Source of the DNA: a virus
Direction: 5' to 3' (one strand)
Length of the DNA: 64,000 nt
Virus record (IMG/VR): IMGVR_UViG_3300025853_000041
Location: 41,182 to 105,181 of that record
Part shown: piece by piece, positions 1 to 64,000 of the stretch
Layout: the number at the start of each line of letters is the position of its first letter
Numbering within the stretch: position 1 is the first letter of the stretch
Program-made: the position numbers and the translations under genes
The notes under the pieces: model-generated
The model's input: the letters and a program-made list of their open reading frames with translations, nothing else
Told to the model about the DNA's origin: nothing
Databases searched by the model: none

Positions 1-909
1 AAAGAAATTACACCTTACAAATATGAACCCAACCTTTTCACAAACAATAAAGCACACTTTGTATATGGTTCAGATAAGCATATAGGAGCTCTTACTAAAT
101 TAGACTCCATTTATCAGAACAAATATGATAGAAGTGTAATGAGAGAAAGAATAGTTTATGCTACTATTAAAAATATTGAGGAAAGTGTTGCTTTACATGG
201 AAAATTTGAAGCTTTATATATTATGGATTTTGGTGATGCTTTAGATGGGTATAATCAAAAGACCACAGGAGGACTAAGAGGAACATCCTCACACACACTA
301 CCTCAACAATTAAATAATAGAGAGCAACAAGATTTTTATGTAGAATTACATAGAGAGTTGTTTGATTTAATTGTAAAAGGAGAATATGCAGCAGAAATCT
401 ATTTTGTTGCCACAAGTAACTCAAATCATGGTGGAGACTTTGAATATGGAGCTATGAGACACCTTCAAACTTATTTGGAGTGTAAATACCCATTTATCAA
501 AACTTATGTCTCCTACCAGCCTTATAATCATTTTGTCTTTGGAGGTCATGCAATAGTTTTTGGTCATGGAAAAGATGATGAAGATATGAAGAATGGTTTA
601 CCTTTAGTTATTAATGATAAGGTCTCTACTGTTCTTTCTGATTATATTAGGGTAAATGAACTAGATAAATACAATGTTAGTGTCATAAGTGGAGATTTAC
701 ATCAATCAGCAGAAGGGTACGCTAAAAACTTTAGATATAAGAAAGTACTATCCCAATATGGTAGTAGTAAATGGATGCACACAAACTTTGGTTCAGGACA
801 ACCTGGGCTATCATCTGAGGTGTATGTTTACAATTCTAAAAAGATTTATAAAGAGGACGAATTCTTTGATATTGAAAATGAATCCAATACAGGGATAGAT
901 TTTAAATAA
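1..909 (+). CDS. Calcineurin-like metallophosphoesterase (5'-truncated by window edge)
   Basis: Frame is open from base 1 (KEITPYKY...VYGSDKHIG). The DxH motif at 73-81 lies upstream of the ORF-track start at 139. Further motifs GDALDG, SNH, HG and GDLH. Confidence 0.8.
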   Translation, partial: KEITPYKYEPNLFTNNKAHFVYGSDKHIGALTKLDSIYQNKYDRSVMRERIVYATIKNIEESVALHGKFEALYIMDFGDALDGYNQKTTGGLRGTSSHTLPQQLNNREQQDFYVELHRELFDLIVKGEYAAEIYFVATSNSNHGGDFEYGAMRHLQTYLECKYPFIKTYVSYQPYNHFVFGGHAIVFGHGKDDEDMKNGLPLVINDKVSTVLSDYIRVNELDKYNVSVISGDLHQSAEGYAKNFRYKKVLSQYGSSKWMHTNFGSGQPGLSSEVYVYNSKKIYKEDEFFDIENESNTGIDFK

Positions 910-916
910 TTTTTAT

Positions 917-924
917 TATCTTTG
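917..924 (+). promoter_or_regulatory. Possible Bacteroidota sigma-A -7 box (TAnnTTTG)
   Basis: TATCTTTG lies in the short intergenic gap just before the ATG at 929. No clear -33 TTTG. Confidence 0.4.
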
Positions 925-928
925 TCAG

Positions 929-1639
929 ATGAATGAAAATAAAATCATTGGTTTCTTTAAAGATTTAGAATTTAATGAACCCAACCACATATATAGTGTA
1001 AATGGAAACAGGATTAAAAATTCTGTTTCCAAACTTATTAAAAGATTTGTCAAGAAAACAGATTTTGACGATATTGCTATAAGTATTGATAATAGAGATA
1101 GTCTTCCCAATGGGACTACCTCTATGATGTGGAAACTTAACTCTGAGGTGTCCTTATCTATTGGAACTGCAGCTCATTATTTTGGAGAGATGTATCCTTT
1201 CAATAAAATATTAAAACCTTCAAATGGTTATGAAGAGGCAATAGTTAAGTTTTGGAATGATTTACCTGACCATATAGTTCCTGTTGTAATGGAACTAAAG
1301 ATGTACCATAAAGACTATATGTTTGCAGGTACTGGGGATATTCTTCTATATAACACTAAGACAGGGCATTATATTATAGGAGATTACAAAACTAATAAAG
1401 ACCTCTTTAAGAATTTTAAAGAGCAAAGGATGTTAAAAATCTTTAAGGATTTATTAGACATGCCTATAAACCACTATCAATTACAACTTTCTTTCTACCA
1501 AATATTGTTTGAACAAACAGGATATACAGTAGAAGGAAGAAAAATTATTTGGTTAAAACCTAATGGAGAATATGAAATGTTTGACGCTCAGGATTATACA
1601 AATGAATTAAAAGAATATTTAAAATCAAATAAGGTATGA
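929..1639 (+). CDS. PD-(D/E)XK exonuclease (RecB/Cas4-like fold, no Fe-S cysteines)
   Basis: GTAAH, AGTGD, GDYKT and YQLQLSFY motifs. Confidence 0.8.
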   Translation: MNENKIIGFFKDLEFNEPNHIYSVNGNRIKNSVSKLIKRFVKKTDFDDIAISIDNRDSLPNGTTSMMWKLNSEVSLSIGTAAHYFGEMYPFNKILKPSNGYEEAIVKFWNDLPDHIVPVVMELKMYHKDYMFAGTGDILLYNTKTGHYIIGDYKTNKDLFKNFKEQRMLKIFKDLLDMPINHYQLQLSFYQILFEQTGYTVEGRKIIWLKPNGEYEMFDAQDYTNELKEYLKSNKV

Positions 1640-2163
1640 AATTAGAATATTATGTGGAGAAACTCCCACGTTTATTTTGGAGAGTCAAACAATTAGAAGT
1701 AGCCACAGGAGGAATAGAAGAGGGTAGTAAAAAGTTGATTCAATATACAGTAGATAACTACACAGCTTTATTAGCTGTGCCAACTCCTTCTGTAAATGAA
1801 TTTGCTTTTGTAAAGAATTCCCAGGGAACTAGTTGGCTTCCAGGGACACTAGGGGGAACATACTATGGTAAAGGGTTATATATATACAGTGGAGCTGATT
1901 GGGTAGAAGCTAATATAGAAATTAACACAGCTTTAGCAGACCTTTATAGAGAACACCAAGTAGAGTTTATTACTTCTGACATAGTATTAGAAGATTCAAC
2001 AACTTTTGATGGACAAATAGTTATTAAAAATGTTACAGAAGGTCCTTTAAATGTGAACACAGTAGCTTTAGATAAACTTGAAGGTTTAGACACTCAAATT
2101 ATATATGGGGGAGAATCTTTTACAATAAGAAAATATCAAATAAACGATTACAGAATAGTTTAA
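1636..2163 (+). CDS. Hypothetical protein, probably virion-associated
   Basis: Beta-rich ORF coupled (ATGA overlap) into the structural cluster. Confidence 0.45.
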   Translation: MKLEYYVEKLPRLFWRVKQLEVATGGIEEGSKKLIQYTVDNYTALLAVPTPSVNEFAFVKNSQGTSWLPGTLGGTYYGKGLYIYSGADWVEANIEINTALADLYREHQVEFITSDIVLEDSTTFDGQIVIKNVTEGPLNVNTVALDKLEGLDTQIIYGGESFTIRKYQINDYRIV

Positions 2164-2179
2164 AATAAAATAAGAAATT

Positions 2180-2974
2180 ATGACACTTATAAGAAATACA
2201 AACAATTGGATTGAACACGCTAAAGAGATTATCTTTGCAGAAGATGGTGTTCGTGTTAGTGTAGAGGCAAAGAATAAAGACCTACTTAAATTTGGTAGAA
2301 ATAGTCTAGTCAACACTTTAAAATCTACTATAATGACATTACCTGCTGGAATAGACAATGAAATCTTTGTGAATTCTAATTTAATAAATACAATGGTTTC
2401 AACCAATCCAGGAGATACCCAGACAGTAGAGCTTGAAGGGCATACAATAAGTGGTGGTTTATTTACATTTGTAGTTCAAAATGTTACTCTTACAGGTCAA
2501 ACACCAGTAGCTTTATCAACACCTCTTGCAAGAGTATCTAGAATTCGTAACAGACTTTCAGCTACTGATTTACTTGGGACTATTTATGTAACCGAGACTG
2601 ACACATTTTCAGCAGGTGGTGTTCCTAATACACCTTCAAAAGTACATATAATGGTGAATGCAGGGTTAAATAATTCAGAAAAAGCAGCCACCACCATATC
2701 TAATAACGATTATTGGTTAGTCACAAAATTTTATGGGGATTGTCTTGAAAAAACAGCTACCTATGGGACTGTACATTTTGAAGTCAGATTACCAGGGGGT
2801 GTTTTCTTTAATCTAGTAGATATAGCTGCATCAACAAATTTTTCTGGTGTACACTTTTTTGAACCCTATGTTATTATAAAACCAAATTCAGATGTGAGAT
2901 TAAGAGCATTATCGAGTGCTGTTGGAAAAGATTTTTCTGGGGGAATTCAAGGGGTTTTATTAACTGCACAATAA
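2180..2974 (+). CDS. Putative virion structural protein (beta-rich)
   Basis: T/G/S/V-rich composition and position among tail genes. Confidence 0.45.
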   Translation: MTLIRNTNNWIEHAKEIIFAEDGVRVSVEAKNKDLLKFGRNSLVNTLKSTIMTLPAGIDNEIFVNSNLINTMVSTNPGDTQTVELEGHTISGGLFTFVVQNVTLTGQTPVALSTPLARVSRIRNRLSATDLLGTIYVTETDTFSAGGVPNTPSKVHIMVNAGLNNSEKAATTISNNDYWLVTKFYGDCLEKTATYGTVHFEVRLPGGVFFNLVDIAASTNFSGVHFFEPYVIIKPNSDVRLRALSSAVGKDFSGGIQGVLLTAQ

Positions 2975-2998
2975 ATTATGAAAACAAAAAAATAAATT

Positions 2999-3769
2999 AT
3001 GATAATAAGAGAAATCATACAAAGGGTTCAGTCACTATACTCAAAAGGAGTACAGTCTGATGATAGTAGATTGTCTTCAAGACATGTTTACAATAAACTC
3101 TTATCCACAAGGGCTAAGATTTTAACACAAAAAATTAATAAGAGACAACCTATAAGTCAATGGGTATATCAAACTTTACCTTGTGTAGAGATGATTTCAG
3201 CTCTACCTTCTGAGTGCCCCTGTTTGCCTCCAGTTGGATGTAAGATTCTTAGAAGTAAATACCCATTACCAGCACCTTTAGTAGGGCATATGAATGGGCA
3301 TGTCTTACAATCAGTTACATCTATTGAAGGTAGTATAATATTTTCTGAGACCAATTGGGAGAAGAAAAAATATGCTGTTGGTAATAAATACACAGCAAAG
3401 AAACCTGATTTTTTTATAAGAAATAATTATCTGTATATTACAACTAAAACAGCTCCTAAAGTTATAGCAGTGACTGGTCTATTTAATGACCCACTTGAAG
3501 CAGCTAAGTATCCAAGTATTTGTGGTACAACAGATTGTAAAGATACAACTATTATTACAGAAAGTAAGTATGAAGAGCAAACAGGATATAAGCCTGAGGA
3601 TAATTGTCCTGAGTGTCTTAGTCCTTTAGATTTAGAGTTGCCTTTAGATAATGAAACAGTAGATACAGTAATAGAGATAGCAGTGATAGAACTTATTGAT
3701 AGATTTGTCCCTAATGTAGAGGACACTAGCAATAATAGTACTGACACACCAAAAGAACAAAGTAAATAA
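2999..3769 (+). CDS. crAss-like tail ring/adaptor protein
   Basis: QTLPCVEM...C.C...CKILRSKYPLP and GLFNDP motifs, next to IHF-like and tail tubular genes as in crAss-like phages. Confidence 0.6.
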   Translation: MIIREIIQRVQSLYSKGVQSDDSRLSSRHVYNKLLSTRAKILTQKINKRQPISQWVYQTLPCVEMISALPSECPCLPPVGCKILRSKYPLPAPLVGHMNGHVLQSVTSIEGSIIFSETNWEKKKYAVGNKYTAKKPDFFIRNNYLYITTKTAPKVIAVTGLFNDPLEAAKYPSICGTTDCKDTTIITESKYEEQTGYKPEDNCPECLSPLDLELPLDNETVDTVIEIAVIELIDRFVPNVEDTSNNSTDTPKEQSK

Positions 3770-4227
3770 TGAAAAATTTAAGAGAAAGTTATAAATTATA
3801 TAAAACCTTAGTAAACAATCCAATAGATATTAAAGACTATTTATTGTTAGCTGCCCAGTATAATTCTTTTTTGATAGAAAAAGTATTAGCTGGTAAAGAA
3901 GTTACCCTTCCTTCAAGAATGGGTACTTTATCAATTGTAGGCAGAAAACAAAAAATAAGATTTGATGAAGATGGAAAAGTAGTTGGTTTAGCCCCTGATT
4001 GGGTAAAAACTAAAGAATTGTGGTTAAATAATCCACAAGCTAAAAAAGAAAAGAAACTTCTCTACCATACCAATCCACATACAGATAATGTGAGGTATAA
4101 GTTTTTATGGTCAAAGAAAAATGTTGCAGTAGAGAATAAAACTCTATATTCATTAAGATTGACTAGAGATAACAAAAGAGCTGTACATAAAAAAATTATG
4201 GAGGGCACTTTATATAAAACAGTTTAA
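3769..4227 (+). CDS. IHF/HU-like protein conserved in crAss-like tail modules
   Basis: GKEVTLPSRMGTLSI and PDWVKTKELW; basic protein; synteny. Confidence 0.65.
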   Translation: MKNLRESYKLYKTLVNNPIDIKDYLLLAAQYNSFLIEKVLAGKEVTLPSRMGTLSIVGRKQKIRFDEDGKVVGLAPDWVKTKELWLNNPQAKKEKKLLYHTNPHTDNVRYKFLWSKKNVAVENKTLYSLRLTRDNKRAVHKKIMEGTLYKTV

Positions 4228-4228
4228 A

Positions 4229-4489
4229 ATGGATGGACTAGAAAACAAAGAGGTAACAATTATTGGAAAAGACAATAGTACATTACCAGAAGGAGCAAAG
4301 GTAACAAAGAAAAGAGTTGATATTACAGTAGAACAGATTGAGAATGGATTTATTCTTAAGAAAAACTATGATATAAGCTATACTTTAGGTGGTAAACAAG
4401 ATTATTTATACTACTGTAAAAAAGTTTACAGTGAAGATAACCCTATTGAAATAAAAGAAGATAAAATGCTTGCAGATTATTTCGACTAA
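4229..4489 (+). CDS. Hypothetical protein
   Basis: 86-aa ORF tightly packed in the operon. Confidence 0.6.
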   Translation: MDGLENKEVTIIGKDNSTLPEGAKVTKKRVDITVEQIENGFILKKNYDISYTLGGKQDYLYYCKKVYSEDNPIEIKEDKMLADYFD

Positions 4490-4501
4490 AAATATAAAAA
4501 G

Positions 4502-5413
4502 ATGAGTATGTTAAATTATGTAACTATTGACAGGATATTTTCCAAACTACACAGGGACTTAAGAGGTACTGAAACAAATGAAACTGATGTTATTGAATGG
4601 ATTGGGGAAGCTTTAGATTTCTTAAAAGTACCTCAAGTACTTGAAGAGAGGGTAGCTATTGTTACTGTATCTGATTATCACGCTGAGATACCTGATAATT
4701 TACATATGGTTACTCAGATAGCAAGAAATAATAGTTGGACAAAATCTTGTGCCTGTGAAGGAGCATGTGCTTGTACAACAGAAGAAACAGTGGTGGAAAC
4801 TGCTACTCCCTGTGACGAGGACCCATGTAATACTGTAAATCCAGAAATTACTTTAGATGATTGGTCCTATACAATCTGGACCAGTTCAGAGCTATACCAA
4901 AGAAATTATACTCCTGTCAGGCTTGCCACAGGAAGTTTTTTCAACAATTTAGTATGTAAAGAAAAAGATTTATCTCTATATTTGACCTGTGAGGATGAAT
5001 ATACCATTGTGGGTACTACTTGTAAGAGGCTTAGATTTAATTTTATTGAAGGTCAGGTAGCTATTTCTTATTTAAAGAATGTGGCAGATGAAGATACTGG
5101 ATATCCTTTAATACCTGAGAACATCTCTTATATAACAGCAATCACTTATTATATCAAGTGGAAGTTAGCTGAATTATTTGAATGGGCAGGCAGAGAAGGT
5201 TGGGCAGGTAAGGCAGAAAAAGCTGAACAAAGATGGCTTAAGTATGCAAGACAAGCAAAGAACCAACAAAAAATGCCAAAGACTTTAGATGAATATCAAA
5301 ATCTTTTAGAGCAAACACACTACTTAATTCCAAATCACAAGAGATATTATGGTTACTTTGGAAACTTAGGTAAAAGCCAAACAAGACAATTTAATAATTT
5401 TAATCGAGTATAA
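4502..5413 (+). CDS. Tail tubular/ring protein (P22 gp4-like, crAss Ttub)
   Basis: DVIEWIGEAL and DEDTGYPLIP...AITYYI motifs; immediately upstream of the stabilisation protein. Confidence 0.7.
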   Translation: MSMLNYVTIDRIFSKLHRDLRGTETNETDVIEWIGEALDFLKVPQVLEERVAIVTVSDYHAEIPDNLHMVTQIARNNSWTKSCACEGACACTTEETVVETATPCDEDPCNTVNPEITLDDWSYTIWTSSELYQRNYTPVRLATGSFFNNLVCKEKDLSLYLTCEDEYTIVGTTCKRLRFNFIEGQVAISYLKNVADEDTGYPLIPENISYITAITYYIKWKLAELFEWAGREGWAGKAEKAEQRWLKYARQAKNQQKMPKTLDEYQNLLEQTHYLIPNHKRYYGYFGNLGKSQTRQFNNFNRV

Positions 5414-8400
5414 TGGCAAAGAAAATAACAGAAACTGGTATAGGGCTACATTTAGATAGTGCTATCGTAGAAAGACCTAAAGGAACTTATAGATATGCCC
5501 TCAATGCAGTTATGGAAACTGACCTTGGGGACATTTCTCTTTTATCTAATGAAGAAAGTAATGAGCCCTGTGCCTATTTGCCACAAGGTTACACTCCTCT
5601 TGGAAAAGTTTATATTGGTGATAATAGAACTGCTATATTTTCAAAAAGTGCTGATGGTTTACTTGATGAGATAGGTATATTAGATAATGCTTGTACATAT
5701 ACTACACATGTAAATGGGGATTTAGGTTTTAGTATAAACCACCAGATAGATGCTACATACAGATTAAGAAGAGGATGTGAAACTACAATTTACTGGGTAG
5801 ATGGAAAGAACAATAAACCTATGTATTATGTATTTGAAAAACCTCAACAATTTAAAGATGGAGCTGGAGATTGGCTTAAAACAAAATTTGAACTTCAAAG
5901 AAGTTATAGAAAAGTACCAAAATTTGAAGATGTAATTTTACAGAATTCAGGTGGTGCTCTTCCTCCAGGGTCTTACAATATTGCAGTACAATATTTAGAT
6001 GAAAATCTCAATCCTACTGAGTGGATTGCCACATCAGAGGTAATTATTTGCTATGGGGATGATACCACAGAAGCATATTTAGAAATTGAAGGAGAGATTA
6101 ATATTGCAGAAGGAGCAGATGTAGAAGATTATAGAACTTTTGGAGATACAGATAAGTCTATAAAAGTAGTGATGGATAATTTAGATGAAACTTTTTTATA
6201 TTATCGATTAGCTTTTATAGGAGCAAACAATGGTAGTGGTCAAATTAATGAAATCCATTTTACTGAAAAACTGCCAACTCAAAACAATATTTTTATATAC
6301 ACTGGAACAAATTTTGAAACAGAGGGTACTCTTGAAGAGATAGCTGAATTCAACAGTATAATTGAATCAGCAGGAAGTATAGAACAAGCAGACAATATAT
6401 TAATTTTAGGTAACACTCAAGGAAAACAAATAAACTATTGTAATCTGCAAAGATATGCTTCTCGAATAAATACAGATTTGGTCACTAAAAAAGTGTTCAC
6501 AAATCAAATGGTTGATGAAGCTAATCCAAAATACCCAACAGCCAGATTTAATGGTGTAGGGTATCAGCCAGGGGAAATATACTCTTTAGGAGTTGTGTAT
6601 GTATTTGGAGATGGTACACAAACTCCTGTATATCATATTCCTGGAAAAAACCCTACTATTTTAGATTCAGGATTAAACAATGTCTCTCAAGATTTTGTTT
6701 TTGCTCCTGGAGAAAATGTATATCCTATGTCTCCTGATAATGAGAGTCTTAACAGTGTGTACAGTGATAATGATACTTGTTCAAATTCAGACTATTGGGG
6801 TACAGATTCCATAGGAGATGCACTAAAATTTTCAAAAGTAAGACACCACAGATTTCCAAAAAGAAGTGAGTTAGGTATTGATTTTGTAAATGTAGAAACT
6901 GTTATTGGTGGAGACACAACTTTTTACCAAGTCTCTTTAAATATAACTGGAAATTTAGTTACAAACTGGATTTGTGATGAGGCAGGGGTGACTGCTGGAA
7001 CATGTAGTGTAGTAGGAGAACAAGTACCTATGCCAACATTCCAAGCAAGAGTCACTTTTGATGTTGATGGTGTAACTGACTATTTAATTGTAAATATTAA
7101 TCCTTCAGATTATATTGAGTCAGGTTTGACTACTGCTATTAATATTACAGAATACTCAGACTATTATACCACACCTTTAATTACTATCACTAACATAGAA
7201 GAAAGTTTAGATGATGGCACAAGTGCAAGTATTGGAGTAAGTTCAGGAACAGGAGATGCAGAACATGGGCTTCTTAGTTATCAAGCTGCTTCAGGAACTG
7301 CTGTCTTTACAGCAGAAACAAAAATATATTCAACACAAATTTATGGGTTGAAATTTTCAAACATTGAATTACCACCTACTTCAGTAACAAATGGAGAGAA
7401 AATTATTGGTTATTATATTGTTAGAAATGAGAGAACCGAAGAAGAAAAAACTATTTTAGACACTGCTGTTTTAACTCCTTCTACTATCAACGAAAAATAT
7501 ATTGCTCATGGATTACTATATCCTGAGTTTGGGACACTTGATAGAAAAATCTCAGATAGGGTATTTGGATTAATCTCACCTGAATTTCTTTTTGAAGGTA
7601 AGAAATATCCTGAGTTCACTAGCTTAAAACAAGAAGGTAGATTCAGTGTTATTGACAGACTAAAAAGTAAATCGAGATATCTTGATATCACTGATGGGAG
7701 TAGTTATGATTCTTCAGTACATAAAAGTGGTGGAGGTAAAGATAAAGATGGTTGGTCAATAAAAGCCATCACAAGAGATAATATAACAGAATTTGAAAAA
7801 GTATATGATGATTTCAACTTAGTACAAGATGATGTAGAAGATATTTTTTATTTAGATGCTTTACAAAGTCGAGACATTGAAGATGATTCTTTTTCTGTAT
7901 TTAATATTGCAGGAGACAACAAAGTGGGTATTTTACAATTAAAAGAAGACACTAGTGCTGTAATTGATAACACTCTCCCTTATGTATATTTAGAAAGACC
8001 AATTGCAGATTCTTATTCTACATTTAGGTCACTTCCTTATTATAAGGTTAGTCAAAACCTTCATGAATTTTATTTAGCTGATGGTGAGACATATGACCCA
8101 GCTAGTGCTGAAGCCACTTTATTTAATGGTGATACTTATATTACAGCTTTGAGATATTTGAATACAGTATGGTGGGACAATAGAGTAGCTAAAAGAGCAG
8201 GAAGAACTTCTGTTTGGGATTACATTATTGGAGCTATTTTACTTGTAATAGGGACTATCTTACTAATATTTGGTGGGTCTGGAGCTCTTGTTATAGGAGC
8301 TGGTATCGCAATTATAGGAGGTTCATCCTTATTTGTTTCATCAGGTATCAGAAGAGATGCTTTGGTAAGAGCTTATTATGATGAGTATGATAAAGGACTT

Positions 8401-11253
8401 AGAGAAACTTTATTAGATGATTGGATAAACTATGAGTATATTGATTTACCTTGTGATAGAGGTGGGAGCAATAAGTGTCATACCCCTGAAGATGATGAGA
8501 TAGAGTGGGCTGCTGACTGTGTAACAGACATGTGGTTTGAATCTCAGGTTAACATATCTTTAAGATATGGAATGAGTTCAAGACCTTCTACATTCTTAGC
8601 TGCTCCAGGTAAAATAGAATCTGGAAATGATTTCTTAGAACGACACTATGAACATTTTGATATCTATAAACAAAGAGATGTATCTATTTATCCTTTTACA
8701 AAATTAGATTCTCATATAATGGAGAAACTTATAACATTCAATCCTGAAAGAGAAGACAGTAAAGAGTATATAGGACACCCATTAGGAGAGTGGTATAAGA
8801 TAAACCCTGATTATAAAAGAACTAACAAAGAGAAAGTGTTTTTTCACTTACCTCTTGAATATGACTGTTGTTCAGAGTGCCAAGAAGATTTTCCTCATAG
8901 GATTAATTACTCACAACAATCTTATCAAGAAGAACTTACTGATAATTTTAGAGTGTTTTTACCTAATAATTATAGAGACATAGAGGGAGAGACAGGGCAA
9001 ATTACAGATTTGTTCAGAATTAAAAATAATATATACATACACACTGAAGAAGGATTGTGGCACCAACCTCAAAACTTTCAAGAGAGAGTTACTGGAGATA
9101 TTGTATCCTTTCTTGGTACAGGAGAATATTTTAGTACTCCTCCAAGAAAAATATTAGATGATAATAAAGCATCAGGTGGTTCAAGGCATAAAGATGCAAC
9201 TATTAAAACTAAACATGGTGTATTCTTTCCTTCTGAAAATGAAGGGAAAGTATATGTTTTTGATGGTAATGAGTTGAAACCTATTAGTGACCTGGGACTC
9301 AACTCCTGGTTCTCTGAAAATGGTAAAATTCAATTGCTTTCAGATTATTATGAGACTACTGGAAGACCTTATCCTTATGATAGTAATCCTTCTAATGTAG
9401 CAGGAGTAGGGTATGTAGCAGTTTATGATAGTTTAAAGGAAAGATATATTCTTACAAAACAAGACAGAATTCTTGCTGATACAATCACAGGAGACACTGA
9501 GATATGTGTAGATAACAATGGTAATACAATTTTGATAGCAGACTATCAAGCAACTATTGATACTTATGAAGGTAATGGATGGACATTTTTAGGTCTTGAA
9601 AACTGTCAACTAAAATTTGAAAAAATTACTTATACAACTGAAACAATAACAGGAGAAGTAACAGCAGAAGAACCTTTACCTAATGATGTAGATATTCATG
9701 TATTCTATGATACTTCAGGTTCTTTTGATGCAGCAGGGTTAGCTCAGTTACATGCAACTGTTGATGCTTGGGTAGCTAATTATGGTGCTAGTAATCCTGA
9801 TTGGATTGGTAATGTATATGAATATGATGATGCTACTGAGCAATGGCTTAAGTATGCTGACATTATGGAGAGCACTACATACTTTGGTCAAGACCTTAGT
9901 ACTAAGAATGTGCTAGTTGTTTCATTTTGTAATGAAGCTCAGGGAACTCAGGGTGATGGACCTTACCATGGAGTAGGACCAGTTGACAATCCTCTACCTG
10001 CTGTGGAAGCAACTTTTACTGCTGACTATAATAATTTTACAGAAATTACATACCCTAAGTACTTATCCTTTATAGGTATTCATTATCCTGTTGTATTTGG
10101 ACCAGGTACTCCATCTAGTGATTTAACTAGTTCAAGAAACTTTGTATTACATTCATTAGCAGCATTAAAAGGAGTTCCTTATACTTTAGCTGAAGTAAAT
10201 GCTTTAAGTGAGAATTTAGGTTTTGATACTGGAGAATGGGCAACTTTAAAAGCTTCTTTACAAGGGGCTAATCCTTATCCTAACAATGGTTTAGAAAATT
10301 TTGGTTGGCTGGTACAGGAAGATAGATATGTCTCAGCAGCAGGCAGTATAATCACTCCTGCACAGTTTCAAGAGGACATCACAGCTCTATTAGAAGGAAG
10401 TAATACTACAACAGTTACAGAAACTGTGGTAGAGGTTCAAGTTCCTGTTCTTAATACAGAATTTGTATCTGGAGTTGTAGGAGACATAACTAAAGCTGAT
10501 AATTCGTGGACTATGAGTTTCAACTTAAAGAAAAGTTCTTGGACTTCTTGGCACTCCTATATACCAAACTTCTTTATGCATATTGCAGATAAATTTTGGA
10601 GTTGGAAAATTGGTAAGAAGGCAACAGAGAAAGTTGCAGAAGAACAAAATGTATTTTGGAAGCATAATAAGAAAGGACATTATCAAAATTTCTATGGAGA
10701 AAGACATCCTTTTACAGTAGAGTATGTGTCTATGGAAGATAAACTCAAAACAAAAATTACAGATGATATTCTTTTATATACTGAAGCAAGGAAATATAAT
10801 TCTGCTATGAAGCAATATTTTGACCAAAAAGATGTCACTTTTAATAAGGCTATTTTCTATAATTCAAGTCAATGTACTGGAGAGGTTACGTTAAAAGTTA
10901 AAGATGGACCTTCATTAGACGATAAAAATTATCTTCTTGACCAGGTAATTGATATCTCTGCAGGCACTATTATTATTGATAAAAATGAAAGAGACTGGTC
11001 TATAAACGACTTAAGAGATATAAGAGTAGATATTGACCAACCTATATGGGATGCTGATATAATGTCACGCCAATCTGAATATTATACAGATAAAATATTA
11101 AATGTTTCATCTTTGGATGAAAATAAAGATTGGACTGAATTAGAAAGTTTAAGGGATAAATATTTGGTAGTTAGATTAATATTTGATACTTTTGACGATG
11201 TCAAGTTGATATTGAACTATTCCATTGATTCTCAGACAGATTCCCAAAGGTAA
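5413..11253 (+). CDS. Tail stabilisation/muzzle protein (P22 gp10-like) with hydrophobic hairpin and vWA-like insertion
   Basis: N-terminal GLHLD...YRYALNAV...NEESN, IYWVDG; C-terminal WTSWHSYIP and LRDKYLVVRL; size and synteny match crAss-like Tstab. Confidence 0.75.
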   Translation: MAKKITETGIGLHLDSAIVERPKGTYRYALNAVMETDLGDISLLSNEESNEPCAYLPQGYTPLGKVYIGDNRTAIFSKSADGLLDEIGILDNACTYTTHVNGDLGFSINHQIDATYRLRRGCETTIYWVDGKNNKPMYYVFEKPQQFKDGAGDWLKTKFELQRSYRKVPKFEDVILQNSGGALPPGSYNIAVQYLDENLNPTEWIATSEVIICYGDDTTEAYLEIEGEINIAEGADVEDYRTFGDTDKSIKVVMDNLDETFLYYRLAFIGANNGSGQINEIHFTEKLPTQNNIFIYTGTNFETEGTLEEIAEFNSIIESAGSIEQADNILILGNTQGKQINYCNLQRYASRINTDLVTKKVFTNQMVDEANPKYPTARFNGVGYQPGEIYSLGVVYVFGDGTQTPVYHIPGKNPTILDSGLNNVSQDFVFAPGENVYPMSPDNESLNSVYSDNDTCSNSDYWGTDSIGDALKFSKVRHHRFPKRSELGIDFVNVETVIGGDTTFYQVSLNITGNLVTNWICDEAGVTAGTCSVVGEQVPMPTFQARVTFDVDGVTDYLIVNINPSDYIESGLTTAINITEYSDYYTTPLITITNIEESLDDGTSASIGVSSGTGDAEHGLLSYQAASGTAVFTAETKIYSTQIYGLKFSNIELPPTSVTNGEKIIGYYIVRNERTEEEKTILDTAVLTPSTINEKYIAHGLLYPEFGTLDRKISDRVFGLISPEFLFEGKKYPEFTSLKQEGRFSVIDRLKSKSRYLDITDGSSYDSSVHKSGGGKDKDGWSIKAITRDNITEFEKVYDDFNLVQDDVEDIFYLDALQSRDIEDDSFSVFNIAGDNKVGILQLKEDTSAVIDNTLPYVYLERPIADSYSTFRSLPYYKVSQNLHEFYLADGETYDPASAEATLFNGDTYITALRYLNTVWWDNRVAKRAGRTSVWDYIIGAILLVIGTILLIFGGSGALVIGAGIAIIGGSSLFVSSGIRRDALVRAYYDEYDKGLRETLLDDWINYEYIDLPCDRGGSNKCHTPEDDEIEWAADCVTDMWFESQVNISLRYGMSSRPSTFLAAPGKIESGNDFLERHYEHFDIYKQRDVSIYPFTKLDSHIMEKLITFNPEREDSKEYIGHPLGEWYKINPDYKRTNKEKVFFHLPLEYDCCSECQEDFPHRINYSQQSYQEELTDNFRVFLPNNYRDIEGETGQITDLFRIKNNIYIHTEEGLWHQPQNFQERVTGDIVSFLGTGEYFSTPPRKILDDNKASGGSRHKDATIKTKHGVFFPSENEGKVYVFDGNELKPISDLGLNSWFSENGKIQLLSDYYETTGRPYPYDSNPSNVAGVGYVAVYDSLKERYILTKQDRILADTITGDTEICVDNNGNTILIADYQATIDTYEGNGWTFLGLENCQLKFEKITYTTETITGEVTAEEPLPNDVDIHVFYDTSGSFDAAGLAQLHATVDAWVANYGASNPDWIGNVYEYDDATEQWLKYADIMESTTYFGQDLSTKNVLVVSFCNEAQGTQGDGPYHGVGPVDNPLPAVEATFTADYNNFTEITYPKYLSFIGIHYPVVFGPGTPSSDLTSSRNFVLHSLAALKGVPYTLAEVNALSENLGFDTGEWATLKASLQGANPYPNNGLENFGWLVQEDRYVSAAGSIITPAQFQEDITALLEGSNTTTVTETVVEVQVPVLNTEFVSGVVGDITKADNSWTMSFNLKKSSWTSWHSYIPNFFMHIADKFWSWKIGKKATEKVAEEQNVFWKHNKKGHYQNFYGERHPFTVEYVSMEDKLKTKITDDILLYTEARKYNSAMKQYFDQKDVTFNKAIFYNSSQCTGEVTLKVKDGPSLDDKNYLLDQVIDISAGTIIIDKNERDWSINDLRDIRVDIDQPIWDADIMSRQSEYYTDKILNVSSLDENKDWTELESLRDKYLVVRLIFDTFDDVKLILNYSIDSQTDSQR
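11163..11194 (+). promoter_or_regulatory. Bacteroidota housekeeping-type promoter upstream of the cargo/RNAP genes
   Basis: TTTG (11163-66), 20-nt spacer, TACTTTTG (11187-94): exact TTTG-N19-21-TAnnTTTG consensus about 90 nt before ATG 11282. Confidence 0.55.
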
Positions 11254-11281
11254 AGTTTTAAATTAATTAATTAAGATAAAT

Positions 11282-12793
11282 ATGAAAAAGAAAAAAGTTA
11301 AGAAATATCAATTGGGAACAGGAAAAAATGGTGTTGTAAGACATTATATTGAAAGTCCTGCTGAAACTATGGTAGAAAATGATATCATGATGGCAAAAGC
11401 AAAAGCTGAAGCTGCTGACAATCAGTGGGCTAAAGGTTTAGACTTGTTTGGGAATATGGCAATCCAATATGGAATGTCTCAAGCAGGAGGCTTAGGTGGT
11501 GTTGGACAAGGAATAGGAGAAGGAATGGGAAATATATTTGGAGGAAACAACACAAAAGGTATGATGGAAATACCAGGAGCAGTGGTTAGTAGAGCAGCTT
11601 TTGGAGGAACAGCAGGAGAAGTGCCAGTGGAAGTTGAAGGAGATGAGGTAGCAGAGTTGCCTGATGGTGGACTAATTGATTTTGAAGGTCCTTCACATGA
11701 AGATGGTGGTATAAATACAAATTTACCAGAAGGAACAGATATTTTTTCTAAGAGGATTAAAGTGAGTGGAAAAACAATGGCTGAGAGAAGATTAGCCAGA
11801 ATGAAGAAGGAAAAAACTTTAACAGACCTATTAAAAGGGTCAAATTCTCATGATGTGGTTCTTAATCAAACTCTAAAAAGAACACAAGAAAACAACGCTA
11901 TGGAACAAGAAAAAGATAAAAGATTACAACATGTGGTAAAACTATTACATGGAATGACAACTGCTAAAGTCAACCCAGGAACCCCTCAAGAAGCTAGTTT
12001 TGGTACATTCTTTAAAGGACTTTTTGGTGATTCAGAAACAGGAGAAAAAGGAAGTCTGAATTTCACAGGAGGAGATTTAGTAGGTTTGGCTGGTACATTG
12101 TATTCAGCATTTGAACCTATGAAAAACACACAAGAACAAAGAGCAGGAGATACTCCTAATATAAATGCTTTTAAAGATTTTGGTGTGGACGCTTTAGATA
12201 CAATGGAGTCAGCAAAAAGTTATATAGGAAGTGTACAAGATAATGCTTTACAAGATATTGAATCTAGTAGAACTAAAGCTACTCTACAAAACAGACAATC
12301 AGCAAGAGGTGTAAATGTTATGAGAGCATTAGACACAGCTACTCAACTTAATGCTGACAAAGCAAAAGGGGATATCTATGATAAGTTTGCCACACAAATG
12401 ATGAACATGCTTACAAGACAAGCAGGTTTAGAGAATGAGCAAGATTTACAAGTAATGACAGGAGAGCAAACTAGAGATGATGCTGATAGACGAGACAGAG
12501 ATAATTACTACTCTCAATTAGCTAAAGATATTGCAAGTAAAGGACAAGGCATTCAACAAGCAGGAAAAATGCTTAATCAAAATAAAGCAAATACTGTTTC
12601 TGAAAATTTACTTAATCAAACTTCAAAAAATTATAGAGTTGATAGTAATGGTAATATCCTTCTTAAAAGTGGAGATAGAGAAATGAGTGTAGAAGAAAGT
12701 TTAGCTTATGCACAATCATTAGGTTTTAAGACAGTAGAAGCATACCTTGAAAGTCTTTTACCTGGTGCAACAACTGAAAAAACAACTGATTAA
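11282..12793 (+). CDS. Internal virion (cargo/ejection) protein 1
   Basis: VEVEGDE...GPSHEDGGI motif typical of crAss-like cargo proteins; Gly-rich segments; no Cys. Confidence 0.65.
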   Translation: MKKKKVKKYQLGTGKNGVVRHYIESPAETMVENDIMMAKAKAEAADNQWAKGLDLFGNMAIQYGMSQAGGLGGVGQGIGEGMGNIFGGNNTKGMMEIPGAVVSRAAFGGTAGEVPVEVEGDEVAELPDGGLIDFEGPSHEDGGINTNLPEGTDIFSKRIKVSGKTMAERRLARMKKEKTLTDLLKGSNSHDVVLNQTLKRTQENNAMEQEKDKRLQHVVKLLHGMTTAKVNPGTPQEASFGTFFKGLFGDSETGEKGSLNFTGGDLVGLAGTLYSAFEPMKNTQEQRAGDTPNINAFKDFGVDALDTMESAKSYIGSVQDNALQDIESSRTKATLQNRQSARGVNVMRALDTATQLNADKAKGDIYDKFATQMMNMLTRQAGLENEQDLQVMTGEQTRDDADRRDRDNYYSQLAKDIASKGQGIQQAGKMLNQNKANTVSENLLNQTSKNYRVDSNGNILLKSGDREMSVEESLAYAQSLGFKTVEAYLESLLPGATTEKTTD

Positions 12794-12795
12794 TT

Positions 12796-14652
12796 ATGGG
12801 AAGATACTATGAAACTGCTAAACCTACCTTTGTAGATGATATTATTTACAAAGCACCTTATGAACTAATTGCAAGAGCTTTACAAACTAAAGACCTACAA
12901 GTAGAACAAGATAATGCTACCATTGATGAATTTGATGTGTTAGGTGAAGATAAAAAATATACTGAGAAAGACAAAGAGAAAAGAAATGCTATTCTCAATG
13001 AATATAGAGCAGAGGCTGATAAAATAGCTCAGCAAATTCAAGCTAACCCTCAGCATAGAAGTGCTTATATGAGGCAAATTGATGCTGCTAAAAGAAAGTT
13101 TGAAAAAGAAATTAGCACTGGATTCTTAGAGGCTGCAGACAGAAATTATAGTTTACGAGAAGCTGAAAGAAAGAAAATAGAGGCTAGAACTGATATAGGT
13201 GCAGAACAAAAAGCTGTTGCCCTTGCTCAATTGGACCACCTATTTAAAGGGTCTGATGCTGAGGAAGACAATGTTTATCAAGAAGGTATGCATATATATG
13301 AGAAGTTAGATGAAGAGAAATTCATTAAAGATAAGAAAGCTGTAATCACAGCTAACTCTATAAAAACAAAAACTAATAGAACTGATGGTTGGTATTTTAC
13401 AACTGATACAGGAGACAGAAAATTTATTGAGGAGGATAAACTAGACGATATCTTTGAAAATTCTACTGGTGTAGGTAAATGGGAGAAAGCTTTGTTGCAA
13501 AGACTAGATTGGCAAGTTGACCAAGGAGTTATTACACCTGAAGAAAGAGATAGAACTTTCTATGAATCAAGAGAAACATTTAAACAAGATTTTATTAAGT
13601 CTTTAGAATTTGAACAAAAAGATACAGCAGAAAATATTTTATCCAAAGATGGTACTGCTGCTCAAAGACAAAGTCTTTCTATGGCTTGGGGTAGATATAA
13701 TAAAGAAATGGATGAAATAGAAGATACAGGACAAGTTACTATTGATAGAGATATGATTCCTGTGCCTGAAGAAAATAAAACTGAAACTGATATGGAAGCT
13801 ACTGCCTATAATGCTTCAGCTAAAAACTTTAAAAACTCTATTAGAGAAAGATTATTGGCTTCAGGTAATTTTACTACTGAAGTTCCTGTAAGTGGGGATG
13901 CACCTCAAACTGAAGCTGCAACTGCAGGTGTACAGACAGATGAAGAAGCTCTTAATGCAGCAGTAGAGGCTGAGTATAAAGAGACTCTTGACATTTTAGC
14001 ATTACCTTTAGAGCAAAGACGAGATGCTACTAAAAGTATGATTGAAAATGGATACTTACCTTCAGAAATTAATAATCTGATTAACTTTGCTGAGAACAAA
14101 AAAGAAGTATATGATGCTGCTGTTATGACCAGTAAAGAAAAGAAAACATTTAAAGAAGATACTTATAGTCTTATTCCTCCTACTTTAGTGGGACAGGTTA
14201 CTTTACCTGATGGAACAGTCAAGAATATGACTAAAGCTGAATTTGAAAAAACAGCAGAGACTTTAATACCTACTAAAAAGACAGTAGAAAAACCTTTATT
14301 TGTAGTATCAAATGGAGAGAAAATTGCTGCTTGGAAAAGCTCCTCAGGTAACTTAATTAAAATTAGAACAGTAGATGGAGAAGATGTTCCTTTATCTGAA
14401 TATGACCCTAATGGAGAGTATGAAGCAGGTAAAAAAGCAGGTACAGAAAAAGCCACAGAAGTTGTTGGAGTTCAAGAAGACTTTGATATTAATAAAATGA
14501 GTCTTTCAACAACCAAAAAATACAAATCAAATAGTCCACTACAAAGAAAAACTGAGAACCAAAAACTCAACATTCATGTAACAACCTCTGAAGGTCCTAT
14601 GGTATTTAGAATCAACAGAACTAAAGAGGGAGATTACACATCAATAAAATAA
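12796..14652 (+). CDS. Internal virion (cargo/ejection) protein 2
   Basis: Helical, charged, Cys-free; lies between cargo 1 and the vRNAP. Confidence 0.6.
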   Translation: MGRYYETAKPTFVDDIIYKAPYELIARALQTKDLQVEQDNATIDEFDVLGEDKKYTEKDKEKRNAILNEYRAEADKIAQQIQANPQHRSAYMRQIDAAKRKFEKEISTGFLEAADRNYSLREAERKKIEARTDIGAEQKAVALAQLDHLFKGSDAEEDNVYQEGMHIYEKLDEEKFIKDKKAVITANSIKTKTNRTDGWYFTTDTGDRKFIEEDKLDDIFENSTGVGKWEKALLQRLDWQVDQGVITPEERDRTFYESRETFKQDFIKSLEFEQKDTAENILSKDGTAAQRQSLSMAWGRYNKEMDEIEDTGQVTIDRDMIPVPEENKTETDMEATAYNASAKNFKNSIRERLLASGNFTTEVPVSGDAPQTEAATAGVQTDEEALNAAVEAEYKETLDILALPLEQRRDATKSMIENGYLPSEINNLINFAENKKEVYDAAVMTSKEKKTFKEDTYSLIPPTLVGQVTLPDGTVKNMTKAEFEKTAETLIPTKKTVEKPLFVVSNGEKIAAWKSSSGNLIKIRTVDGEDVPLSEYDPNGEYEAGKKAGTEKATEVVGVQEDFDINKMSLSTTKKYKSNSPLQRKTENQKLNIHVTTSEGPMVFRINRTKEGDYTSIK

Positions 14653-14659
14653 AAAATTT

Positions 14660-17600
14660 ATGAACGAAGAAGATATCTTACAACTCAAATTAGCTGGGTA
14701 CATAGTAGAGAATGGGAATATATTAAGTCCTGAAGGTCAGTTTTTATCTAACGTAGAAGTTAATGGTAAAGCTTACAATTCTCTTGATTCAGAAGAAGAT
14801 TATAATTATCTTAAAGAAGCTGAAGAAACTATTTTATCAGATAGAACTGCTGCTGAAGAAGCCAAAAATCAACAAAAAGAAAAGATTACTCAATATGAAG
14901 CAAATCCTTTAATTTTTGCTGACCTTGATGATGTGTCTGATGAGGTGTTTACTGAATATATGGACAAAAAGGCTGAAGATAATGAGCCTGGAGCCTATAT
15001 GCTTAAAGATGATTTGATTGCTGAAAAGAAATCAGAAGCTATTCAAGAGGACCTAGTTAATAATTTAGAGACAGGTGAGCCATTAAGTACAAACACAATC
15101 TTCACTGAAATTCAAAAAGATACTATGTTTCAAGACAAAGGTATTAATTTTGATATTTTAAAAGAAGTATTACCTACTGAGAATAGAATAAAAGAAATTG
15201 AAAACGTAGATGAAGATGTGGACACTATACTAAAAGGTGTCACATCTGAAAAAAAGGATAAAGATAGAAATATTTTTAGCAAGTTAGGAGATTGGATGTG
15301 GGATGGCATATATAGTGGTATTGCTGCATTGACTCCTGATGGTGTTGGAATGGATGATAAAGACCTTAAAAAAGAGTATGTTGGGTTAAATGAAAAAAGA
15401 AAAAATCTTTTAAAACCTGAGATTGCTAAAATAAGTAATGTCTTAAAAGAAGAATTAGATTTTTACAATAAAGACTATGAAGAAAATTATTCCAATGCTG
15501 GTGCTCTATTTGGTAGAGAAGACCAAGATATTAATAATTATGTTAGACGACAATTACAATCTAAAATAAATTATTTAGACTCTTTTGTTGATGATGCAAA
15601 TGTTTATAACTTAATCAGTGAAGAATTTTTAACTGATGTGGGAACACTTGGGTTAAGAGATGCTCATGATGCTGTTAAGTATCGTGCCCATTTAATAGGT
15701 AAACTAGAGAATGGAGAAGAACTAACACCTACTGAACAAAGAGCTGTTGAGAATCTAGGAAGAATAGATTTATTGGGTGGTTTAGATTTAGAACAAAGTA
15801 CATTATATAATTTAACTTATGGTGCAGGACATTCTGTATCTTATTTAGCTGGTGGTGTCTTTGGTAGAATGGCTGGTAAAGTTGTTGGTAAAGGCATTGC
15901 CAAAGGTGTTACAGGAGCTGTTGGGTCTAACTTTGCAAGTAAATTAGCCACTGCAGGTGGTAAGCAAGTTGTAAAAGAGTCTATTGGAAGAACAGTAGGT
16001 TTAGTAGGAGATATTGCAACTCAAGCTACACTACATACTTCTAATTTAGCAAATACTATTGACAATTATTATGGAACAGTTCATATGGGCTTTGATGAAG
16101 ATGGTAATAAAGTTCTAGAAACAGATAGAATGCAATATGAATCTGTTCAAAGAGATATAACTTTATATGAAGATGCATTAAATAGTGGACTTGTTCCTGA
16201 AGACCAACTAGAAGCAACAAAAAGTAATCTAAAATACCTAAAACAAATGTTTAGTGAGATGAAAGAGCCTCAAACAGTTGGAGGTGCTCTGGCTAAATCT
16301 TGGACAGGCAACTTTGTTGAATCTGCTTCAGAGGTGGCAACTCTTAATGTTCTTAAAGGTATTCCTAATAACCTTGTAACTAGAAAACTAACTGAAGGAC
16401 TTAGAAAAACACCTACTTGGAAAAATTTAGTTTCAAAGACAAAATCTTTCACAGCAGGACCTACTAATATTCTAAATAAAATAAATAAGCCTTTCCCTAA
16501 AACTATGGAAGCTTTGAACAGCTTCTCTGGGAATAGATTAGGAAATGTCACTATTGGTGGCAACTTAGAAGAGGCATTAGAAGAAGTTGCAGTACAGGTA
16601 GTCCCAGTTTGGGGAGAAACTGACAAAGAAGCTGCAGCAAGAAAAGATGAACTACTTCATGGAAGTTTCTATTTCAATGTTTTAGCTCAAGCTCCACTAC
16701 AAAAAATAATTATGAGCCCTGTTGGTACTGCCATCAGAGGTAAAAATTATATAAATAGGAAATTAGATGCAGATTACAGACAAACTAAAAAGAATTTCAA
16801 TGAGTTAATGAAAGACTTACAAAAAGGAGGTCTTGAAAAAGAAGAGTTTGATGAAATACTAATGGCTGCAGGAAGTGGAAACTTTAGCCAACTAGAATAT
16901 AAGAACAAGATTAAGGAGTTAGATGAAAGAGGTGAAACTGTACAAGCTAATAAGATTCGAGAAAATAGAATCTTTAATGCAGCTTTTATGGCAATGAAAC
17001 ATGGTAAAGGCAAAGAGTTCATTTCTGCTTTAGAAAAATCTTTAGCTAAGCAACAAGCACCAACTACAATTCCTACACAAAAAGAGGCAGCTACTATTGC
17101 TGCAACTATACAGGCTATTACTGAAGCAAAAGCTGTTCAAAAAAGTATGAAAAAAGTTGAAGGGCTACCTAATGCTGAATTTATTTTGAACTTAGAATAT
17201 AATAAAAGAAACTTAGAAAAGAATAAAGAAGGTATTAGAGCAGAATTGTCTGCTATTGATGCTTCTGAGTTACTAAGTGATGAGCAGAAAGAAGGGCAAA
17301 GACTTATGTGGGATGGTCTTATGGAAGATACAGAAAAAGGTCTTAGGGTTTTAAATAAAAAGATAGAAGGTGAAAAATCACCTACAAAAATAAAAAGATA
17401 TAAGGATGAGGCTTCTATGATGGTGTTTGCAAAACGTCATTTAGAACAACAGAAAAAAGAAGGAGTAGAACAAATGAGCTTAGAGACAGCAATAGAAGAA
17501 GCTTATGGTAAGTCTATTTCTAATTCGAGTAAGAAGAAAGTCCTTAAAACAATGGAAGCAGTAGAAATACTACAAATAGCTCAACAAGAAGCTAAAGAAA

Positions 17601-20600
17601 AAGCTGCTCCAATAGTAGAAGAACCCACAGAAGAGGTTAGCCCTGAGGACAGTCCAGAGACTGTTGAGGGGAATGAAATCACTGATACTGGCATCCCAGA
17701 GGCTGCACCTCCTGTGACTACAACTCCATTTGGCACTGTCTCAACAGATAGAAACCAAGAAGTTGAAATGTTAGCAGAGGAATTCAAAGAAGCAGTATCA
17801 GAAGATATGGAAACTATTGAAGGTATGATTGAAGATGCACCTGAAGCTCCACCTATGGACATTTTTATGGACATGGATGAAGATGAGATGATTGAATCTT
17901 TAGGAGGTAAAAATCAAGGTAATCCTTTAGTAAGTATAGGTAACAAGATGAAAGATTTTGTTGCAAAGGCTAAGAAAACCACAGGTAGAGATGTAACTTT
18001 TGAAGATTTCTTATTAGCTGTTGCTGGTAGAGGACCAATATCTGATTACAAAAGCTACTTAACCTTATTTGCAAATGCTTGGAGCAATGCAGGTTTAGGT
18101 CAAGTAAATGCTCAAGAAAAGTATATAGCTGCAGTTGAGATGGCAAACCTACTTAATGAAAAAATTGAGATGGCTACCAATGAAGTTCTAGAAATATCTC
18201 CAGAGCAAACTAAAAAATTAGAAACAGAAGAAAAAGCTTTAGGTTTAACAACCACTGAAACAGAGGTAGTTAATCGTGATGCTAATGGAATTCCTGTTGT
18301 TACTCAAAAAAGAGATAATGTCTTTGACGAGATTTACAAGATTAATAATGCTGCACTTGAGTTTACAGAAGAAGAAGTAACTGACCCTGAAACAGGAGAG
18401 GTATATATTCGTAGAACTACTGCTCCTATTGCAAAAAGAAATGAAGAAGCAGGCACAAATATTAATAATCTTGTACATCCTGACAAAAATAATAAAGGAG
18501 ATATTGTCACTGTTCCTAAACCTGTCCCAGAAGAGATAGGAAGTATTATGGTTTCAGTGAGAAATGATAAAGGAAGAACAGTTAAAAGAATATCTTTTGC
18601 AGAATGGGCTGAAGAGAATAGAGGAGACATGAGTATGGAAGAATTCTCTGAAACTGATGAATACATTGCAAAAGTTCCTATGTTTTATGTAGATAGTGAA
18701 GGACAAAAAATAGGCTGGGTAGCAGAGGCTGACTGGTTTAACCCTTCAACTGAAGGAGAAATGTCTGAAGCTGACAGAAACAACATTAAAGTAAGTAACC
18801 TTTCTGGAACTGAATTAGCTGAAATCGAAAGAAAAAAGCAAAGTGCTCTTTCATTAAGAAAAGAAATCTTAGCAGGGAATGTAGAACAATTTGAAATAGT
18901 TTCAGATGGTACTTCATTTGTTAGGTTATACTTCAAACAAGATGAAGAAGGTAACACTATACCTCCAAAACCTTTATCTGAGGTAGCTCCTGATAGTCAG
19001 ATAGCAATAATGGGAGTTAATGGTCTGCATTTTGTAGATGGTCAAACTCAAATTAGTACTGATGATATAATCAATTGGGGAGACAGTGATTCTGGTTTCT
19101 CAAGAAAAGTAGAAAAAGTTTCTGCTGATGGGAAATCTAAAAAGTTTGTTGTAGAGAATGCTAATAAAGCTGTATATCTTCAACATGTAGCTACTGTCAA
19201 TGGAGTTAAAAAATATGAGATTAGTCTCACTCAAAGACAAAATGATGAAAATGGTGCAGGTGTACCTAAATCAGTAATTGAGACTGTAAGAATTTTGGCT
19301 GCTGCTAATACTATTTTAATGAATGATACCTTTAGTGTTAAAAAACCTGGTAACATTCCTTTCATTGCTAAGGATAATCCTTATAGAATGACAAAAGAGC
19401 AAGCTCAACAGATTCATGATAAAGTTAAAAAAGAAACAGGACTTTCTTTATCTACATCTCTAAATGAGTTGATAGAAGGACTTGTTAACATTAAAGATGC
19501 TAAGGGAGGAAAAGTGAGTAGTGGTCTTACAATAGCTAGTCTATCTAACAGGTGGGACAAAGATAATGGTCATGCTGTTAAAGATTCACAGTTTGTTGAG
19601 AATACTAAATTTGGTAGAGACACACATTTAGGTAAAATTGTATCTATTGCTAAAACAGATAATGGACAATTTGAAGTAAATGTTATTGCAGAAAGTTATA
19701 TTGACTACTTAAAGGACACACATAAGACTAATATGATGGGTTACAATGTAGGCACAAGTGATAATCCTGTATATACTCCTGCTATTCAACAAGCAGTTAG
19801 AATCAAGCCAATCAGAAAAGTAAAACCAGTTAATGAAATTGTAGAAGAAAACACTACTGCTCCTACTGTTATACAAAAAACAGAGAAGATTGTAGAAGAA
19901 GTTAACAATATGGATGAAATTGCTGAGGTTTTGGATATTGAAGTGGAAACCAAAACTGAAGAGCAAAAAGTTGCAAGAGAGGCTGCTTTAAATAAAGCCA
20001 TTGCTACTATTGAAGCTCTTGGAGGTCAGGTAAACACTGTTGAAGAAAGTGATGAACTTATTGTTTCTGAAATGACTTCAGCACAAAATGTTACTGATTC
20101 AATATTAATTACTGAAGGATTAACAGTAGAACAAGAAGAAGACCTTATTGGTAGTCTTGCTGCTGAACTGGCAGATAAAAACGCTGATTATAAGCAGATA
20201 ATGATGAACCTAAATAGTGATTTAGCTCATGCAAATACTGCTATTACTAATTCTAAAAATGATTTAATTGATTTTAAAGGTAATCCTACTGTGGATGCTG
20301 TGTTAAATTCTTTAAATACTTTGAGCACACAAATTCAAAAAGTAAGAGAGAATAGAGATAGGCTGTTAGCTGAAGCTTCTGATAGAGGCAGAAGAGACAG
20401 TTTTGTTGTTGATGTTTATGAGGAGACAGAAGGAATGTCTGAAAAAGATTATGGTAAAAAAAGTAATGAAGCATTACCAGTAGATAAACTGGGGACTGCT
20501 TTGAAAAGAATATTTGCTAAAGTAGAAACAGGGCAAAAAGGATTCTTAGGTAGAAATAAAATTGCACCATTTAAAAGTATGTATGATACTGTTTTATTAA

Positions 20601-23600
20601 CACTATCTGAATCTATTGGAGCAACAACAGACTTTAAAGATATGATGAATATCTTAAGAGAATACTCTGATAGTAACTATTGGATGAAATCTTTAATTGA
20701 AAAATTAGAGGCTTCTGATGAACAAATACAAAATGCTTTTGTTTATAACATGCATGCTCAAAAAGTTACAGCTTATTTTTCAGGTTTTACTCAAAACAAT
20801 AATACTTTGAATGCTACATTTTATGAGAGTAATTCAAATTCTGCAGTGAGAGCCATTAAAAGAAACTGGCAAGATAACTTTAATAGAACTGCATTAAATG
20901 ATATGGGTCAATTGAACTTGGAAGAGGTTAATAGGCTATACAATGAATACTTAAGTTGGGGTAAAAGTCCTGAGAAACAAGATTCTGACACTTTAAGATA
21001 TTGGTTAGACAACTTTGGTATTCGTTTATCAGAGAAGACCATGGAACAGCTTATGTTAGGAGAACTAAGGATTGTAAAAGATGGTGTAGCAGTTAAGCAA
21101 CCATTTAAGGCTTTATTTGAGCATTCTGCAGGTGTATTCAATATTTTGAATGAATACCTTATAAAAAACAAAGATGCAAAAGGAGACTTAGGTTTCAGCA
21201 CAAACACAAAATTAAATCCTTTCAGTGATATGCACTCTTTATTAGAGCAATTAGCATATCTGGAAGCTAAAAATAATAATAAATATGCCAGTACTACAAG
21301 AAGGTCAGGTGGTAAAACTTTATCTGAAGTAGAGAATATGACATATTTTTACCAACAAATAAGAAAACTTAAAAACTCAGTATTGAGTAAAAACAGTTAT
21401 GTTGATAAATTAAGAAAAACAAGCTTTGCTCAAGATTCTTATATGTTGAGAATGCTTAAAGAAGACCCTGAATTTGTTGAAGCTTTTGACCATGGTTTGA
21501 TGGACCTTATGGCATTGAAAGATATCTATAAAGATTCTCCAATGTTTGCAAGTATAGAAGAATTAAGTGAAGAAGATTATCAATTAGCTTTAAGAATTGC
21601 ATTCCAAGCTAAAGGTAGAGATGCAAAAATGGACAAGAAAACTGGTTTTAAAATCAGATTATCAAACATGAATACTCTAACCAATTCTGATAAAGGTAGA
21701 ATGGTAATGTTGAAAACTTTTGTCTATGATTTTTTCAGAAGTGAACAAGCTTTTGATAAAGACGAAAAGGGGAACTTCGTATTTTCTGATAATTTGAATG
21801 AATTGATGTGGAATGATTATGTGATGCCTGAATTAAGAAGAATGCACACTTTCATTAATTCAAATCAAGTGACTGATATCAAAGGATATTCAGAGGGAGC
21901 TGTTAGATTTAATGTGTTCCCTGTCCTTAATACTATTACAAACAAAAAAGGGCAAACTATAAAAGAAGCTATTGAAGCTGGAGCCAGTTTAGAACAAATT
22001 AAAGAACAGTTTAAAACTGATGCCACTAAAGAAGTAGAGAAAAATACTTTTGCAGAAGCTGAAAAAGTTTCAACTAAAAGAAAAACTAATAATGATGCAG
22101 AATATTTGGCAGGAAGAAAAGTTGGAACTCCTGAAGAAAAAAACTTTTTAGCTGAAGTTGATTTTATTTTGAATTCTAAACTGAGTTCAATGAATTATAT
22201 GCAAATGGTTGCAGGAGACCCAGCATTATACTATAAATCAAAAGCTGACAGTACCTCCAAAAATTTAAAAGAGGCTACTAAAGCTTCTATGCAAAGTGCT
22301 ATTAACCTTGGTAAAAGGATGGCAGCAATGATTGCACCAGGAAAGAATTTAGCCAACTCAAAAGGAAACAAGTATATTCAATTATTTATGGATGACATAT
22401 ATGGGTCAGCTTCTAATTTAGAAGACATTATAGGTTGGCACTATCCTGTTGAAGAGATTGATGAGATGAATCCTGAAACAAAGATGTCTTACAGAGCAAT
22501 GATTAAAGTTTCTGTATCAGGAGACACTAAATATGACAAGATATTGAAAGCACAGTTTGATACTGTTTCAGATTTTATTGGAATTGAATCTACTGATGCT
22601 CAAGAATACTCAAGTGTTAAAGAACATCTTTATATCCTTGAAAAGCAAGGACGTTTACCTCAAGAGACAATTAATGAAATTCGTGAAAAGATTGATATGC
22701 AGCATAAATTTTACCACACTAAATCTAATGTGGGTAAACCTATTCCTGCTGAGTTGTCTTTGAGCACTATAATTAACAGCAAAAATAAAGCAATTGATGG
22801 TAAAACACAATTAGAGATTTTATTACAACCTATTAAGCCTGTTTATACAGGTAGTATGTTAGAAGGAGATGTGAATAGAATAGTCTATATAAAAACCTCA
22901 TCTTTCCCTTTAATACCTGAACTGACTGCTGGAACTAAGTTAGATAAACTTAGAGTACAAATGGAAAGAATAGAGCTTGAAACAGGAAAAACAGTGAGAG
23001 CTGTACACCATTCAGGAGCTAAAGTAGGTGGTTTTACTGCTGATAAAACTATAACTAACTTTGATGATGTAATTACAGCAGAAAATCATATGGTCTTAGA
23101 TAGAGAACATTTTAAAATTCAGCAGGATGTTCCAAGTAAAGCTGGAAAACCTCAAGATGATTATGTATCTATGGGTACTCAAATCTTTAAACTTTTATTT
23201 GGAGATGGTATTGATACTATGGAAGGGTTTGAATTTGATGGAGAACCTATTACAGGACAGGAACTTAAAGAGAAATTTTTCCAAACATTCTCAGGAATGG
23301 TAAATATGAAAAGAGGAGATTTATTAGAATCTTTAGGTTTGGACAAAAATATGGTTCCTAAAAATCTTGCAAAATCAAAAGAATTATTACAGAAACTACT
23401 TATTGCTGAAGCTAAGAGTAGAGGTTTTGCCAAGCAGGACCTTAAAGCTTTAGAGTTAGTAGGAAAAAATAAAAACTTTAGATTGCCACTATGGGCTTCA
23501 GGAAACAGTAATAAGTTTGAAGCAATGTTAAATGCATTAATCAATAATAAAATCTTCAGACAAAAGATTCCAGGTAACAAGTTTGTTACTGCTTCTGAAG

Positions 23601-26600
23601 GAAACATGGAGCTCCAAGAGGGGATTGAAGGATACCAACATATGAGTAAAGTAATTCGTATTGGAAACTATAAAGGAGGAGAGCTACAAAGTACAACCAC
23701 AAAAGATGGTAAACTACTTAAAGCTCAAGTACTTATGCCTTCAAGAATAAAATTAGGAGGAAGATTAGTTGATATCTTTGACGACTTTATAGAAGAAACT
23801 GGAGAGGGTACTTACATTAAGTTAGTAGATGGAGCATATCAATTGAAGACTGAAATGATGGATGAAAAACTATTAGAACAGTTTGTATTTAGAATCCCTA
23901 CTTCTTCTCATGGTTTAGGCTCAGCAGTTGAAATTGCAGGATTCCTTCCACCAGAGTCAGGAGATTTAGTTATAACTCCTAAAAGTTTTGTTGCTCAAAT
24001 GGGTCAAGATTTTGATATTGATGCTTTAACAGCATATCAATATAATCATGTAGTGAGAGAAGATGGAAGAATTGAAAAATTAACTCAAGAGAACAAAGAT
24101 GTATATTTAGAAGAAAAGAAAAGACAAATTGCTGATTTAGAACAATCTATCAGACAAAATGGTAAATATGGTCCTGAGACTGCAATATTATTTAATGATA
24201 TTTTAGCTTCATTATTAGGAGAAGAAGAAAGTTTAGCTTTCAATATGTATCCTGAAACTGAAGAGGAATTACAAGAAGCTATCAAAAAGCTTAAATCTGA
24301 GATTCCTAAAAACATGGATAAGAAACTATTAGAAAATGACTTTATTCAAATTCATATTTCTGTATTCTCTAATCCAGCAGCTCAACAAAAAATAAACAAA
24401 GCTTTATCTATGGCATTTGCTGAAGGACAGGCTGAAGATATTGAAGAACTTATTCAAAGTCTTGAGGAAGAGGGTACGACATTTGACATGTTGTCTCCTG
24501 AATATCAAAGAGTTAAAATGGATAATGGTTCAACAGGGCAGGTTGCTATTGGTATTTACGCCAAAGCAATTACCTTACACAGTAATATGCAACAAGCTTT
24601 AGTAAAAGGTGGTGTGCATCTTACACGAAAAGTATTTAAGAATGGTAAGCTAAAGAAAACAAGAGCTGGGATTGCAATTGGTAATCTCTACTCTTCTGGA
24701 AACTTTGGTACAGATATGACAATATCAAATTCTAAGAATAAAACTATTTTAGGTTTAAGAAGAGCTATCTCAACAGTGTTAGATGAAAGAGCAAATACTG
24801 CAACAGATAATGAAAAAGCACAAATTTTGGGTAAAACTGGTTTGAACCATAAGAGTGCAATTGCTGTTGATAGTATGTTGGCTATGTTAGGTTTTGATGC
24901 TGAGCACCAAATTATAGGGAAAGCATCAGGTTATACTGCGACAGAAAAACCTTCAGAATTTAATGAGGATAATCCATTTCATAGAAGCAAAAAGATTGCA
25001 GGTGGTAAAACAATTTACTATAAAGAATATTCTATACCTTATCTTCTACACTCTCAACCTATTGTGAAGGAATTCTTTGCTTTACTTGGAGAGAAAGAGT
25101 CGATTAGTGCTGAAGAATTCTCTATGAATCCAAAAGGAGAGGTTATACAAGAACTAATTCTTAAGTATGGTGGACCAGAATATACCATAGTAAATGGAGA
25201 GTATGGTATAATGATACCTGCACAAGATGGCACAGATAGAATGTACTTTGAATCTTCACAAAGAAATGAAGAGTTTACAGGACAGAGATTAGCTGACAAT
25301 ATAAAATTAGGAGATAAGGCAGACACTATACAACAATTAGAGATTCTTGCTTTATATACTCAATTAATGACAGATGCTGATGGGATTAAAGAAGCTAACA
25401 AACATGTTGACCTGGATAACTTAGGAAAATCAATGTGGGAGTCTTCTACAAAAGAAGAGGAATTTAGAGAATATTTTACAAACCTAGAGGCTAATTCTAA
25501 TCTTGAAGGTATTGAAAATCTTGTAGGAGAATTCTATGAGAGATTTGAAGTTGAACAGATGGAAGAGGCTGACCAAGAGGGATTATTATATTTAGGAGAT
25601 AATATCTTCTTAAAACCTACTACTAATCAGGGAGTTATGATTGGCTCAGCTTTATCTTTAAGTGCAAATATCTTTAATGGGTTATTCCCTGCCAAGAGTG
25701 TGTACTTAAATAAAGTGGTTAATAAAATTCTTGCAAATAGCAGAATAAACCCCAATAATTCTTTTGCTGTTATTAAGGCAAAAGAGAAGATTTTTCAAGA
25801 GGTTAAAAAATATTTGACAAGTGCTGAAATACTTGGATTATTCAATACAAATGCTAAAGAAGTCAGAGAAAATCTTTTCATTGACGTTCCTGGATACAAC
25901 ACATCCTTAAGCAGTTACACTGATTATGTCTTAGCAGCAGGCTTGAAGAAAAATGAGAGTTCAGAGTATAAAGCTGGTTTAGATAAAGTGAGAGGAAACT
26001 TATTCCTTAACCTATTAAATTTCCAATATGGAGAAAATGGTAAACCATCTTTAATAACTTTCAACAATCAAGAATCTTTTGAAGCTAACCAAGAGGCTAT
26101 CTATACAGCATTTAAAGAACTTATTGCTGAAGATATATCTCTTCCAAGAATTATGAGAAATGGTAAATCAGAGTATTACTCAACAAGACTCTTGGCTCAA
26201 GAGCTTATAGCCTATTCTTATTCTTCTGGAGGTGTTATTCAAGGAGCAGTAGAATTTCATAAATTCTTGCCAATTGAATATTTAGATGATATGGTCACTA
26301 AAACTGCTCAAGGAAAAGAAATGACACCTTCAACAGTTCTTAGAAGATTCCACACACTATTCAACAATGATGATAATAATGTGGTATTCTTAGAAGAGTT
26401 TGAGCAACAGTTTTACCAGAACAATCCAGGGATGGCAGCTCAACATAAGTTGAAAAGAAGTCCTATCAAAGAAGGTGGAGAGTTTTACACTCTTAAATTT
26501 TCTACTGAAGGACCATTACCAACATATATTTCTGAAAGAGCACCAAATGTAGGAGGCAAAAACAGAAGTAAGCTTAAACAACATCAGTGGAAACTGTATA

Positions 26601-27739
26601 AATTAGATAGTGCATCTAAAGTGTACTATCCAATTACCACTTTAGGAACTTTTGGTATGGCTGAATATGAATATCAAAATCAAAACTTAACTTCAAGTAT
26701 GCTTGAAAAAGAGTTTGTCAATAATAAAGCTTCAGGAATAGAGGTTCAAATGAGAGAAGATGATATTTTAGGGGAACTTCCTGGGGAGGGCACACCTTTA
26801 GTTGATGCAGTTGGTATGATTGCCAATGGCGAGTTTGGAGATAGTCAAAGACTAATCCAAATAGCTAAGTTTATTGGACCATTATTGAAAACTCAAGACA
26901 CTCTTAAGTATAATCAAGGGAATGTATTTGCTAAAGGTAGTACAGGAAAGAAAACTGGGCAGGTTTCACTTAACACTGATAAAATTAGTTCAAGAGAAGA
27001 TTATGCAATTACACTATTGCATGAGTCTCTTCATAATTTGACTTCTAGGTTTATGACAGAATTCCTTAATGAAGATGGCACTGTTAAGAAAAATGCTCCA
27101 AGTGAAATGTACACTTTTATGAATGTTTATAATCAGTATAAAACAGAGTTAAGAAAACTTGACCCTGATAAGTATGACCAATTCATGAAAGAATTTACTG
27201 CTTACAAGGAAAAAAGAAAGAATAATGAATCTGTGAGACCTGATGGGTTTACTTTAAAAGGTGATGAATTTGAAGCTTATTATGCTATGGTAAATCCAAA
27301 AGAATTCTTAGCAGTAACCTTATCAAATGAGAATGACCACTTTAAAAAGTTAGCAAATCAAATGGATTATTATTCAAAAGTAAAAGGATTTAGAAACAAA
27401 TTAGTAGATATTATTACAAGAATCGTTAATATAATCGCTAAAAGAGAGAATTTACGAGAAAATTCAGTAGCTTTGCAGGCGATACAAGAAAGCCTGATGG
27501 TAGTTAAAGCTGGTTCAAAGTTTAATTACCAAGCTCAGAAAAGTATAACTCCAGACTTTATGCCTCCTGATATTAGAGATGACATCGGAATGCCTGCTGG
27601 AAGATTAGCAGAAATAGAGGCAATGATGTTACAGGATTCTCAATTACAAGAATTACCTGAAGGTTTCATGCCTGAAGGTGCTTCAGCAGGAGCTTCTTTC
27701 TTAAGTGTTACAGAAGACATAAATAACAAATGTAAATAA
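14660..27739 (+). CDS. Giant virion-packaged RNA polymerase polyprotein (two-barrel, crAss-type) with C-terminal zincin
   Basis: FRIPT...MGQDFDIDAL catalytic motif at 24008-24022; STDAQEY and QPIKPVY motifs; HESLH at 27020-27034 followed by a KEFLA motif. Confidence 0.9.
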   Translation: MNEEDILQLKLAGYIVENGNILSPEGQFLSNVEVNGKAYNSLDSEEDYNYLKEAEETILSDRTAAEEAKNQQKEKITQYEANPLIFADLDDVSDEVFTEYMDKKAEDNEPGAYMLKDDLIAEKKSEAIQEDLVNNLETGEPLSTNTIFTEIQKDTMFQDKGINFDILKEVLPTENRIKEIENVDEDVDTILKGVTSEKKDKDRNIFSKLGDWMWDGIYSGIAALTPDGVGMDDKDLKKEYVGLNEKRKNLLKPEIAKISNVLKEELDFYNKDYEENYSNAGALFGREDQDINNYVRRQLQSKINYLDSFVDDANVYNLISEEFLTDVGTLGLRDAHDAVKYRAHLIGKLENGEELTPTEQRAVENLGRIDLLGGLDLEQSTLYNLTYGAGHSVSYLAGGVFGRMAGKVVGKGIAKGVTGAVGSNFASKLATAGGKQVVKESIGRTVGLVGDIATQATLHTSNLANTIDNYYGTVHMGFDEDGNKVLETDRMQYESVQRDITLYEDALNSGLVPEDQLEATKSNLKYLKQMFSEMKEPQTVGGALAKSWTGNFVESASEVATLNVLKGIPNNLVTRKLTEGLRKTPTWKNLVSKTKSFTAGPTNILNKINKPFPKTMEALNSFSGNRLGNVTIGGNLEEALEEVAVQVVPVWGETDKEAAARKDELLHGSFYFNVLAQAPLQKIIMSPVGTAIRGKNYINRKLDADYRQTKKNFNELMKDLQKGGLEKEEFDEILMAAGSGNFSQLEYKNKIKELDERGETVQANKIRENRIFNAAFMAMKHGKGKEFISALEKSLAKQQAPTTIPTQKEAATIAATIQAITEAKAVQKSMKKVEGLPNAEFILNLEYNKRNLEKNKEGIRAELSAIDASELLSDEQKEGQRLMWDGLMEDTEKGLRVLNKKIEGEKSPTKIKRYKDEASMMVFAKRHLEQQKKEGVEQMSLETAIEEAYGKSISNSSKKKVLKTMEAVEILQIAQQEAKEKAAPIVEEPTEEVSPEDSPETVEGNEITDTGIPEAAPPVTTTPFGTVSTDRNQEVEMLAEEFKEAVSEDMETIEGMIEDAPEAPPMDIFMDMDEDEMIESLGGKNQGNPLVSIGNKMKDFVAKAKKTTGRDVTFEDFLLAVAGRGPISDYKSYLTLFANAWSNAGLGQVNAQEKYIAAVEMANLLNEKIEMATNEVLEISPEQTKKLETEEKALGLTTTETEVVNRDANGIPVVTQKRDNVFDEIYKINNAALEFTEEEVTDPETGEVYIRRTTAPIAKRNEEAGTNINNLVHPDKNNKGDIVTVPKPVPEEIGSIMVSVRNDKGRTVKRISFAEWAEENRGDMSMEEFSETDEYIAKVPMFYVDSEGQKIGWVAEADWFNPSTEGEMSEADRNNIKVSNLSGTELAEIERKKQSALSLRKEILAGNVEQFEIVSDGTSFVRLYFKQDEEGNTIPPKPLSEVAPDSQIAIMGVNGLHFVDGQTQISTDDIINWGDSDSGFSRKVEKVSADGKSKKFVVENANKAVYLQHVATVNGVKKYEISLTQRQNDENGAGVPKSVIETVRILAAANTILMNDTFSVKKPGNIPFIAKDNPYRMTKEQAQQIHDKVKKETGLSLSTSLNELIEGLVNIKDAKGGKVSSGLTIASLSNRWDKDNGHAVKDSQFVENTKFGRDTHLGKIVSIAKTDNGQFEVNVIAESYIDYLKDTHKTNMMGYNVGTSDNPVYTPAIQQAVRIKPIRKVKPVNEIVEENTTAPTVIQKTEKIVEEVNNMDEIAEVLDIEVETKTEEQKVAREAALNKAIATIEALGGQVNTVEESDELIVSEMTSAQNVTDSILITEGLTVEQEEDLIGSLAAELADKNADYKQIMMNLNSDLAHANTAITNSKNDLIDFKGNPTVDAVLNSLNTLSTQIQKVRENRDRLLAEASDRGRRDSFVVDVYEETEGMSEKDYGKKSNEALPVDKLGTALKRIFAKVETGQKGFLGRNKIAPFKSMYDTVLLTLSESIGATTDFKDMMNILREYSDSNYWMKSLIEKLEASDEQIQNAFVYNMHAQKVTAYFSGFTQNNNTLNATFYESNSNSAVRAIKRNWQDNFNRTALNDMGQLNLEEVNRLYNEYLSWGKSPEKQDSDTLRYWLDNFGIRLSEKTMEQLMLGELRIVKDGVAVKQPFKALFEHSAGVFNILNEYLIKNKDAKGDLGFSTNTKLNPFSDMHSLLEQLAYLEAKNNNKYASTTRRSGGKTLSEVENMTYFYQQIRKLKNSVLSKNSYVDKLRKTSFAQDSYMLRMLKEDPEFVEAFDHGLMDLMALKDIYKDSPMFASIEELSEEDYQLALRIAFQAKGRDAKMDKKTGFKIRLSNMNTLTNSDKGRMVMLKTFVYDFFRSEQAFDKDEKGNFVFSDNLNELMWNDYVMPELRRMHTFINSNQVTDIKGYSEGAVRFNVFPVLNTITNKKGQTIKEAIEAGASLEQIKEQFKTDATKEVEKNTFAEAEKVSTKRKTNNDAEYLAGRKVGTPEEKNFLAEVDFILNSKLSSMNYMQMVAGDPALYYKSKADSTSKNLKEATKASMQSAINLGKRMAAMIAPGKNLANSKGNKYIQLFMDDIYGSASNLEDIIGWHYPVEEIDEMNPETKMSYRAMIKVSVSGDTKYDKILKAQFDTVSDFIGIESTDAQEYSSVKEHLYILEKQGRLPQETINEIREKIDMQHKFYHTKSNVGKPIPAELSLSTIINSKNKAIDGKTQLEILLQPIKPVYTGSMLEGDVNRIVYIKTSSFPLIPELTAGTKLDKLRVQMERIELETGKTVRAVHHSGAKVGGFTADKTITNFDDVITAENHMVLDREHFKIQQDVPSKAGKPQDDYVSMGTQIFKLLFGDGIDTMEGFEFDGEPITGQELKEKFFQTFSGMVNMKRGDLLESLGLDKNMVPKNLAKSKELLQKLLIAEAKSRGFAKQDLKALELVGKNKNFRLPLWASGNSNKFEAMLNALINNKIFRQKIPGNKFVTASEGNMELQEGIEGYQHMSKVIRIGNYKGGELQSTTTKDGKLLKAQVLMPSRIKLGGRLVDIFDDFIEETGEGTYIKLVDGAYQLKTEMMDEKLLEQFVFRIPTSSHGLGSAVEIAGFLPPESGDLVITPKSFVAQMGQDFDIDALTAYQYNHVVREDGRIEKLTQENKDVYLEEKKRQIADLEQSIRQNGKYGPETAILFNDILASLLGEEESLAFNMYPETEEELQEAIKKLKSEIPKNMDKKLLENDFIQIHISVFSNPAAQQKINKALSMAFAEGQAEDIEELIQSLEEEGTTFDMLSPEYQRVKMDNGSTGQVAIGIYAKAITLHSNMQQALVKGGVHLTRKVFKNGKLKKTRAGIAIGNLYSSGNFGTDMTISNSKNKTILGLRRAISTVLDERANTATDNEKAQILGKTGLNHKSAIAVDSMLAMLGFDAEHQIIGKASGYTATEKPSEFNEDNPFHRSKKIAGGKTIYYKEYSIPYLLHSQPIVKEFFALLGEKESISAEEFSMNPKGEVIQELILKYGGPEYTIVNGEYGIMIPAQDGTDRMYFESSQRNEEFTGQRLADNIKLGDKADTIQQLEILALYTQLMTDADGIKEANKHVDLDNLGKSMWESSTKEEEFREYFTNLEANSNLEGIENLVGEFYERFEVEQMEEADQEGLLYLGDNIFLKPTTNQGVMIGSALSLSANIFNGLFPAKSVYLNKVVNKILANSRINPNNSFAVIKAKEKIFQEVKKYLTSAEILGLFNTNAKEVRENLFIDVPGYNTSLSSYTDYVLAAGLKKNESSEYKAGLDKVRGNLFLNLLNFQYGENGKPSLITFNNQESFEANQEAIYTAFKELIAEDISLPRIMRNGKSEYYSTRLLAQELIAYSYSSGGVIQGAVEFHKFLPIEYLDDMVTKTAQGKEMTPSTVLRRFHTLFNNDDNNVVFLEEFEQQFYQNNPGMAAQHKLKRSPIKEGGEFYTLKFSTEGPLPTYISERAPNVGGKNRSKLKQHQWKLYKLDSASKVYYPITTLGTFGMAEYEYQNQNLTSSMLEKEFVNNKASGIEVQMREDDILGELPGEGTPLVDAVGMIANGEFGDSQRLIQIAKFIGPLLKTQDTLKYNQGNVFAKGSTGKKTGQVSLNTDKISSREDYAITLLHESLHNLTSRFMTEFLNEDGTVKKNAPSEMYTFMNVYNQYKTELRKLDPDKYDQFMKEFTAYKEKRKNNESVRPDGFTLKGDEFEAYYAMVNPKEFLAVTLSNENDHFKKLANQMDYYSKVKGFRNKLVDIITRIVNIIAKRENLRENSVALQAIQESLMVVKAGSKFNYQAQKSITPDFMPPDIRDDIGMPAGRLAEIEAMMLQDSQLQELPEGFMPEGASAGASFLSVTEDINNKCK

Positions 27740-27744
27740 TAATT

Positions 27745-30700
27745 ATGGCAGGAATATGTAAAACTACCTTAAATGAGGTAAAGCAAAACTATGAAGAGAG
27801 AGTTGGTAAATATATCAATACTCTATATGGAAAAAGTTTTGAAGAAATAACTGACCCAATGAATCCATTACATAAAGTGAATGGAATCAAGTTTTTAAAT
27901 GTTAAAAAAGACAACATAAGTCCAACAACCTTCTCTATTGAAATTAATAGAGAGGGTTTAAACAAACTTATAATTAAAGAGACCTTCAGAATTGTTAATG
28001 AGGATGTTGATGAAACTTTTGACCCAACTCTTCCACCTGATGATTTTGAACTTCCTGAAGGAATGATGCCTGAAGGTGTCCCTAATATGCCTGGAGTTTT
28101 GCCTCCTGGTATGGTTCCTACTGCTAAGCCTGATTATCCTTACAGATTTGAAGAGACTTTAGCTCATAGAAGACAGTTAAAAGACAGTATTGACAGAAAG
28201 ATTCAATTGCTTCAAAATGAAGAGCTTGCAGAAGAGACTTCTAAACAACAATTGGAACAGATAGCTTATCTAAAAGATATTTCTGTAAAATTATTTAAAG
28301 AAATTCAATTCTTAGAAAAAAATGAAGGAGATGTAGATGCTTTTGTAGATAATATAGCCACAGATATTAAAAATACTATGGGGCTATTGAAAAACCCTAC
28401 AATTGAAAACTTAGAGTTTGCAAGAAAATATCTTCAAATGTTAGACTATTTTGTTAGAGATGATGAGACTGGATTCTTAAAGTCTTCTTATTCGACACTT
28501 AAAGATACTAATCCTGATATACACAATAAAATAGTACAGGCAAGACAAGGGATAACTGAGGCTAAAGATGATTTAGCAGCTAAAGTAAACCTTCAAGTAG
28601 AAGAAAAAATTAAATACCATATAAGACAAAAGGAAGAATATCAAAATGCTGATGAAGCTTTCTTAGAGAGTGAAGCTAAAAGATTATTCAAAGAGCAATT
28701 TGCTGAGCAACAAGAAATTTGGTATGGATTAAAGTTTTACACTAAAATGGAAGATATGGAAGAAGAAGGTAATGTTCTTGTTTCTGTAATTAAGAAAGCT
28801 TATGATGATGCTGTTAGAAACAATGGTAAAAAAGGTGTAGAAGACAAGTTGCTGGCAAAAGAAAAAAGTATAGTAAACAGACTGATTGAGACAGGAAATT
28901 ATGTAGGTAGCTTCTTCAAGAAGAAAGCCCTATGGGATGTCTTTAAAACAGATAATGAAGGGGAAAACAGATTGATTAATCCTTTTACTGTTTCTTGGCA
29001 AAAATTTAAAAAAGCTAATGAAGTTAAACAAAGAGTTATTTCTAAAATATTTTATAACTTTTCAGCAGAATCTTCTGATACTCAATTAGCTGCAATAGAT
29101 AAGCACTATGAAACTTTAAAGAAAGAGGCTGACTTTATAGATATAAGAAAACTGCCTGAGATAATTGCTAACAAAGATTTTGATGAATTTAAAGGCTCTT
29201 TTTCAACTGATGCAGAAGCTCTTGCTTACAGAGATGAAATAATTGCAAGGATTGGAAGAAGAGAATACAATAAACTTATAAAAGAAGCAGAAGACAATAT
29301 TAATTCTTTTATGATTGAAAAAGAAGTTAAATTTAATCAATTAAAAGATGAATATGGTGTTACAAATGGACAGGAATTACAGAATGCAATGTATAGAGCA
29401 GGAGCTGAAAGTGTCTGGAATTTCTATTTACAGAATTATTACACTAAATCTCCTTTTATCTTTGCAGAAAACCACTTTGACCAAGCAACTGGCAACAAGA
29501 TTGCTAAAGTCTATTTTGTTGAAAACAAACAATACCTTAATTATGATGCAAGAGCTAACTTAGAGTATAGTACTTTTATACCTAAGACTAAATATCATGA
29601 TAGCAAATTTGAAGAAAAGATTAAAGGAGACAAAGTTCTGCTAGAAGCTTGGGAGTTAATGGACGAACTTGTAGAATACAGTAATAAAAATGGGGCTGAT
29701 TATAATGCTGATACTGACTTAGATACAGATTTAGGACATGAAAGAAAAAGAACCCACTTATTAACTGATGTTCTTGGTCTCCTTTCTCCAACAGCTTTAA
29801 CGAACCTTAAAAAAATAATGAGGAGACTTACATCAACTATATCTGGTGAAGGTTGGGTTGATGAGACTGCTGAAGACAAAAGAATAGCAGGACAAAGGGT
29901 CACTACTGAGAAGAAAATTATGCAACAATTTAATAAATTGATTGCTATTGATGGTCTCAAGCAAGTAAACATGACTGAAGCTCAAATTGAAGAGTATAGA
30001 GAAAGAGCTTTAAATTTAGTTAATAAGCATGCTGATACTGAAAACCTATTACACAATATTATCACTTCCTCTCAAATGACAGGTTCTTTTAAAGCTAAAA
30101 AAGAAGTAGAAACATATCTACAATTTATAGCAAATCAATTAAGAGGAGCAAAAGGCAGAAAAGCTTTTACAGAAATAGTTGACTTTTTTATTAATAGAAA
30201 TTTATATGCAATTAATAATAGGGGTAAAACTGCTAAAGGCAAGTTTAGAAATGAGTTTGGAAGAAGGGTAAAACATTATCCACATGAACACGAAGAAATC
30301 AGAAAAGAAATCAAAGAGGGTTTGAAAGTTCTAAAAAAGAGAGCTAAAAAAGAACCTAATAATAAAGAACTTGCATTACAGATTGCTGATTTAGAAAAGA
30401 TGTATGAAGATGGAGTTGTATATGTAAATGGTAGAGATGTCACTGAAGCAATGTTATTTAAGGTAAAAGCTTTTACTGCTTTTGCTATAAATGGTTCAGC
30501 TCAGGTTACAAACATGGCTATTGCAAGTGCTAATGCTTATGAAGTAGATGGCAGACCAGGATTTTGGAAAGCTGGCATATACACTAGAAGTATGTCTTTT
30601 GCAAGAAAATATAAGAATATAAAATTAATTACCTCTAAGAAAATGCGAGAACAAAGAAAGATTATGGACCTCTTTCTAAAAAGTGCAGACTTAGTGCAGA

Positions 30701-32409
30701 ATAGTGCAAATGAAATATACAGGGAGCAATCATCCAGATTTGGTTCTGCTGTTAAAGAAGTTATTAAAAATCCAACTAATTTTGTTGGAGAGGTAGAGAA
30801 AACAATTCAAAAACCTCAACTATTAGCTTTACTTACAGAGGTTTTTGTTGAAGACAAAAATGGACAAAAAGTACCAGTTTTTGATGTAAAAAAAGGAGAG
30901 TTTCCTGCATTTACATTAAAAGATGGTGTGCTTGTTTTAAAGAAAGATTTTGATACAAAGAAAAATAGAGATACTTTTATAAGTTTTAACTCTCAAGAGG
31001 CAGCAAATATTTTTGGGGAGTCTGGAAAAATACCTAAAGCTATTGCTTATATAAATGGTGATTATCGTAATTCTACTACTTATTTAGCTGAAAAATATAT
31101 AGTGACTGCAATGACCTTAATGTTTAAAAGATGGGCAATTGCAACAATCTACAAGAAGGCTGATATTTACAAAAGATTAGCTAAAAATGACCAACATATT
31201 GCAGGGAATGGGTTTCAACTATTAAAAGCTGGTATCTTTGCCACAGCAGTAGGCTCAGCAGGACTTTTAGGTGGTGTATTCACTATGCCTGTTGTTATGG
31301 GAATAGGAATTGGTTGGTATGCTATATCACAAAGAAAAGCTTTTCTTAAGCAAATTCAAGAAGACCAAACTAAGTTAGAACAAATCTATAAAAATACTAA
31401 AGAAGTGCAACTAGCAGTTTCTATGGAAAAATATGTTAAGGGTAGTTTAACTATTGCAACTTTAGCTTTATCTACTGCAGCTCAAGCATTACTTAATATA
31501 CCTAGTAGGTGGATAGGAAGAGATGTCATAGATAGTGACAAACTTAAAAGTATGGTTTACATTGATAAGAAAAATCTACAACAAAAAGCAGTAGATGAGA
31601 TACAAGCAGATTTATACTTTTTGCAGACATCAACAGCTTTAGTCTTAAGAAATATGATTTATGGTGTGATGTTACATTCACTTTATTCTTTACTTGACCC
31701 AGGATTTGATGACGATGAAGAAAAAGAAGCATATAAAAAAGCAGTTGAAGCTGAAAAAGGTATTTATTTTGCAGGAGAAGATGAAAGAACTAAAATTCAG
31801 ACAGTTATGGAATATCCTGGACTTTCAACCTATTATGCTTTAAACAACATGTTGGCTTCTTTTGCTGAAGATATGTCCCTTACTGAAAATTGGACAGGGC
31901 TTCAAAGAATGGGTCAAGCAGGTAGTATTGAAGATGCTTGGAATGTTGGAGAAGAGCTTGTAAAGGATGAAGAATACGAAAGAGGTAAAAATGCAGGACG
32001 TAAAAAAGGAGTTGTACTTGCTGAAAGATATGTTACTCCTTCTGCTGTAAACTTATTTGGATTTGGTAACAAAATGGAAAAAGACTACAATACAGAGGGT
32101 ATAGTGGACAGGTCAAACAAAACTAATCTTGAGATAATGACTGATATCCATAAAGAAGCTAAGAAGGTAGCTAAGAAAAACCACGAAGAAGTGGTTAAAA
32201 CTTGGGCAGAATATGAAAGTTTACCAGAAGGAGAAAGAGCAGATTGGGTGAAAAAAGAACTCACCAAATTTTCAAGAAATGAATATCCATCATTAAAACC
32301 AGAAGATTTTAATAAGGATGGTTCATTAACTGCTGAAGGTATGGATAAAGTAAGAAATTATAGAGCTGGTATCCCTGAAGATTTATTGAAAGAGCTTAAA
32401 CTTGAGTAG
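27745..32409 (+). CDS. Large internal virion/ejection protein
   Basis: 1554 aa, helical, with C-terminal hydrophobic segments (GIFATAVGSAGLLGGVFTMPVVMGIGIGW); follows the vRNAP as in crAss-like phages. Confidence 0.65.
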   Translation: MAGICKTTLNEVKQNYEERVGKYINTLYGKSFEEITDPMNPLHKVNGIKFLNVKKDNISPTTFSIEINREGLNKLIIKETFRIVNEDVDETFDPTLPPDDFELPEGMMPEGVPNMPGVLPPGMVPTAKPDYPYRFEETLAHRRQLKDSIDRKIQLLQNEELAEETSKQQLEQIAYLKDISVKLFKEIQFLEKNEGDVDAFVDNIATDIKNTMGLLKNPTIENLEFARKYLQMLDYFVRDDETGFLKSSYSTLKDTNPDIHNKIVQARQGITEAKDDLAAKVNLQVEEKIKYHIRQKEEYQNADEAFLESEAKRLFKEQFAEQQEIWYGLKFYTKMEDMEEEGNVLVSVIKKAYDDAVRNNGKKGVEDKLLAKEKSIVNRLIETGNYVGSFFKKKALWDVFKTDNEGENRLINPFTVSWQKFKKANEVKQRVISKIFYNFSAESSDTQLAAIDKHYETLKKEADFIDIRKLPEIIANKDFDEFKGSFSTDAEALAYRDEIIARIGRREYNKLIKEAEDNINSFMIEKEVKFNQLKDEYGVTNGQELQNAMYRAGAESVWNFYLQNYYTKSPFIFAENHFDQATGNKIAKVYFVENKQYLNYDARANLEYSTFIPKTKYHDSKFEEKIKGDKVLLEAWELMDELVEYSNKNGADYNADTDLDTDLGHERKRTHLLTDVLGLLSPTALTNLKKIMRRLTSTISGEGWVDETAEDKRIAGQRVTTEKKIMQQFNKLIAIDGLKQVNMTEAQIEEYRERALNLVNKHADTENLLHNIITSSQMTGSFKAKKEVETYLQFIANQLRGAKGRKAFTEIVDFFINRNLYAINNRGKTAKGKFRNEFGRRVKHYPHEHEEIRKEIKEGLKVLKKRAKKEPNNKELALQIADLEKMYEDGVVYVNGRDVTEAMLFKVKAFTAFAINGSAQVTNMAIASANAYEVDGRPGFWKAGIYTRSMSFARKYKNIKLITSKKMREQRKIMDLFLKSADLVQNSANEIYREQSSRFGSAVKEVIKNPTNFVGEVEKTIQKPQLLALLTEVFVEDKNGQKVPVFDVKKGEFPAFTLKDGVLVLKKDFDTKKNRDTFISFNSQEAANIFGESGKIPKAIAYINGDYRNSTTYLAEKYIVTAMTLMFKRWAIATIYKKADIYKRLAKNDQHIAGNGFQLLKAGIFATAVGSAGLLGGVFTMPVVMGIGIGWYAISQRKAFLKQIQEDQTKLEQIYKNTKEVQLAVSMEKYVKGSLTIATLALSTAAQALLNIPSRWIGRDVIDSDKLKSMVYIDKKNLQQKAVDEIQADLYFLQTSTALVLRNMIYGVMLHSLYSLLDPGFDDDEEKEAYKKAVEAEKGIYFAGEDERTKIQTVMEYPGLSTYYALNNMLASFAEDMSLTENWTGLQRMGQAGSIEDAWNVGEELVKDEEYERGKNAGRKKGVVLAERYVTPSAVNLFGFGNKMEKDYNTEGIVDRSNKTNLEIMTDIHKEAKKVAKKNHEEVVKTWAEYESLPEGERADWVKKELTKFSRNEYPSLKPEDFNKDGSLTAEGMDKVRNYRAGIPEDLLKELKLE

Positions 32410-32424
32410 ATTCAGTATGCAGAC

Positions 32425-32462
32425 AAAAAGAAAGAGAGTTAAATTTTAACTCTCTTTTTTTA
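32425..32462. terminator. Bidirectional intrinsic terminator at the convergence of the two genome halves
   Basis: AAAGAGAGTTAAA-T-TTTAACTCTCTTT inverted repeat flanked by A- and T-runs. Confidence 0.8.
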
Positions 32463-32897
32463 TATATTATCCATAATTAATCCCCTTATCTTTGGAACAT
32501 TTTTATGGTCATTGTGTTCCACTTTAGTCCATATAGTAGCTTTAAGAACGTCTATATTTGCTTTTCTGGCTTTTATTACTCTGTGGTATCCATCAATTAA
32601 ATGATACTCTTGTCCAATTTGAACCATACTAATATAATGTAAATCTCTTAAATTTTCATATAAAAGCATTTCTGATTGAGCTTCTTTTAATTTTGATTTA
32701 GACATCTTAATGTTATTGATATCTATAAGCCCAGGTCTTAAATCAAATTTATCTAATTGAAACAACATACCAAACCATTCATTGAAATTGTCCTTATATG
32801 CCAATTCTATTTCTTTCTCCATCTCTGGCTTCATCTCAATTAATAGGTCTTTAATTCTATCTTTTGTCTTTATAAGTATTTGTTTTATTTTTCCCAT
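32460..32897 (-). CDS. ParB/Srx-like domain protein
   Basis: YHLIDGYHRV motif. Confidence 0.6.
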   Translation of the reverse strand: MGKIKQILIKTKDRIKDLLIEMKPEMEKEIELAYKDNFNEWFGMLFQLDKFDLRPGLIDINNIKMSKSKLKEAQSEMLLYENLRDLHYISMVQIGQEYHLIDGYHRVIKARKANIDVLKATIWTKVEHNDHKNVPKIRGLIMDNI

Positions 32898-33623
32898 TTA
32901 AAATTCTATTAATTTATATGTTACACCAATTCCTACTTGAAATCCAGTGTTTATTGTGTTTCCTACTTTTGTCAACCCATACCCAACATAAGGACCTACA
33001 ATGAAATTTTTCTGTTTTTGAGTTACATTGTATATTCTCATGTCTGTAATATTTGAATAAGGATTTGCATCTTTAGCTGTTGCAAAAGTTTTCTTTTTCT
33101 TAAAAAATCCCTGACTTTCTGAGCCAACAACTATACTAAGATTATGATATGTTTTTAAAGATATAGTTGTAGAATCTTTTGTAGCTCTACTATTTATCTT
33201 ATACCATTTGTCTTCAATAGTTGCACTGTATATTGGGTCGTTATCTACATCCTCAGTTACTTCTGTAACACCTCCTGCATTTATATCTGTCTCTGATGTG
33301 ATTACTCCAGCAGTCCCATTTGAGTCCTTAAAAAGCTTCCTATTCTCTTTTACTAATCTTTGTAATTGTTGAATAGCTTCGTTTTGAGATTCTAAAGCTA
33401 AAAAGGTCTTAGCATTGCTTGTTTCTAAGACTTGAATCTTAGCTACATTTTCTCCATCTTTATTCTTCCAAACTTGTAATTCAGCTAAACTTCCTTCAAT
33501 TAGTGTTTCCTGTTCTGCTCTTAAATTTTTCTCATTAAAATATAGGGTGGCTACTAAAATTAAAGCAGCAACTAAAACTACATCTTTAAGAACTCTGAAT
33601 GTTTTATTTTTATTTATACTCAT
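32898..33623 (-). CDS. Putative spanin-like lysis protein
   Basis: N-terminal TM helix, coiled coil, C-terminal amphipathic beta strands ending in Phe. Confidence 0.5.
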   Translation of the reverse strand: MSINKNKTFRVLKDVVLVAALILVATLYFNEKNLRAEQETLIEGSLAELQVWKNKDGENVAKIQVLETSNAKTFLALESQNEAIQQLQRLVKENRKLFKDSNGTAGVITSETDINAGGVTEVTEDVDNDPIYSATIEDKWYKINSRATKDSTTISLKTYHNLSIVVGSESQGFFKKKKTFATAKDANPYSNITDMRIYNVTQKQKNFIVGPYVGYGLTKVGNTINTGFQVGIGVTYKLIEF

Positions 33624-33637
33624 TTTTATTTTTATTA

Positions 33638-33676
33638 AGAAAAGTTCTTTGCCTAATCATAGACAAAGAACTTTCT
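33638..33676 (-). terminator. Intrinsic terminator-like hairpin
   Basis: AAAGTTCTTTG...CAAAGAACTTT inverted repeat followed by TTTTCTT on the - strand. Confidence 0.6.
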
Positions 33677-33688
33677 GTTTATTACATT

Positions 33689-33925
33689 TTAATCATTTAA
33701 AAATGTATCTATTTGATTATTAGTGTAGGCAGAAGAAAACTCTACTGTCCTACCATTAGCACCTATAAAAACCACTAAGTTATTTCGATAGTTAAGTTTA
33801 ATTTGTTTTCCTGTTAAATGGTCAGTGAAATATTTCACATCTTCATCCTCTCTATCATGGAAAGTTAAACCTAATTCTACTAAATACTCGAATAAGTCGA
33901 TATTAGCTACATAAAATTTGCTCAT
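33689..33925 (-). CDS. Hypothetical protein
   Basis: 78-aa ORF in operon orientation. Confidence 0.55.
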   Translation of the reverse strand: MSKFYVANIDLFEYLVELGLTFHDREDEDVKYFTDHLTGKQIKLNYRNNLVVFIGANGRTVEFSSAYTNNQIDTFLND

Positions 33926-33965
33926 TTTATATAATTTATATTTATATTAAAAAATGTTTTTGTCT

Positions 33966-34514
33966 TTAAGAGTCTGTACTACCAAAGCCATCTTCTCCTC
34001 TAACATCCTTATAAGGGTCATGTCCTAGGATATAACTCTGTTGGTCAATTGGACTATTTTCCCAAATAAATTCTATATCAGGTCTAGTAACTATTGCAGG
34101 AACTAGTTGTGCAATCCTTTCACCTTTTTCTACTTTATTTAAGAAAGGTGTAGAATTGTATAATATAATTCCAATTTCTCCCTGATAGTCTTCATCTACT
34201 GTTCCTGGTCCATTAAGTACAGAAAGTCCTCGTTTTAAAGACATTCCACTTCTGGCTCTAACTTGTAGTTCAGTGTTTTCAGGTAAAATTGCTTTTATTC
34301 CTGTTCCAAAAAGAATTCTTTCTAATGACCTGAGTTTTATGTATCCTCTTTCATTAAATCCTTCTTGTACTTTTTTTAAATTTTCAGGCTCAATTTCTCT
34401 ATCTCCTCTAAAGACCTTCAAGATTTTAAATGCTGTAACATCCATTCCTGAGGCTTTTTCTGAATAATATTTAGGTTGGTCTGCTCCTTCTTCTATTAAG
34501 AATTTTATCATCAT
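33966..34514 (-). CDS. dut: Trimeric dUTPase
   Basis: ASGMDV, RARSG, GTVDEDYQGEI, RIAQL and RGEDGFGST motifs. Confidence 0.95.
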   Translation of the reverse strand: MMIKFLIEEGADQPKYYSEKASGMDVTAFKILKVFRGDREIEPENLKKVQEGFNERGYIKLRSLERILFGTGIKAILPENTELQVRARSGMSLKRGLSVLNGPGTVDEDYQGEIGIILYNSTPFLNKVEKGERIAQLVPAIVTRPDIEFIWENSPIDQQSYILGHDPYKDVRGEDGFGSTDS

Positions 34515-34583
34515 TTATTATTTATTTCTGTTATGTAAAGAGAATAAAGCCAATCTTCCATTCCCATATACGAAAAAACTACA

Positions 34584-34841
34584 TTAATCATACTGAGTAT
34601 CATTAATCTTTTTGACTATACGATATACACCATCATCTGTCATGAATTGGTGTCCTCTCATAGCAAAAATTTCAATATCCTTATCCTCTAGTTCTTGTTG
34701 GAATATAGGGATATGAAGTTCGTGTTCTTTACTGACTTCTAAATCATCAAATTCAAATGACCTATTATTAGTATCAGTAATTTCTTCTGATGGTTCAGTG
34801 ACCTTTTTTACAAGTCTCCATTCTATTCCATTTACTTCCAT
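34584..34841 (-). CDS. Hypothetical protein
   Basis: 85-aa ORF coupled to the RNR gene. Confidence 0.55.
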   Translation of the reverse strand: MEVNGIEWRLVKKVTEPSEEITDTNNRSFEFDDLEVSKEHELHIPIFQQELEDKDIEIFAMRGHQFMTDDGVYRIVKKINDTQYD

Positions 34842-34843
34842 AG

Positions 34844-36811
34844 TTATATGATTTCACATGAGCCACCAGCACAAGCAACAGTCTCGTTAACTACTGTGTT
34901 GTCTTCCTCCTCAACAATTAGGGTCAAATCAATCTTGTTTTCTTTAATGTATTTTAATTTTCTATTGAAAACTTCATCATCAACTGTTTCAAAAGGTTCA
35001 TTTTTATATGTTCCTCCATCAAAAGGTAAGACTGATAAACCATTAAAACTGTTTTTATTTTTCCACATCCATTCACCAACAACTTCCCATTCATCCTCTT
35101 TTACAGAGACAGTAGCAGAAACATTATTTGTATTTGGTCCTCTTCTGTGTCCACTATGTACCCAATTGAGGTTCATATCTTTGATTCTTTCAAGAAATGT
35201 AAGAGCAGTTTCATTGTCTCTCAATATAGCCTCTTCAGGTGCTATTTGAGGTATTCCAATAACTGCACTATCAAGTTGGTACTCCATATTCTGTATTAAT
35301 TCAGGATGGTGTATAGACATAAAAGTATGAAGGTCATCTCCAATTTTACATTGAATATTCCTAATATATTTAGGTCCATGCCATGCATGAATTCCAGAGG
35401 CTGTACCTACAACACAAGAAGTTGTTCCTGAGGGCTTAATAGTTGTATTTCTTGCTGCACTTCTGATACCAATTTCTTGAGCAACTCTGTGGTTCTCTTC
35501 CATTCCTATCTCAGCAGCTTTTTCCATATCCAACCCTTCAAGATTTCCATCTGCAACTCCTGTAATTCCAATACCAATCAAAGCATCTTTCTCTGTATTT
35601 GTCTTCCAAATATTTCTAAGATAGTGAAAATCAGTGATACCAGCTTGCAAAGTTCCGAAGAATCCTGCAACTCTAGCTCTATCTTCTAAATCAGCTTGAG
35701 CTAACACATTTGAAAAAGGACCTCCATTTTCATAATAGTTATCCATGTATCCTGTTCTAACTAATAGGTCTATATCTTCATCATCAGCACAACTCATATC
35801 TCCAAGAGTCCCAGCATTTATTTCTGTTAAATTACAGAAAGTAAAAGGTCTCAAAGATATCTCACAACAAGGATTAGTCCCATATTCAGGGTCATTGGTG
35901 AAATAGATACCTGGTTCTCCAGAGTTGGAATCAACAACCATTTGCCATAAAGCATCAAATTCTGCTTTTTTAACCCTATTTCTTAGGATAACTGCAGAGT
36001 TATTAGCTCTTCCTAATTCTGGATGAAGTTCCCACCAACTACCATGTTTAGCAGTTGCCATTACTTTGTCATCCATTGAGAATAGAGCAATTAATGCAGC
36101 TCTACGAATTCCTCCAGCAAGAACAGCATCAGCAATCAAGCAACAGATTCTATGTACCTCAAAAGTTGATAGTTGACTACCATTCTCTTTGTCAGCTAAA
36201 ATTGACTCAATTTTCACTAATGCAATTTTTAAAGGTTCAGGACCAGGAGCCCTACCACCAGCAGTAACAAGTCTTGCTCCTTTCTCTCTAATATCTGAAT
36301 AATCAAATCTTGGAGCTACTTTTGTTTTTCCAAAATAAGCTTTCATTAATTGTTTTATGGCATCAGACCATCCTTCAATAGAATCTCCTATTAAGAACTT
36401 AGCTTTTTTAGTAGGCTTTGTAATCTCAGGCAGTCTTTCAACATGGTGTTTTTGAACAGAGTATCCTACTCCAGTTCCACCAAGTAGTAAAAACATTAAT
36501 TCACTAAAAGCTCTATAATCATCAATAGGTAAATATGAACAATTATATCCTCTAGCTTCATTCTTTTCCATTGCTGGTCCTGCAAATTGCAAAGCCCTCA
36601 TAGAAGGTAATACTTTTTTACTGTGAAGATATGCTCCATTTAAAATAATTTCATCTTTTAAATCAGGATATCTTTTTATCATCATTGTTAAGTATCTATC
36701 TACGACTTCTGTCCAGGTTTCTCTTCTATTCACCTCAGGCAGATATTTTGCATATTTAGTATAAACTACTACATCTGATAATATTTTTTGCGTATTTATT
36801 TCATTTTTCAT
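34844..36811 (-). CDS. nrdJ: Class II (adenosylcobalamin-dependent) ribonucleotide reductase
   Basis: YNC, GGTGVG, TNPCCEI, CNLTE, TIKPSGT and C-terminal CAGGSCE motifs; no beta subunit adjacent. Confidence 0.85.
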   Translation of the reverse strand: MKNEINTQKILSDVVVYTKYAKYLPEVNRRETWTEVVDRYLTMMIKRYPDLKDEIILNGAYLHSKKVLPSMRALQFAGPAMEKNEARGYNCSYLPIDDYRAFSELMFLLLGGTGVGYSVQKHHVERLPEITKPTKKAKFLIGDSIEGWSDAIKQLMKAYFGKTKVAPRFDYSDIREKGARLVTAGGRAPGPEPLKIALVKIESILADKENGSQLSTFEVHRICCLIADAVLAGGIRRAALIALFSMDDKVMATAKHGSWWELHPELGRANNSAVILRNRVKKAEFDALWQMVVDSNSGEPGIYFTNDPEYGTNPCCEISLRPFTFCNLTEINAGTLGDMSCADDEDIDLLVRTGYMDNYYENGGPFSNVLAQADLEDRARVAGFFGTLQAGITDFHYLRNIWKTNTEKDALIGIGITGVADGNLEGLDMEKAAEIGMEENHRVAQEIGIRSAARNTTIKPSGTTSCVVGTASGIHAWHGPKYIRNIQCKIGDDLHTFMSIHHPELIQNMEYQLDSAVIGIPQIAPEEAILRDNETALTFLERIKDMNLNWVHSGHRRGPNTNNVSATVSVKEDEWEVVGEWMWKNKNSFNGLSVLPFDGGTYKNEPFETVDDEVFNRKLKYIKENKIDLTLIVEEEDNTVVNETVACAGGSCEII

Positions 36812-36820
36812 TAATTTAAG

Positions 36821-37336
36821 TTAATTTATATGTTTTTTTAGGTTTGAAAACCTCATTAAAAACTCTGCTTCTGCTTTCTCAGATGTCCAACAATCAATTT
36901 CTCCATCATTCAGTCTAATAAATTCCCACTCATAATGTAGAGCTTGTAAATCTATAAACTTTGTGGCAGAAGAATAAGGATAATTGTAACCATATTTTTG
37001 GGCTAACACCTTACTTAATTTGTTTTCAAGGTCTTTATACCCAGGTAATAACTTTTTTAAAGGTGATGGGCAATCTCCAAGATAAGCTTCAGTTGCATCA
37101 TGCATGAGTCTTTCTAGTCTCTCATCTTCAGCAATTTCGATATAATAATCATGACACCAACAACAATGTTGTGCCACTGAATATAGATTAGCAGTATGTC
37201 CTAACCATCTTGGGATTAGGCTTAAAGCATGAGCTATATCATTAATATCAATTGTATCAGGGTCCATTTTGAGATAATCAAAATAGACACCTGAATACGT
37301 TTTAATACTGTTTGGCATAAATAAATTTTCTTTCAT
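36821..37336 (-). CDS. HD-domain 5'-deoxynucleotidase (YfbR/YfdR-like)
   Basis: DIAHALS...YSVAQH...LMHDATEAYLGD motifs. Confidence 0.85.
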   Translation of the reverse strand: MKENLFMPNSIKTYSGVYFDYLKMDPDTIDINDIAHALSLIPRWLGHTANLYSVAQHCCWCHDYYIEIAEDERLERLMHDATEAYLGDCPSPLKKLLPGYKDLENKLSKVLAQKYGYNYPYSSATKFIDLQALHYEWEFIRLNDGEIDCWTSEKAEAEFLMRFSNLKKHIN

Positions 37337-38953
37337 CTAATTTGTATAATTTGCTACTGTCACATCATCTTTGTTGATAATAGCATAGTTACTTGAAAGT
37401 AATGTACAAACAATAGAAACTGAACTTTCTAAAGCAATTCTCACTACTTTATAAGGGTCTATAATTCCTGCTTCCATCATTGAGTCAACAAACTCTCTAT
37501 TTTTAACATCATATCCTGTTCCTTCAGGTCTTGACTCTATACCTAATTCAATTACTTCAGGTATTAATCCTGCATTTACAATAATTTGTCTAAAAGGTGC
37601 TTTAACTACATTTAAGAGAGTGTTGTATCCAGCTATTAAGTCTTCACTTATTGCTGGCTTAAACTTTTTACCTCTTAAATGATTACTAGCTGCAAGCAAT
37701 TCAGTACCACCTCCATTGATAATTCCTTCTTGAAGAGCTGCTTTAACTGCATATTTACAATCTTCAGCTCTATCAAATAATTCCTTACCTTCTTCTTTAG
37801 ACATAGCTCCAATTTTAAGAACAGCTACACCACTAGTGAGTTTTCCTAATCTTTCATTCAAGATATCAACCTCATACTTATTACCTTTAAAGTGCTCAAG
37901 CTGAGATTTAATAAATGCTTCTCTTTCAGCAATAGCTTCTTCTGTTCCAAAACCACCAATAAATGCAGTATCTTTTGCAGTAATTTCAGCTCTTTCCATT
38001 TCTCCTAACCAACTTGGGTCAAAATCTTCAGGTTGAGTATCTTTACTTACCACTTTAGCTCCAAATAGAGCAGCCATGTCATGAAGTCTTTCAACTCTCT
38101 TATTACCATAGCCAGGAGACTGAACAATTGCAGAAACTACATTACCTTGAATGTGGTTTACTACTAAACCTCTCAGTGCACTGTCTTTTACGTCTTCAGC
38201 AACAATAATCAATGGTCTGTTTTTCTGCCCAGCAGCTTCAACAGCAGCAAATACTTGTTTAAATTGAGATACCACTCCATCAAAAAGTAAAATAAGAGGA
38301 GTGTCAAACTCTGTTTTCATCCTGGTTTTGTCTGTAACTGAATAAGGAGAAATATATCCCCTATCAAATTGCATACCTTGAATAATATTTTGAGTTGTCT
38401 GCATTCCACTACCTTCAGTAATAGATATTACTCCATTAACACCCAATTCATTATAAATATTTGTAATTGTTTCAGCTAAAACTTCATCTCCATTAGAAGA
38501 AATTAATGCAACAGATTTTAGTTCTTCAGTATTTAATTCCACGTCTTTAGACCTTTCATTAACATACTTTAAAACATCTACCATTGCAATTTTTATCCCT
38601 CTAATAAATTCTGCAGGAGCTACTCCTAGAGCTAATTGTCTTTTCCCTGCATTATACAGAGCTTGAGCAAATACAGTTGCAGTAGTAGTCCCATCACCAG
38701 CTAAATTATTAGCTTTTAAGGCTACATTTTTAACTAATTCTGCACCAATACTTTCAATAGTATTAGGGTCAAAAACAATCTCTTCTGCAACACTTACTCC
38801 ATCTTTGGTTACAATTATTTCACCAAATACATTCTTTATTGCAACAGTGTTACCCATAGGACCTAATGTATCTTTAACTGCATTAGCTAAGTCATTTATC
38901 CCTCTACTGATTCCTTCTCTGAAATCATCTTCTTTTACTATTTTTTCTGTCAT
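37337..38953 (-). CDS. groEL: Chaperonin GroEL (Cpn60)
   Basis: TLGPMG, TKDGVSVA, AGDGTTT, GMQFDRGY and GIIDP motifs. Confidence 0.95.
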   Translation of the reverse strand: MTEKIVKEDDFREGISRGINDLANAVKDTLGPMGNTVAIKNVFGEIIVTKDGVSVAEEIVFDPNTIESIGAELVKNVALKANNLAGDGTTTATVFAQALYNAGKRQLALGVAPAEFIRGIKIAMVDVLKYVNERSKDVELNTEELKSVALISSNGDEVLAETITNIYNELGVNGVISITEGSGMQTTQNIIQGMQFDRGYISPYSVTDKTRMKTEFDTPLILLFDGVVSQFKQVFAAVEAAGQKNRPLIIVAEDVKDSALRGLVVNHIQGNVVSAIVQSPGYGNKRVERLHDMAALFGAKVVSKDTQPEDFDPSWLGEMERAEITAKDTAFIGGFGTEEAIAEREAFIKSQLEHFKGNKYEVDILNERLGKLTSGVAVLKIGAMSKEEGKELFDRAEDCKYAVKAALQEGIINGGGTELLAASNHLRGKKFKPAISEDLIAGYNTLLNVVKAPFRQIIVNAGLIPEVIELGIESRPEGTGYDVKNREFVDSMMEAGIIDPYKVVRIALESSVSIVCTLLSSNYAIINKDDVTVANYTN

Positions 38954-39213
38954 AATATTAATAATATACTTTCATAGTTCATCACTATGTATTTTTTACC
39001 TTTAATACTCATCTCTTCACCATCAAAAAACTTCTTATATTTAATGGTGGGCTTATTTTCTAGTAGAACTCTTGCTTTTTCAGGTACAGCTTCTCCACAT
39101 TGGATAACTGTACCCTCTAAAGTGTTTTCTTTATCTTCCTCAGGAACATATACTCCTGATTTTGAGGTTTCATCAGATAATTCTACTAATACATTTTTAT
39201 GTATTACATTCAT
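38950..39213 (-). CDS. groES: Co-chaperonin GroES (Cpn10)
   Basis: NVLVE...TSKSGVYVP...EGTVIQCG...YIVMNYESIL; overlaps the groEL start. Confidence 0.85.
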   Translation of the reverse strand: MNVIHKNVLVELSDETSKSGVYVPEEDKENTLEGTVIQCGEAVPEKARVLLENKPTIKYKKFFDGEEMSIKGKKYIVMNYESILLIL

Positions 39214-39388
39214 CTTTTACTATTTTAATTTCTTCTAAAAAAACTTGATTTCTTGAATAGGCTAACTTTAATCCATCTCTTACTCCTTCAGCATATTCTT
39301 TTGTTTTTCCCAATATTCTATGGGTGAAAACAGGCACATGGTCAAAATACCCTTGAGCCTCTACTGTAATTAGAAAATCTTTATTCAT
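39197..39388 (-). CDS. Hypothetical protein (MNKDFL...)
   Basis: More likely start at 39388, overlapping the upstream stop, than the 39544 start in the ORF track. Confidence 0.5.
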   Translation of the reverse strand: MNKDFLITVEAQGYFDHVPVFTHRILGKTKEYAEGVRDGLKLAYSRNQVFLEEIKIVKDECNT

Positions 39389-39620
39389 CTGATTTTTCTC
39401 TACCTTTTTCAAATCCCATATTATACCCATCTGAATAGGTATTCTCTCCTGCTCTTGAATTTGGACAGACAGGTACATTTGGTGTTTCACAGTTATAATC
39501 TTTATAACAGTAACCATTAATGTACCCATCTTTCCAACCATCACAAAAGGTCTTACCTTCTATGATATACGCCATGAGCAGCATACTTAAAAGTGTTATA
39601 ATCATAATTCCTATTTTCAT
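39381..39620 (-). CDS. Small exported/membrane-anchored Cys-containing protein
   Basis: N-terminal hydrophobic helix, four Cys, GWxxGY/GYxxGF repeats. Confidence 0.55.
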   Translation of the reverse strand: MKIGIMIITLLSMLLMAYIIEGKTFCDGWKDGYINGYCYKDYNCETPNVPVCPNSRAGENTYSDGYNMGFEKGREKSDE

Positions 39621-39811
39621 AGTTCAATATTTTGGCTTGCTTTCATAGTGACTTCAAAAGTTGTTACATCATTGAAGTTTACAGTCTTTGCTTGTGACCC
39701 AACCTCAAGAGATATGCTCAAATTATGTTTATTCACTAATTCATCAATGTTATGAGAAAGCTTTAATAAAAGCTCTCTAGTTTCTTGTAAAAATTCTTTT
39801 GTGTTTTCCAT
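39617..39811 (-). CDS. Hypothetical protein
   Basis: Coupled 64-aa ORF. Confidence 0.5.
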   Translation of the reverse strand: MENTKEFLQETRELLLKLSHNIDELVNKHNLSISLEVGSQAKTVNFNDVTTFEVTMKASQNIEL

Positions 39812-39813
39812 AT

Positions 39814-41292
39814 TTATAGGTTTAAATAATATAATTCTTTTTTTGCTCTACTGCGAGCTACATACTTAAGATTCTGCTCTTGTACCATTTGTTCAGGTGA
39901 AGTTGCAAATTTAGATGGAATTAAATTTTCATTTAAAATATAAACAATATCAGCCTCCAATCCTTTAGCCTTATGAATAGTACAAAGCATTACTGCCTTG
40001 TCTTTCACTTTAAAAAGATTTTTCACTTTGTCTAATAAAACCTTAATGATTTCATAATCTGTACTCATATGAGATACCAATGCTTTGAAATTGGTGTAGT
40101 TCTCCTTAAAGATATACATTTTCATTCTACCATTATCAGATTTATCTTTTTGAAGGTCTTCTAAAACATATTGTAATTCCCTTTTAGTTCCTGAAACAGT
40201 ATAATTTAAGTAGGGTTTTAAGAATCTTGTAATTGAAGTTAGAATATCATCACCTTTTATATAAACAGGCATACCAGAGCCAAGAAGCTCAAAGTAGAGC
40301 TTAATTATAGGGCTTGTATTTCTGCATATTATCATAGATTCTGGCTTTATTTCATTTACATTTTCTACTTTACTTACTATTCCTTTTTCTTCTGTCCCAT
40401 ACTCCATTACATCATATACCTCATTTGTTTCATCGATTATGTTTTGAGCACATCTGTAACAAATATCAAGAGGTAATTCTTCTACATCACCCATACTCTT
40501 AAACTTATCAAAAGACGACGAATAAGCTCCACTGAACCCATAAATTGATTGGTTTCTGTCTCCCACAGCTATCCATTTAATGATAGTGCCTTGGGCAATC
40601 AAATTCTCAACGAGTTTATGTTGTGCTAAATTCAAGTCCTGAGCTTCATCTACCATTAAATAATATGGTTCAATTGGTATATGAAGATTGTCTCTTGCTG
40701 CTAAGTAAATCATGTCATTGAAGTCAATAACAACAGTTTTCCCTGTATAACTTTCTTCCCTTAATTTTACGAAGTCAGCCCACAAAGATACAATTTTTTC
40801 GTGATTGACAAAATTTTTATCCATACTTTCCATATGTTTTTTAATTTCGTCAATATCATCGTTTAAAAATAGCCTGGATATGTCGTTCATATCCATAAGA
40901 GTATAACTTAATTTAAGCTTATCTTCCCATCTCATTTTTCTGAAGATACTCTTATGTTTATTCTGTAAAAGTTTCAGAAGTTCAAAATTTTTTCCATTTT
41001 TTATTACTACTTTACTCTTCTTTTTGTAATGATTTCTAATTGCTGAAAGACCTAAAGAATGCATTGTAAGCGATTTTCCTTGATTTAGTTTGTTTTCATC
41101 AATCTTGCTTTGAATTTCTTCCTGCACAGATTTATTAAAAGCTAAAAATAAGGTTCTATACTTACAATACTTTAGCAGCTCAAGTAAGGTTGTGGTCTTA
41201 CCTGAGCCTGCTACTGCATTAATTAAAATGTTCTTATCAGTGTTATTCCAAACATCAAAAATCTTCTGCTGTTTACCACTTGGTTTAAACAT
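39814..41292 (-). CDS. UvrD/Rep-like SF1A helicase
   Basis: AVAGSGKT, VDEAQD, VGDRNQSIYGF, TIHKAKGLE and YVARSRAK motifs. Confidence 0.9.
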   Translation of the reverse strand: MFKPSGKQQKIFDVWNNTDKNILINAVAGSGKTTTLLELLKYCKYRTLFLAFNKSVQEEIQSKIDENKLNQGKSLTMHSLGLSAIRNHYKKKSKVVIKNGKNFELLKLLQNKHKSIFRKMRWEDKLKLSYTLMDMNDISRLFLNDDIDEIKKHMESMDKNFVNHEKIVSLWADFVKLREESYTGKTVVIDFNDMIYLAARDNLHIPIEPYYLMVDEAQDLNLAQHKLVENLIAQGTIIKWIAVGDRNQSIYGFSGAYSSSFDKFKSMGDVEELPLDICYRCAQNIIDETNEVYDVMEYGTEEKGIVSKVENVNEIKPESMIICRNTSPIIKLYFELLGSGMPVYIKGDDILTSITRFLKPYLNYTVSGTKRELQYVLEDLQKDKSDNGRMKMYIFKENYTNFKALVSHMSTDYEIIKVLLDKVKNLFKVKDKAVMLCTIHKAKGLEADIVYILNENLIPSKFATSPEQMVQEQNLKYVARSRAKKELYYLNL

Positions 41293-41433
41293 TGTTTTTT
41301 GTTTTTATTTGTTTTCTTTTATATCTATTAGTTTTCTCATTTTTTTGAGGATAGTATTTTAGGTTGTTTAAATCTTCATCTAAATCTAATATACTTTGTG
41401 CACAACAAGTTATCATATATTTTTTCTTTTATA

Positions 41434-41964
41434 TTAATAAGACATAGCACCAAAGATTTCCCAAGCACCATTTCGTTCATTATTTGCTTTCTTATAATCT
41501 ATCTTAGCCACCATTGTTTTCTGACCTTCAAGGACTTTAGCTATATGAACAGTCAAGTAATCATCAGGAAATTTCTCTACCCATGCTCTTGCTTTCTTAA
41601 TAGCAGCTCCCTGTGTTGGTTCATCTACAACCATCTCTGCATAGTTATTTCTATAACTAGTTGCTCTATATCTGGTGACCCATTTTCTGGTGCCTGTGGC
41701 AGGATAGTTTGTTACAACAGTCTTTATTTTATTAGTATTTGTTGTGGGCTTTCTGATGCATTTTGCTATTGCAGGTTCGTGCTTGTTCATATCATCACAC
41801 CTATCAAACTCTTTTGCTGATACTTCTCTTACTTCTGAGCAATTATTCCATTGCCCATTATATATGTCTTCACCATACTCTTCTCTACATTCATCTTGTA
41901 GTTTTTTAAAAGCTTCCTGTAATGTTCTTCCAGTGATTGTTGCTCTTTTTGTTATTGTTCCCAT
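41434..41964 (-). CDS. Hypothetical protein
   Basis: 176-aa ORF in operon orientation. Confidence 0.6.
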   Translation of the reverse strand: MGTITKRATITGRTLQEAFKKLQDECREEYGEDIYNGQWNNCSEVREVSAKEFDRCDDMNKHEPAIAKCIRKPTTNTNKIKTVVTNYPATGTRKWVTRYRATSYRNNYAEMVVDEPTQGAAIKKARAWVEKFPDDYLTVHIAKVLEGQKTMVAKIDYKKANNERNGAWEIFGAMSY

Positions 41965-41982
41965 TTCAAAATTTTTTAAATA

Positions 41983-42159
41983 TTAATCTTCTTCTTCTTT
42001 TTCGAGCCACAACTCTACTTTAACAGGAGTACCATTCTCATCTACTGGTATCCATGTGTTCCATAAGCCACCTCTTTCATTATGGAAAGAGGTAGCCATA
42101 TCTTCTAAATCTTCTTCTGAGAAATAGATTTTTACTGTTTTTATGTTATCTTTTGGCAT
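41983..42159 (-). CDS. Small acidic hypothetical protein (58 aa, not in ORF track)
   Basis: MPKDNIKTVKIYFSEEDLEDM...WLEKEEED* exactly fills the gap. Confidence 0.55.
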   Translation of the reverse strand: MPKDNIKTVKIYFSEEDLEDMATSFHNERGGLWNTWIPVDENGTPVKVELWLEKEEED

Positions 42160-42161
42160 AT

Positions 42162-42968
42162 TTAAACTATTAATGGCAGGATATTTATAACTTCATCCAA
42201 AAGTTTATCAAGCCCAAATTCACAATTGATTACTACATCAAACTCAGCATCATCTAAAGCTGTTTCAGATGGGTGGTCTCCAGTGTCTTCCTTTCCAATT
42301 AGGTTTACTCTAATTGTCAAACCACCTTTTTCCTTTACAGCAGCTAACTCATTTGGAAATCTCATATCTGTAATAAGCCAATTAGGATATTCTTTTCGTT
42401 GTTGTATATCAGGAGCAAAGCCAACAGGGTATTTAGCTTTATTTTCTTCTGATATAGGTTCTATAATTATCTCAGGATGATAATCAGCAAATAAAGCATA
42501 AACCCAAACATTAGGGTGAATTATCTGTCTTCCACATTCAGTACCAAGTAATTGTAATAATAATCTTGGAGTCAATCTTCTTTCCTGCAATCCAATACCT
42601 CTTAATCTATTATCCTCTTCATAATCAAGAGCATCATTTTCTGTAAGAAATATTTTATTATGAGTATGCCAAACATCTTCATATTCAGTTTCATAGAGAA
42701 GGTCATATACTGTCCATTCTGGTCCTAACTCTTTATTCTTGAAGTCTCTATCTTCAAAATCTTCTTCTTCACATCCAAGTAATATTGCAGCAATTTGCTT
42801 TAATTTACCACCAAATTTTTTGATTCGAAAACTTCCAGTATCTATATAGTTAGAAAATCTATCAACACTAGGTACTCTTTTTTCCCACAGTAAATATTGA
42901 ATCATTAAAGCTACTGTATCTTTTCCTGAGCCCATTTTACCTGATAGTCCTATTAAATTGTGTTTCAT
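42162..42968 (-). CDS. Deoxynucleoside monophosphate kinase (T4 gp1-like)
   Basis: GKMGSGKDT, RLLLQLLGTECGR, ITDMRFPNE and HPSE motifs. Confidence 0.85.
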   Translation of the reverse strand: MKHNLIGLSGKMGSGKDTVALMIQYLLWEKRVPSVDRFSNYIDTGSFRIKKFGGKLKQIAAILLGCEEEDFEDRDFKNKELGPEWTVYDLLYETEYEDVWHTHNKIFLTENDALDYEEDNRLRGIGLQERRLTPRLLLQLLGTECGRQIIHPNVWVYALFADYHPEIIIEPISEENKAKYPVGFAPDIQQRKEYPNWLITDMRFPNELAAVKEKGGLTIRVNLIGKEDTGDHPSETALDDAEFDVVINCEFGLDKLLDEVINILPLIV

Positions 42969-44092
42969 AATATCCCTTTTAAATAATCTATTCGTATTGG
43001 TTCTACTGAATCTTCTATTTGAATATCAGTATGAAAACCTTGTTTTTGATAATGTACATATTCCGTTATGAGTTGTTTCCACCCTTTTTGTGCAGGATAG
43101 AATAGAGTCCTATCAGAATCAGAAGCTTTGAAGGTCCCAGCAGGACTGCCATTAGCTCCATGATAAAGAGAACTGTGTGTTAATTCAAACACTAATGGAG
43201 TTCCAATATTTGTAGTTGATTCTACAATAAATTGAAATGGTTGTAATATCTCATCTCTATTAGTAACTGGTATGTCAAAATACTCACATAGAGCATAAGA
43301 ATACCAAGAAGCTTGGATGTCATATCTATGCATTCTAATTTTACTAATGAATTGAAGAGTATTTCCATTCATAGTTTTAAGGTCAATAGGTTGTATTTTA
43401 ACAATGTTTCCACTACTGTCTTTAAATACAATTACTAAATCCATTAAAGCCTTACACTCTATACCTCTATAAGTAAAGTACATAGGAAGTTGGTAATAGA
43501 AATCGATATTTTCAATTTCTGCTTGTTCTTCTCTATTAAAATATTTTGCTGTTCTGAAATTTGTTTTAAGAGATGTTACAATATTTTGAATATTGTCATA
43601 CATATCTGCAGAAATAATCTCTTTTCCAAAAGCTCTTTTCTTATCCTCAAAATAAGCTACTCCTGCTTCAATAAGTTTTGCTACTCTGGTTTCAGCTTTC
43701 CACCTCATTTGCCATTCCATTGCATTTGCTGCTTCAAGAATCCATTCTTCACAATCTTCAAAATTAAGATTCAAACTGCCTTCAGCTTCTGCTAAAACAA
43801 AGACATAATCTACTATTTTCATTTCAACCTCAGTAGGTTTTTTATCTAATTGAGAAACATAGTATTTATCTTCAAATACTCCTTCTTCTCCTGTTAGAAT
43901 ACAGTCAACTGCTCCACCTATTAAAAAATAATCAGGTGTTGGACCATTCTCTTCTTCTTGTTTATTTCTTTTTGCTATCGATATCATCAAACTGTCCAAA
44001 CCACCTTGTAGTTCTTTCAGTGTTGATTGATTAATAGCAGGAGATGCAAAATATTTGTCAATCTCTACTTGTGGTGTTATTATTAATCCCAT
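42965..44092 (-). CDS. RecE/exonuclease VIII-like PD-(D/E)XK nuclease
   Basis: YFASPAINQSTLK, GGAVD, KALMD, DLKT and YDIQASWY motifs. Confidence 0.75.
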   Translation of the reverse strand: MGLIITPQVEIDKYFASPAINQSTLKELQGGLDSLMISIAKRNKQEEENGPTPDYFLIGGAVDCILTGEEGVFEDKYYVSQLDKKPTEVEMKIVDYVFVLAEAEGSLNLNFEDCEEWILEAANAMEWQMRWKAETRVAKLIEAGVAYFEDKKRAFGKEIISADMYDNIQNIVTSLKTNFRTAKYFNREEQAEIENIDFYYQLPMYFTYRGIECKALMDLVIVFKDSSGNIVKIQPIDLKTMNGNTLQFISKIRMHRYDIQASWYSYALCEYFDIPVTNRDEILQPFQFIVESTTNIGTPLVFELTHSSLYHGANGSPAGTFKASDSDRTLFYPAQKGWKQLITEYVHYQKQGFHTDIQIEDSVEPIRIDYLKGIL

Positions 44093-44207
44093 CTTTCTTT
44101 TTGTTTTTTGTTAATTTTTCATCTCTAATATAGACTTCACACTCATCATTTGAGCAATATTTCTGTATTGTGGGCTCTCCACAAAGATGACATCTTCTTA
44201 CTCCCAT
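44058..44207 (-). CDS. Small zinc-ribbon protein (49 aa, not in ORF track)
   Basis: MGVRRCHLCGEPTIQKYCSNDEC...; overlaps both neighbours. Confidence 0.5.
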   Translation of the reverse strand: MGVRRCHLCGEPTIQKYCSNDECEVYIRDEKLTKNKKKDGINNNTTSRD

Positions 44208-44761
44208 GTTCTTGCTTTTACTAATTCTTTAAATTTTTCAAAACTCATTGCTATGAGAGAAGCTCCCTCATTACTTCGGAACATCATCATATTTTCAGGA
44301 CTCTCTTCTAAAATTTCTTTAAATGACCATCCTCTTTTTTGTCCTTCTTTAGTGGGTAAACCTATTACATCCTTCATTCCACCAGGGAATAGTTTTCTAA
44401 AATCTTTAGTCCACATAAAAACTAGCTCATCATACTCATCTTTTTTCCTCCCTCTTCCAGTGTCTTTTTTATGTATGAGTATATCTGGCTGTTTGTGGAT
44501 AGCATCATAAGGAGGAAATAACTCTGGTAACCTCTCTCTAATAATTGCTAAAGTTTTAAACTCATTTAAACCTTTTGCGTAACCTGCTTTGATTTGTACA
44601 TTAAAAGGTAAAAAGTTGAGGTCAATCCCAGCATCATCTAACATCCTATTTGATTGTCTGGAGGTCTTACAGAAGGTAAAACCAAGGTCTTCTCTGAAAA
44701 CCTTGGCATAATACCTCTCTGCATTTGAACCTTTTCTCTTATTGGCTGCTCCCTTGCCCAT
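44198..44761 (-). CDS. Holliday junction resolvase-like PD-(D/E)XK nuclease
   Basis: NKRKGSNAER...DDAGID...NVQIK motifs. Confidence 0.7.
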   Translation of the reverse strand: MGKGAANKRKGSNAERYYAKVFREDLGFTFCKTSRQSNRMLDDAGIDLNFLPFNVQIKAGYAKGLNEFKTLAIIRERLPELFPPYDAIHKQPDILIHKKDTGRGRKKDEYDELVFMWTKDFRKLFPGGMKDVIGLPTKEGQKRGWSFKEILEESPENMMMFRSNEGASLIAMSFEKFKELVKARTWE

Positions 44762-45926
44762 ATTGTTTCTTTAAGGCTAAGCAGGCTTTAATATCATCCA
44801 TTCTGTCTAAAATTCTACTACGACTTAGTTCAGGAATGGCTGGTAAATTAAGTTTGTAAGCAGCAGATTCTTCTGATGCTACTTCGCCAACATAAGAAAT
44901 CATGTCAATGAAGTTATCTTCAAATCCACTATCTATGTCCTCATCAATGATTTTTCCACCTTCATCAAAAGCTACAACAGAGACAGGATAATAAGCACAA
45001 ACTCTCATTTTTCCATAACTATCTCTTGGTGGAACAGCTACAACATCACTTGGATTCACAAGAACTCTAAGTCCAGTGTCTCCAAAATAGTTACTTTGTA
45101 ACCAACCTTTACCTGCAACATGTAATCCACGACTACAAGTTACATCAGAGTCAGAATTACATCTTTCTCTTGGCATTGTAACAGGTTCTCCAATTCTGAT
45201 TCTGAATTTACCAGTGTAACCATCAGTATAAACAGGTGCTGTTCCTACTTCAGATAACCTATTATACAAATTGTATAAAATACCTTTTGTTTCTATCAAA
45301 TTCTTTTCTGAAGTAGAACAAGCCATCTCACCATTATTGTCAATACCTATATAAAAGTTTTTAGGGCTCTTTTTTAGTTTATGGCGTACTCTTGTGAATT
45401 GTTCACTGATAAATCTTACCCAAGAAGAGTCTAAATCTGTCCCTTCTTGATGAAGAACAACATTTCTGTATGCTACAAATAAGCCTGAGCTTGAAATTGA
45501 CATACCATACCTGTTTAAAAACCAGAATAAATTCTGTCGTGCTTCTCTATTTGTGTTTAATGAACACAAAGTCCAGAAGTTCAAATAAGAAGATAATAGT
45601 TCAATTTCATCATTCTGTTCAGCATTCCAAATAGCCTTAGCTAAATCTTGAGGTACACTTAATTCAGAAATAGATGAGATATAAAAACTCTCATTTCTTA
45701 CGCTAATATATTCAGATTTGTTGAAACTGTTCAACATTTCTTGTAATTCTTCTCCTTCTTTTATTAAGATTGAGTACTGAGGTGCAAGAATATTTCTTAC
45801 AGATTCAGGGTGATACTGATTTGAGACTACTAAGTCATAAAGCTCATCAGTACATTCATTGTTTGATAAAATTGTTCCATCTTCAAGAACAACTGTCAAA
45901 TTCGATTTAATTCGTGTTATTTTCAT
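44739..45926 (-). CDS. rIIB: rIIB-like protein
   Basis: FVAYR, CSRGLHV and VNPSDVVAVP.D..KMRVC.Y motifs; downstream of rIIA. Confidence 0.8.
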   Translation of the reverse strand: MKITRIKSNLTVVLEDGTILSNNECTDELYDLVVSNQYHPESVRNILAPQYSILIKEGEELQEMLNSFNKSEYISVRNESFYISSISELSVPQDLAKAIWNAEQNDEIELLSSYLNFWTLCSLNTNREARQNLFWFLNRYGMSISSSGLFVAYRNVVLHQEGTDLDSSWVRFISEQFTRVRHKLKKSPKNFYIGIDNNGEMACSTSEKNLIETKGILYNLYNRLSEVGTAPVYTDGYTGKFRIRIGEPVTMPRERCNSDSDVTCSRGLHVAGKGWLQSNYFGDTGLRVLVNPSDVVAVPPRDSYGKMRVCAYYPVSVVAFDEGGKIIDEDIDSGFEDNFIDMISYVGEVASEESAAYKLNLPAIPELSRSRILDRMDDIKACLALKKQYGQGSSQ

Positions 45927-48285
45927 CTTTCTCTATTATATTATTAATTGTTTCTTTTTTTAATTTTACTACTGCTTTGACACTTGGTCTAATCAGTTTT
46001 CTGCACAGGACATAATCTACAATAGTATTAATCCTTTTTTCTGGAATATTGCAAGAATAATTACCACCTTCTACGAAGTTTAAGATAAATAAAGCATTCT
46101 CCATTTCTCTTCTATGCTCTTCAAACAAGCCTTTCATATCTTCGTTAAAATAGTTTTTATCTTCACAAAGTTGTCTTATTTCTTGTGCATATTCCAAATT
46201 CTCTTCAGATACATGTTGATTATAATAAGTACTGCTTTTAGGTCCATATTGATAAACAAAATCATTTAAAACATTCAAAGCATCTCTTAATTTAGGTGAT
46301 ATAGCATCTAAGTTATGTATTTTTGCCATTTTATCTAAATCTGGGTACTGCTCGAATATGTATTGTGCTGTTCCAATATTCCTAATTAAAGGATACTCTG
46401 GTTTCATAAGCTTATCAAAATTTATAAAATTATCTATATGTTTTAAAAGTTTTTTCTTTGTAGGAGCAATCTCAAGAAGAGTTACAGGTACTCGTCTATT
46501 CAAATATTTATATAACTTTCTTAATCCTACACTCTTTGCCTCATCGTAAATAACTAAAGATTTAAACTCTTGAGACAATTTAGACATAAAATAAGTTTTA
46601 GAATCAGAGGTCACTTTATTCCCTTGTCCATATCTTAAAGTATGAAGGTTTACATTTTGAGACCAATCAAAACCAGCTCTTTTTACAGTCTTACGCTTTA
46701 GTTTATCTGCAGCTTTAGTATCTGTAATCCATTTTTTAGGCACAATAGCATCTGAAAAAGTAGGTACAGTTTTAAAATTACCTATAATATATGCAATTAT
46801 TAGTTTAAGTGCTCTTTTATCATAATCCCAACTTTTTTTATCATACCCAAGGCGATGTCTTTCTTTTGCTCTTTCAGAATCTCTTTTAACTTCCTTAATC
46901 ACCTTTTTATAATACTTCTTGAGGTCTTTCTCTTTTTTAATAAACATCGCTCCATGCTCAAAAGTTTCCCTAATATATCTTTTTGATATATTGTTTAAAT
47001 TTCCAACATCAGAATAGAATAATTTATTAAAACTCGATTTAAGCCCATTTACTGAAGTATAAAAATTTGCATAGGTTAGTTTACCATTTTTAAGTTTATA
47101 GGACACATGGACAAGTAAAGTGCTCATTACGGTCTCTAAACTGTTCAAAAAGGAATCAGGATTATAAAATTCTCCATTATAGGTGATTTTTCTATTACCA
47201 TCTGTTAGTTTGATTTTAACATCTTCATCAGGATTATTATCACCTACAATAAAATATAAATAATCTGTATTCTTTAAAGCCTCAATATAGCTTCCCATAT
47301 TGTCGTAATCTTTGGTTTTTTCTGCTAAGGCTAGAGCCTTAATTTCCTCCAAAGCTTTCTCTAATTTAGCTTCAATAGTTGCTTTATTTTTAGTAGAATA
47401 CAATATTTCCTCTCTGTTAGGTGTCACATCTAAATCTCCAATATCAAACAATAAACTAATAGGATATTCTTTAACCTTTTGAGAATATTGGGTATCTAAA
47501 CTATCCACTCTTACTGGATATCTAACTTTACCTAATAAAAGATTTAACTCTTTTTTACTATCTAAAGTGTTTACCCAAAAATTGTCAAACTTTTTGATTT
47601 TAAAGTTATTGTATCTATATTCAATATCGACCCTATTATAATAGTAATCATCTCCATTATTTATAACATCCTCAGGAGCAATAATATACAAATTTTCAAA
47701 ATATACTAATTGAGTTTTAATTGCTTCTGCAAAACTTTTTAAATCTCCACTTTGAATATTCAATTTAACTTCTAACCCATTTCTCTCATCAGTAGCTACC
47801 TCATGTAAAAGGTCTATTGAAATAGTATTTCCATCTTTATACATCATATAGATATACTTAGTTCCCTCATAGTTTGAAGTAATATATACTATATCAGAAT
47901 ATGCTAAAGCTGAAAATCTTCCTATTCCAAATCCACCAATTTGACTATTATCTGACCTTTTTGTTGAGCTCCCAATATTTTTGTAAATAGTATTAAACCT
48001 TTCTGGGCTTAACCCTACACCGAAATCTTGAATTCTACAAAAGAGCACTCCTTCTGAACTTTTTCCTAATTCTAAGATAACAGGCTCTTCTACTCCTGCC
48101 TCTACATGAGAATCCCAAGCATTACTTACTGTCTCTCTGATAAAAGATTCAATAGGCTTTGAATATAGATTGGTTGATAAGATTGTAACTATAAAATCAA
48201 TATTACTTGTATCAATTGATACATTATTGTTCTTTATATCTCCTACTTGTACTACGTCTTTTTTCTTGTCTGTTTCAAATATCAT
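45907..48285 (-). CDS. rIIA: rIIA-like protein with N-terminal GHKL ATPase domain
   Basis: LYSKP...RETVSNAWD, DFGVGL, STKR...GGFGIG and DVTPNRE motifs. Confidence 0.8.
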   Translation of the reverse strand: MIFETDKKKDVVQVGDIKNNNVSIDTSNIDFIVTILSTNLYSKPIESFIRETVSNAWDSHVEAGVEEPVILELGKSSEGVLFCRIQDFGVGLSPERFNTIYKNIGSSTKRSDNSQIGGFGIGRFSALAYSDIVYITSNYEGTKYIYMMYKDGNTISIDLLHEVATDERNGLEVKLNIQSGDLKSFAEAIKTQLVYFENLYIIAPEDVINNGDDYYYNRVDIEYRYNNFKIKKFDNFWVNTLDSKKELNLLLGKVRYPVRVDSLDTQYSQKVKEYPISLLFDIGDLDVTPNREEILYSTKNKATIEAKLEKALEEIKALALAEKTKDYDNMGSYIEALKNTDYLYFIVGDNNPDEDVKIKLTDGNRKITYNGEFYNPDSFLNSLETVMSTLLVHVSYKLKNGKLTYANFYTSVNGLKSSFNKLFYSDVGNLNNISKRYIRETFEHGAMFIKKEKDLKKYYKKVIKEVKRDSERAKERHRLGYDKKSWDYDKRALKLIIAYIIGNFKTVPTFSDAIVPKKWITDTKAADKLKRKTVKRAGFDWSQNVNLHTLRYGQGNKVTSDSKTYFMSKLSQEFKSLVIYDEAKSVGLRKLYKYLNRRVPVTLLEIAPTKKKLLKHIDNFINFDKLMKPEYPLIRNIGTAQYIFEQYPDLDKMAKIHNLDAISPKLRDALNVLNDFVYQYGPKSSTYYNQHVSEENLEYAQEIRQLCEDKNYFNEDMKGLFEEHRREMENALFILNFVEGGNYSCNIPEKRINTIVDYVLCRKLIRPSVKAVVKLKKETINNIIEKDENNTN

Positions 48286-48289
48286 TTTA

Positions 48290-49009
48290 TTACCAATTTA
48301 TTGTACCTAAGCTCTTGAGTCTTAGGATTGTGTTAGTTAAATAAAAACCATCATTTGAAAAACTATCATCAGCATTTTCAAAAAATGTAGAAGCTGGGTG
48401 ACTACCTGGAATAACATAATTTAATTTGTCATCCACAATAATCTCTTCTATGGTTTCTTTATCATACTTTGATGTTATCAAAGGGTTTTCTATTTTTGTG
48501 ATGAAACTTATAGGGTCTGCTCCCCACAACATCCATACACAAGGATTAGCGTGACTAATATAAGAAACAACAGTTTCTATAAAGTTTCGCCAATTTAACC
48601 TATGACTGTAAGCTTTTCCTATCTCAACAGTCAAAGCAGTATTTAGCAAAAATACTCCTTGCTTCTCCCATTTTTCTAAAGTGTTCCATTCACTTGATTG
48701 TTCTAAAGACCAATAAACTGTTCTAACAACTTCTTGTCTTATTTTTTCAAGGATATTTGGGGATTTTGCATCTCTTTTGACTCCATAAGCCAATCCATTA
48801 GCAGTCCTTGGTAAAGGATATGGTTCTTGTCCTAATATTACCACTTTAATGTCTTTTACAGGCATCTCAAAAACTCTAAAAATTAGAGATAATTCAGGCT
48901 GTATAGACATAGTATTAAGACTTTCGAGAAATTCAACCATAGGCTCTTTATAAGCCAAGCTATGTAATAATGGTATCCAAGATTCATGCACATTTTTAAA
49001 TAGATTCAT
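48290..49009 (-). CDS. ung: Family-1 uracil-DNA glycosylase (variant motifs)
   Basis: VVILGQEPYP, NGLAY, QGVFLLNTALTV, MLWG and HPAS motifs. Confidence 0.85.
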   Translation of the reverse strand: MNLFKNVHESWIPLLHSLAYKEPMVEFLESLNTMSIQPELSLIFRVFEMPVKDIKVVILGQEPYPLPRTANGLAYGVKRDAKSPNILEKIRQEVVRTVYWSLEQSSEWNTLEKWEKQGVFLLNTALTVEIGKAYSHRLNWRNFIETVVSYISHANPCVWMLWGADPISFITKIENPLITSKYDKETIEEIIVDDKLNYVIPGSHPASTFFENADDSFSNDGFYLTNTILRLKSLGTINW

Positions 49010-50082
49010 AATAATATTCTTTTAGCTTTTAAAAAATTAATTAATTCTTGTCGTCCCTTTTTGTGTATTAAATCTGAAGGGTCAGATATCTTTTTTGCCA
49101 AACACCATTCTGGCAAATATACGCTTCTAGCTTTATTATCAGAAGGGTAGTTTATTAAATTGACAAGGTCCTGAGCAGCTTTTATACCTGCTGCATCATT
49201 GTCAAAAAGTACTACTACCTCATCAAAACTATCCACCAAGTTCCAAAAAGCATTACTTTTTGGGAACATTCCTTCATTTTGTAACCATCTCACATTAAGC
49301 CCCAGGTTTCTTAATACTCTGAAATCTTTATATGACTTGGTTATGACTAATAGTCTGCCTGATTTGATAGGAGAAAGCATTCCTCCTACATCATCTGCAG
49401 TACAATTTGTTATGAATCTTTTACTTCCTTTTTGCTTAGGTCTGTAAATTTTCTTATTTCCACTCTCAAATTCAGTGTAAGCATATGCAATATCCTTTAC
49501 TCTGAACATATGGTCTCCTGTCTTAGTATTGAAAAGCTTAAACTTTCTAATAGGAAAAACTTTATCTTCTATTAGGTTGTCTTTAGAGATTAAATATCTG
49601 TGTTCCCAAAAATTTCTATCAACTATTAAGAAATCTCTGGTATTCATTAGTATTTTTACTCTCTTCTTTTCTTTTTTTAAGGAAGGTCTAGTGTAAACTT
49701 TGTGTATTATGTCATGTTTAACATCTTTACCATCAATTAGCTTAGCTTTTATGAATTCTAAAGTCTTATAGAAATTAGGTAATCCAAAATAAACCATAAC
49801 TGCATCAAAGCAATCGATATTTGACATCTTTACACCATTTATAACTCTTGTATCAGCAAAATCAGTAAACCTTAATTTATTTGTATTAAGGTCTATTTCA
49901 AACCAGCATCCAGGTGAGTTGTCTTCTCTAAATGGAGAAGTAATATACTCAAACTCAACAGGCTTAAAACCAAAGACTAATTGGAATATGTCTTCTTGTG
50001 AGACATATTCCAATATTTTGTCTTTGCTAATAAAACCACTTTCTATTATGTCAGTATCAGTAGTTCTATTAAATTCTGCCAT
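49006..50082 (-). CDS. DNA primase (TOPRIM, crAss-type)
   Basis: SPFREDNSP, ITKSYKD, FDNDAAG and DPSD motifs. Confidence 0.8.
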   Translation of the reverse strand: MAEFNRTTDTDIIESGFISKDKILEYVSQEDIFQLVFGFKPVEFEYITSPFREDNSPGCWFEIDLNTNKLRFTDFADTRVINGVKMSNIDCFDAVMVYFGLPNFYKTLEFIKAKLIDGKDVKHDIIHKVYTRPSLKKEKKRVKILMNTRDFLIVDRNFWEHRYLISKDNLIEDKVFPIRKFKLFNTKTGDHMFRVKDIAYAYTEFESGNKKIYRPKQKGSKRFITNCTADDVGGMLSPIKSGRLLVITKSYKDFRVLRNLGLNVRWLQNEGMFPKSNAFWNLVDSFDEVVVLFDNDAAGIKAAQDLVNLINYPSDNKARSVYLPEWCLAKKISDPSDLIHKKGRQELINFLKAKRILL

Positions 50083-50093
50083 CTACAATAATT

Positions 50094-50849
50094 TTACCAT
50101 TGAGATTTTACAGCAGTTACACCAGCACTAGCTGCAGCAGCAGTAGCAGGCTCTTCACCTTCTATTTGCTGAATAGCTTTATTACTTTTCATGAAGTTTT
50201 CACTTCTTGTGAATGGGTGCTCATTACCAGCTCCATCAACATAACGAAGCCCAGCTTCATCAGCAGGATTGAAAGCTCCACCAACAGGTGCAATATGAGG
50301 AGCCAAGAAACGACCACCTTTCATATTTTTAGGTAATTGAAGGAAAGTTCTTTCATTACCTTCACCAATATTCCACTGATATTCTAAGAATACATCTACT
50401 GGAATTGTAGCAAAATTTCCTGGTTTGATACCACACATAGCAGTAGCCCAAGTTGCAAAATTGGTAACATTACCATTTTGCAAAGCACTTTTAATTTGGT
50501 CTTCTGTTGCACCTAATGCTTTTACAGCATGCACAATTACAGCTTCTCGCTGAGCTTTCTCTGCATTGTAAAGTTCATTATACCCTGGTTCACCTTCAGA
50601 GATTTTATTATCTCCTTTGAATAGGTCTCCTGTGATATCATAGATACGACTTCTGAATTCCTTTTCACCAATTTTGACAGTTATGTCAATAGCATCAGCT
50701 AATGATTCATCTGCTCCTGCATTTGGGTTATACTCTAATTTGGTAATATTAACTGCTTGGTTAAGACCAAATCTACCACCTTGTTTACTTTTTAGTGAGT
50801 CATCATTATCATTCTGATATCCCCAACTTGTTTTTGTGTTTTCACTCAT
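50094..50849 (-). CDS. Putative single-stranded DNA-binding protein
   Basis: Position between primase and Sak4-like ATPase; low-complexity tail ending in Trp. Confidence 0.5.
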   Translation of the reverse strand: MSENTKTSWGYQNDNDDSLKSKQGGRFGLNQAVNITKLEYNPNAGADESLADAIDITVKIGEKEFRSRIYDITGDLFKGDNKISEGEPGYNELYNAEKAQREAVIVHAVKALGATEDQIKSALQNGNVTNFATWATAMCGIKPGNFATIPVDVFLEYQWNIGEGNERTFLQLPKNMKGGRFLAPHIAPVGGAFNPADEAGLRYVDGAGNEHPFTRSENFMKSNKAIQQIEGEEPATAAAASAGVTAVKSQW

Positions 50850-50886
50850 TTTTTACTAATTTTTTAATATATTAAAATTAAAACTC

Positions 50887-51282
50887 TTAATGCCAAGTTG
50901 CCTTGGGTATTTCTTGTGTTTCTTCTACTTCTTCTTCTACTTCGTCTTCTACTTCTTCTTCTGTTTCTTCCATTGTAGTATTGGAAACTTCATCTTCATC
51001 TGCAACAATTTCCATAGTAGGCTCAGAACCTTTAACTTCTTCAGCAACAACATCAATATTATTTACTGTTTCGCATTCAGTCTCATCTTCAACAATAACA
51101 AATGCTGCAGCTTTTGGTTTTTTTGTTTTCTTACCCTTTAATTCTGGGTGTTTAAACAGTTGTCCTAACTCAGTTTTGTTAAGTCCATAATGAAGTCTGA
51201 TTTCTTCTCTGGTTTGACCATTGCTTAGCATGTCTAAGACTTGTTTGATGCCTATTACTGGCGTTTCTTTTTTTGTGCTCAT
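50887..51282 (-). CDS. Hypothetical protein, HTH-like N-terminus and very acidic tail
   Basis: LDMLSNGQTREEIRLHYGL; EEEVEDEVEEEVEE. Confidence 0.55.
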   Translation of the reverse strand: MSTKKETPVIGIKQVLDMLSNGQTREEIRLHYGLNKTELGQLFKHPELKGKKTKKPKAAAFVIVEDETECETVNNIDVVAEEVKGSEPTMEIVADEDEVSNTTMEETEEEVEDEVEEEVEETQEIPKATWH

Positions 51283-51284
51283 AA

Positions 51285-51956
51285 TTAATATGTTTTTAAT
51301 GCATCGATTACTACATTGTAATCATTTTCAATTTTGCCATCAAATAATCCCATTGGGCTTCTGGCTGTGTTATACCCATTGTTCTGTGTTTCAAGAATAA
51401 AGTTTAAATCATCTCCTTCTTTCTCAACATTTGCATAAAATACTGCTTCAAGTTTACCTTCAATTTGCATTTTATTAGCTAAGTTTCCAAGAGTCTTTAA
51501 TCTTATTCTTGTTTCTGCTCCTTCTTTATAAGTCTCAGTGTGACCTGTAAGAATAGCATATCTTTCCTCTTCAAACATCTCTTTTTCAAGACCTACTTTA
51601 ATATGCTCTATAATCTCTGCATAAGATTTAGGAATTATATGGAATGGAGCAATAGGAGCTATTTTCTTCCCATACTCTAATTTTCCACCTTTCCATACTG
51701 GATTCTTATTATCAGCATTATACCATATATTTGTTTTTGAAGGTAAGTTTCTCATCCCTGTGCTTTTACCCACCCCAGGTGGTCCAAGTATCAAAGCAAT
51801 CTCAAAACCTAATTCTTGTAAATCAATTATGAAACGATAAATCTCAGTTCCATAATCTTTCCATTTATCATGTCCAGGTTTCTTTTTGTCTAACATATAT
51901 TGATTTTCCTGAATTTGAGTCAGTGTATCAACACATATTGTGCTTATTTTTGTCAT
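51285..51956 (-). CDS. Sak4/AAA_24-like P-loop ATPase (rearranged motif order)
   Basis: GPPGVGKST, WYNADNK, LTGH, KTLG...IEG and TARSPMGLF...IENDY motifs. Confidence 0.8.
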   Translation of the reverse strand: MTKISTICVDTLTQIQENQYMLDKKKPGHDKWKDYGTEIYRFIIDLQELGFEIALILGPPGVGKSTGMRNLPSKTNIWYNADNKNPVWKGGKLEYGKKIAPIAPFHIIPKSYAEIIEHIKVGLEKEMFEEERYAILTGHTETYKEGAETRIRLKTLGNLANKMQIEGKLEAVFYANVEKEGDDLNFILETQNNGYNTARSPMGLFDGKIENDYNVVIDALKTY

Positions 51957-51965
51957 AGTTATCTT

Positions 51966-53084
51966 TTAATTTAATAATTTAAAACTCTTCAGACCACCAA
52001 ACATATCAGTTCTGAAATGCTGTGGAAATTCGCAATGCCTACTTTCTACTAAATGAATAGTTCTTAGATTAGGAAATATTGGATTGTCTCTACTATCTCT
52101 AATTATAGTTCCAAAATGCTTTTTAAGATTATATCTTTGGTCATTTGGGTTAAAAATTGTAAACACATAATCTGCATCCTCTGCTAAGTTTCCTGTGTCC
52201 TTAATGTCATCACTACCTGGGAACAACATATCACCAAACTCTTTCATTCTTCCTATCTCTGATAAGCCTCTGTTTAAGTGAATGATATGTGCAAATGTGT
52301 AGTTACACCAATTTCTTAACTCAACACTGTATTCAATGAATTTATCTACTGTCTGTTTCATTTGAAAACCTCTTTCAGGAAGTAATTTCCTAAGGTGGTC
52401 AGTAATGATTATAGTGTATCTATCAGGTGTATTAGGTTTGTATCCTGTAATCCTTACAGATTTACCATATTTTTGTGTGATAAATTTTCCATCTTTTTCA
52501 GCATGTCTTTTAAGATACTTGTAAATTCCTGTGGGATTGTCCTTTTCTTCTATAAATGTTATGAATCCTTTTTCTATTTGCTCACCATTGGAGCTGTATT
52601 CCCCAAATAAGGGTATGATTCTATCTTTATATATTTTTTGGACAAGTTCAAAAATCTCTGGTTTAACCTTAATAACTTTTGCATCATCATCTTGCAACCT
52701 TCCTCTAAGATAATCAGGAGATAAGCCAATTACATTTTCACCATCTTTAGTGACACCCTCTGGGAGAGTAATTGTTTCTACACCATAATCATGATAGAGG
52801 AAATAGGTAGCAAAATCAAATTCTTTGGATACTCTGTCAAGTTCAAAAGAAAAATAAATCCATTCAATAGGAATATTAAAAGCCATTGCTTGTAAGAAAG
52901 GTTGAATCACAAATGCATAATCTACAAATGTACTTTTTCCTGCCTTTGGAGCTGCAGCAATACCATATATTCTGCCTCTTTGGACTCCATTAATAGCTTT
53001 AGAAATATTCATTAATCCTTCTCCCATTGGTAGTCCTTTATTACCACCTGTTTGACCCTTTTTATATTCTTCTATGAAATTCAT
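51966..53084 (-). CDS. DnaB-like replicative helicase
   Basis: AAPKAGKST, YFSFE, ITDH, HLNR and DIKDTG motifs. Confidence 0.8.
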   Translation of the reverse strand: MNFIEEYKKGQTGGNKGLPMGEGLMNISKAINGVQRGRIYGIAAAPKAGKSTFVDYAFVIQPFLQAMAFNIPIEWIYFSFELDRVSKEFDFATYFLYHDYGVETITLPEGVTKDGENVIGLSPDYLRGRLQDDDAKVIKVKPEIFELVQKIYKDRIIPLFGEYSSNGEQIEKGFITFIEEKDNPTGIYKYLKRHAEKDGKFITQKYGKSVRITGYKPNTPDRYTIIITDHLRKLLPERGFQMKQTVDKFIEYSVELRNWCNYTFAHIIHLNRGLSEIGRMKEFGDMLFPGSDDIKDTGNLAEDADYVFTIFNPNDQRYNLKKHFGTIIRDSRDNPIFPNLRTIHLVESRHCEFPQHFRTDMFGGLKSFKLLN

Positions 53085-53675
53085 TTATTTACTTCTTCTT
53101 GTTCTTTTTTTAGGTGCTTCTGGAATATCTTCAACAACAACAGTAGCAGGCTCTATTGCCTGAGGTTTTGGTGGTGGTGAAGCTTTATATGTCACAGCAA
53201 CAACATTAAATTCAGATAATACGTCTTTAAGGACAGGTAATACATCCTTCCAAGAGCCTCCACCTATACCACAACCAATCTGAGGAACATAGACAGTAAA
53301 TGTATGTCTTTGTTCAGGTGGTATTGTAAAAGTTAAAGCTTTGATGGAAGTTTTTAGAGCATCTATATCAAAATTTGCTCCTGGATTATATTGAGTATAT
53401 AAGTTTGCACCTATTTTCAATTGGTCCTGTGTATCAGCCAATACTACTGCACTAAAGCTTCCAAACCTTTGTGTAGCTAATCTTGAATCATATTGGTCCA
53501 GATAAAAAAGGGGAGGAATATTGTGCCTTATTTGAGCTGCAATCCCTGCTCCCATTTGTTTTTGACAATTTGCTCCATGCATTATGATAGCACTTGTCTC
53601 GCTTTTGAAGAATAGCTCAATAGCATCCCCTTCAACCTCTACAAATGTAGGGCTTTTTTTCTTATTTTCACTCAT
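53085..53675 (-). CDS. Macrodomain (ADP-ribose processing) protein
   Basis: HGANCQKQMGAGIA, NLYTQ and PQIGCGIGGGSW motifs. Confidence 0.85.
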   Translation of the reverse strand: MSENKKKSPTFVEVEGDAIELFFKSETSAIIMHGANCQKQMGAGIAAQIRHNIPPLFYLDQYDSRLATQRFGSFSAVVLADTQDQLKIGANLYTQYNPGANFDIDALKTSIKALTFTIPPEQRHTFTVYVPQIGCGIGGGSWKDVLPVLKDVLSEFNVVAVTYKASPPPKPQAIEPATVVVEDIPEAPKKRTRRSK

Positions 53676-53714
53676 AAATTTTAATTATTTTATTAATATT
53701 TTAATAATAATACT

Positions 53715-54788
53715 CTACTTTTCATCTCGCCATGAGTCGAAAAATGCATGCCTTGGGAAGTCTTTGATAGGGGGCATTCCTGTATATTTGAAACTTTTCC
53801 CAATGTAGTTTTCTTTGTTATCTAAAAGTTCTCTTCTGGCATCATGGTCAAAACCATTTAGTCCAACACAGAAAGTTCCTTTTCCTTCAAATTCTACTAC
53901 AAAACCTTTAGCCATTCCACTAGGAATTCTATCAGCTTTTAATTGAGAAGTCTTACTTCTACCTAATTCATTAACTGTTTTCTCAACACCCTCTTTTACC
54001 ATTGTGGCTTCTTCCACATCTAGTATCACACCATCATACTCATTTTTATCATCCTTCATTTTCAGAAGAGTACCTTGATTTAAGGTTGACCTTCCAAATT
54101 TATATGGATGAGTGCTATGAGTAAGTACAAGACCTTCATATCCTTGTTCAAGATTATATTCATATAGAGAATATAGGTCTTCAATAGACTCTGGTTTCAT
54201 TCTATCTGGCATTCTAAGATACATCTCTTCAAAACTATATAAACATAATCTTTTGAAAGCTTCTTGCCATCTCTCTTTGAATCCTATCAAATCTGGTCTG
54301 TCAGTGATAATAAAATCAAATGCAAAACACTCCAAATCTTCATGAAATGTAGTTAAGAATTTAATATCTTTACCTCTGTACTTTTCTTGAAATGCTTCAG
54401 GTTTTTTCTCTTTCATCTTTGTAAGCTCATCGATATAATCCTGTGTAGTTACATCAGATTTAGAGAAAAACCTAAATATTTCATTGAATGGCATTCCATG
54501 CATATAGAATTCACCTTCAAGAATAATATTATTATCCAAGCAAACTTGATTCAGTTTAGCAAATCTTGCCTTAACAAGGTCACTTCCTGGTTCTTTCAGG
54601 CTTCTGGTTAAAACTTTTGGTCCTAAACCAAATTCCATTCTACATCCATCTTTCTTTGGAAAGATTATGTATTCTTCAATCCCACCATTCTTGGCAATTG
54701 TTGCTTCAAATGCTGTCTTATCAAATGACCCATCTTTAGGGGCATTTGGTATTAAATTCGGTTTAAACTTTATTGGTATATTTCCCAT
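53715..54788 (-). CDS. ATP-dependent DNA ligase
   Basis: KKDGCR, EGEFY, FDFI, EGLVL and LLKMK motifs. Confidence 0.85.
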   Translation of the reverse strand: MGNIPIKFKPNLIPNAPKDGSFDKTAFEATIAKNGGIEEYIIFPKKDGCRMEFGLGPKVLTRSLKEPGSDLVKARFAKLNQVCLDNNIILEGEFYMHGMPFNEIFRFFSKSDVTTQDYIDELTKMKEKKPEAFQEKYRGKDIKFLTTFHEDLECFAFDFIITDRPDLIGFKERWQEAFKRLCLYSFEEMYLRMPDRMKPESIEDLYSLYEYNLEQGYEGLVLTHSTHPYKFGRSTLNQGTLLKMKDDKNEYDGVILDVEEATMVKEGVEKTVNELGRSKTSQLKADRIPSGMAKGFVVEFEGKGTFCVGLNGFDHDARRELLDNKENYIGKSFKYTGMPPIKDFPRHAFFDSWRDEK

Positions 54789-54805
54789 ATTTTGTGTATT
54801 TTATG

Positions 54806-55063
54806 TTAATGTCCTCCATATACTTGTTTTCCATCTCTGTATACATCGTACCTATTTGTATCTAAATCTCCTGCTTCTTCAGGAGTTATAGTCTCATAAG
54901 GAACATCATCATCAATCTCCCATTGTTCATTAATTTCAAATCCATTTGGAGAAATAAAATCTCCTACATCCTCATCATCTATGTCTTCAGGGACATCTAC
55001 CTCAAATGTCTGAGTTCTGTAATAAACTTCTGTAGCTGTTACTGTCACTTTTCTTGTTTCCAT
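54806..55063 (-). CDS. Acidic hypothetical protein
   Basis: 85-aa coupled ORF. Confidence 0.55.
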   Translation of the reverse strand: METRKVTVTATEVYYRTQTFEVDVPEDIDDEDVGDFISPNGFEINEQWEIDDDVPYETITPEEAGDLDTNRYDVYRDGKQVYGGH

Positions 55064-55512
55064 TACTTCATTGTATTAGTTACACTTGTTCTTCCTTTTC
55101 CTGCTTTCTTAGCTTCAAGGTACTTATCATACCAGTCATCAAATTCATACATGGCTGAGGTACCCTGTCCTTTCTTTAAGAAATAATGTGGATACCTAAT
55201 AAACCGTGAATCTGTTTGAGATAAGTAAAGCTTAACTGTGGCAATCACATCTTCTTTTCTTATCTCTGGTCTAGCTCTGAACATTGCTTTCAATCTCATG
55301 ACTGATTCTTTAACCTTTCCTCCTCTATCAGGATTCTTTGCTTTAAAGAGTGCACAATATTCTGTCTTCACCCATGCCCAAGGGTCATCATCTGCTATAT
55401 CTATTATTATTGAATCATAAATCTTATCAATAACAGATGCAGCAACAAGTTCTTCTCTAGGTGTTACGCAAATTTCTTTTGCAAAGGCTAAAATTTCTTC
55501 TCTTGTTATCAT
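55063..55512 (-). CDS. Hypothetical replication-module protein
   Basis: Coupled ORF; helical, with IRYPHYFL motif. Confidence 0.55.
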   Translation of the reverse strand: MITREEILAFAKEICVTPREELVAASVIDKIYDSIIIDIADDDPWAWVKTEYCALFKAKNPDRGGKVKESVMRLKAMFRARPEIRKEDVIATVKLYLSQTDSRFIRYPHYFLKKGQGTSAMYEFDDWYDKYLEAKKAGKGRTSVTNTMK

Positions 55513-56657
55513 AATACTAAATCTTTAAAATTAAGGTATGATACTTTCTTTGCATCAAAGCTCTTCAATGTTGAAGTTATCCATAATATATCCTGTGTGT
55601 CCTCAAGGCATAATATCCAAATAGTTGCTTCATAGTCTCCCTGTTCTAAGAGAGTCCTAGCAATTTTCTGAGATGTTAGTCCATTGTTATCAGAATCAAC
55701 CTGAGTTAGGATGAGGTTATCAATTGCAGAATAGGTATACCCTGTTCCACCCTTGTTCACCATTGCAATCCTATTAACTTCGCCATTTATGAACTTTTGA
55801 AGGTCCTTACTATTTGTGGTACCGTGGTACACATAGTCTGACAGCTCTTCAGCCTGTTTCCTGTCCATTGCAAAGATTAATTTCGTACCTTCAAGAGAAT
55901 TAATGATATACTTAGCTGCAGCCACTTTGGATGGTGACTTACCTATAAGTCTTCTCCTGTGTAGCAATGCAAACTTAGTTTTACCATTTCTCTCCATCCT
56001 CCTGGTCAAATATTCATACTGCTTAAGTTCAGATGTAGTAAAACTCTTCTCTTGTTTGGTCACCTTATCAGTGTACTTCACTTCAATGTTCATTTTGTCA
56101 TCCATAGGGATACCAACAACCATGATTTTGTAGTTTGATAAGAGACCAATATCAACAGCTGAGTTAATAGAAATTTTATATAACTTCTTGAGTCCCAGCT
56201 GCTCATAGATATCTGTCTTCGATTGTGTCTTACTCTCTGTCCCTGTCATCGATAGCAACACATCCCATGTTAAGCTTCCTTCTAATAGTCCTACTGCATT
56301 AACTGGTGTAATAAACTGCTCTTCATCTAACACAATAAGTGCATAATGTCCTTTCAATTTATTTAAACCTTTCCAAGTACTAGTAGTTAGTTGCTTAAGA
56401 TATGTTTTTGCTTTCCATTTTTCAAACTCAAGAGGTATATCCTCATCAGCTAGCTTAGATGTTGGTGTAACCCATAGGATTTTACCTTTTACCTTATGCT
56501 TTTTGATGTAATCTATAACAATCTTGGTCTTTCCTGACCTAGGAGCTAAGATAAGCCTACCAGATTCTCCAGCAGGGATAGAATTCACAACATCTTTCTG
56601 TAATTCATTCTTTTCTTTACTTGTCATTTTTGTAAAAATTCTTAAATTTAACCTCAC
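55509..56657 (-). CDS. Superfamily 2 helicase
   Basis: APRSGKT, VLDEEQ, MTGT and QKIAR motifs. Confidence 0.75.
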   Translation of the reverse strand: MRLNLRIFTKMTSKEKNELQKDVVNSIPAGESGRLILAPRSGKTKIVIDYIKKHKVKGKILWVTPTSKLADEDIPLEFEKWKAKTYLKQLTTSTWKGLNKLKGHYALIVLDEEQFITPVNAVGLLEGSLTWDVLLSMTGTESKTQSKTDIYEQLGLKKLYKISINSAVDIGLLSNYKIMVVGIPMDDKMNIEVKYTDKVTKQEKSFTTSELKQYEYLTRRMERNGKTKFALLHRRRLIGKSPSKVAAAKYIINSLEGTKLIFAMDRKQAEELSDYVYHGTTNSKDLQKFINGEVNRIAMVNKGGTGYTYSAIDNLILTQVDSDNNGLTSQKIARTLLEQGDYEATIWILCLEDTQDILWITSTLKSFDAKKVSYLNFKDLVL

Positions 56658-57006
56658 TTTGCATATACCAATCAGACCTTAAGTATTTAGGAAGATTTTG
56701 GATACCTTCTAATCTTGCTATCTCCTCTTGCATTGCATCCTTTTTTTCTTTAAACCTTACTAATTTGTCACAGTCATAGTTTAGTATAGTTTCATACATT
56801 CTTCTAACAATAGTATCAACATTATGCATCAGCTTGCTATCATAATTAACAAAATTATATCTCATAGTCCTGGCAGTGTCTTCTATAAGATATCCGATTT
56901 CATTTTGAATAGTACATATCTCATATTCTATATTAGCATTGTTTGCTTTAAATGTAGAGTCCCAAAATTTTCCTTTGTTATCTATATATCCACATGTCTT
57001 TTTCAT
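56617..57006 (-). CDS. Hypothetical protein
   Basis: Coupled 129-aa ORF. Confidence 0.5.
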   Translation of the reverse strand: MKKTCGYIDNKGKFWDSTFKANNANIEYEICTIQNEIGYLIEDTARTMRYNFVNYDSKLMHNVDTIVRRMYETILNYDCDKLVRFKEKKDAMQEEIARLEGIQNLPKYLRSDWYMQSEVKFKNFYKNDK

Positions 57007-57227
57007 AATTCTTCTAATTTTTTTAAAATGAGTAATTTACGTGCACTATCAAATACAGACTTTGGCTCAAGCTTTTTTATATTCTTTATAAATTTTACTT
57101 TAAGTTCACCTGTTATCTTTCCTCTGTCATTACTTAACAAATACTCCATATTTGTTAGTTGTAGTTCTAATTCGTTCATAATACTGTTTTTAGTGGCATT
57201 CAGCGTAATTGTTTCCCCAATCAACAC
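57003..57227 (-). CDS. Hypothetical protein
   Basis: Short ORF between polA and the next gene; start uncertain. Confidence 0.4.
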   Translation of the reverse strand: MLIGETITLNATKNSIMNELELQLTNMEYLLSNDRGKITGELKVKFIKNIKKLEPKSVFDSARKLLILKKLEEL

Positions 57228-59100
57228 TGCAGCCTATTGTTACATTTAATCCTGTTTCTGCATTCATCTCATCCATTGCTCTCTTAAGTATCACAGCAAC
57301 TTGGAATTTATGTTGTTGCTTACACTTTAGTAGTATCTCATCATGATACTGCAAACTTATCTTGATACCTAACTCATTCAAACCCTGTCTTACTTTCCTG
57401 ACCCAAGAGTCAAAAACATAAACACCAGTAGATTGATTCAAGGTAGAAAACCTGTCCTTATCTGCTTTCAAAAACATCCAAAATCCTGAAACAGGGTTAT
57501 ATAACCACTTCTGCTTATCAACAATTTTGACTCTGCAGTCTTTTGCTGTCTGCTTCACTGCTGCATTCCTCTTCCAATAAGTTGTATGTAGTTTCTTTGC
57601 AAATTTAAGTGTACATTTAAGTGATTCTGCAATTTTAGGTGGTCCTGCTCCATAAGTAGCTGAGAAATTAATCAGTTTTGCCTTCTTTCTTTCAGTATTG
57701 ATGACATTATACCTGTTAGCATCTGCCTCACTCCCATATACGAAATTATCACCCAAACTATCTTTCTCTGCAGAAATTTTTTTATAGAATTCTTCATCTT
57801 CCTTTGTTATTAATTCAGCCAATACAGCTATGTCAATGTGTGGGTCAAATCCTGGAACTCTCATCTCTGTCACATAATCAGGGTCATAAAAGTATATGTA
57901 GTGCTGTTTGGTGTTATCCTCTAGTCCACTAATATCACTTCCACACATGATGTATGTTGTGTCAGGCACCATGAGGCACCCTCTGATTTCTTTCCCATAA
58001 TACTTATCAACTCCAGGCAAGTTAGCTATTGGCTTAGCATGCTGCAATCTTAAAGTATTTGTAAAACCTTGAGCCCTAGAGTAGATGTAACCATTATCAT
58101 CTACACTCTCTAAGAAAGATTTGAACAATCCATATCTATGTCTCGCTCTATAAAGACCTCCAAGCTCTTCCAAAAATGGATACTTCTCAAACATTTCTCT
58201 AATACTGAAACATAGTCCACCACCAAATGGCAATGAAACCTGTGGTATTTTCTTATTTTTCTTATTTACTTTAAAGGTCTTTGGTTCCCAACCTAATTGA
58301 AACAACCAATCTTTTAGCTGTTGAGGTGATGTGGGACTTCCTGGCACTGTGATTTCCTGAGTATTCTCAGGTAAACCTTTCTTCTTCAGTAAGTCAAACC
58401 AACTCTGACCATGGACTGACAAATCACCATCTTTCTTATAGATAATTGCAGGTGGTGTCTTGTCCACAATACGAGGCATGAACTTAGCTAAATTGGAAAT
58501 CTTCTCATCTATAATGAATTCGAGGTCCAAGCTAGATTGCTCAGCAAGCCTGATGTCAAGTTTAATCTTTTCATCTTCTTGCTCCCTTAGGCAATCCATT
58601 TTGTATCCTAAATATCCAATTAGTCTCATTATCTCATTAAAATCACCATAGATTTGCATCAGGTAATCCATCATTGAATGAAAAGTTCTTGCATTAATCT
58701 CCACATCACTCTCACATCTGTCTACATATACTTCTACTGGCAGGTCATCCCAGTCATCTATGACGGGCTTAGGAAAACCCATTCTCTCACCCCAAGCAGC
58801 TAAACCATGTACAAATCCTTTAATAGGGTACAGGTAAAAAGAGATTGCTAGCGTGTCTATTAACGTAGCATCTATCTTGATGTTTAAAATCTTTTCTAGC
58901 ATAGGCACATCATACTCTATTATCTTGTGTCCTACAATAGTCTCTTGTTGGAGAATAAAGTTAGACATATCTGTATAATCAGTAAATGAACCTTTTGCTA
59001 GCAAAGTTTTGTTCTCATAGATAGCATAAGAAAGACAATGAATCAGTGTACCTTTATCAAGAAGCCCATTAGCTTCAATATCAAATATTGTGTACTTCAT
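57190..59100 (-). CDS. polA: Family A DNA polymerase (T7-like, 3'-5' exo plus polymerase)
   Basis: FDIEANG, GHKIIEYD, motif A DISGLE, motif B KLINFSATYG (Phe at the 762-equivalent position), motif C YHDE. Confidence 0.92.
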   Translation of the reverse strand: MKYTIFDIEANGLLDKGTLIHCLSYAIYENKTLLAKGSFTDYTDMSNFILQQETIVGHKIIEYDVPMLEKILNIKIDATLIDTLAISFYLYPIKGFVHGLAAWGERMGFPKPVIDDWDDLPVEVYVDRCESDVEINARTFHSMMDYLMQIYGDFNEIMRLIGYLGYKMDCLREQEDEKIKLDIRLAEQSSLDLEFIIDEKISNLAKFMPRIVDKTPPAIIYKKDGDLSVHGQSWFDLLKKKGLPENTQEITVPGSPTSPQQLKDWLFQLGWEPKTFKVNKKNKKIPQVSLPFGGGLCFSIREMFEKYPFLEELGGLYRARHRYGLFKSFLESVDDNGYIYSRAQGFTNTLRLQHAKPIANLPGVDKYYGKEIRGCLMVPDTTYIMCGSDISGLEDNTKQHYIYFYDPDYVTEMRVPGFDPHIDIAVLAELITKEDEEFYKKISAEKDSLGDNFVYGSEADANRYNVINTERKKAKLINFSATYGAGPPKIAESLKCTLKFAKKLHTTYWKRNAAVKQTAKDCRVKIVDKQKWLYNPVSGFWMFLKADKDRFSTLNQSTGVYVFDSWVRKVRQGLNELGIKISLQYHDEILLKCKQQHKFQVAVILKRAMDEMNAETGLNVTIGCSVDWGNNYAECH

Positions 59101-59117
59101 CTTGTCTCGTGTTTAAA

Positions 59118-59417
59118 TTAAATTTTCTTTATAGAATAGATGTAGATATTGTTGTATCTCTTACTATTCTTCTCAGAGCCTTGGAATAAGAAATCAATCT
59201 CAACAGTTGAACCCTGTTTAATATCTCTCTCTTCAAGCATTTTCAGCTTGCCATTCCTTAACTCTGGAAATAATATTTGCCCATCAGGTGTCTCAATAGT
59301 TAATACACGCTTATAAAGGTCAGGTATTCCATCTCTTTTAATGTGTACTAACTCTCCAACAACATGGACAGTTCCTTTTAAGTTAAAATAACTTTTTTCA
59401 ATATGATTTCTATACAT
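59118..59417 (-). CDS. DUF3127-like OB-fold protein
   Basis: KR.L.I...ELRN...VEIDF.F.GSE...YNNI pattern. Confidence 0.55.
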   Translation of the reverse strand: MYRNHIEKSYFNLKGTVHVVGELVHIKRDGIPDLYKRVLTIETPDGQILFPELRNGKLKMLEERDIKQGSTVEIDFLFQGSEKNSKRYNNIYIYSIKKI

Positions 59418-59421
59418 TTTG

Positions 59422-60735
59422 TTATGCTTTATATAAAATTAGTAGTCGTGCAGCTCTAGTCACAGCTGTATAAAGAAGCCTCTGCTTCTCTGACTTGTTT
59501 CGATTTAGATTCAGATTCTTGATGTTCACTATTGCCTGTTCATAGGTAGAGCCTTGACTCTTATGTACAGTGATAGCATGATTATACGTCATATTAGCAA
59601 ACTGTTCTATGAACTTAAAGTAATCACCCCAATCAATGACCCTGGTCTTAGCCAGCATCTTGAGTTTCTTTAATAGTTTTTCATATTCCTTCTCTGAATC
59701 TTCATGAATTATTATTATCTCATCTACATACTCTTGTGCTTCAATTGAAAATGAGGCATTAATAGAGTAGTATTTGAACTTGATTGAACTAAAGGTAGTT
59801 TCCTTGAGAAAACCTCCACCTTTCCCTGAGGGATAATGAAATGGCTTCTCTTTCACATCTGCCTGCTCCACTTTAATTTCTTGATTGGTATAAAACCCAT
59901 CACCATAAGGACTATTAAATATTAAGGTTTCTCCAACTTCTATCTTTGCAGGTGTACCATATATTCTTTGCCTTACTAAAGTGTTGACTAAATCAACTTC
60001 CTTATTAGTCCATGCTAGATATTTTAGCTCATCAGTTCCATTGACAACTGCTAAGGTCTCTACTACCTGTGCTAAGTCATTACTAAATAGATATCCCATA
60101 TCTTGTGAGTCCATACTAGATTTAACTCTCTTTGATTCTTTAGTTTTGATATCATCTAGATTTCGACTTAGATGTATTATGGGATTCCCTTCTCCCTGTC
60201 TTATAATTTCAGTTAATTCTACCTCTGGGTAACTTGAGGCAAAGATGGGTGACACTAGTTCACCAATAGGATTCAGCTGTTTAGCATCTCCAATAAAAAC
60301 AACTATTGCATTATTTGCATCAGCGTGTTCTTCTACATACGTCAAAAGGTCCTTGTTTAGCATTGAAGCCTCATCTATAATAAGCAGCCCAACATTTTTT
60401 AATGGTGGATACCTTTCACTATAATATGGCTTGAAACTAATAGCACCTGTCTTGTAATTTATTTCCTTTTTAATCTTCAGTGATGAATGCACTGTGGCAA
60501 ATTCAAGGTTAGGGTATTCATCTACCTTACCTTTTACTACTGCAACAGCTTTATTTGTTGGAGCTGATACAATAATCTTCTTAAATGGTATTTTTGTCCT
60601 TAGTCTACTGACCAATTCATTCACCAAGTAAGTTTTACCAACACCTGCACTCCCTGAGATTAAAAGTCTCTTCCCGTTCTCAAGTATAGCTAGACTCTCG
60701 TCTAACTTCTCTTGTTGATGTGCTGTTAAACTCAT
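59422..60735 (-). CDS. Dda/RecD-like SF1B helicase
   Basis: GSAGVGKT, APTNKA, IDEASM, GDAKQL, TVHKSQGST and YTAVTRA motifs. Confidence 0.9.
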   Translation of the reverse strand: MSLTAHQQEKLDESLAILENGKRLLISGSAGVGKTYLVNELVSRLRTKIPFKKIIVSAPTNKAVAVVKGKVDEYPNLEFATVHSSLKIKKEINYKTGAISFKPYYSERYPPLKNVGLLIIDEASMLNKDLLTYVEEHADANNAIVVFIGDAKQLNPIGELVSPIFASSYPEVELTEIIRQGEGNPIIHLSRNLDDIKTKESKRVKSSMDSQDMGYLFSNDLAQVVETLAVVNGTDELKYLAWTNKEVDLVNTLVRQRIYGTPAKIEVGETLIFNSPYGDGFYTNQEIKVEQADVKEKPFHYPSGKGGGFLKETTFSSIKFKYYSINASFSIEAQEYVDEIIIIHEDSEKEYEKLLKKLKMLAKTRVIDWGDYFKFIEQFANMTYNHAITVHKSQGSTYEQAIVNIKNLNLNRNKSEKQRLLYTAVTRAARLLILYKA

Positions 60736-60789
60736 ACTTTATTTCATTTTTATTTCATTTTTGATTTGTGACTCAAAACTCGTGTAGTA

Positions 60790-60830
60790 AAGAAAGAATA
60801 AAGCAAGGTTTCCCTTACTTTATTCTTCTT
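60790..60830 (-). terminator. Intrinsic terminator
   Basis: On the - strand AAGAATAAAGTAAGG-GAAA-CCTTGCTTTATTCTT followed by TCTTT. Confidence 0.7.
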
Positions 60831-60851
60831 ACTAAAATTCACACAAACATC

Positions 60852-61052
60852 TTAATACTCAGAAGCTCTGACTTCCATTGCTGCCATTTGCTCCTTAGTG
60901 TAACCTGGTCCAGTACTGATAAATCTGTCCTGAAATGGATTACACAAAATAAATTTGCCTTTCCGTGTACGTTTAAAGAAGTCCATCCTTTTAAAGGTGG
61001 CATTCCATATTGCTTTTAAATTACCTCTTTTAATGTTTCTTGTATAACTCAT
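60852..61052 (-). CDS. Small basic hypothetical protein
   Basis: Coupled ORF ending just before the terminator. Confidence 0.5.
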   Translation of the reverse strand: MSYTRNIKRGNLKAIWNATFKRMDFFKRTRKGKFILCNPFQDRFISTGPGYTKEQMAAMEVRASEY

Positions 61053-61297
61053 TATTCACTTGGGTATTTAGTATCATCAAAACTATTTGATAATACGGTT
61101 ATTAATTTCTTTACTTGTTCTTGTGTCAATTGAATATAAGGTTGAGTGCTTAGCATTGTAAGCTGAAGCATTCTTCCATTTTCTGCTCCACCATAAAACC
61201 TAGTAATCATCATACCTGTTGGCTCCTTAACGTGCTTTGCAAGAGTAGATTTTTTACTTTCTACTATACCTGCTATTGTTTCAATATGTGTGCTCAT
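61052..61297 (-). CDS. Hypothetical protein
   Basis: 81-aa ORF, TRFYGG motif. Confidence 0.55.
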   Translation of the reverse strand: MSTHIETIAGIVESKKSTLAKHVKEPTGMMITRFYGGAENGRMLQLTMLSTQPYIQLTQEQVKKLITVLSNSFDDTKYPSE

Positions 61298-61311
61298 TTT
61301 TATCGCATAAT

Positions 61312-61980
61312 TTATAAATTTTCTTTAATCCAATTATCATCAAGAGGTTTTGTATGTAAGACAGGAAACGCAAGATAGCCTTCATTTATACCTCTTCTAA
61401 AGGTTTTATTGCCATATGCTATCATTTCTTCTCTACTATACATCTTCTCTTCAACTACAGAAGTGATTGTAACTTCATTGTCTTGGTTTAGTTTGAGTTT
61501 ATCATTACCATAAAACCTTCGTACTCTGTCTTCTGTAAAGCCATCAACATAGCTTTCTTCGTACTCGACCTCCCACTCTCCATCAGGATTAACAACAAAC
61601 TCTTTTAAGAATGATTGTTGTACTTGTGGTACTTGACAAGAATGACTTTTACTTATAGGCATTCTAAGCTTAGGGTCAGTAGTTGCTATGATTTTTCTAC
61701 AAAACTTAAACCTATAATCTTTTTTATGATTAATTAAATGTCTAGTTTCAGTATGTGTTTGAACGCTTTTTTGAGATTCAGTAACAAACATATCAATATA
61801 CCAGTCTCCTTCTTTAATAGGTTCTACCTCTTGAGATACTGTGATGTATAGGTGACACTGAGTTCCATTAGGTTTTCCAACCCTATATTTACCTTCTATT
61901 AAGTACCCTTTGTCATGAGTATATAATGGATAATCCTTATCTTCTGTTGGTAGCGTTACTACCTGTATTTTATGTTTCAT
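61312..61980 (-). CDS. Hypothetical protein, paralogue A
   Basis: Shares blocks HLYITVSQ.VEPIK.GD, CRKIIATTDPKL, KLKLNQDN and WIKENL with the next gene. Confidence 0.7.
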   Translation of the reverse strand: MKHKIQVVTLPTEDKDYPLYTHDKGYLIEGKYRVGKPNGTQCHLYITVSQEVEPIKEGDWYIDMFVTESQKSVQTHTETRHLINHKKDYRFKFCRKIIATTDPKLRMPISKSHSCQVPQVQQSFLKEFVVNPDGEWEVEYEESYVDGFTEDRVRRFYGNDKLKLNQDNEVTITSVVEEKMYSREEMIAYGNKTFRRGINEGYLAFPVLHTKPLDDNWIKENL

Positions 61981-62434
61981 TGTGCCATTTTATAAGTTTT
62001 CTTTAATCCAATCTTCTATTGTACTATATTTAGGAGATAAATCTTTAGGTAAATCAGCTATAATATGTATATCCACTACACCATCTTGAGAATTAAATTC
62101 TCTTGCACTATTAAAAGCATCTGTAAGTTCATCTTTACTATACATCTTCTCTTCAACAGAAGTAATATTAACAGTATTGTCTTGGTTTAGCTTGAGTTTT
62201 GGGTAATCTTCTTTTACTTCCATATCAGTTCCCCACCATTCATCATACTCAACTTCCCACTCTCCATTAGAATTAGCAATAAATTCTTCTAAGAATGATT
62301 GTTGTAGTTGTGGTATCTTCTGATAATTTTTACCCTCTATTCTTGTTATCTGACAATTATAAATCTTACAATTATAATTTTCACCCACATACTTTAAAAG
62401 TTTAGGGTCAGTAGTTGCTATGATTTTTCTACAA
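61670..62434. repeat. Direct repeats shared by the tandem paralogues
   Basis: 33-nt identical TTAGGGTCAGTAGTTGCTATGATTTTTCTACAA at 61670-61702 and 62402-62434, plus shorter shared blocks. Confidence 0.85.
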
Positions 62435-62715
62435 GCTTCATTAGTATAACATAAATGATTATCAGATTCTAAATCATTGGTACTATTAAAGCCTACACAT
62501 TTATGTATAGTAGTAGAATCTCCTACAATAAACAAATCACCTACTTTAATAGGCTCTACATCCTGTGATACTGTGATGTATATGTGTTGAGTGATACTGA
62601 AACTTGTTCTTTTATACATGTCATCTAAATAGGAAGGTGTTTTAGAATCCCCTATTATAGCAATAGGACTGTTATCTTCTGTTGGTAGCATTACTACCTG
62701 TGCTTTATTTTTCAT
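61990..62715 (-). CDS. Hypothetical protein, paralogue B
   Basis: Same conserved blocks as 61312-61980. Confidence 0.7.
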   Translation of the reverse strand: MKNKAQVVMLPTEDNSPIAIIGDSKTPSYLDDMYKRTSFSITQHIYITVSQDVEPIKVGDLFIVGDSTTIHKCVGFNSTNDLESDNHLCYTNEACRKIIATTDPKLLKYVGENYNCKIYNCQITRIEGKNYQKIPQLQQSFLEEFIANSNGEWEVEYDEWWGTDMEVKEDYPKLKLNQDNTVNITSVEEKMYSKDELTDAFNSAREFNSQDGVVDIHIIADLPKDLSPKYSTIEDWIKENL

Positions 62716-62732
62716 TATTCATTTATTTTTAG

Positions 62733-63130
62733 TGGAGACGCTGGGACTCGAACCCAGGTCTTTCACATATCAATAATAATATTTTATACAGCTTCACGTT
62801 TCTTTAAATTCTTTACGCTAGATTAGGACCAACTGTTAAGTTGATGCTCCACCAGATTGTTTTTTTTATCACAGACAGTAACAATCAAATCTATCTGTTG
62901 CATAATCTTAGCTTATGCTGCTATTAAAACTTGACCTCCCATGGTATCTTGCGATACACCTTGGAAATCATTAAGAATGTTGTGAACAACACTCATGTTA
63001 GCTTCAATCTGTGCAGTTTCCTGCGTACTAGTTGTGTTTCCATTTAAGTAAACTCACCTTAGTTTTAGACAGTTATCTCTCTGTGCTGAATATTATTAAA
63101 TCGCTATGAAATCAATTCCATGTCGTCCCC
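62733..63130 (-). ncRNA. ssrA: tmRNA (transfer-messenger RNA), ~398 nt
   Basis: 5' GGGGACG pairs with 3' CGTCTCC-A, giving the G3.U70 Ala determinant. T-arm CTGGG-TTCGAGT-CCCAG preceded by GAC. Internal tag frame 63041-62913 ends ...VLIAA-TAA. CCA is not encoded. Confidence 0.92.
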
Positions 63131-63135
63131 AAATT

Positions 63136-63228
63136 TTACTTCTTTTTAAATAATTTCATTAAATATTTTCGATTACTACATATTACTACCACAGCAATAA
63201 ATAATAGACCTGATATTAGTGTACTCAT
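63136..63228 (-). CDS. 30-aa membrane peptide (not in ORF track)
   Basis: MSTLISGLLFIAVVVICSNRKYLMKLFKKK*; ATGA-coupled to the upstream gene and ends 5 nt before the tmRNA. Confidence 0.45.
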   Translation of the reverse strand: MSTLISGLLFIAVVVICSNRKYLMKLFKKK

Positions 63229-63608
63229 ATCTTTATTAATTTTAATGCTTCTTGTAATCCTTGTTCTAAAGCTTCTTCGTAGCTATTAAACATACCAGAG
63301 TCTATATTTCCAAAATAATAATCATAACTATAAATTGTTGTGCCATTGGTTTTGTTTAAATTAAATGCCCATCCACTTGCATTACACCAAATATCTACAT
63401 CAATATTATGAGTGTCCCTCAACCATTTTTGAAGTAATGATTGGGTTGGTGAGGCAAAGGAACCTACATAACTATTTGGTTTATTATGCATACCTAATTT
63501 AGTACCTGTTAACACACCATCTTCATTATACCTCATTTGAGATAACCCATTAAATCCCTTTTCTTTAGCCAATTTAGCTGTATCAAATGTTATTAGTTGC
63601 TCTTTCAT
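63225..63608 (-). CDS. Conserved Bacteroidota-phage hypothetical protein
   Basis: ITFDTAKLAKEKGF, PTQSLLQKWLR and SYEEALE.GL.EAL pattern. Confidence 0.65.
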   Translation of the reverse strand: MKEQLITFDTAKLAKEKGFNGLSQMRYNEDGVLTGTKLGMHNKPNSYVGSFASPTQSLLQKWLRDTHNIDVDIWCNASGWAFNLNKTNGTTIYSYDYYFGNIDSGMFNSYEEALEQGLQEALKLIKI

Positions 63609-63629
63609 TCTATTTAGTTTTAGTTGTAG

Positions 63630-63800
63630 TTATAGCCAATTAAAGTAAAGAGCTATTTGAATGAATGTTATTGTGCCACCAATCATACTTATAAACCAAT
63701 ACCAAAGTGCATACAATTTGTTCTTTATCTGTTTATCAGAAGCCCAAAATATACCAATAAAAGGTAAATAACTGGCTATTTTTATCCATAGTCTTTTCAT
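63630..63800 (-). CDS. 56-aa two-TM membrane protein (not in ORF track)
   Basis: MKRLWIKIASYLPFIGIFW...LYALWYWFISMIGGTITFIQIALYFNWL*. Confidence 0.5.
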   Translation of the reverse strand: MKRLWIKIASYLPFIGIFWASDKQIKNKLYALWYWFISMIGGTITFIQIALYFNWL

Positions 63801-64000
63801 AATTTCAATATATTATCGTTTTAAAAAAGAAGAGCTGAGAATAAGGATGTGCATCTACACTTAATTCTCATTTAATTGATATTGTAGGTATAGCTTTTAC
63901 CTCTCCAGAATCAAACTCTTTTAATTTAATCTACCCACTCTATTAGTGGACACCAATTTCTATATAATGACACAAGCATACTCCACATAAACCTAAATGG

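Follow-up and report, generated by a model that had tools for sequence, protein, structure and literature searches.

Introduction

The human gut has few viruses more abundant than crassviruses, which are also common in seawater. The question touched on here is by what means approximately 700 kDa of protein, an RNA polymerase included, passes through their narrow tail. A structural precedent is cyanophage A4 (A-4L), for which cryo-EM revealed a disulfide between gp27 Cys1715 and gp26 Cys5 in the pre-ejectosome (PNAS 2025, PMC12002296). In the sequences of A-4L, Pf-WMP3 and Pf-WMP4, the only cysteines of both proteins lie at position −2 or −3 of the upstream chain and +5 of the downstream chain.

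In the Schitoviridae, an ejection operon (N4 gp50–gp52; DEV gp71–gp73) encodes a giant virion RNA polymerase together with the proteins ejected alongside it, all nearly devoid of cysteine, and the accepted reason for this suppression is passage through the oxidising periplasm (PMC11445570). In the crassviruses, the proteins of the cargo block occur fused or split (10.1101/2020.03.07.982082; PMC10172136), and Drobysheva et al. expected cleavage to separate the proteins of the fused forms (10.1101/2020.03.07.982082). The virions of crAss001 contain many inter-subunit disulfides in the tail and at the portal vertex, while the capsid cargo is unresolved in that 2023 structural atlas (PMC10172136). 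Terminal cysteines are mentioned neither in 10.1101/2020.03.07.982082 nor in PMC10172136, and in the literature on crassviruses we found no paper describing a link between proteins through such residues.

The cargo block and its polymerase

The window (the whole stretch of DNA analysed, 64,000 nucleotides) comes from a 105-kb phage that is crAss-like and encodes a crAss-type virion RNA polymerase of 4359 aa (14660–27739, + strand). PDB 6VR4 matches residues 2708–3307 of this protein (E 7.4e-15), identifying a two-barrel RNA polymerase, and the DFDID catalytic motif (24008–24022, + strand; residues 3117–3121) is invariant in 31 homologues (alignment A2); a motif of this type is named in the abstract of 10.1101/2020.03.07.982082. 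The protein corresponds to GenBank gp078 and gp077 of phage phi14:2 in a single chain.

A large muzzle-type tail protein is followed by two smaller cargo proteins, the polymerase block, a large downstream protein and then replication genes on the opposite strand. Matches to phrog_15100, phrog_15413 and phrog_14670 support this order, which is also that of FpV4, phi14:2 and cr118_1. The smaller cargo proteins, of 503 aa (11282–12793, + strand; phrog_15413) and 618 aa (12796–14652, + strand; phrog_14670), occupy the positions of crAss001 gp45/FpV4 gp30 and crAss001 gp46/FpV4 gp31, respectively. The downstream protein of 1554 aa (27745–32409, + strand) occupies the position of phi14:2 GenBank gp076 and crAss001 gp49 and is homologous to FpV4 gp33. 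By homology, these proteins are probably present in the virions of this phage, as the cargo-block proteins are in crAss001 (PMC10172136) and, according to notes in its sequence record, in phi14:2.

The polymerase gene and the 1554-aa gene are separated by 5 nt, after a double TAA, and a scan of 27400–28100 for promoters and terminators gave nothing above chance. Approximately 240 residues before the polymerase C-terminus lies a HESLH sequence (27020–27034, + strand; residues 4121–4125), a zincin-like HExxH motif that is conserved in homologues and never lies more than about 250 residues from a junction. When the C-terminal 450 residues were modelled with AlphaFold2 (AF2), the core was moderately confident; the fold match of the model to zinc peptidases is weak, the top Foldseek hit being a Bacteroides zinc peptidase with an E-value of 0.08, which is only suggestive. 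The final 94 residues or so (27455–27736, + strand) form a variable, acidic, Pro/Gly-rich tail of low AF2 confidence with a basic end, NNKCK. Pfam searches of the two terminal regions gave no match, even with the cutoff relaxed to E ≤ 1. For the 1554-aa protein, AF2 modelling of residues 1–1000 from a 6-row alignment gave a pLDDT of 46, too poor for fold comparison with A4 gp26.

Two cysteines in the cargo, both at termini

The four cargo proteins together contain two cysteines in 7034 aa, compared with roughly 1% elsewhere in the window, a scarcity typical of proteins co-ejected with an N4 gp50-type polymerase. The first-pass annotation had read the sequence in this way, and the ORF count agrees on every point: the 503-aa and 618-aa proteins have no cysteine, the sole cysteine of the polymerase is its penultimate residue, Cys4358 of 4359 (codon TGT, 27731–27733, + strand), and that of the 1554-aa protein is Cys5, in MAGICK (codon TGT, 27757–27759, + strand). 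The span 27731–27759 thus runs exactly from the first cysteine codon through the second, and the arrangement is that of A4 gp27–gp26. The annotation's description of the neighbouring tail proteins as Cys-rich was likewise accurate: two upstream tail genes encode 8 cysteines in 256 aa (3.1%) and 9 in 303 aa (3.0%), and the 1946-aa upstream tail protein has 18 (0.9%). Most remaining proteins of the window contain about 0.4–3%. A cysteine content of 1.1% would give an expected 77 cysteines across the 7034 aa (Poisson P(≤2) approx. 8e-31), and given one cysteine per protein, the chance of both falling at these terminal positions is about 1.5e-6.

Conservation of the terminal cysteines

The annotation had proposed conservation in related phages as a check, and the terminal cysteines are indeed conserved. 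All 31 full-length polymerase homologues (4046–4845 aa, 24–66% identity) have a cysteine in their last four residues, penultimate in 29, and only two others occur across their 135,817 residues. The downstream protein, represented by 67 full-length representatives of 50% clusters, carries a cysteine at residue 2–5 in 63 and has it as its sole cysteine in 55, with 25 others in 106,410 residues. Additional internal cysteines, which would have told against a terminal link, are therefore rare in homologues and absent from both proteins of the window. The four exceptions are P0082, P0105 and P0108, which lack the N-terminal cysteine, and P0125, which has it at residue 8. A locus found through P0082 (L020), a 25% relative, obeys the rule of facing cysteines and leaves the P0082 exception unexplained. 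Cysteine is absent from the first 10 residues of every polymerase homologue (0/31) and from the last 10 of every downstream homologue.

Cys4358 falls in an invariant column of alignment A2, and Cys5 in one of the 13 invariant columns of the 47-sequence alignment A3; mean column identity is 23–32%, and the flanking tails are otherwise variable. Lysine often stands beside both cysteines, and this, together with a variable tail of low confidence, suits an accessible, reactive thiol. That the two residues are functionless leftovers, kept by descent in a protein purged of cysteine, has only the general point in its favour that terminal residues are often weakly constrained, and can be dismissed given these conservation statistics, the variability of everything in the tails except the cysteine, and the recurrence of the pair, which is seen at three distinct junctions as well as in phages of an unrelated family.

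Both cysteine codons of the window sit in ATGTAAA. This motif was considered as a DNA-level signal and rejected, as relatives show other contexts (AATTGTAAC, AACTGTTAA, GCTTGTACA); the DNA around the codons is not conserved, so the constraint acts on the protein. Searches for close relatives by blastn and peptide scan with the window sequence gave no matches.

Split and fused junctions

Across 18 phages from three Crassvirales families and environmental lineages, a facing cysteine pair is present at all 21 of 21 split junctions of the cargo block. Split forms were taken from annotated phage records; a word-index search for shorter split forms of the N-terminal part of the polymerase gave only a 148-aa fragment. 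No cysteine was found at any fused junction that could be mapped, the Cys-richer gut lineages being set aside for imprecise mapping. The outer ends of the block, the first N-terminus and the last C-terminus, are never tipped with cysteine.

In phi14:2 the polymerase protein is split in two, and a second facing pair is found at that split: gp078 ends in TIC, the only two cysteines of the 2180-residue gp077 are residues 3 and 2179, and the sole cysteine of gp076 is residue 3. The same pattern holds in crAss001 and DAC15, despite gp47/gp078 lying on the opposite strand. In crAss002, cr3_1, cr271_1 and cr110_1 (cr3_1 and cr110_1 being taken as relatives of p-crAssphage, NC_024711), the polymerase is fused to the downstream protein and only the other pair is kept, although in crAss002 and cr110_1 the downstream cysteine is residue 3 only if translation begins at an internal methionine. 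When the whole block is fused, as in the 5901-aa protein P0073, there is no terminal or junction cysteine, and the junction still resembles a former gene boundary minus the two cysteines; a scan with its junction peptide gave no matches.

A further protein, P0072, starts MAIKC at a new split site within the polymerase, and an upstream cysteine was predicted before looking. The ORF upstream of the new split at locus L014 does end in GCLWQ, with its only cysteine, and the facing residues there lie 6 kb apart with a tail-fibre cassette inserted between them. A lone cysteine with no obvious partner is found at residue 5 of FpV4 gp30. Since the facing pair is kept where genes are split and absent where they are fused, disulfides probably connect the proteins tail to head.

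Alternative explanations

Each terminal cysteine might instead act alone, by bonding to a Cys-rich portal or tail protein, by acylation for membrane insertion, by forming a homodimer or, at the C-terminus, as the cysteine switch of a zincin. The Cys-rich tail proteins next to the block, the disulfide cross-links among crAss001 tail proteins, the constant proximity of HExxH to a junction and the unpartnered Cys5 of FpV4 gp30 all lend this some weight. We nevertheless consider it unlikely: solitary roles do not explain why the outer ends of the block are never tipped, why both cysteines are lost together on fusion (P0073, P0072, crAss002) or why both arise together at new splits (phi14:2, L014). 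For a lipoprotein in particular, neither signal peptide nor lipobox precedes the N-terminal cysteine, which at residue 2–5, right after the start methionine, leaves a signal peptide nowhere to fit.

The comparative evidence shows pairing rather than chemistry, and the paired cysteines could also share a metal ion or be joined covalently in some other way, for instance through a thioether or a Lys-Cys N-O-S bridge. The flanking lysines and the conserved HExxH zinc site are compatible with this. One thiol per chain is too few for a stable metal site, however, and no conserved His, Cys or Asp stands beside either cysteine. Pairs also occur at junctions without a nearby HExxH (phi14:2 gp078/gp077, crAss001 gp50/gp49), and the only solved case of the signature, A4, is a plain disulfide. 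We regard a non-disulfide bridge as less likely again than solitary roles.

The first residue after an intein splice junction is typically cysteine, and fused and split forms coexist in this family, so protein ligation or split-intein-like trans-splicing, with one true polypeptide or with the cysteines as relics, was weighed and found very improbable. A C-intein of about 35 residues does not fit ahead of a downstream cysteine at residue 2–5, the upstream cysteine is the last to fourth-last residue rather than about 100 from the end as in an N-intein, Pfam shows no intein or Hint domain in the terminal regions, and the proteins are separate in the virions of phi14:2 (record notes) and crAss001 (PMC10172136).

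Discussion

The best reading is a candidate intermolecular disulfide between Cys4358 of the polymerase and Cys5 of the 1554-aa protein, to which we assign a probability of about 0.7. The first-pass annotation had likewise suggested that the polymerase is linked by its C-terminus to the N-terminus of the protein that follows; comparison supports this putative link well, through conservation, the pattern of splits and fusions and the likeness to A4. On the disulfide reading, the bond would be formed in the assembled, released virion, tying the penultimate residue of one chain to the fifth of the next to give one nearly linear unit of approximately 5,900 residues. The same unit is encoded as one polypeptide in some relatives and as three pieces, which two clasps would join, in others. 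The purging of all other cysteines, as in other ejected phage proteins, would leave only the intended bond formable under oxidising conditions, and the clasp would hold the pieces at 1:1 during packaging, storage and ejection.

The linked unit may leave the particle as one thread and then be reduced in the cytoplasm, as the annotation supposed. In A4 the bond is part of a folded pre-ejectosome ring, so that a role as an assembly staple would be equally possible. Phages assemble in the reducing cytoplasm, and the bond would therefore have to be made at a late stage. The gut crassviruses inhabit an anoxic environment, and aerobic purification could be the source of the disulfides seen by cryo-EM. 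A bolder picture, possible but on balance doubtful, treats the cargo block as a modular polyprotein. Its terminal disulfide clasps would make one thread of about 6,000 residues, which would pass out of the capsid and down the tail from one end to the other; reduction in the cytoplasm would free the RNA polymerase and switch it on, serving as a redox timer at the first step of infection. Over evolutionary time, a clasp and a peptide bond would be able to replace each other in function.

If the disulfide reading is true, the clasp determines in what order and ratio the cargo proteins occur and accounts for genes that are split, fused, inverted or interrupted by a cassette without functional loss. 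It would also supply a search signature, a lone cysteine at −1 to −5 facing a lone cysteine at +2 to +5, which already recovers the A4 family and would find linked ejection proteins in other phages.

Comparison with known systems

The likeness to A4 lies in two consecutive, large, mostly helical packaged proteins, with the sole upstream cysteine at −3 and the sole downstream one at +5 in A4, and at −2 and +5 here. The A4 proteins have no detectable homology to those of crassviruses (hhalign of A3 against gp26, probability 0.13%; blastp E > 0.4), so the precedent is one of analogy. A4 also belongs to the T7-like cyanophages, lacks a virion RNA polymerase and has one junction only; its bond is described as stabilising a folded ring of five-fold symmetry, with no rule of splits and fusions reported (PMC12002296).

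With the Schitoviridae operon the block shares a giant virion RNA polymerase, co-ejected proteins and the near absence of cysteine: 0.00075% in gp71 homologues (PMC11445570) against 0.0015% non-terminal cysteine in the crAss polymerase homologues. The annotation's statement that the N4 polymerase is Cys-free also agrees with that source on N4-type enzymes. The Schitoviridae proteins, however, have no terminal cysteine at all, whereas the crAss block retains exactly those at the junctions, and their polymerase is of the T7-like single-subunit type rather than two-barrel. The structural disulfides of crAss001 show that inter-subunit disulfides do occur in a crassvirus particle, but they are non-terminal and belong to folded proteins of the tail, ring and hub, which remain on the particle, rather than to ejected cargo. 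Counterparts in other Crassvirales are phi14:2 gp67–gp66–gp65 (GenBank gp078–gp077–gp076; gp66 is PDB 6VR4) and crAss001 gp47–gp50–gp49, which are homologous, lie in the same neighbourhood and carry the same terminal cysteines; here the first two proteins are fused in the 4359-aa chain, which would leave one clasp rather than two.

Cysteine content of the cargo block

The source record is 105,181 bp long and complete by CheckV, the window covering its bases 41182-105181. An ORF map and phrog matches place a crAss-type late block on the + strand of the window. Tail genes come first, then a structural protein of 1946 aa (phrog_15100), the 503- and 618-aa cargo proteins, a 4359-aa protein and a 1554-aa protein; beyond this last gene the coding strand changes. 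With a match of E 7e-15 to the phi14:2 gp66 structure (6VR4) and a DFDID catalytic motif at residues 3117-3121, the 4359-aa protein is, on the strength of its sequence, a crAss-type virion RNA polymerase.

The first-pass annotation had read only two cysteines in the four cargo proteins and Cys-rich tail proteins beside them, and a computed count bore out both. The 503- and 618-aa proteins have no Cys, the polymerase has a single one at residue 4358 of 4359 (TGT, 27731-27733, + strand) and the downstream 1554-aa protein a single one at residue 5 (TGT, 27757-27759, + strand), these two codons forming the exact limits of the interval that had been noted; the tail proteins directly upstream contain 0.9-3.1% Cys. 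A Cys content of approximately 1.1% would give 77 among the 7034 cargo residues (P(≤2) ~8e-31), and given one Cys per protein, the probability of both positions is ~1.5e-6. The polymerase closes with a variable, acidic tail of ~94 residues, rich in Pro and Gly and modelled with low confidence. It finishes in a basic NKCK, which suits an exposed, reactive thiol.

Two other features of this region were observed. The sequence ELPEGFMPEG in the polymerase tail (27650-27679) recurs as ELPEGMMPEG near residue 102 of the downstream protein (28048-28077). This ELPEG[FM]MPEG repeat is real in the window, but it is not shared and conserved as a motif: in relatives the polymerase tail retains only [ILF]xPEGxSAG, and the downstream protein only LPPLPPxxMLPGTP. 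The polymerase also has a conserved, zincin-like HExxH at residues 4121-4125 (27020-27034) with a downstream Glu at about residue 4215, ~240 residues before the C-terminal Cys. The protein carrying the HExxH varies among relatives (phi14:2 gp076, residue 245; crAss001 gp47, residue 2157; crAss002 gp32, residue 1814; cr118_1 gp14, residue 1734), and in every one of these it is no more than about 250 residues from a junction. The best-scoring fold match, a Bacteroides zinc peptidase, reaches only E 0.08.

Conservation of the terminal cysteines

Conservation among homologues, one of the checks that accompanied the first-pass proposal, came out positive for both proteins. A search with the polymerase C-terminal region yielded 31 full-length homologues (4046-4845 aa, 24-66% identity), all 31 with a Cys within the last four residues, penultimate in 29. 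Only two other Cys occur in their 135,817 residues, none of the 31 has one in its first ten residues, and C4358 is an invariant column in an alignment with a mean column identity of 32%. Exhaustive searching with HMMER for the downstream protein found 83 cluster representatives, 67 of them full length. A Cys stands at residue 2-5 in 63 of these 67, being the sole Cys in 55, and is missing in four; their 106,410 residues contain 25 further Cys, none of these within the last ten residues of any full-length representative. Fragments lacking the N-terminus contain no Cys at all, and in a 47-sequence alignment C5 is among the 13 invariant columns. The nucleotide context of the Cys codons varies among relatives, so the constraint acts on the protein rather than on a nucleotide signal.

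Internal cysteines of the cargo block number 4-26 per protein set in gut crassviruses (comparison loci L009, L011-L013 and L023-L025) versus 0-4 in marine and freshwater ones (the window, L001, L003, L005 and L006), with the terminal pairs present in all; this difference may reflect anoxic and oxic habitats. The cargo-1-like protein gp30 of FpV4 (L005, 2712-4508) has its only Cys at residue 5 (MKKKC) without an obvious C-terminal partner, and its 503-aa counterpart in the window has none. Several cargo-1-like proteins and a neighbour (L007, L008, L012 and L006) have Cys pairs 8-10 residues apart, at 390/398 in crAss001 gp45, 211/219 and 273/281 in DAC15 gp080, 337/347 in cr271_1 gp44 and 369/378 in phi14:2 gp080. 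Such pairs might form small loops within the chain or a metal site, and the window has no close pairs of this type.

Split and fused cargo genes

The cargo block is colinear among these phages but divided into differing numbers of pieces. The window architecture, with facing Cys at the polymerase-downstream protein junction (the second pair), is also found in FpV4, cr118_1, cr7_1, cr115_1, cr130_1 and four metagenomic loci. phi14:2 has the polymerase protein itself in two pieces, making three pieces and two Cys pairs: gp078 (1797 aa in GenBank) has a single Cys as its last residue, gp077 (the crystallized polymerase, 2180 aa) has Cys solely at residues 3 and 2179, and gp076 (1421 aa) at residue 3 only. 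Three pieces and two pairs are likewise seen in crAss001 (gp47, gp50 and gp49) and DAC15, where the first gene lies on the strand opposite the other two, so gene adjacency is unnecessary. Where polymerase and downstream protein are fused (crAss002, cr3_1, cr271_1 and cr110_1), only the first pair, at the polymerase-internal split, is retained. The database homologue P0073 (5901 aa) has everything fused into one chain and no Cys at either end or junction; its junction resembles an old stop-start boundary minus both Cys. A lone internal Cys of P0073 lies at residue 2048, ~300 residues past the point equivalent to the phi14:2 gp078/gp077 split.

A second homologue, P0072 (2901 aa), is a fusion of the last third of the polymerase with the downstream protein and begins MAIKC. 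Its upstream partner was predicted beforehand to end in Cys, and the partner on its metagenomic contig (L014) ends ..GCLWQ*; this protein is homologous to window residues 1715-2999, and that Cys is the only one in its 1361 visible residues. A 6-kb cassette with tail-fibre-like genes lies between the partner and P0072. Within the contig (IMGVR_UViG_3300022822_000017) the cassette occupies 4079-10010 and comprises eight same-strand genes, two of them encoding paralogous tail-fibre-like proteins of ~475 aa (phrog_7809), inserted at the equivalent of window residue ~2995 with both polymerase halves Cys-tipped.

Altogether, 18 phages, drawn from Steigviridae, Intestiviridae, Suoliviridae, Fipvunavirus and uncultured lineages of marine and freshwater origin, contribute 21 split junctions with Cys tips on both sides; in crAss002 and cr110_1 the downstream Cys reaches residue 3 only with the annotated start shifted to an internal Met. 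From the deposited starts this Cys falls at residue 35 of crAss002 gp33 (L010, 16572-16670) and residue 17 in cr110_1 (L023, 16548-16592). Starting from the internal Met gives MSC.., which puts the Cys at 3 in line with all relatives; the deposited starts therefore probably lie too far upstream.

A probable disulfide link between cargo proteins

A terminal Cys occurs only where an end faces another piece; the cargo block is never tipped at its outer ends. Both Cys of a pair arise together at new splits and vanish together on fusion. This is the pattern predicted by a bond between the two residues, not by independent roles for each terminus. The first-pass annotation had proposed a link from the polymerase C-terminus to the next N-terminus, and sequence comparison, through conservation and the split/fusion pattern, supports it strongly. 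We put the probability that an intermolecular disulfide joins the polymerase to the downstream protein at roughly 70%, on the basis of these comparisons and of analogy with a solved structure. The bond would form once the assembled particle meets oxidizing conditions, holding the two proteins in 1:1 linkage. Gut crassviruses live without oxygen, which is a caveat for the disulfide reading. Because a bond between positions -1 to -5 and +2 to +5 leaves each chain with a stub just a few residues long, the joined product would be topologically close to the fused chain of some relatives. The linked unit might pass through the tail as a single thread, as first suggested, or the bond might merely staple a folded core as in the cyanopodophage A4; reduction in the cytoplasm is the proposed release step.

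Comparison with known systems

The crAss001 atlas describes many inter-subunit disulfides in crassvirus particles; the capsid cargo was not resolved there and its terminal cysteines are not mentioned (PMC10172136). The fusions are noted in the paper on the phi14:2 polymerase, which expects them to be cleaved and does not mention cysteines (10.1101/2020.03.07.982082). Full-text literature searches gave no account of terminal cysteines in the cargo of crassviruses. According to the DEV paper, Cys is almost wholly suppressed in the N4-type ejection operon with no terminal exceptions (PMC11445570), in contrast to the junction Cys of the crAss cargo block.

This type of link is already known from one solved phage structure, while its putative use by crassviruses at every split, interchangeably with a peptide bond, appears to be undescribed in the literature searched. 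In the A4 pre-ejectosome, cryo-EM revealed that Cys1715 of gp27 is disulfide-bonded to Cys5 of gp26, the two being consecutive ejection proteins (PMC12002296). The A-4L genome encodes gp27 (1717 aa) with one Cys, at -3, and gp26 (1114 aa) with one Cys, at 5; Pf-WMP3 and Pf-WMP4 share this signature. No homology of the A4 proteins to crAss proteins is detectable, so the A4 pair is an analogue rather than a family member. It displays the same facing single-Cys signature as the crAss cargo junctions, and in A4 the bond staples a folded core.

Follow-up and report, generated by a model that had tools for sequence, protein, structure and literature searches.

We found that the minus strand of a lytic crAss-like phage of Flavobacteriia, related to Cellulophaga phage phi14:2, encodes a complete one-piece tmRNA of 401 nt, and that its frame of 42 codons is, on the evidence of sequence comparison, a translated tag that is kept by selection as a peptide. 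The window, i.e. the 64,000-nt stretch of DNA that was analysed, corresponds to bases 41182-105181 of a 105,181-bp virus record. According to structure modelling the tag looks like a three-part peptide, with a short polar start and a 22-residue helix that has one invariant face, a variable and disordered spacer, and a hydrophobic Ala-Ala-COOH end similar to that of the host tags. We consider it likely that this is a tmRNA of the working type with a selected 42-residue tag, which depends on the host for tagging, delivers its Ala-Ala end to a ClpXP-type protease and uses the helix as a second recognition element.

The tmRNA matched the Rfam model RF00023 on the minus strand (62730-63130) over model positions 1-374, with 57.4 bits against a cut-off of 47 and an E value of 7e-20. 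This Rfam result bore out the first-pass annotation, which had called a phage tmRNA from the letters alone. The margin over the cut-off is only 10 bits, which counts against our explanation, and ARAGORN, which the same annotation had proposed as a check, did not detect the gene in the 64-kb window or in the whole 105,181-bp record. Consensus folding of 19 aligned family tmRNAs with RNAalifold gave 42 consensus pairs, and compensatory changes were seen in 27 of these. The covarying pairs spanned the acceptor stem, the T arm, the long helix 2 and a 3' hairpin; many of the compensatory changes were found in the T arm (five pairs) and in helix 2 (approximately 20 pairs). The prediction also included one stem of PK1 (ACAG/CUGU), a region that is invariant and hence without covariation signal. 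The alanine identity pair G3:U was present in 19/19 family members. Coordinates of all features are collected in Table 1.

Table 1. Positions of the tmRNA, its parts and the adjacent gene in the window, with the basis of each assignment.
Feature	Window positions	Strand	Basis
Complete one-piece tmRNA gene, 401 nt	62730..63130	-	RF00023; 19-member family alignment
Acceptor stem, 5' strand (nt 1-7), including G3 of G3:U	63124..63130	-	G:U at position 3 in 19/19; other acceptor pairs covary
PK1 region with invariant family signature (nt 43-77)	63054..63088	-	Identical across the 19 members of the alignment
Resume context UAAAU (nt 85-89)	63042..63046	-	T85, A86, A87 and G90 invariant; Rfam consensus resume context aligns here
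Tag frame, 42 codons, from resume codon GGA	62916..63041	-	Open frame; aligns with 51 other family tags; pN/pS
Codons 11-24, conserved helical core QxxANMxxVxx[IL][LI]N	62970..63011	-	Tag alignment; AlphaFold
Codons 25-37, variable spacer	62931..62969	-	Hypervariable in sequence and length, many gapped columns; disordered in model
Codons 38-42 (VLIAA), degron-like C-terminal end	62916..62930	-	Ala-Ala end in 50/54 family tags
Stop codon TAA	62913..62915	-	Read from sequence
Helix 5 candidate GCAUAA / UUAUGC, stop codon within stem	62900..62918	-	RNAfold, local segment
Candidate H-type pseudoknot, ACAGA/UCUGU and GAUUG/CAAUC, A-rich loop	62855..62898	-	By inspection; segment replaced in other allele
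3' hairpin GCGU ... ACGU	62796..62818	-	Four consensus pairs, compensatory changes in each
Helix 2 3' strand, T arm (62741-62757), acceptor 3' strand (62734-62740), discriminator A	62730..62792	-	Helix 2 and T arm covary strongly
Gene 15 nt downstream of tmRNA, 241 aa, phrog_15656, function unknown	61990..62715	-	PHROGs

The RNA starts with GGGGACG, and on its 3' side the complementary strand, with the partner of G3, is followed in the window copy by a discriminator A and then by CUA in place of CCA. As CCA is not encoded at the 3' end of the tmRNA, it would need to be added post-transcriptionally. The tag frame takes up 129 of the 401 nt. Downstream of the stop there are 183 nt, and not the roughly 150 nt that had been estimated in the first-pass annotation; about 66 nt of these belong to helix 2 and the tRNA-like domain, which leaves about 117 nt separating the stop from the 3' strand of helix 2. 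In this last segment one candidate H-type pseudoknot was found by inspection, together with one covarying hairpin, and the room for three pseudoknots (PK2-PK4) is probably absent in approximately 117 nt.

The Rfam consensus resume codon aligned to the GGA at 63041-63039, from which 42 codons are open up to the stop TAA at 62915-62913. Translation of 62916-63041 on the minus strand gave exactly the residues listed in the first-pass annotation, followed by TAA, and both the context UAAAU-GGA and the in-frame TGA five codons upstream that it had described are present in the sequence. Read in the two remaining frames, this stretch of 129 nt contains 3 and 5 stops. By base composition alone 42 open codons are expected about 3% of the time, but the family comparison makes chance irrelevant as an explanation of the open frame. 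The resume context occupies nt 85-92, with GGA starting at nt 90, and U85, A86, A87 and G90 were invariant among the 19 aligned relatives. The E. coli tmRNA likewise has U85 and A86 ahead of its resume codon at G90, and there A86 is chiefly responsible for setting the frame (PMC2481249). The chromosomal tmRNAs of Cellulophaga, Flavobacterium, Maribacter, Winogradskyella and Aquimarina have UAAUU-GGC or UAAAC-GGC at nt 95-98, followed by a tag of 9 codons. The phage context matches these host contexts, indicating that the phage uses the Bacteroidota-type resume signal of its own host phylum. The stretch from the upstream TGA to the conserved core contains no ATG, GTG or TTG, and translation of these codons can thus not be put down to ordinary initiation.

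Local folding with RNAfold placed the last Ala codon and the stop in the 5' strand of the hairpin GCAUAA/UUAUGC. The second tmRNA of the record, described below, has GCAUAG/CUAUGU at this place, which is a compensatory change relative to the window copy (UAA/UUA to UAG/CUA), and a hairpin over or just past the stop was seen in most family members. Rfam mis-places helix 5 on another hairpin inside codons 16-23, which counts against our explanation. This is a strong 8-bp hairpin with a UUCA loop at 62975-62994, present only in members with the core VVHNI. RNAalifold found no consensus structure inside the tag frame in the 19-member alignment, and the hairpin of codons 16-23 was not conserved.

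The family was collected with a pattern made from the invariant PK1 region, and all tags were read from the same resume point. The pattern matched 38 viral contigs and 60 metagenome contigs, and these contained 54 distinct tags, all but one of which were open for 24-49 codons, with a mode of 35. An Ala-Ala end was found in 50 of the 54, and the first residue was Gly in 39 and Asp in 15. With its 42 residues the window tag was tied as sixth-longest, the five longer ones having 44 to 49 residues. The first-pass annotation had regarded its length as exceptional; this holds in comparison to bacterial tags, which have 8-35 residues and usually 10 (PMC3968760), and to the 9-residue tags of the hosts, but not within its own phage family. 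One metagenome contig of the family, Ga0214168_1041024, has a frame that stops after 10 codons and lacks the Ala-Ala end; it may be a degenerate copy or carry a sequencing error. The IMG/VR contig 3300048835_000649 has a tmRNA on its minus strand (approximately 2717-2746) with the same PK1 signature and resume context, whose tag of 49 residues is unrelated and without the QxxANM core, but still ends in IAA.

In an alignment of 52 tags, Q11, A14, N15 and M16 were invariant, V19 was found in 51/52, and A41 and A42 were nearly invariant. The codons of the conserved core varied only synonymously (CAA/CAG, GCA/GCT/GCC, AAC/AAT, GTT/GTA), and the mean column entropy at codon positions 1, 2 and 3 was 0.80, 0.65 and 1.12, respectively. 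The pooled pN/pS was 0.55 in the tag frame as compared to 1.05 and 1.25 in the shifted frames. Peptide-level conservation begins at the first codons of the frame, and the resume codon is thus not located close to the 3' end, a placement that would have given a tag of ordinary length and that the first-pass annotation had named as the outcome speaking against a long tag. The median pairwise dN/dS of 0.43 is only moderate, which counts against our explanation and results from the spacer being nearly free to vary. The window copy carries all three marks of the family, namely the PK1 signature, the QxxANM core and the hydrophobic Ala-Ala end. Its C-terminal residues QVLIAA depart from the family consensus ELAVAA, which also counts against our explanation; the last three residues are IAA in the window tag and mostly VAA or MAA in the family.

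AlphaFold2 with the 52-tag alignment predicted a single helix over residues 6-27, with a pLDDT of 87 over residues 11-20, and residues 28-42 were predicted to be disordered, with a pLDDT of about 50 in the spacer. On a helical wheel Q11, I12, A14, N15, M16, V19, I22 and L23 fall in one arc centred near 76 degrees, and the opposite face (positions 13, 17, 20 and 24) is free to vary. The hydrophobic moment of the helix was moderate (0.3-0.4), so that the helical amphipathic middle proposed in the first-pass annotation was recovered as a predicted, moderately amphipathic helix. A one-sided conserved helix, a variable spacer and an Ala-Ala end would be compatible with a bipartite recognition signal. 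The tag profile gave no match against PDB sequences. Against 1.84 billion proteins it matched 82 clusters, all of them ORFs of 24-94 aa whose end coincides exactly with that of the match; the 11 clusters inspected were all mis-called ORFs over tmRNA genes. A real protein family that shares the tag motif was not found among the 1.84 billion proteins.

A second RF00023 match, with a tag of 40 codons, was found at bases 7947-8326 of the record. BLAST showed that record bases 1-9652 are collinear with 95666-105104, in blocks of 72-98% identity; in the window, positions 54485-64000 (record 95666-105181) are the collinear copy of record 1-9652. The terminal repeat begins at the first base of the contig and reaches within 77 bases of the last one. 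Real terminal repeats are identical. It is likely that a circular genome of about 96 kb was assembled once around and then into the version of a second strain. Such wrap-around co-assembly of two strains would make the two tmRNAs alleles and not paralogues; a paralogous second tmRNA was rejected on account of the collinearity of the record ends. Identity between the two tmRNAs is 97% for nt 1-158 and 99% for nt 278-401, and drops to about 50% in the part between. The replaced middle (nt 159-278, window 62853-62972) comprises the spacer and the degron together with helix 5 and the first downstream fold. In both alleles the frame stays open and the tag ends in Ala-Ala, and in helix 2 the two differ by C23-G364 versus U-A. 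These comparisons point to a modular exchange of the C-terminal half of the tag between alleles.

Adjacent to the tmRNA and in the same orientation lie genes for a family A DNA polymerase, an SSB-like protein and a Dda-like helicase, together with genes of unknown function, and a search of eight neighbouring genes with Pfam and PHROGs returned a replication module and unknown families only. No SmpB was found in the 105-kb record, and the tmRNA would thus depend on SmpB, AlaRS and EF-Tu of the host. The record is also without any tRNA gene despite its tmRNA; Calle_1, another carrier of the family, has 20 tRNAs. Downstream of the tmRNA there are tandem paralogues of phrog_15656 (61990-62715 and 61312-61980), starting 15 nt past the tmRNA with no terminator between. 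Homologues of phrog_15656 were present within approximately 4.5 kb of the tmRNA in 13/42 family loci. For this neighbour no Pfam match was obtained and ESM Atlas scores were below 0.8, and its single-sequence AlphaFold model, with a pLDDT of 38, was unusable. No gene was found with the tmRNA on every backbone among the 42 loci; the most frequent neighbours were a protein of 51-66 aa (19 loci) and phrog_15656 (13 loci). A candidate partner for the tag helix was not found among the neighbours, and this counts against the proposed role of the helix. A scan for sigma-70 promoters and terminators gave fewer sites than shuffled sequence and is uninformative for this locus; promoters of Bacteroidota differ from the sigma-70 model in any case.

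This tmRNA lineage is restricted to phage DNA. The PK1 signature was found in 0 of 185,579 bacterial and archaeal species genomes, and no prophage or host source was found there. The tmRNA region matched Cellulophaga phage phi14:2 (Crassvirales, Steigviridae), phi38:1, phi40:1, Calle_1 (Pervagoviridae) and 29 FpV4-type phages of Flavobacterium psychrophilum. The family is present on at least three unrelated phage backbones. The PK1 signature, the resume context, the QxxANM core and the hydrophobic end of the window copy are shared by phi14:2, by phi38:1 and Calle_1, and by Flavobacterium phage FpV4 and its relatives (Fipvunavirus), whose tags from the same resume point have 38, 30 and 35 residues, respectively. 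In comparison to these isolated phages the window copy has a longer tag, a spacer of its own and an LIAA end.

In the GenBank record of phi14:2 the tmRNA locus (2971-3442) lies under three small CDS annotated as hypothetical proteins and the tmRNA itself is unannotated. Nothing is annotated at the FpV4 locus (2961-3375), and the tmRNA of phi38:1 is likewise unannotated. The Calle_1 record has the gene annotated as a tmRNA, with the tag not stated, and the paper describing Calle merely counts it (PMC8776804). ARAGORN missed the FpV4 gene and shortened the tag of phi14:2 to 11 residues; the tag that it assigned to Calle_1 was also too short. Approximately 2.3% of phage genomes carry a tmRNA (PMC9004378). 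According to a tmRNA database paper from 2025 the commonest tag length is 10, and long phage tags are not discussed in it (PMC11915505). We found no published description of the conserved tag core.

By analogy with known tmRNA action, the RNA would be charged with alanine by the AlaRS of the host and delivered by host SmpB and EF-Tu. In the infected cell it would enter stalled ribosomes and add Ala and the 42 residues to the unfinished chain. The Ala-Ala end would still feed an AAA+ protease of the ClpXP type, and the conserved face of the helix may provide a further recognition site, bound by an adaptor, by another protease or by a phage factor, much as SspB binds its site in the E. coli tag. 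The first-pass annotation had suggested adaptor or protease re-routing, chaperone recruitment or rescue from host defences as possible roles of the extra residues. Proteins rescued during infection would then differ, in fate or in kinetics, from those tagged by the host tmRNA, and these phages probably decide themselves on the fate of unfinished proteins. We also put forward, more tentatively and as a possibility to which we give somewhat less than even weight, that the invariant helix face is a docking site for a host factor or one chosen by the phage, that lytic phages of Flavobacteriia thereby re-route, and do not merely rescue, the products of stalled ribosomes, and that the spacer-degron cassette is swapped between strains as a module. 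If re-routing occurs, it could for example lead to faster clearance of host fragments generated by phage or defence nucleases, or to diversion from the normal protease of the host.

Other explanations of the tag and the gene were weighed against the same data. It is very improbable that the ribosome resumes internally and that the real tag is short, e.g. 18 residues from CUUAAU-GAU at codons 23-25, or fewer from a site nearer the stop. ARAGORN chose such internal points in phi14:2 and Calle_1, and the ILN codons recreate a UUAAU-G or UUAAAU-G context in frame in several members; it is this mimicry by the Ile-Leu-Asn codons (UUAAUU-GGU in phi14:2, CUUAAU-GAU in the window copy) that accounts for the short tags given by the program. 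However, the look-alike context is missing in many members, which have other residues there, and the strongest peptide conservation lies upstream of the internal sites, where variation is synonymous only. The context at nt 85-90 furthermore stands directly after PK1, as it does in E. coli and in the hosts. Alternatively, the long frame could be translated with only its Ala-Ala end being of importance, the helix reflecting a constraint on the RNA or acting as a passive spacer, e.g. one that lets the degron clear the ribosome tunnel. The wobble at third positions under invariant amino acids is a signature of protein selection and the conservation follows one helical face, both of which make this explanation improbable; the hypervariable spacer would fit it, and so would the strong hairpin within codons 16-23 in the window copy and its closest relatives, but that hairpin is not family-wide and the frame has no consensus structure.

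A helix that serves something other than degradation is unlikely, but of these alternatives it is the one that we would give most weight. The helix could mask the degron, act on the host protease by saturating or inhibiting it, cause truncated host proteins to aggregate or to associate with membranes, or provide particular phage proteins made from stop-less messages with a functional C-terminal module. Such roles would be in line with the moderately amphipathic character of the helix and with the confinement of the family to lytic phage DNA, observations that serve the docking of an adaptor equally, whereas the retention of Ala-Ala-COOH in 50/54 tags argues that proteolysis remains part of the function. 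We give the least weight, hardly any, to the idea that the gene is a decoy or relic whose sole effect is to sequester SmpB or to compete with the host tmRNA. The modules of the RNA look intact, with covariation in the acceptor stem, the T arm, helix 2 and the 3' hairpin, and selection acts on the frame and its end in more than 50 variants; a precedent exists in mycobacteriophage DS6A, which has an element consisting only of a tRNA-like domain that inhibits tmRNA (PMC4131195; PMC11915505). A working tmRNA with a selected, host-dependent tag is thus the explanation that we prefer.

Reviews treat the tmRNA tag as a short degron, with a length of 8-35 residues and commonly about 10, and most work on phage tmRNAs has gone no further than counting them. 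In the phage-only lineage described here, to which the model crAss-like phage phi14:2 belongs, the tag is three to five times as long as that of the host and retains an invariant helical face. Preservation of such a tag across the lineage implies a selected peptide function beyond marking proteins for degradation. As these genes escape standard tools or are given shortened tags by them, they are under-reported in phage annotations. The idea of a peptide function is directly testable in cultured phage-host pairs, i.e. phi14:2 or phi38:1 on Cellulophaga baltica and FpV4 on Flavobacterium psychrophilum.

Among the known phage-encoded rescue RNAs are those of the mycobacteriophage Bxz1 group and of Bacillus phage G, the two-piece tmRNA of Melnitz and the pelagimyophages, and those of huge phages (PMC9004378, PMC4131195, PMC7162821). 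These come from lineages unrelated to the family described here, and tag conservation was not analysed in the papers on them (PMC9004378, PMC4131195, PMC7162821). Long tags are also found in Mollicutes; the SsrA tag of Mesoplasma florum is read by Lon, and its extra length carries the protease specificity (PMC9382460). The phage tag resembles the Mollicutes tags in being much longer than 10 residues. The latter, however, end in NYAFA and occur in bacteria without active ClpXP, whereas the phage tag ends in LIAA and has no similarity to them; the window tag was accordingly not placed in this Lon-directed class.

The chromosomal tmRNAs (SsrA, RF00023) of the Flavobacteriaceae Cellulophaga, Flavobacterium, Maribacter and Winogradskyella have 391-398 nt as compared to 401 nt in the phage. 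They share with it the tRNA-like domain with G3:U, the type of resume context (UAAUU or UAAAC in the hosts) followed by a GGN glycine codon, and the Ala-Ala end of the tag. Their tag has 9 codons (GENNYALAA, with the end ALAA) as compared to 42, the sequence of PK1 is unrelated, and the stretch from the stop to helix 2 is approximately 205 nt in these hosts and approximately 117 nt in the phage. The E. coli SsrA tag is bipartite, with an N-terminal part that binds SspB and an LAA-COOH end that binds ClpX. As a functional analogy, the phage tag would likewise combine an upstream recognition element with a C-terminal Ala-Ala degron. The two tags have no sequence similarity, and the upstream element of the phage tag is a predicted helix of 22 residues, separated from the end by a variable spacer.
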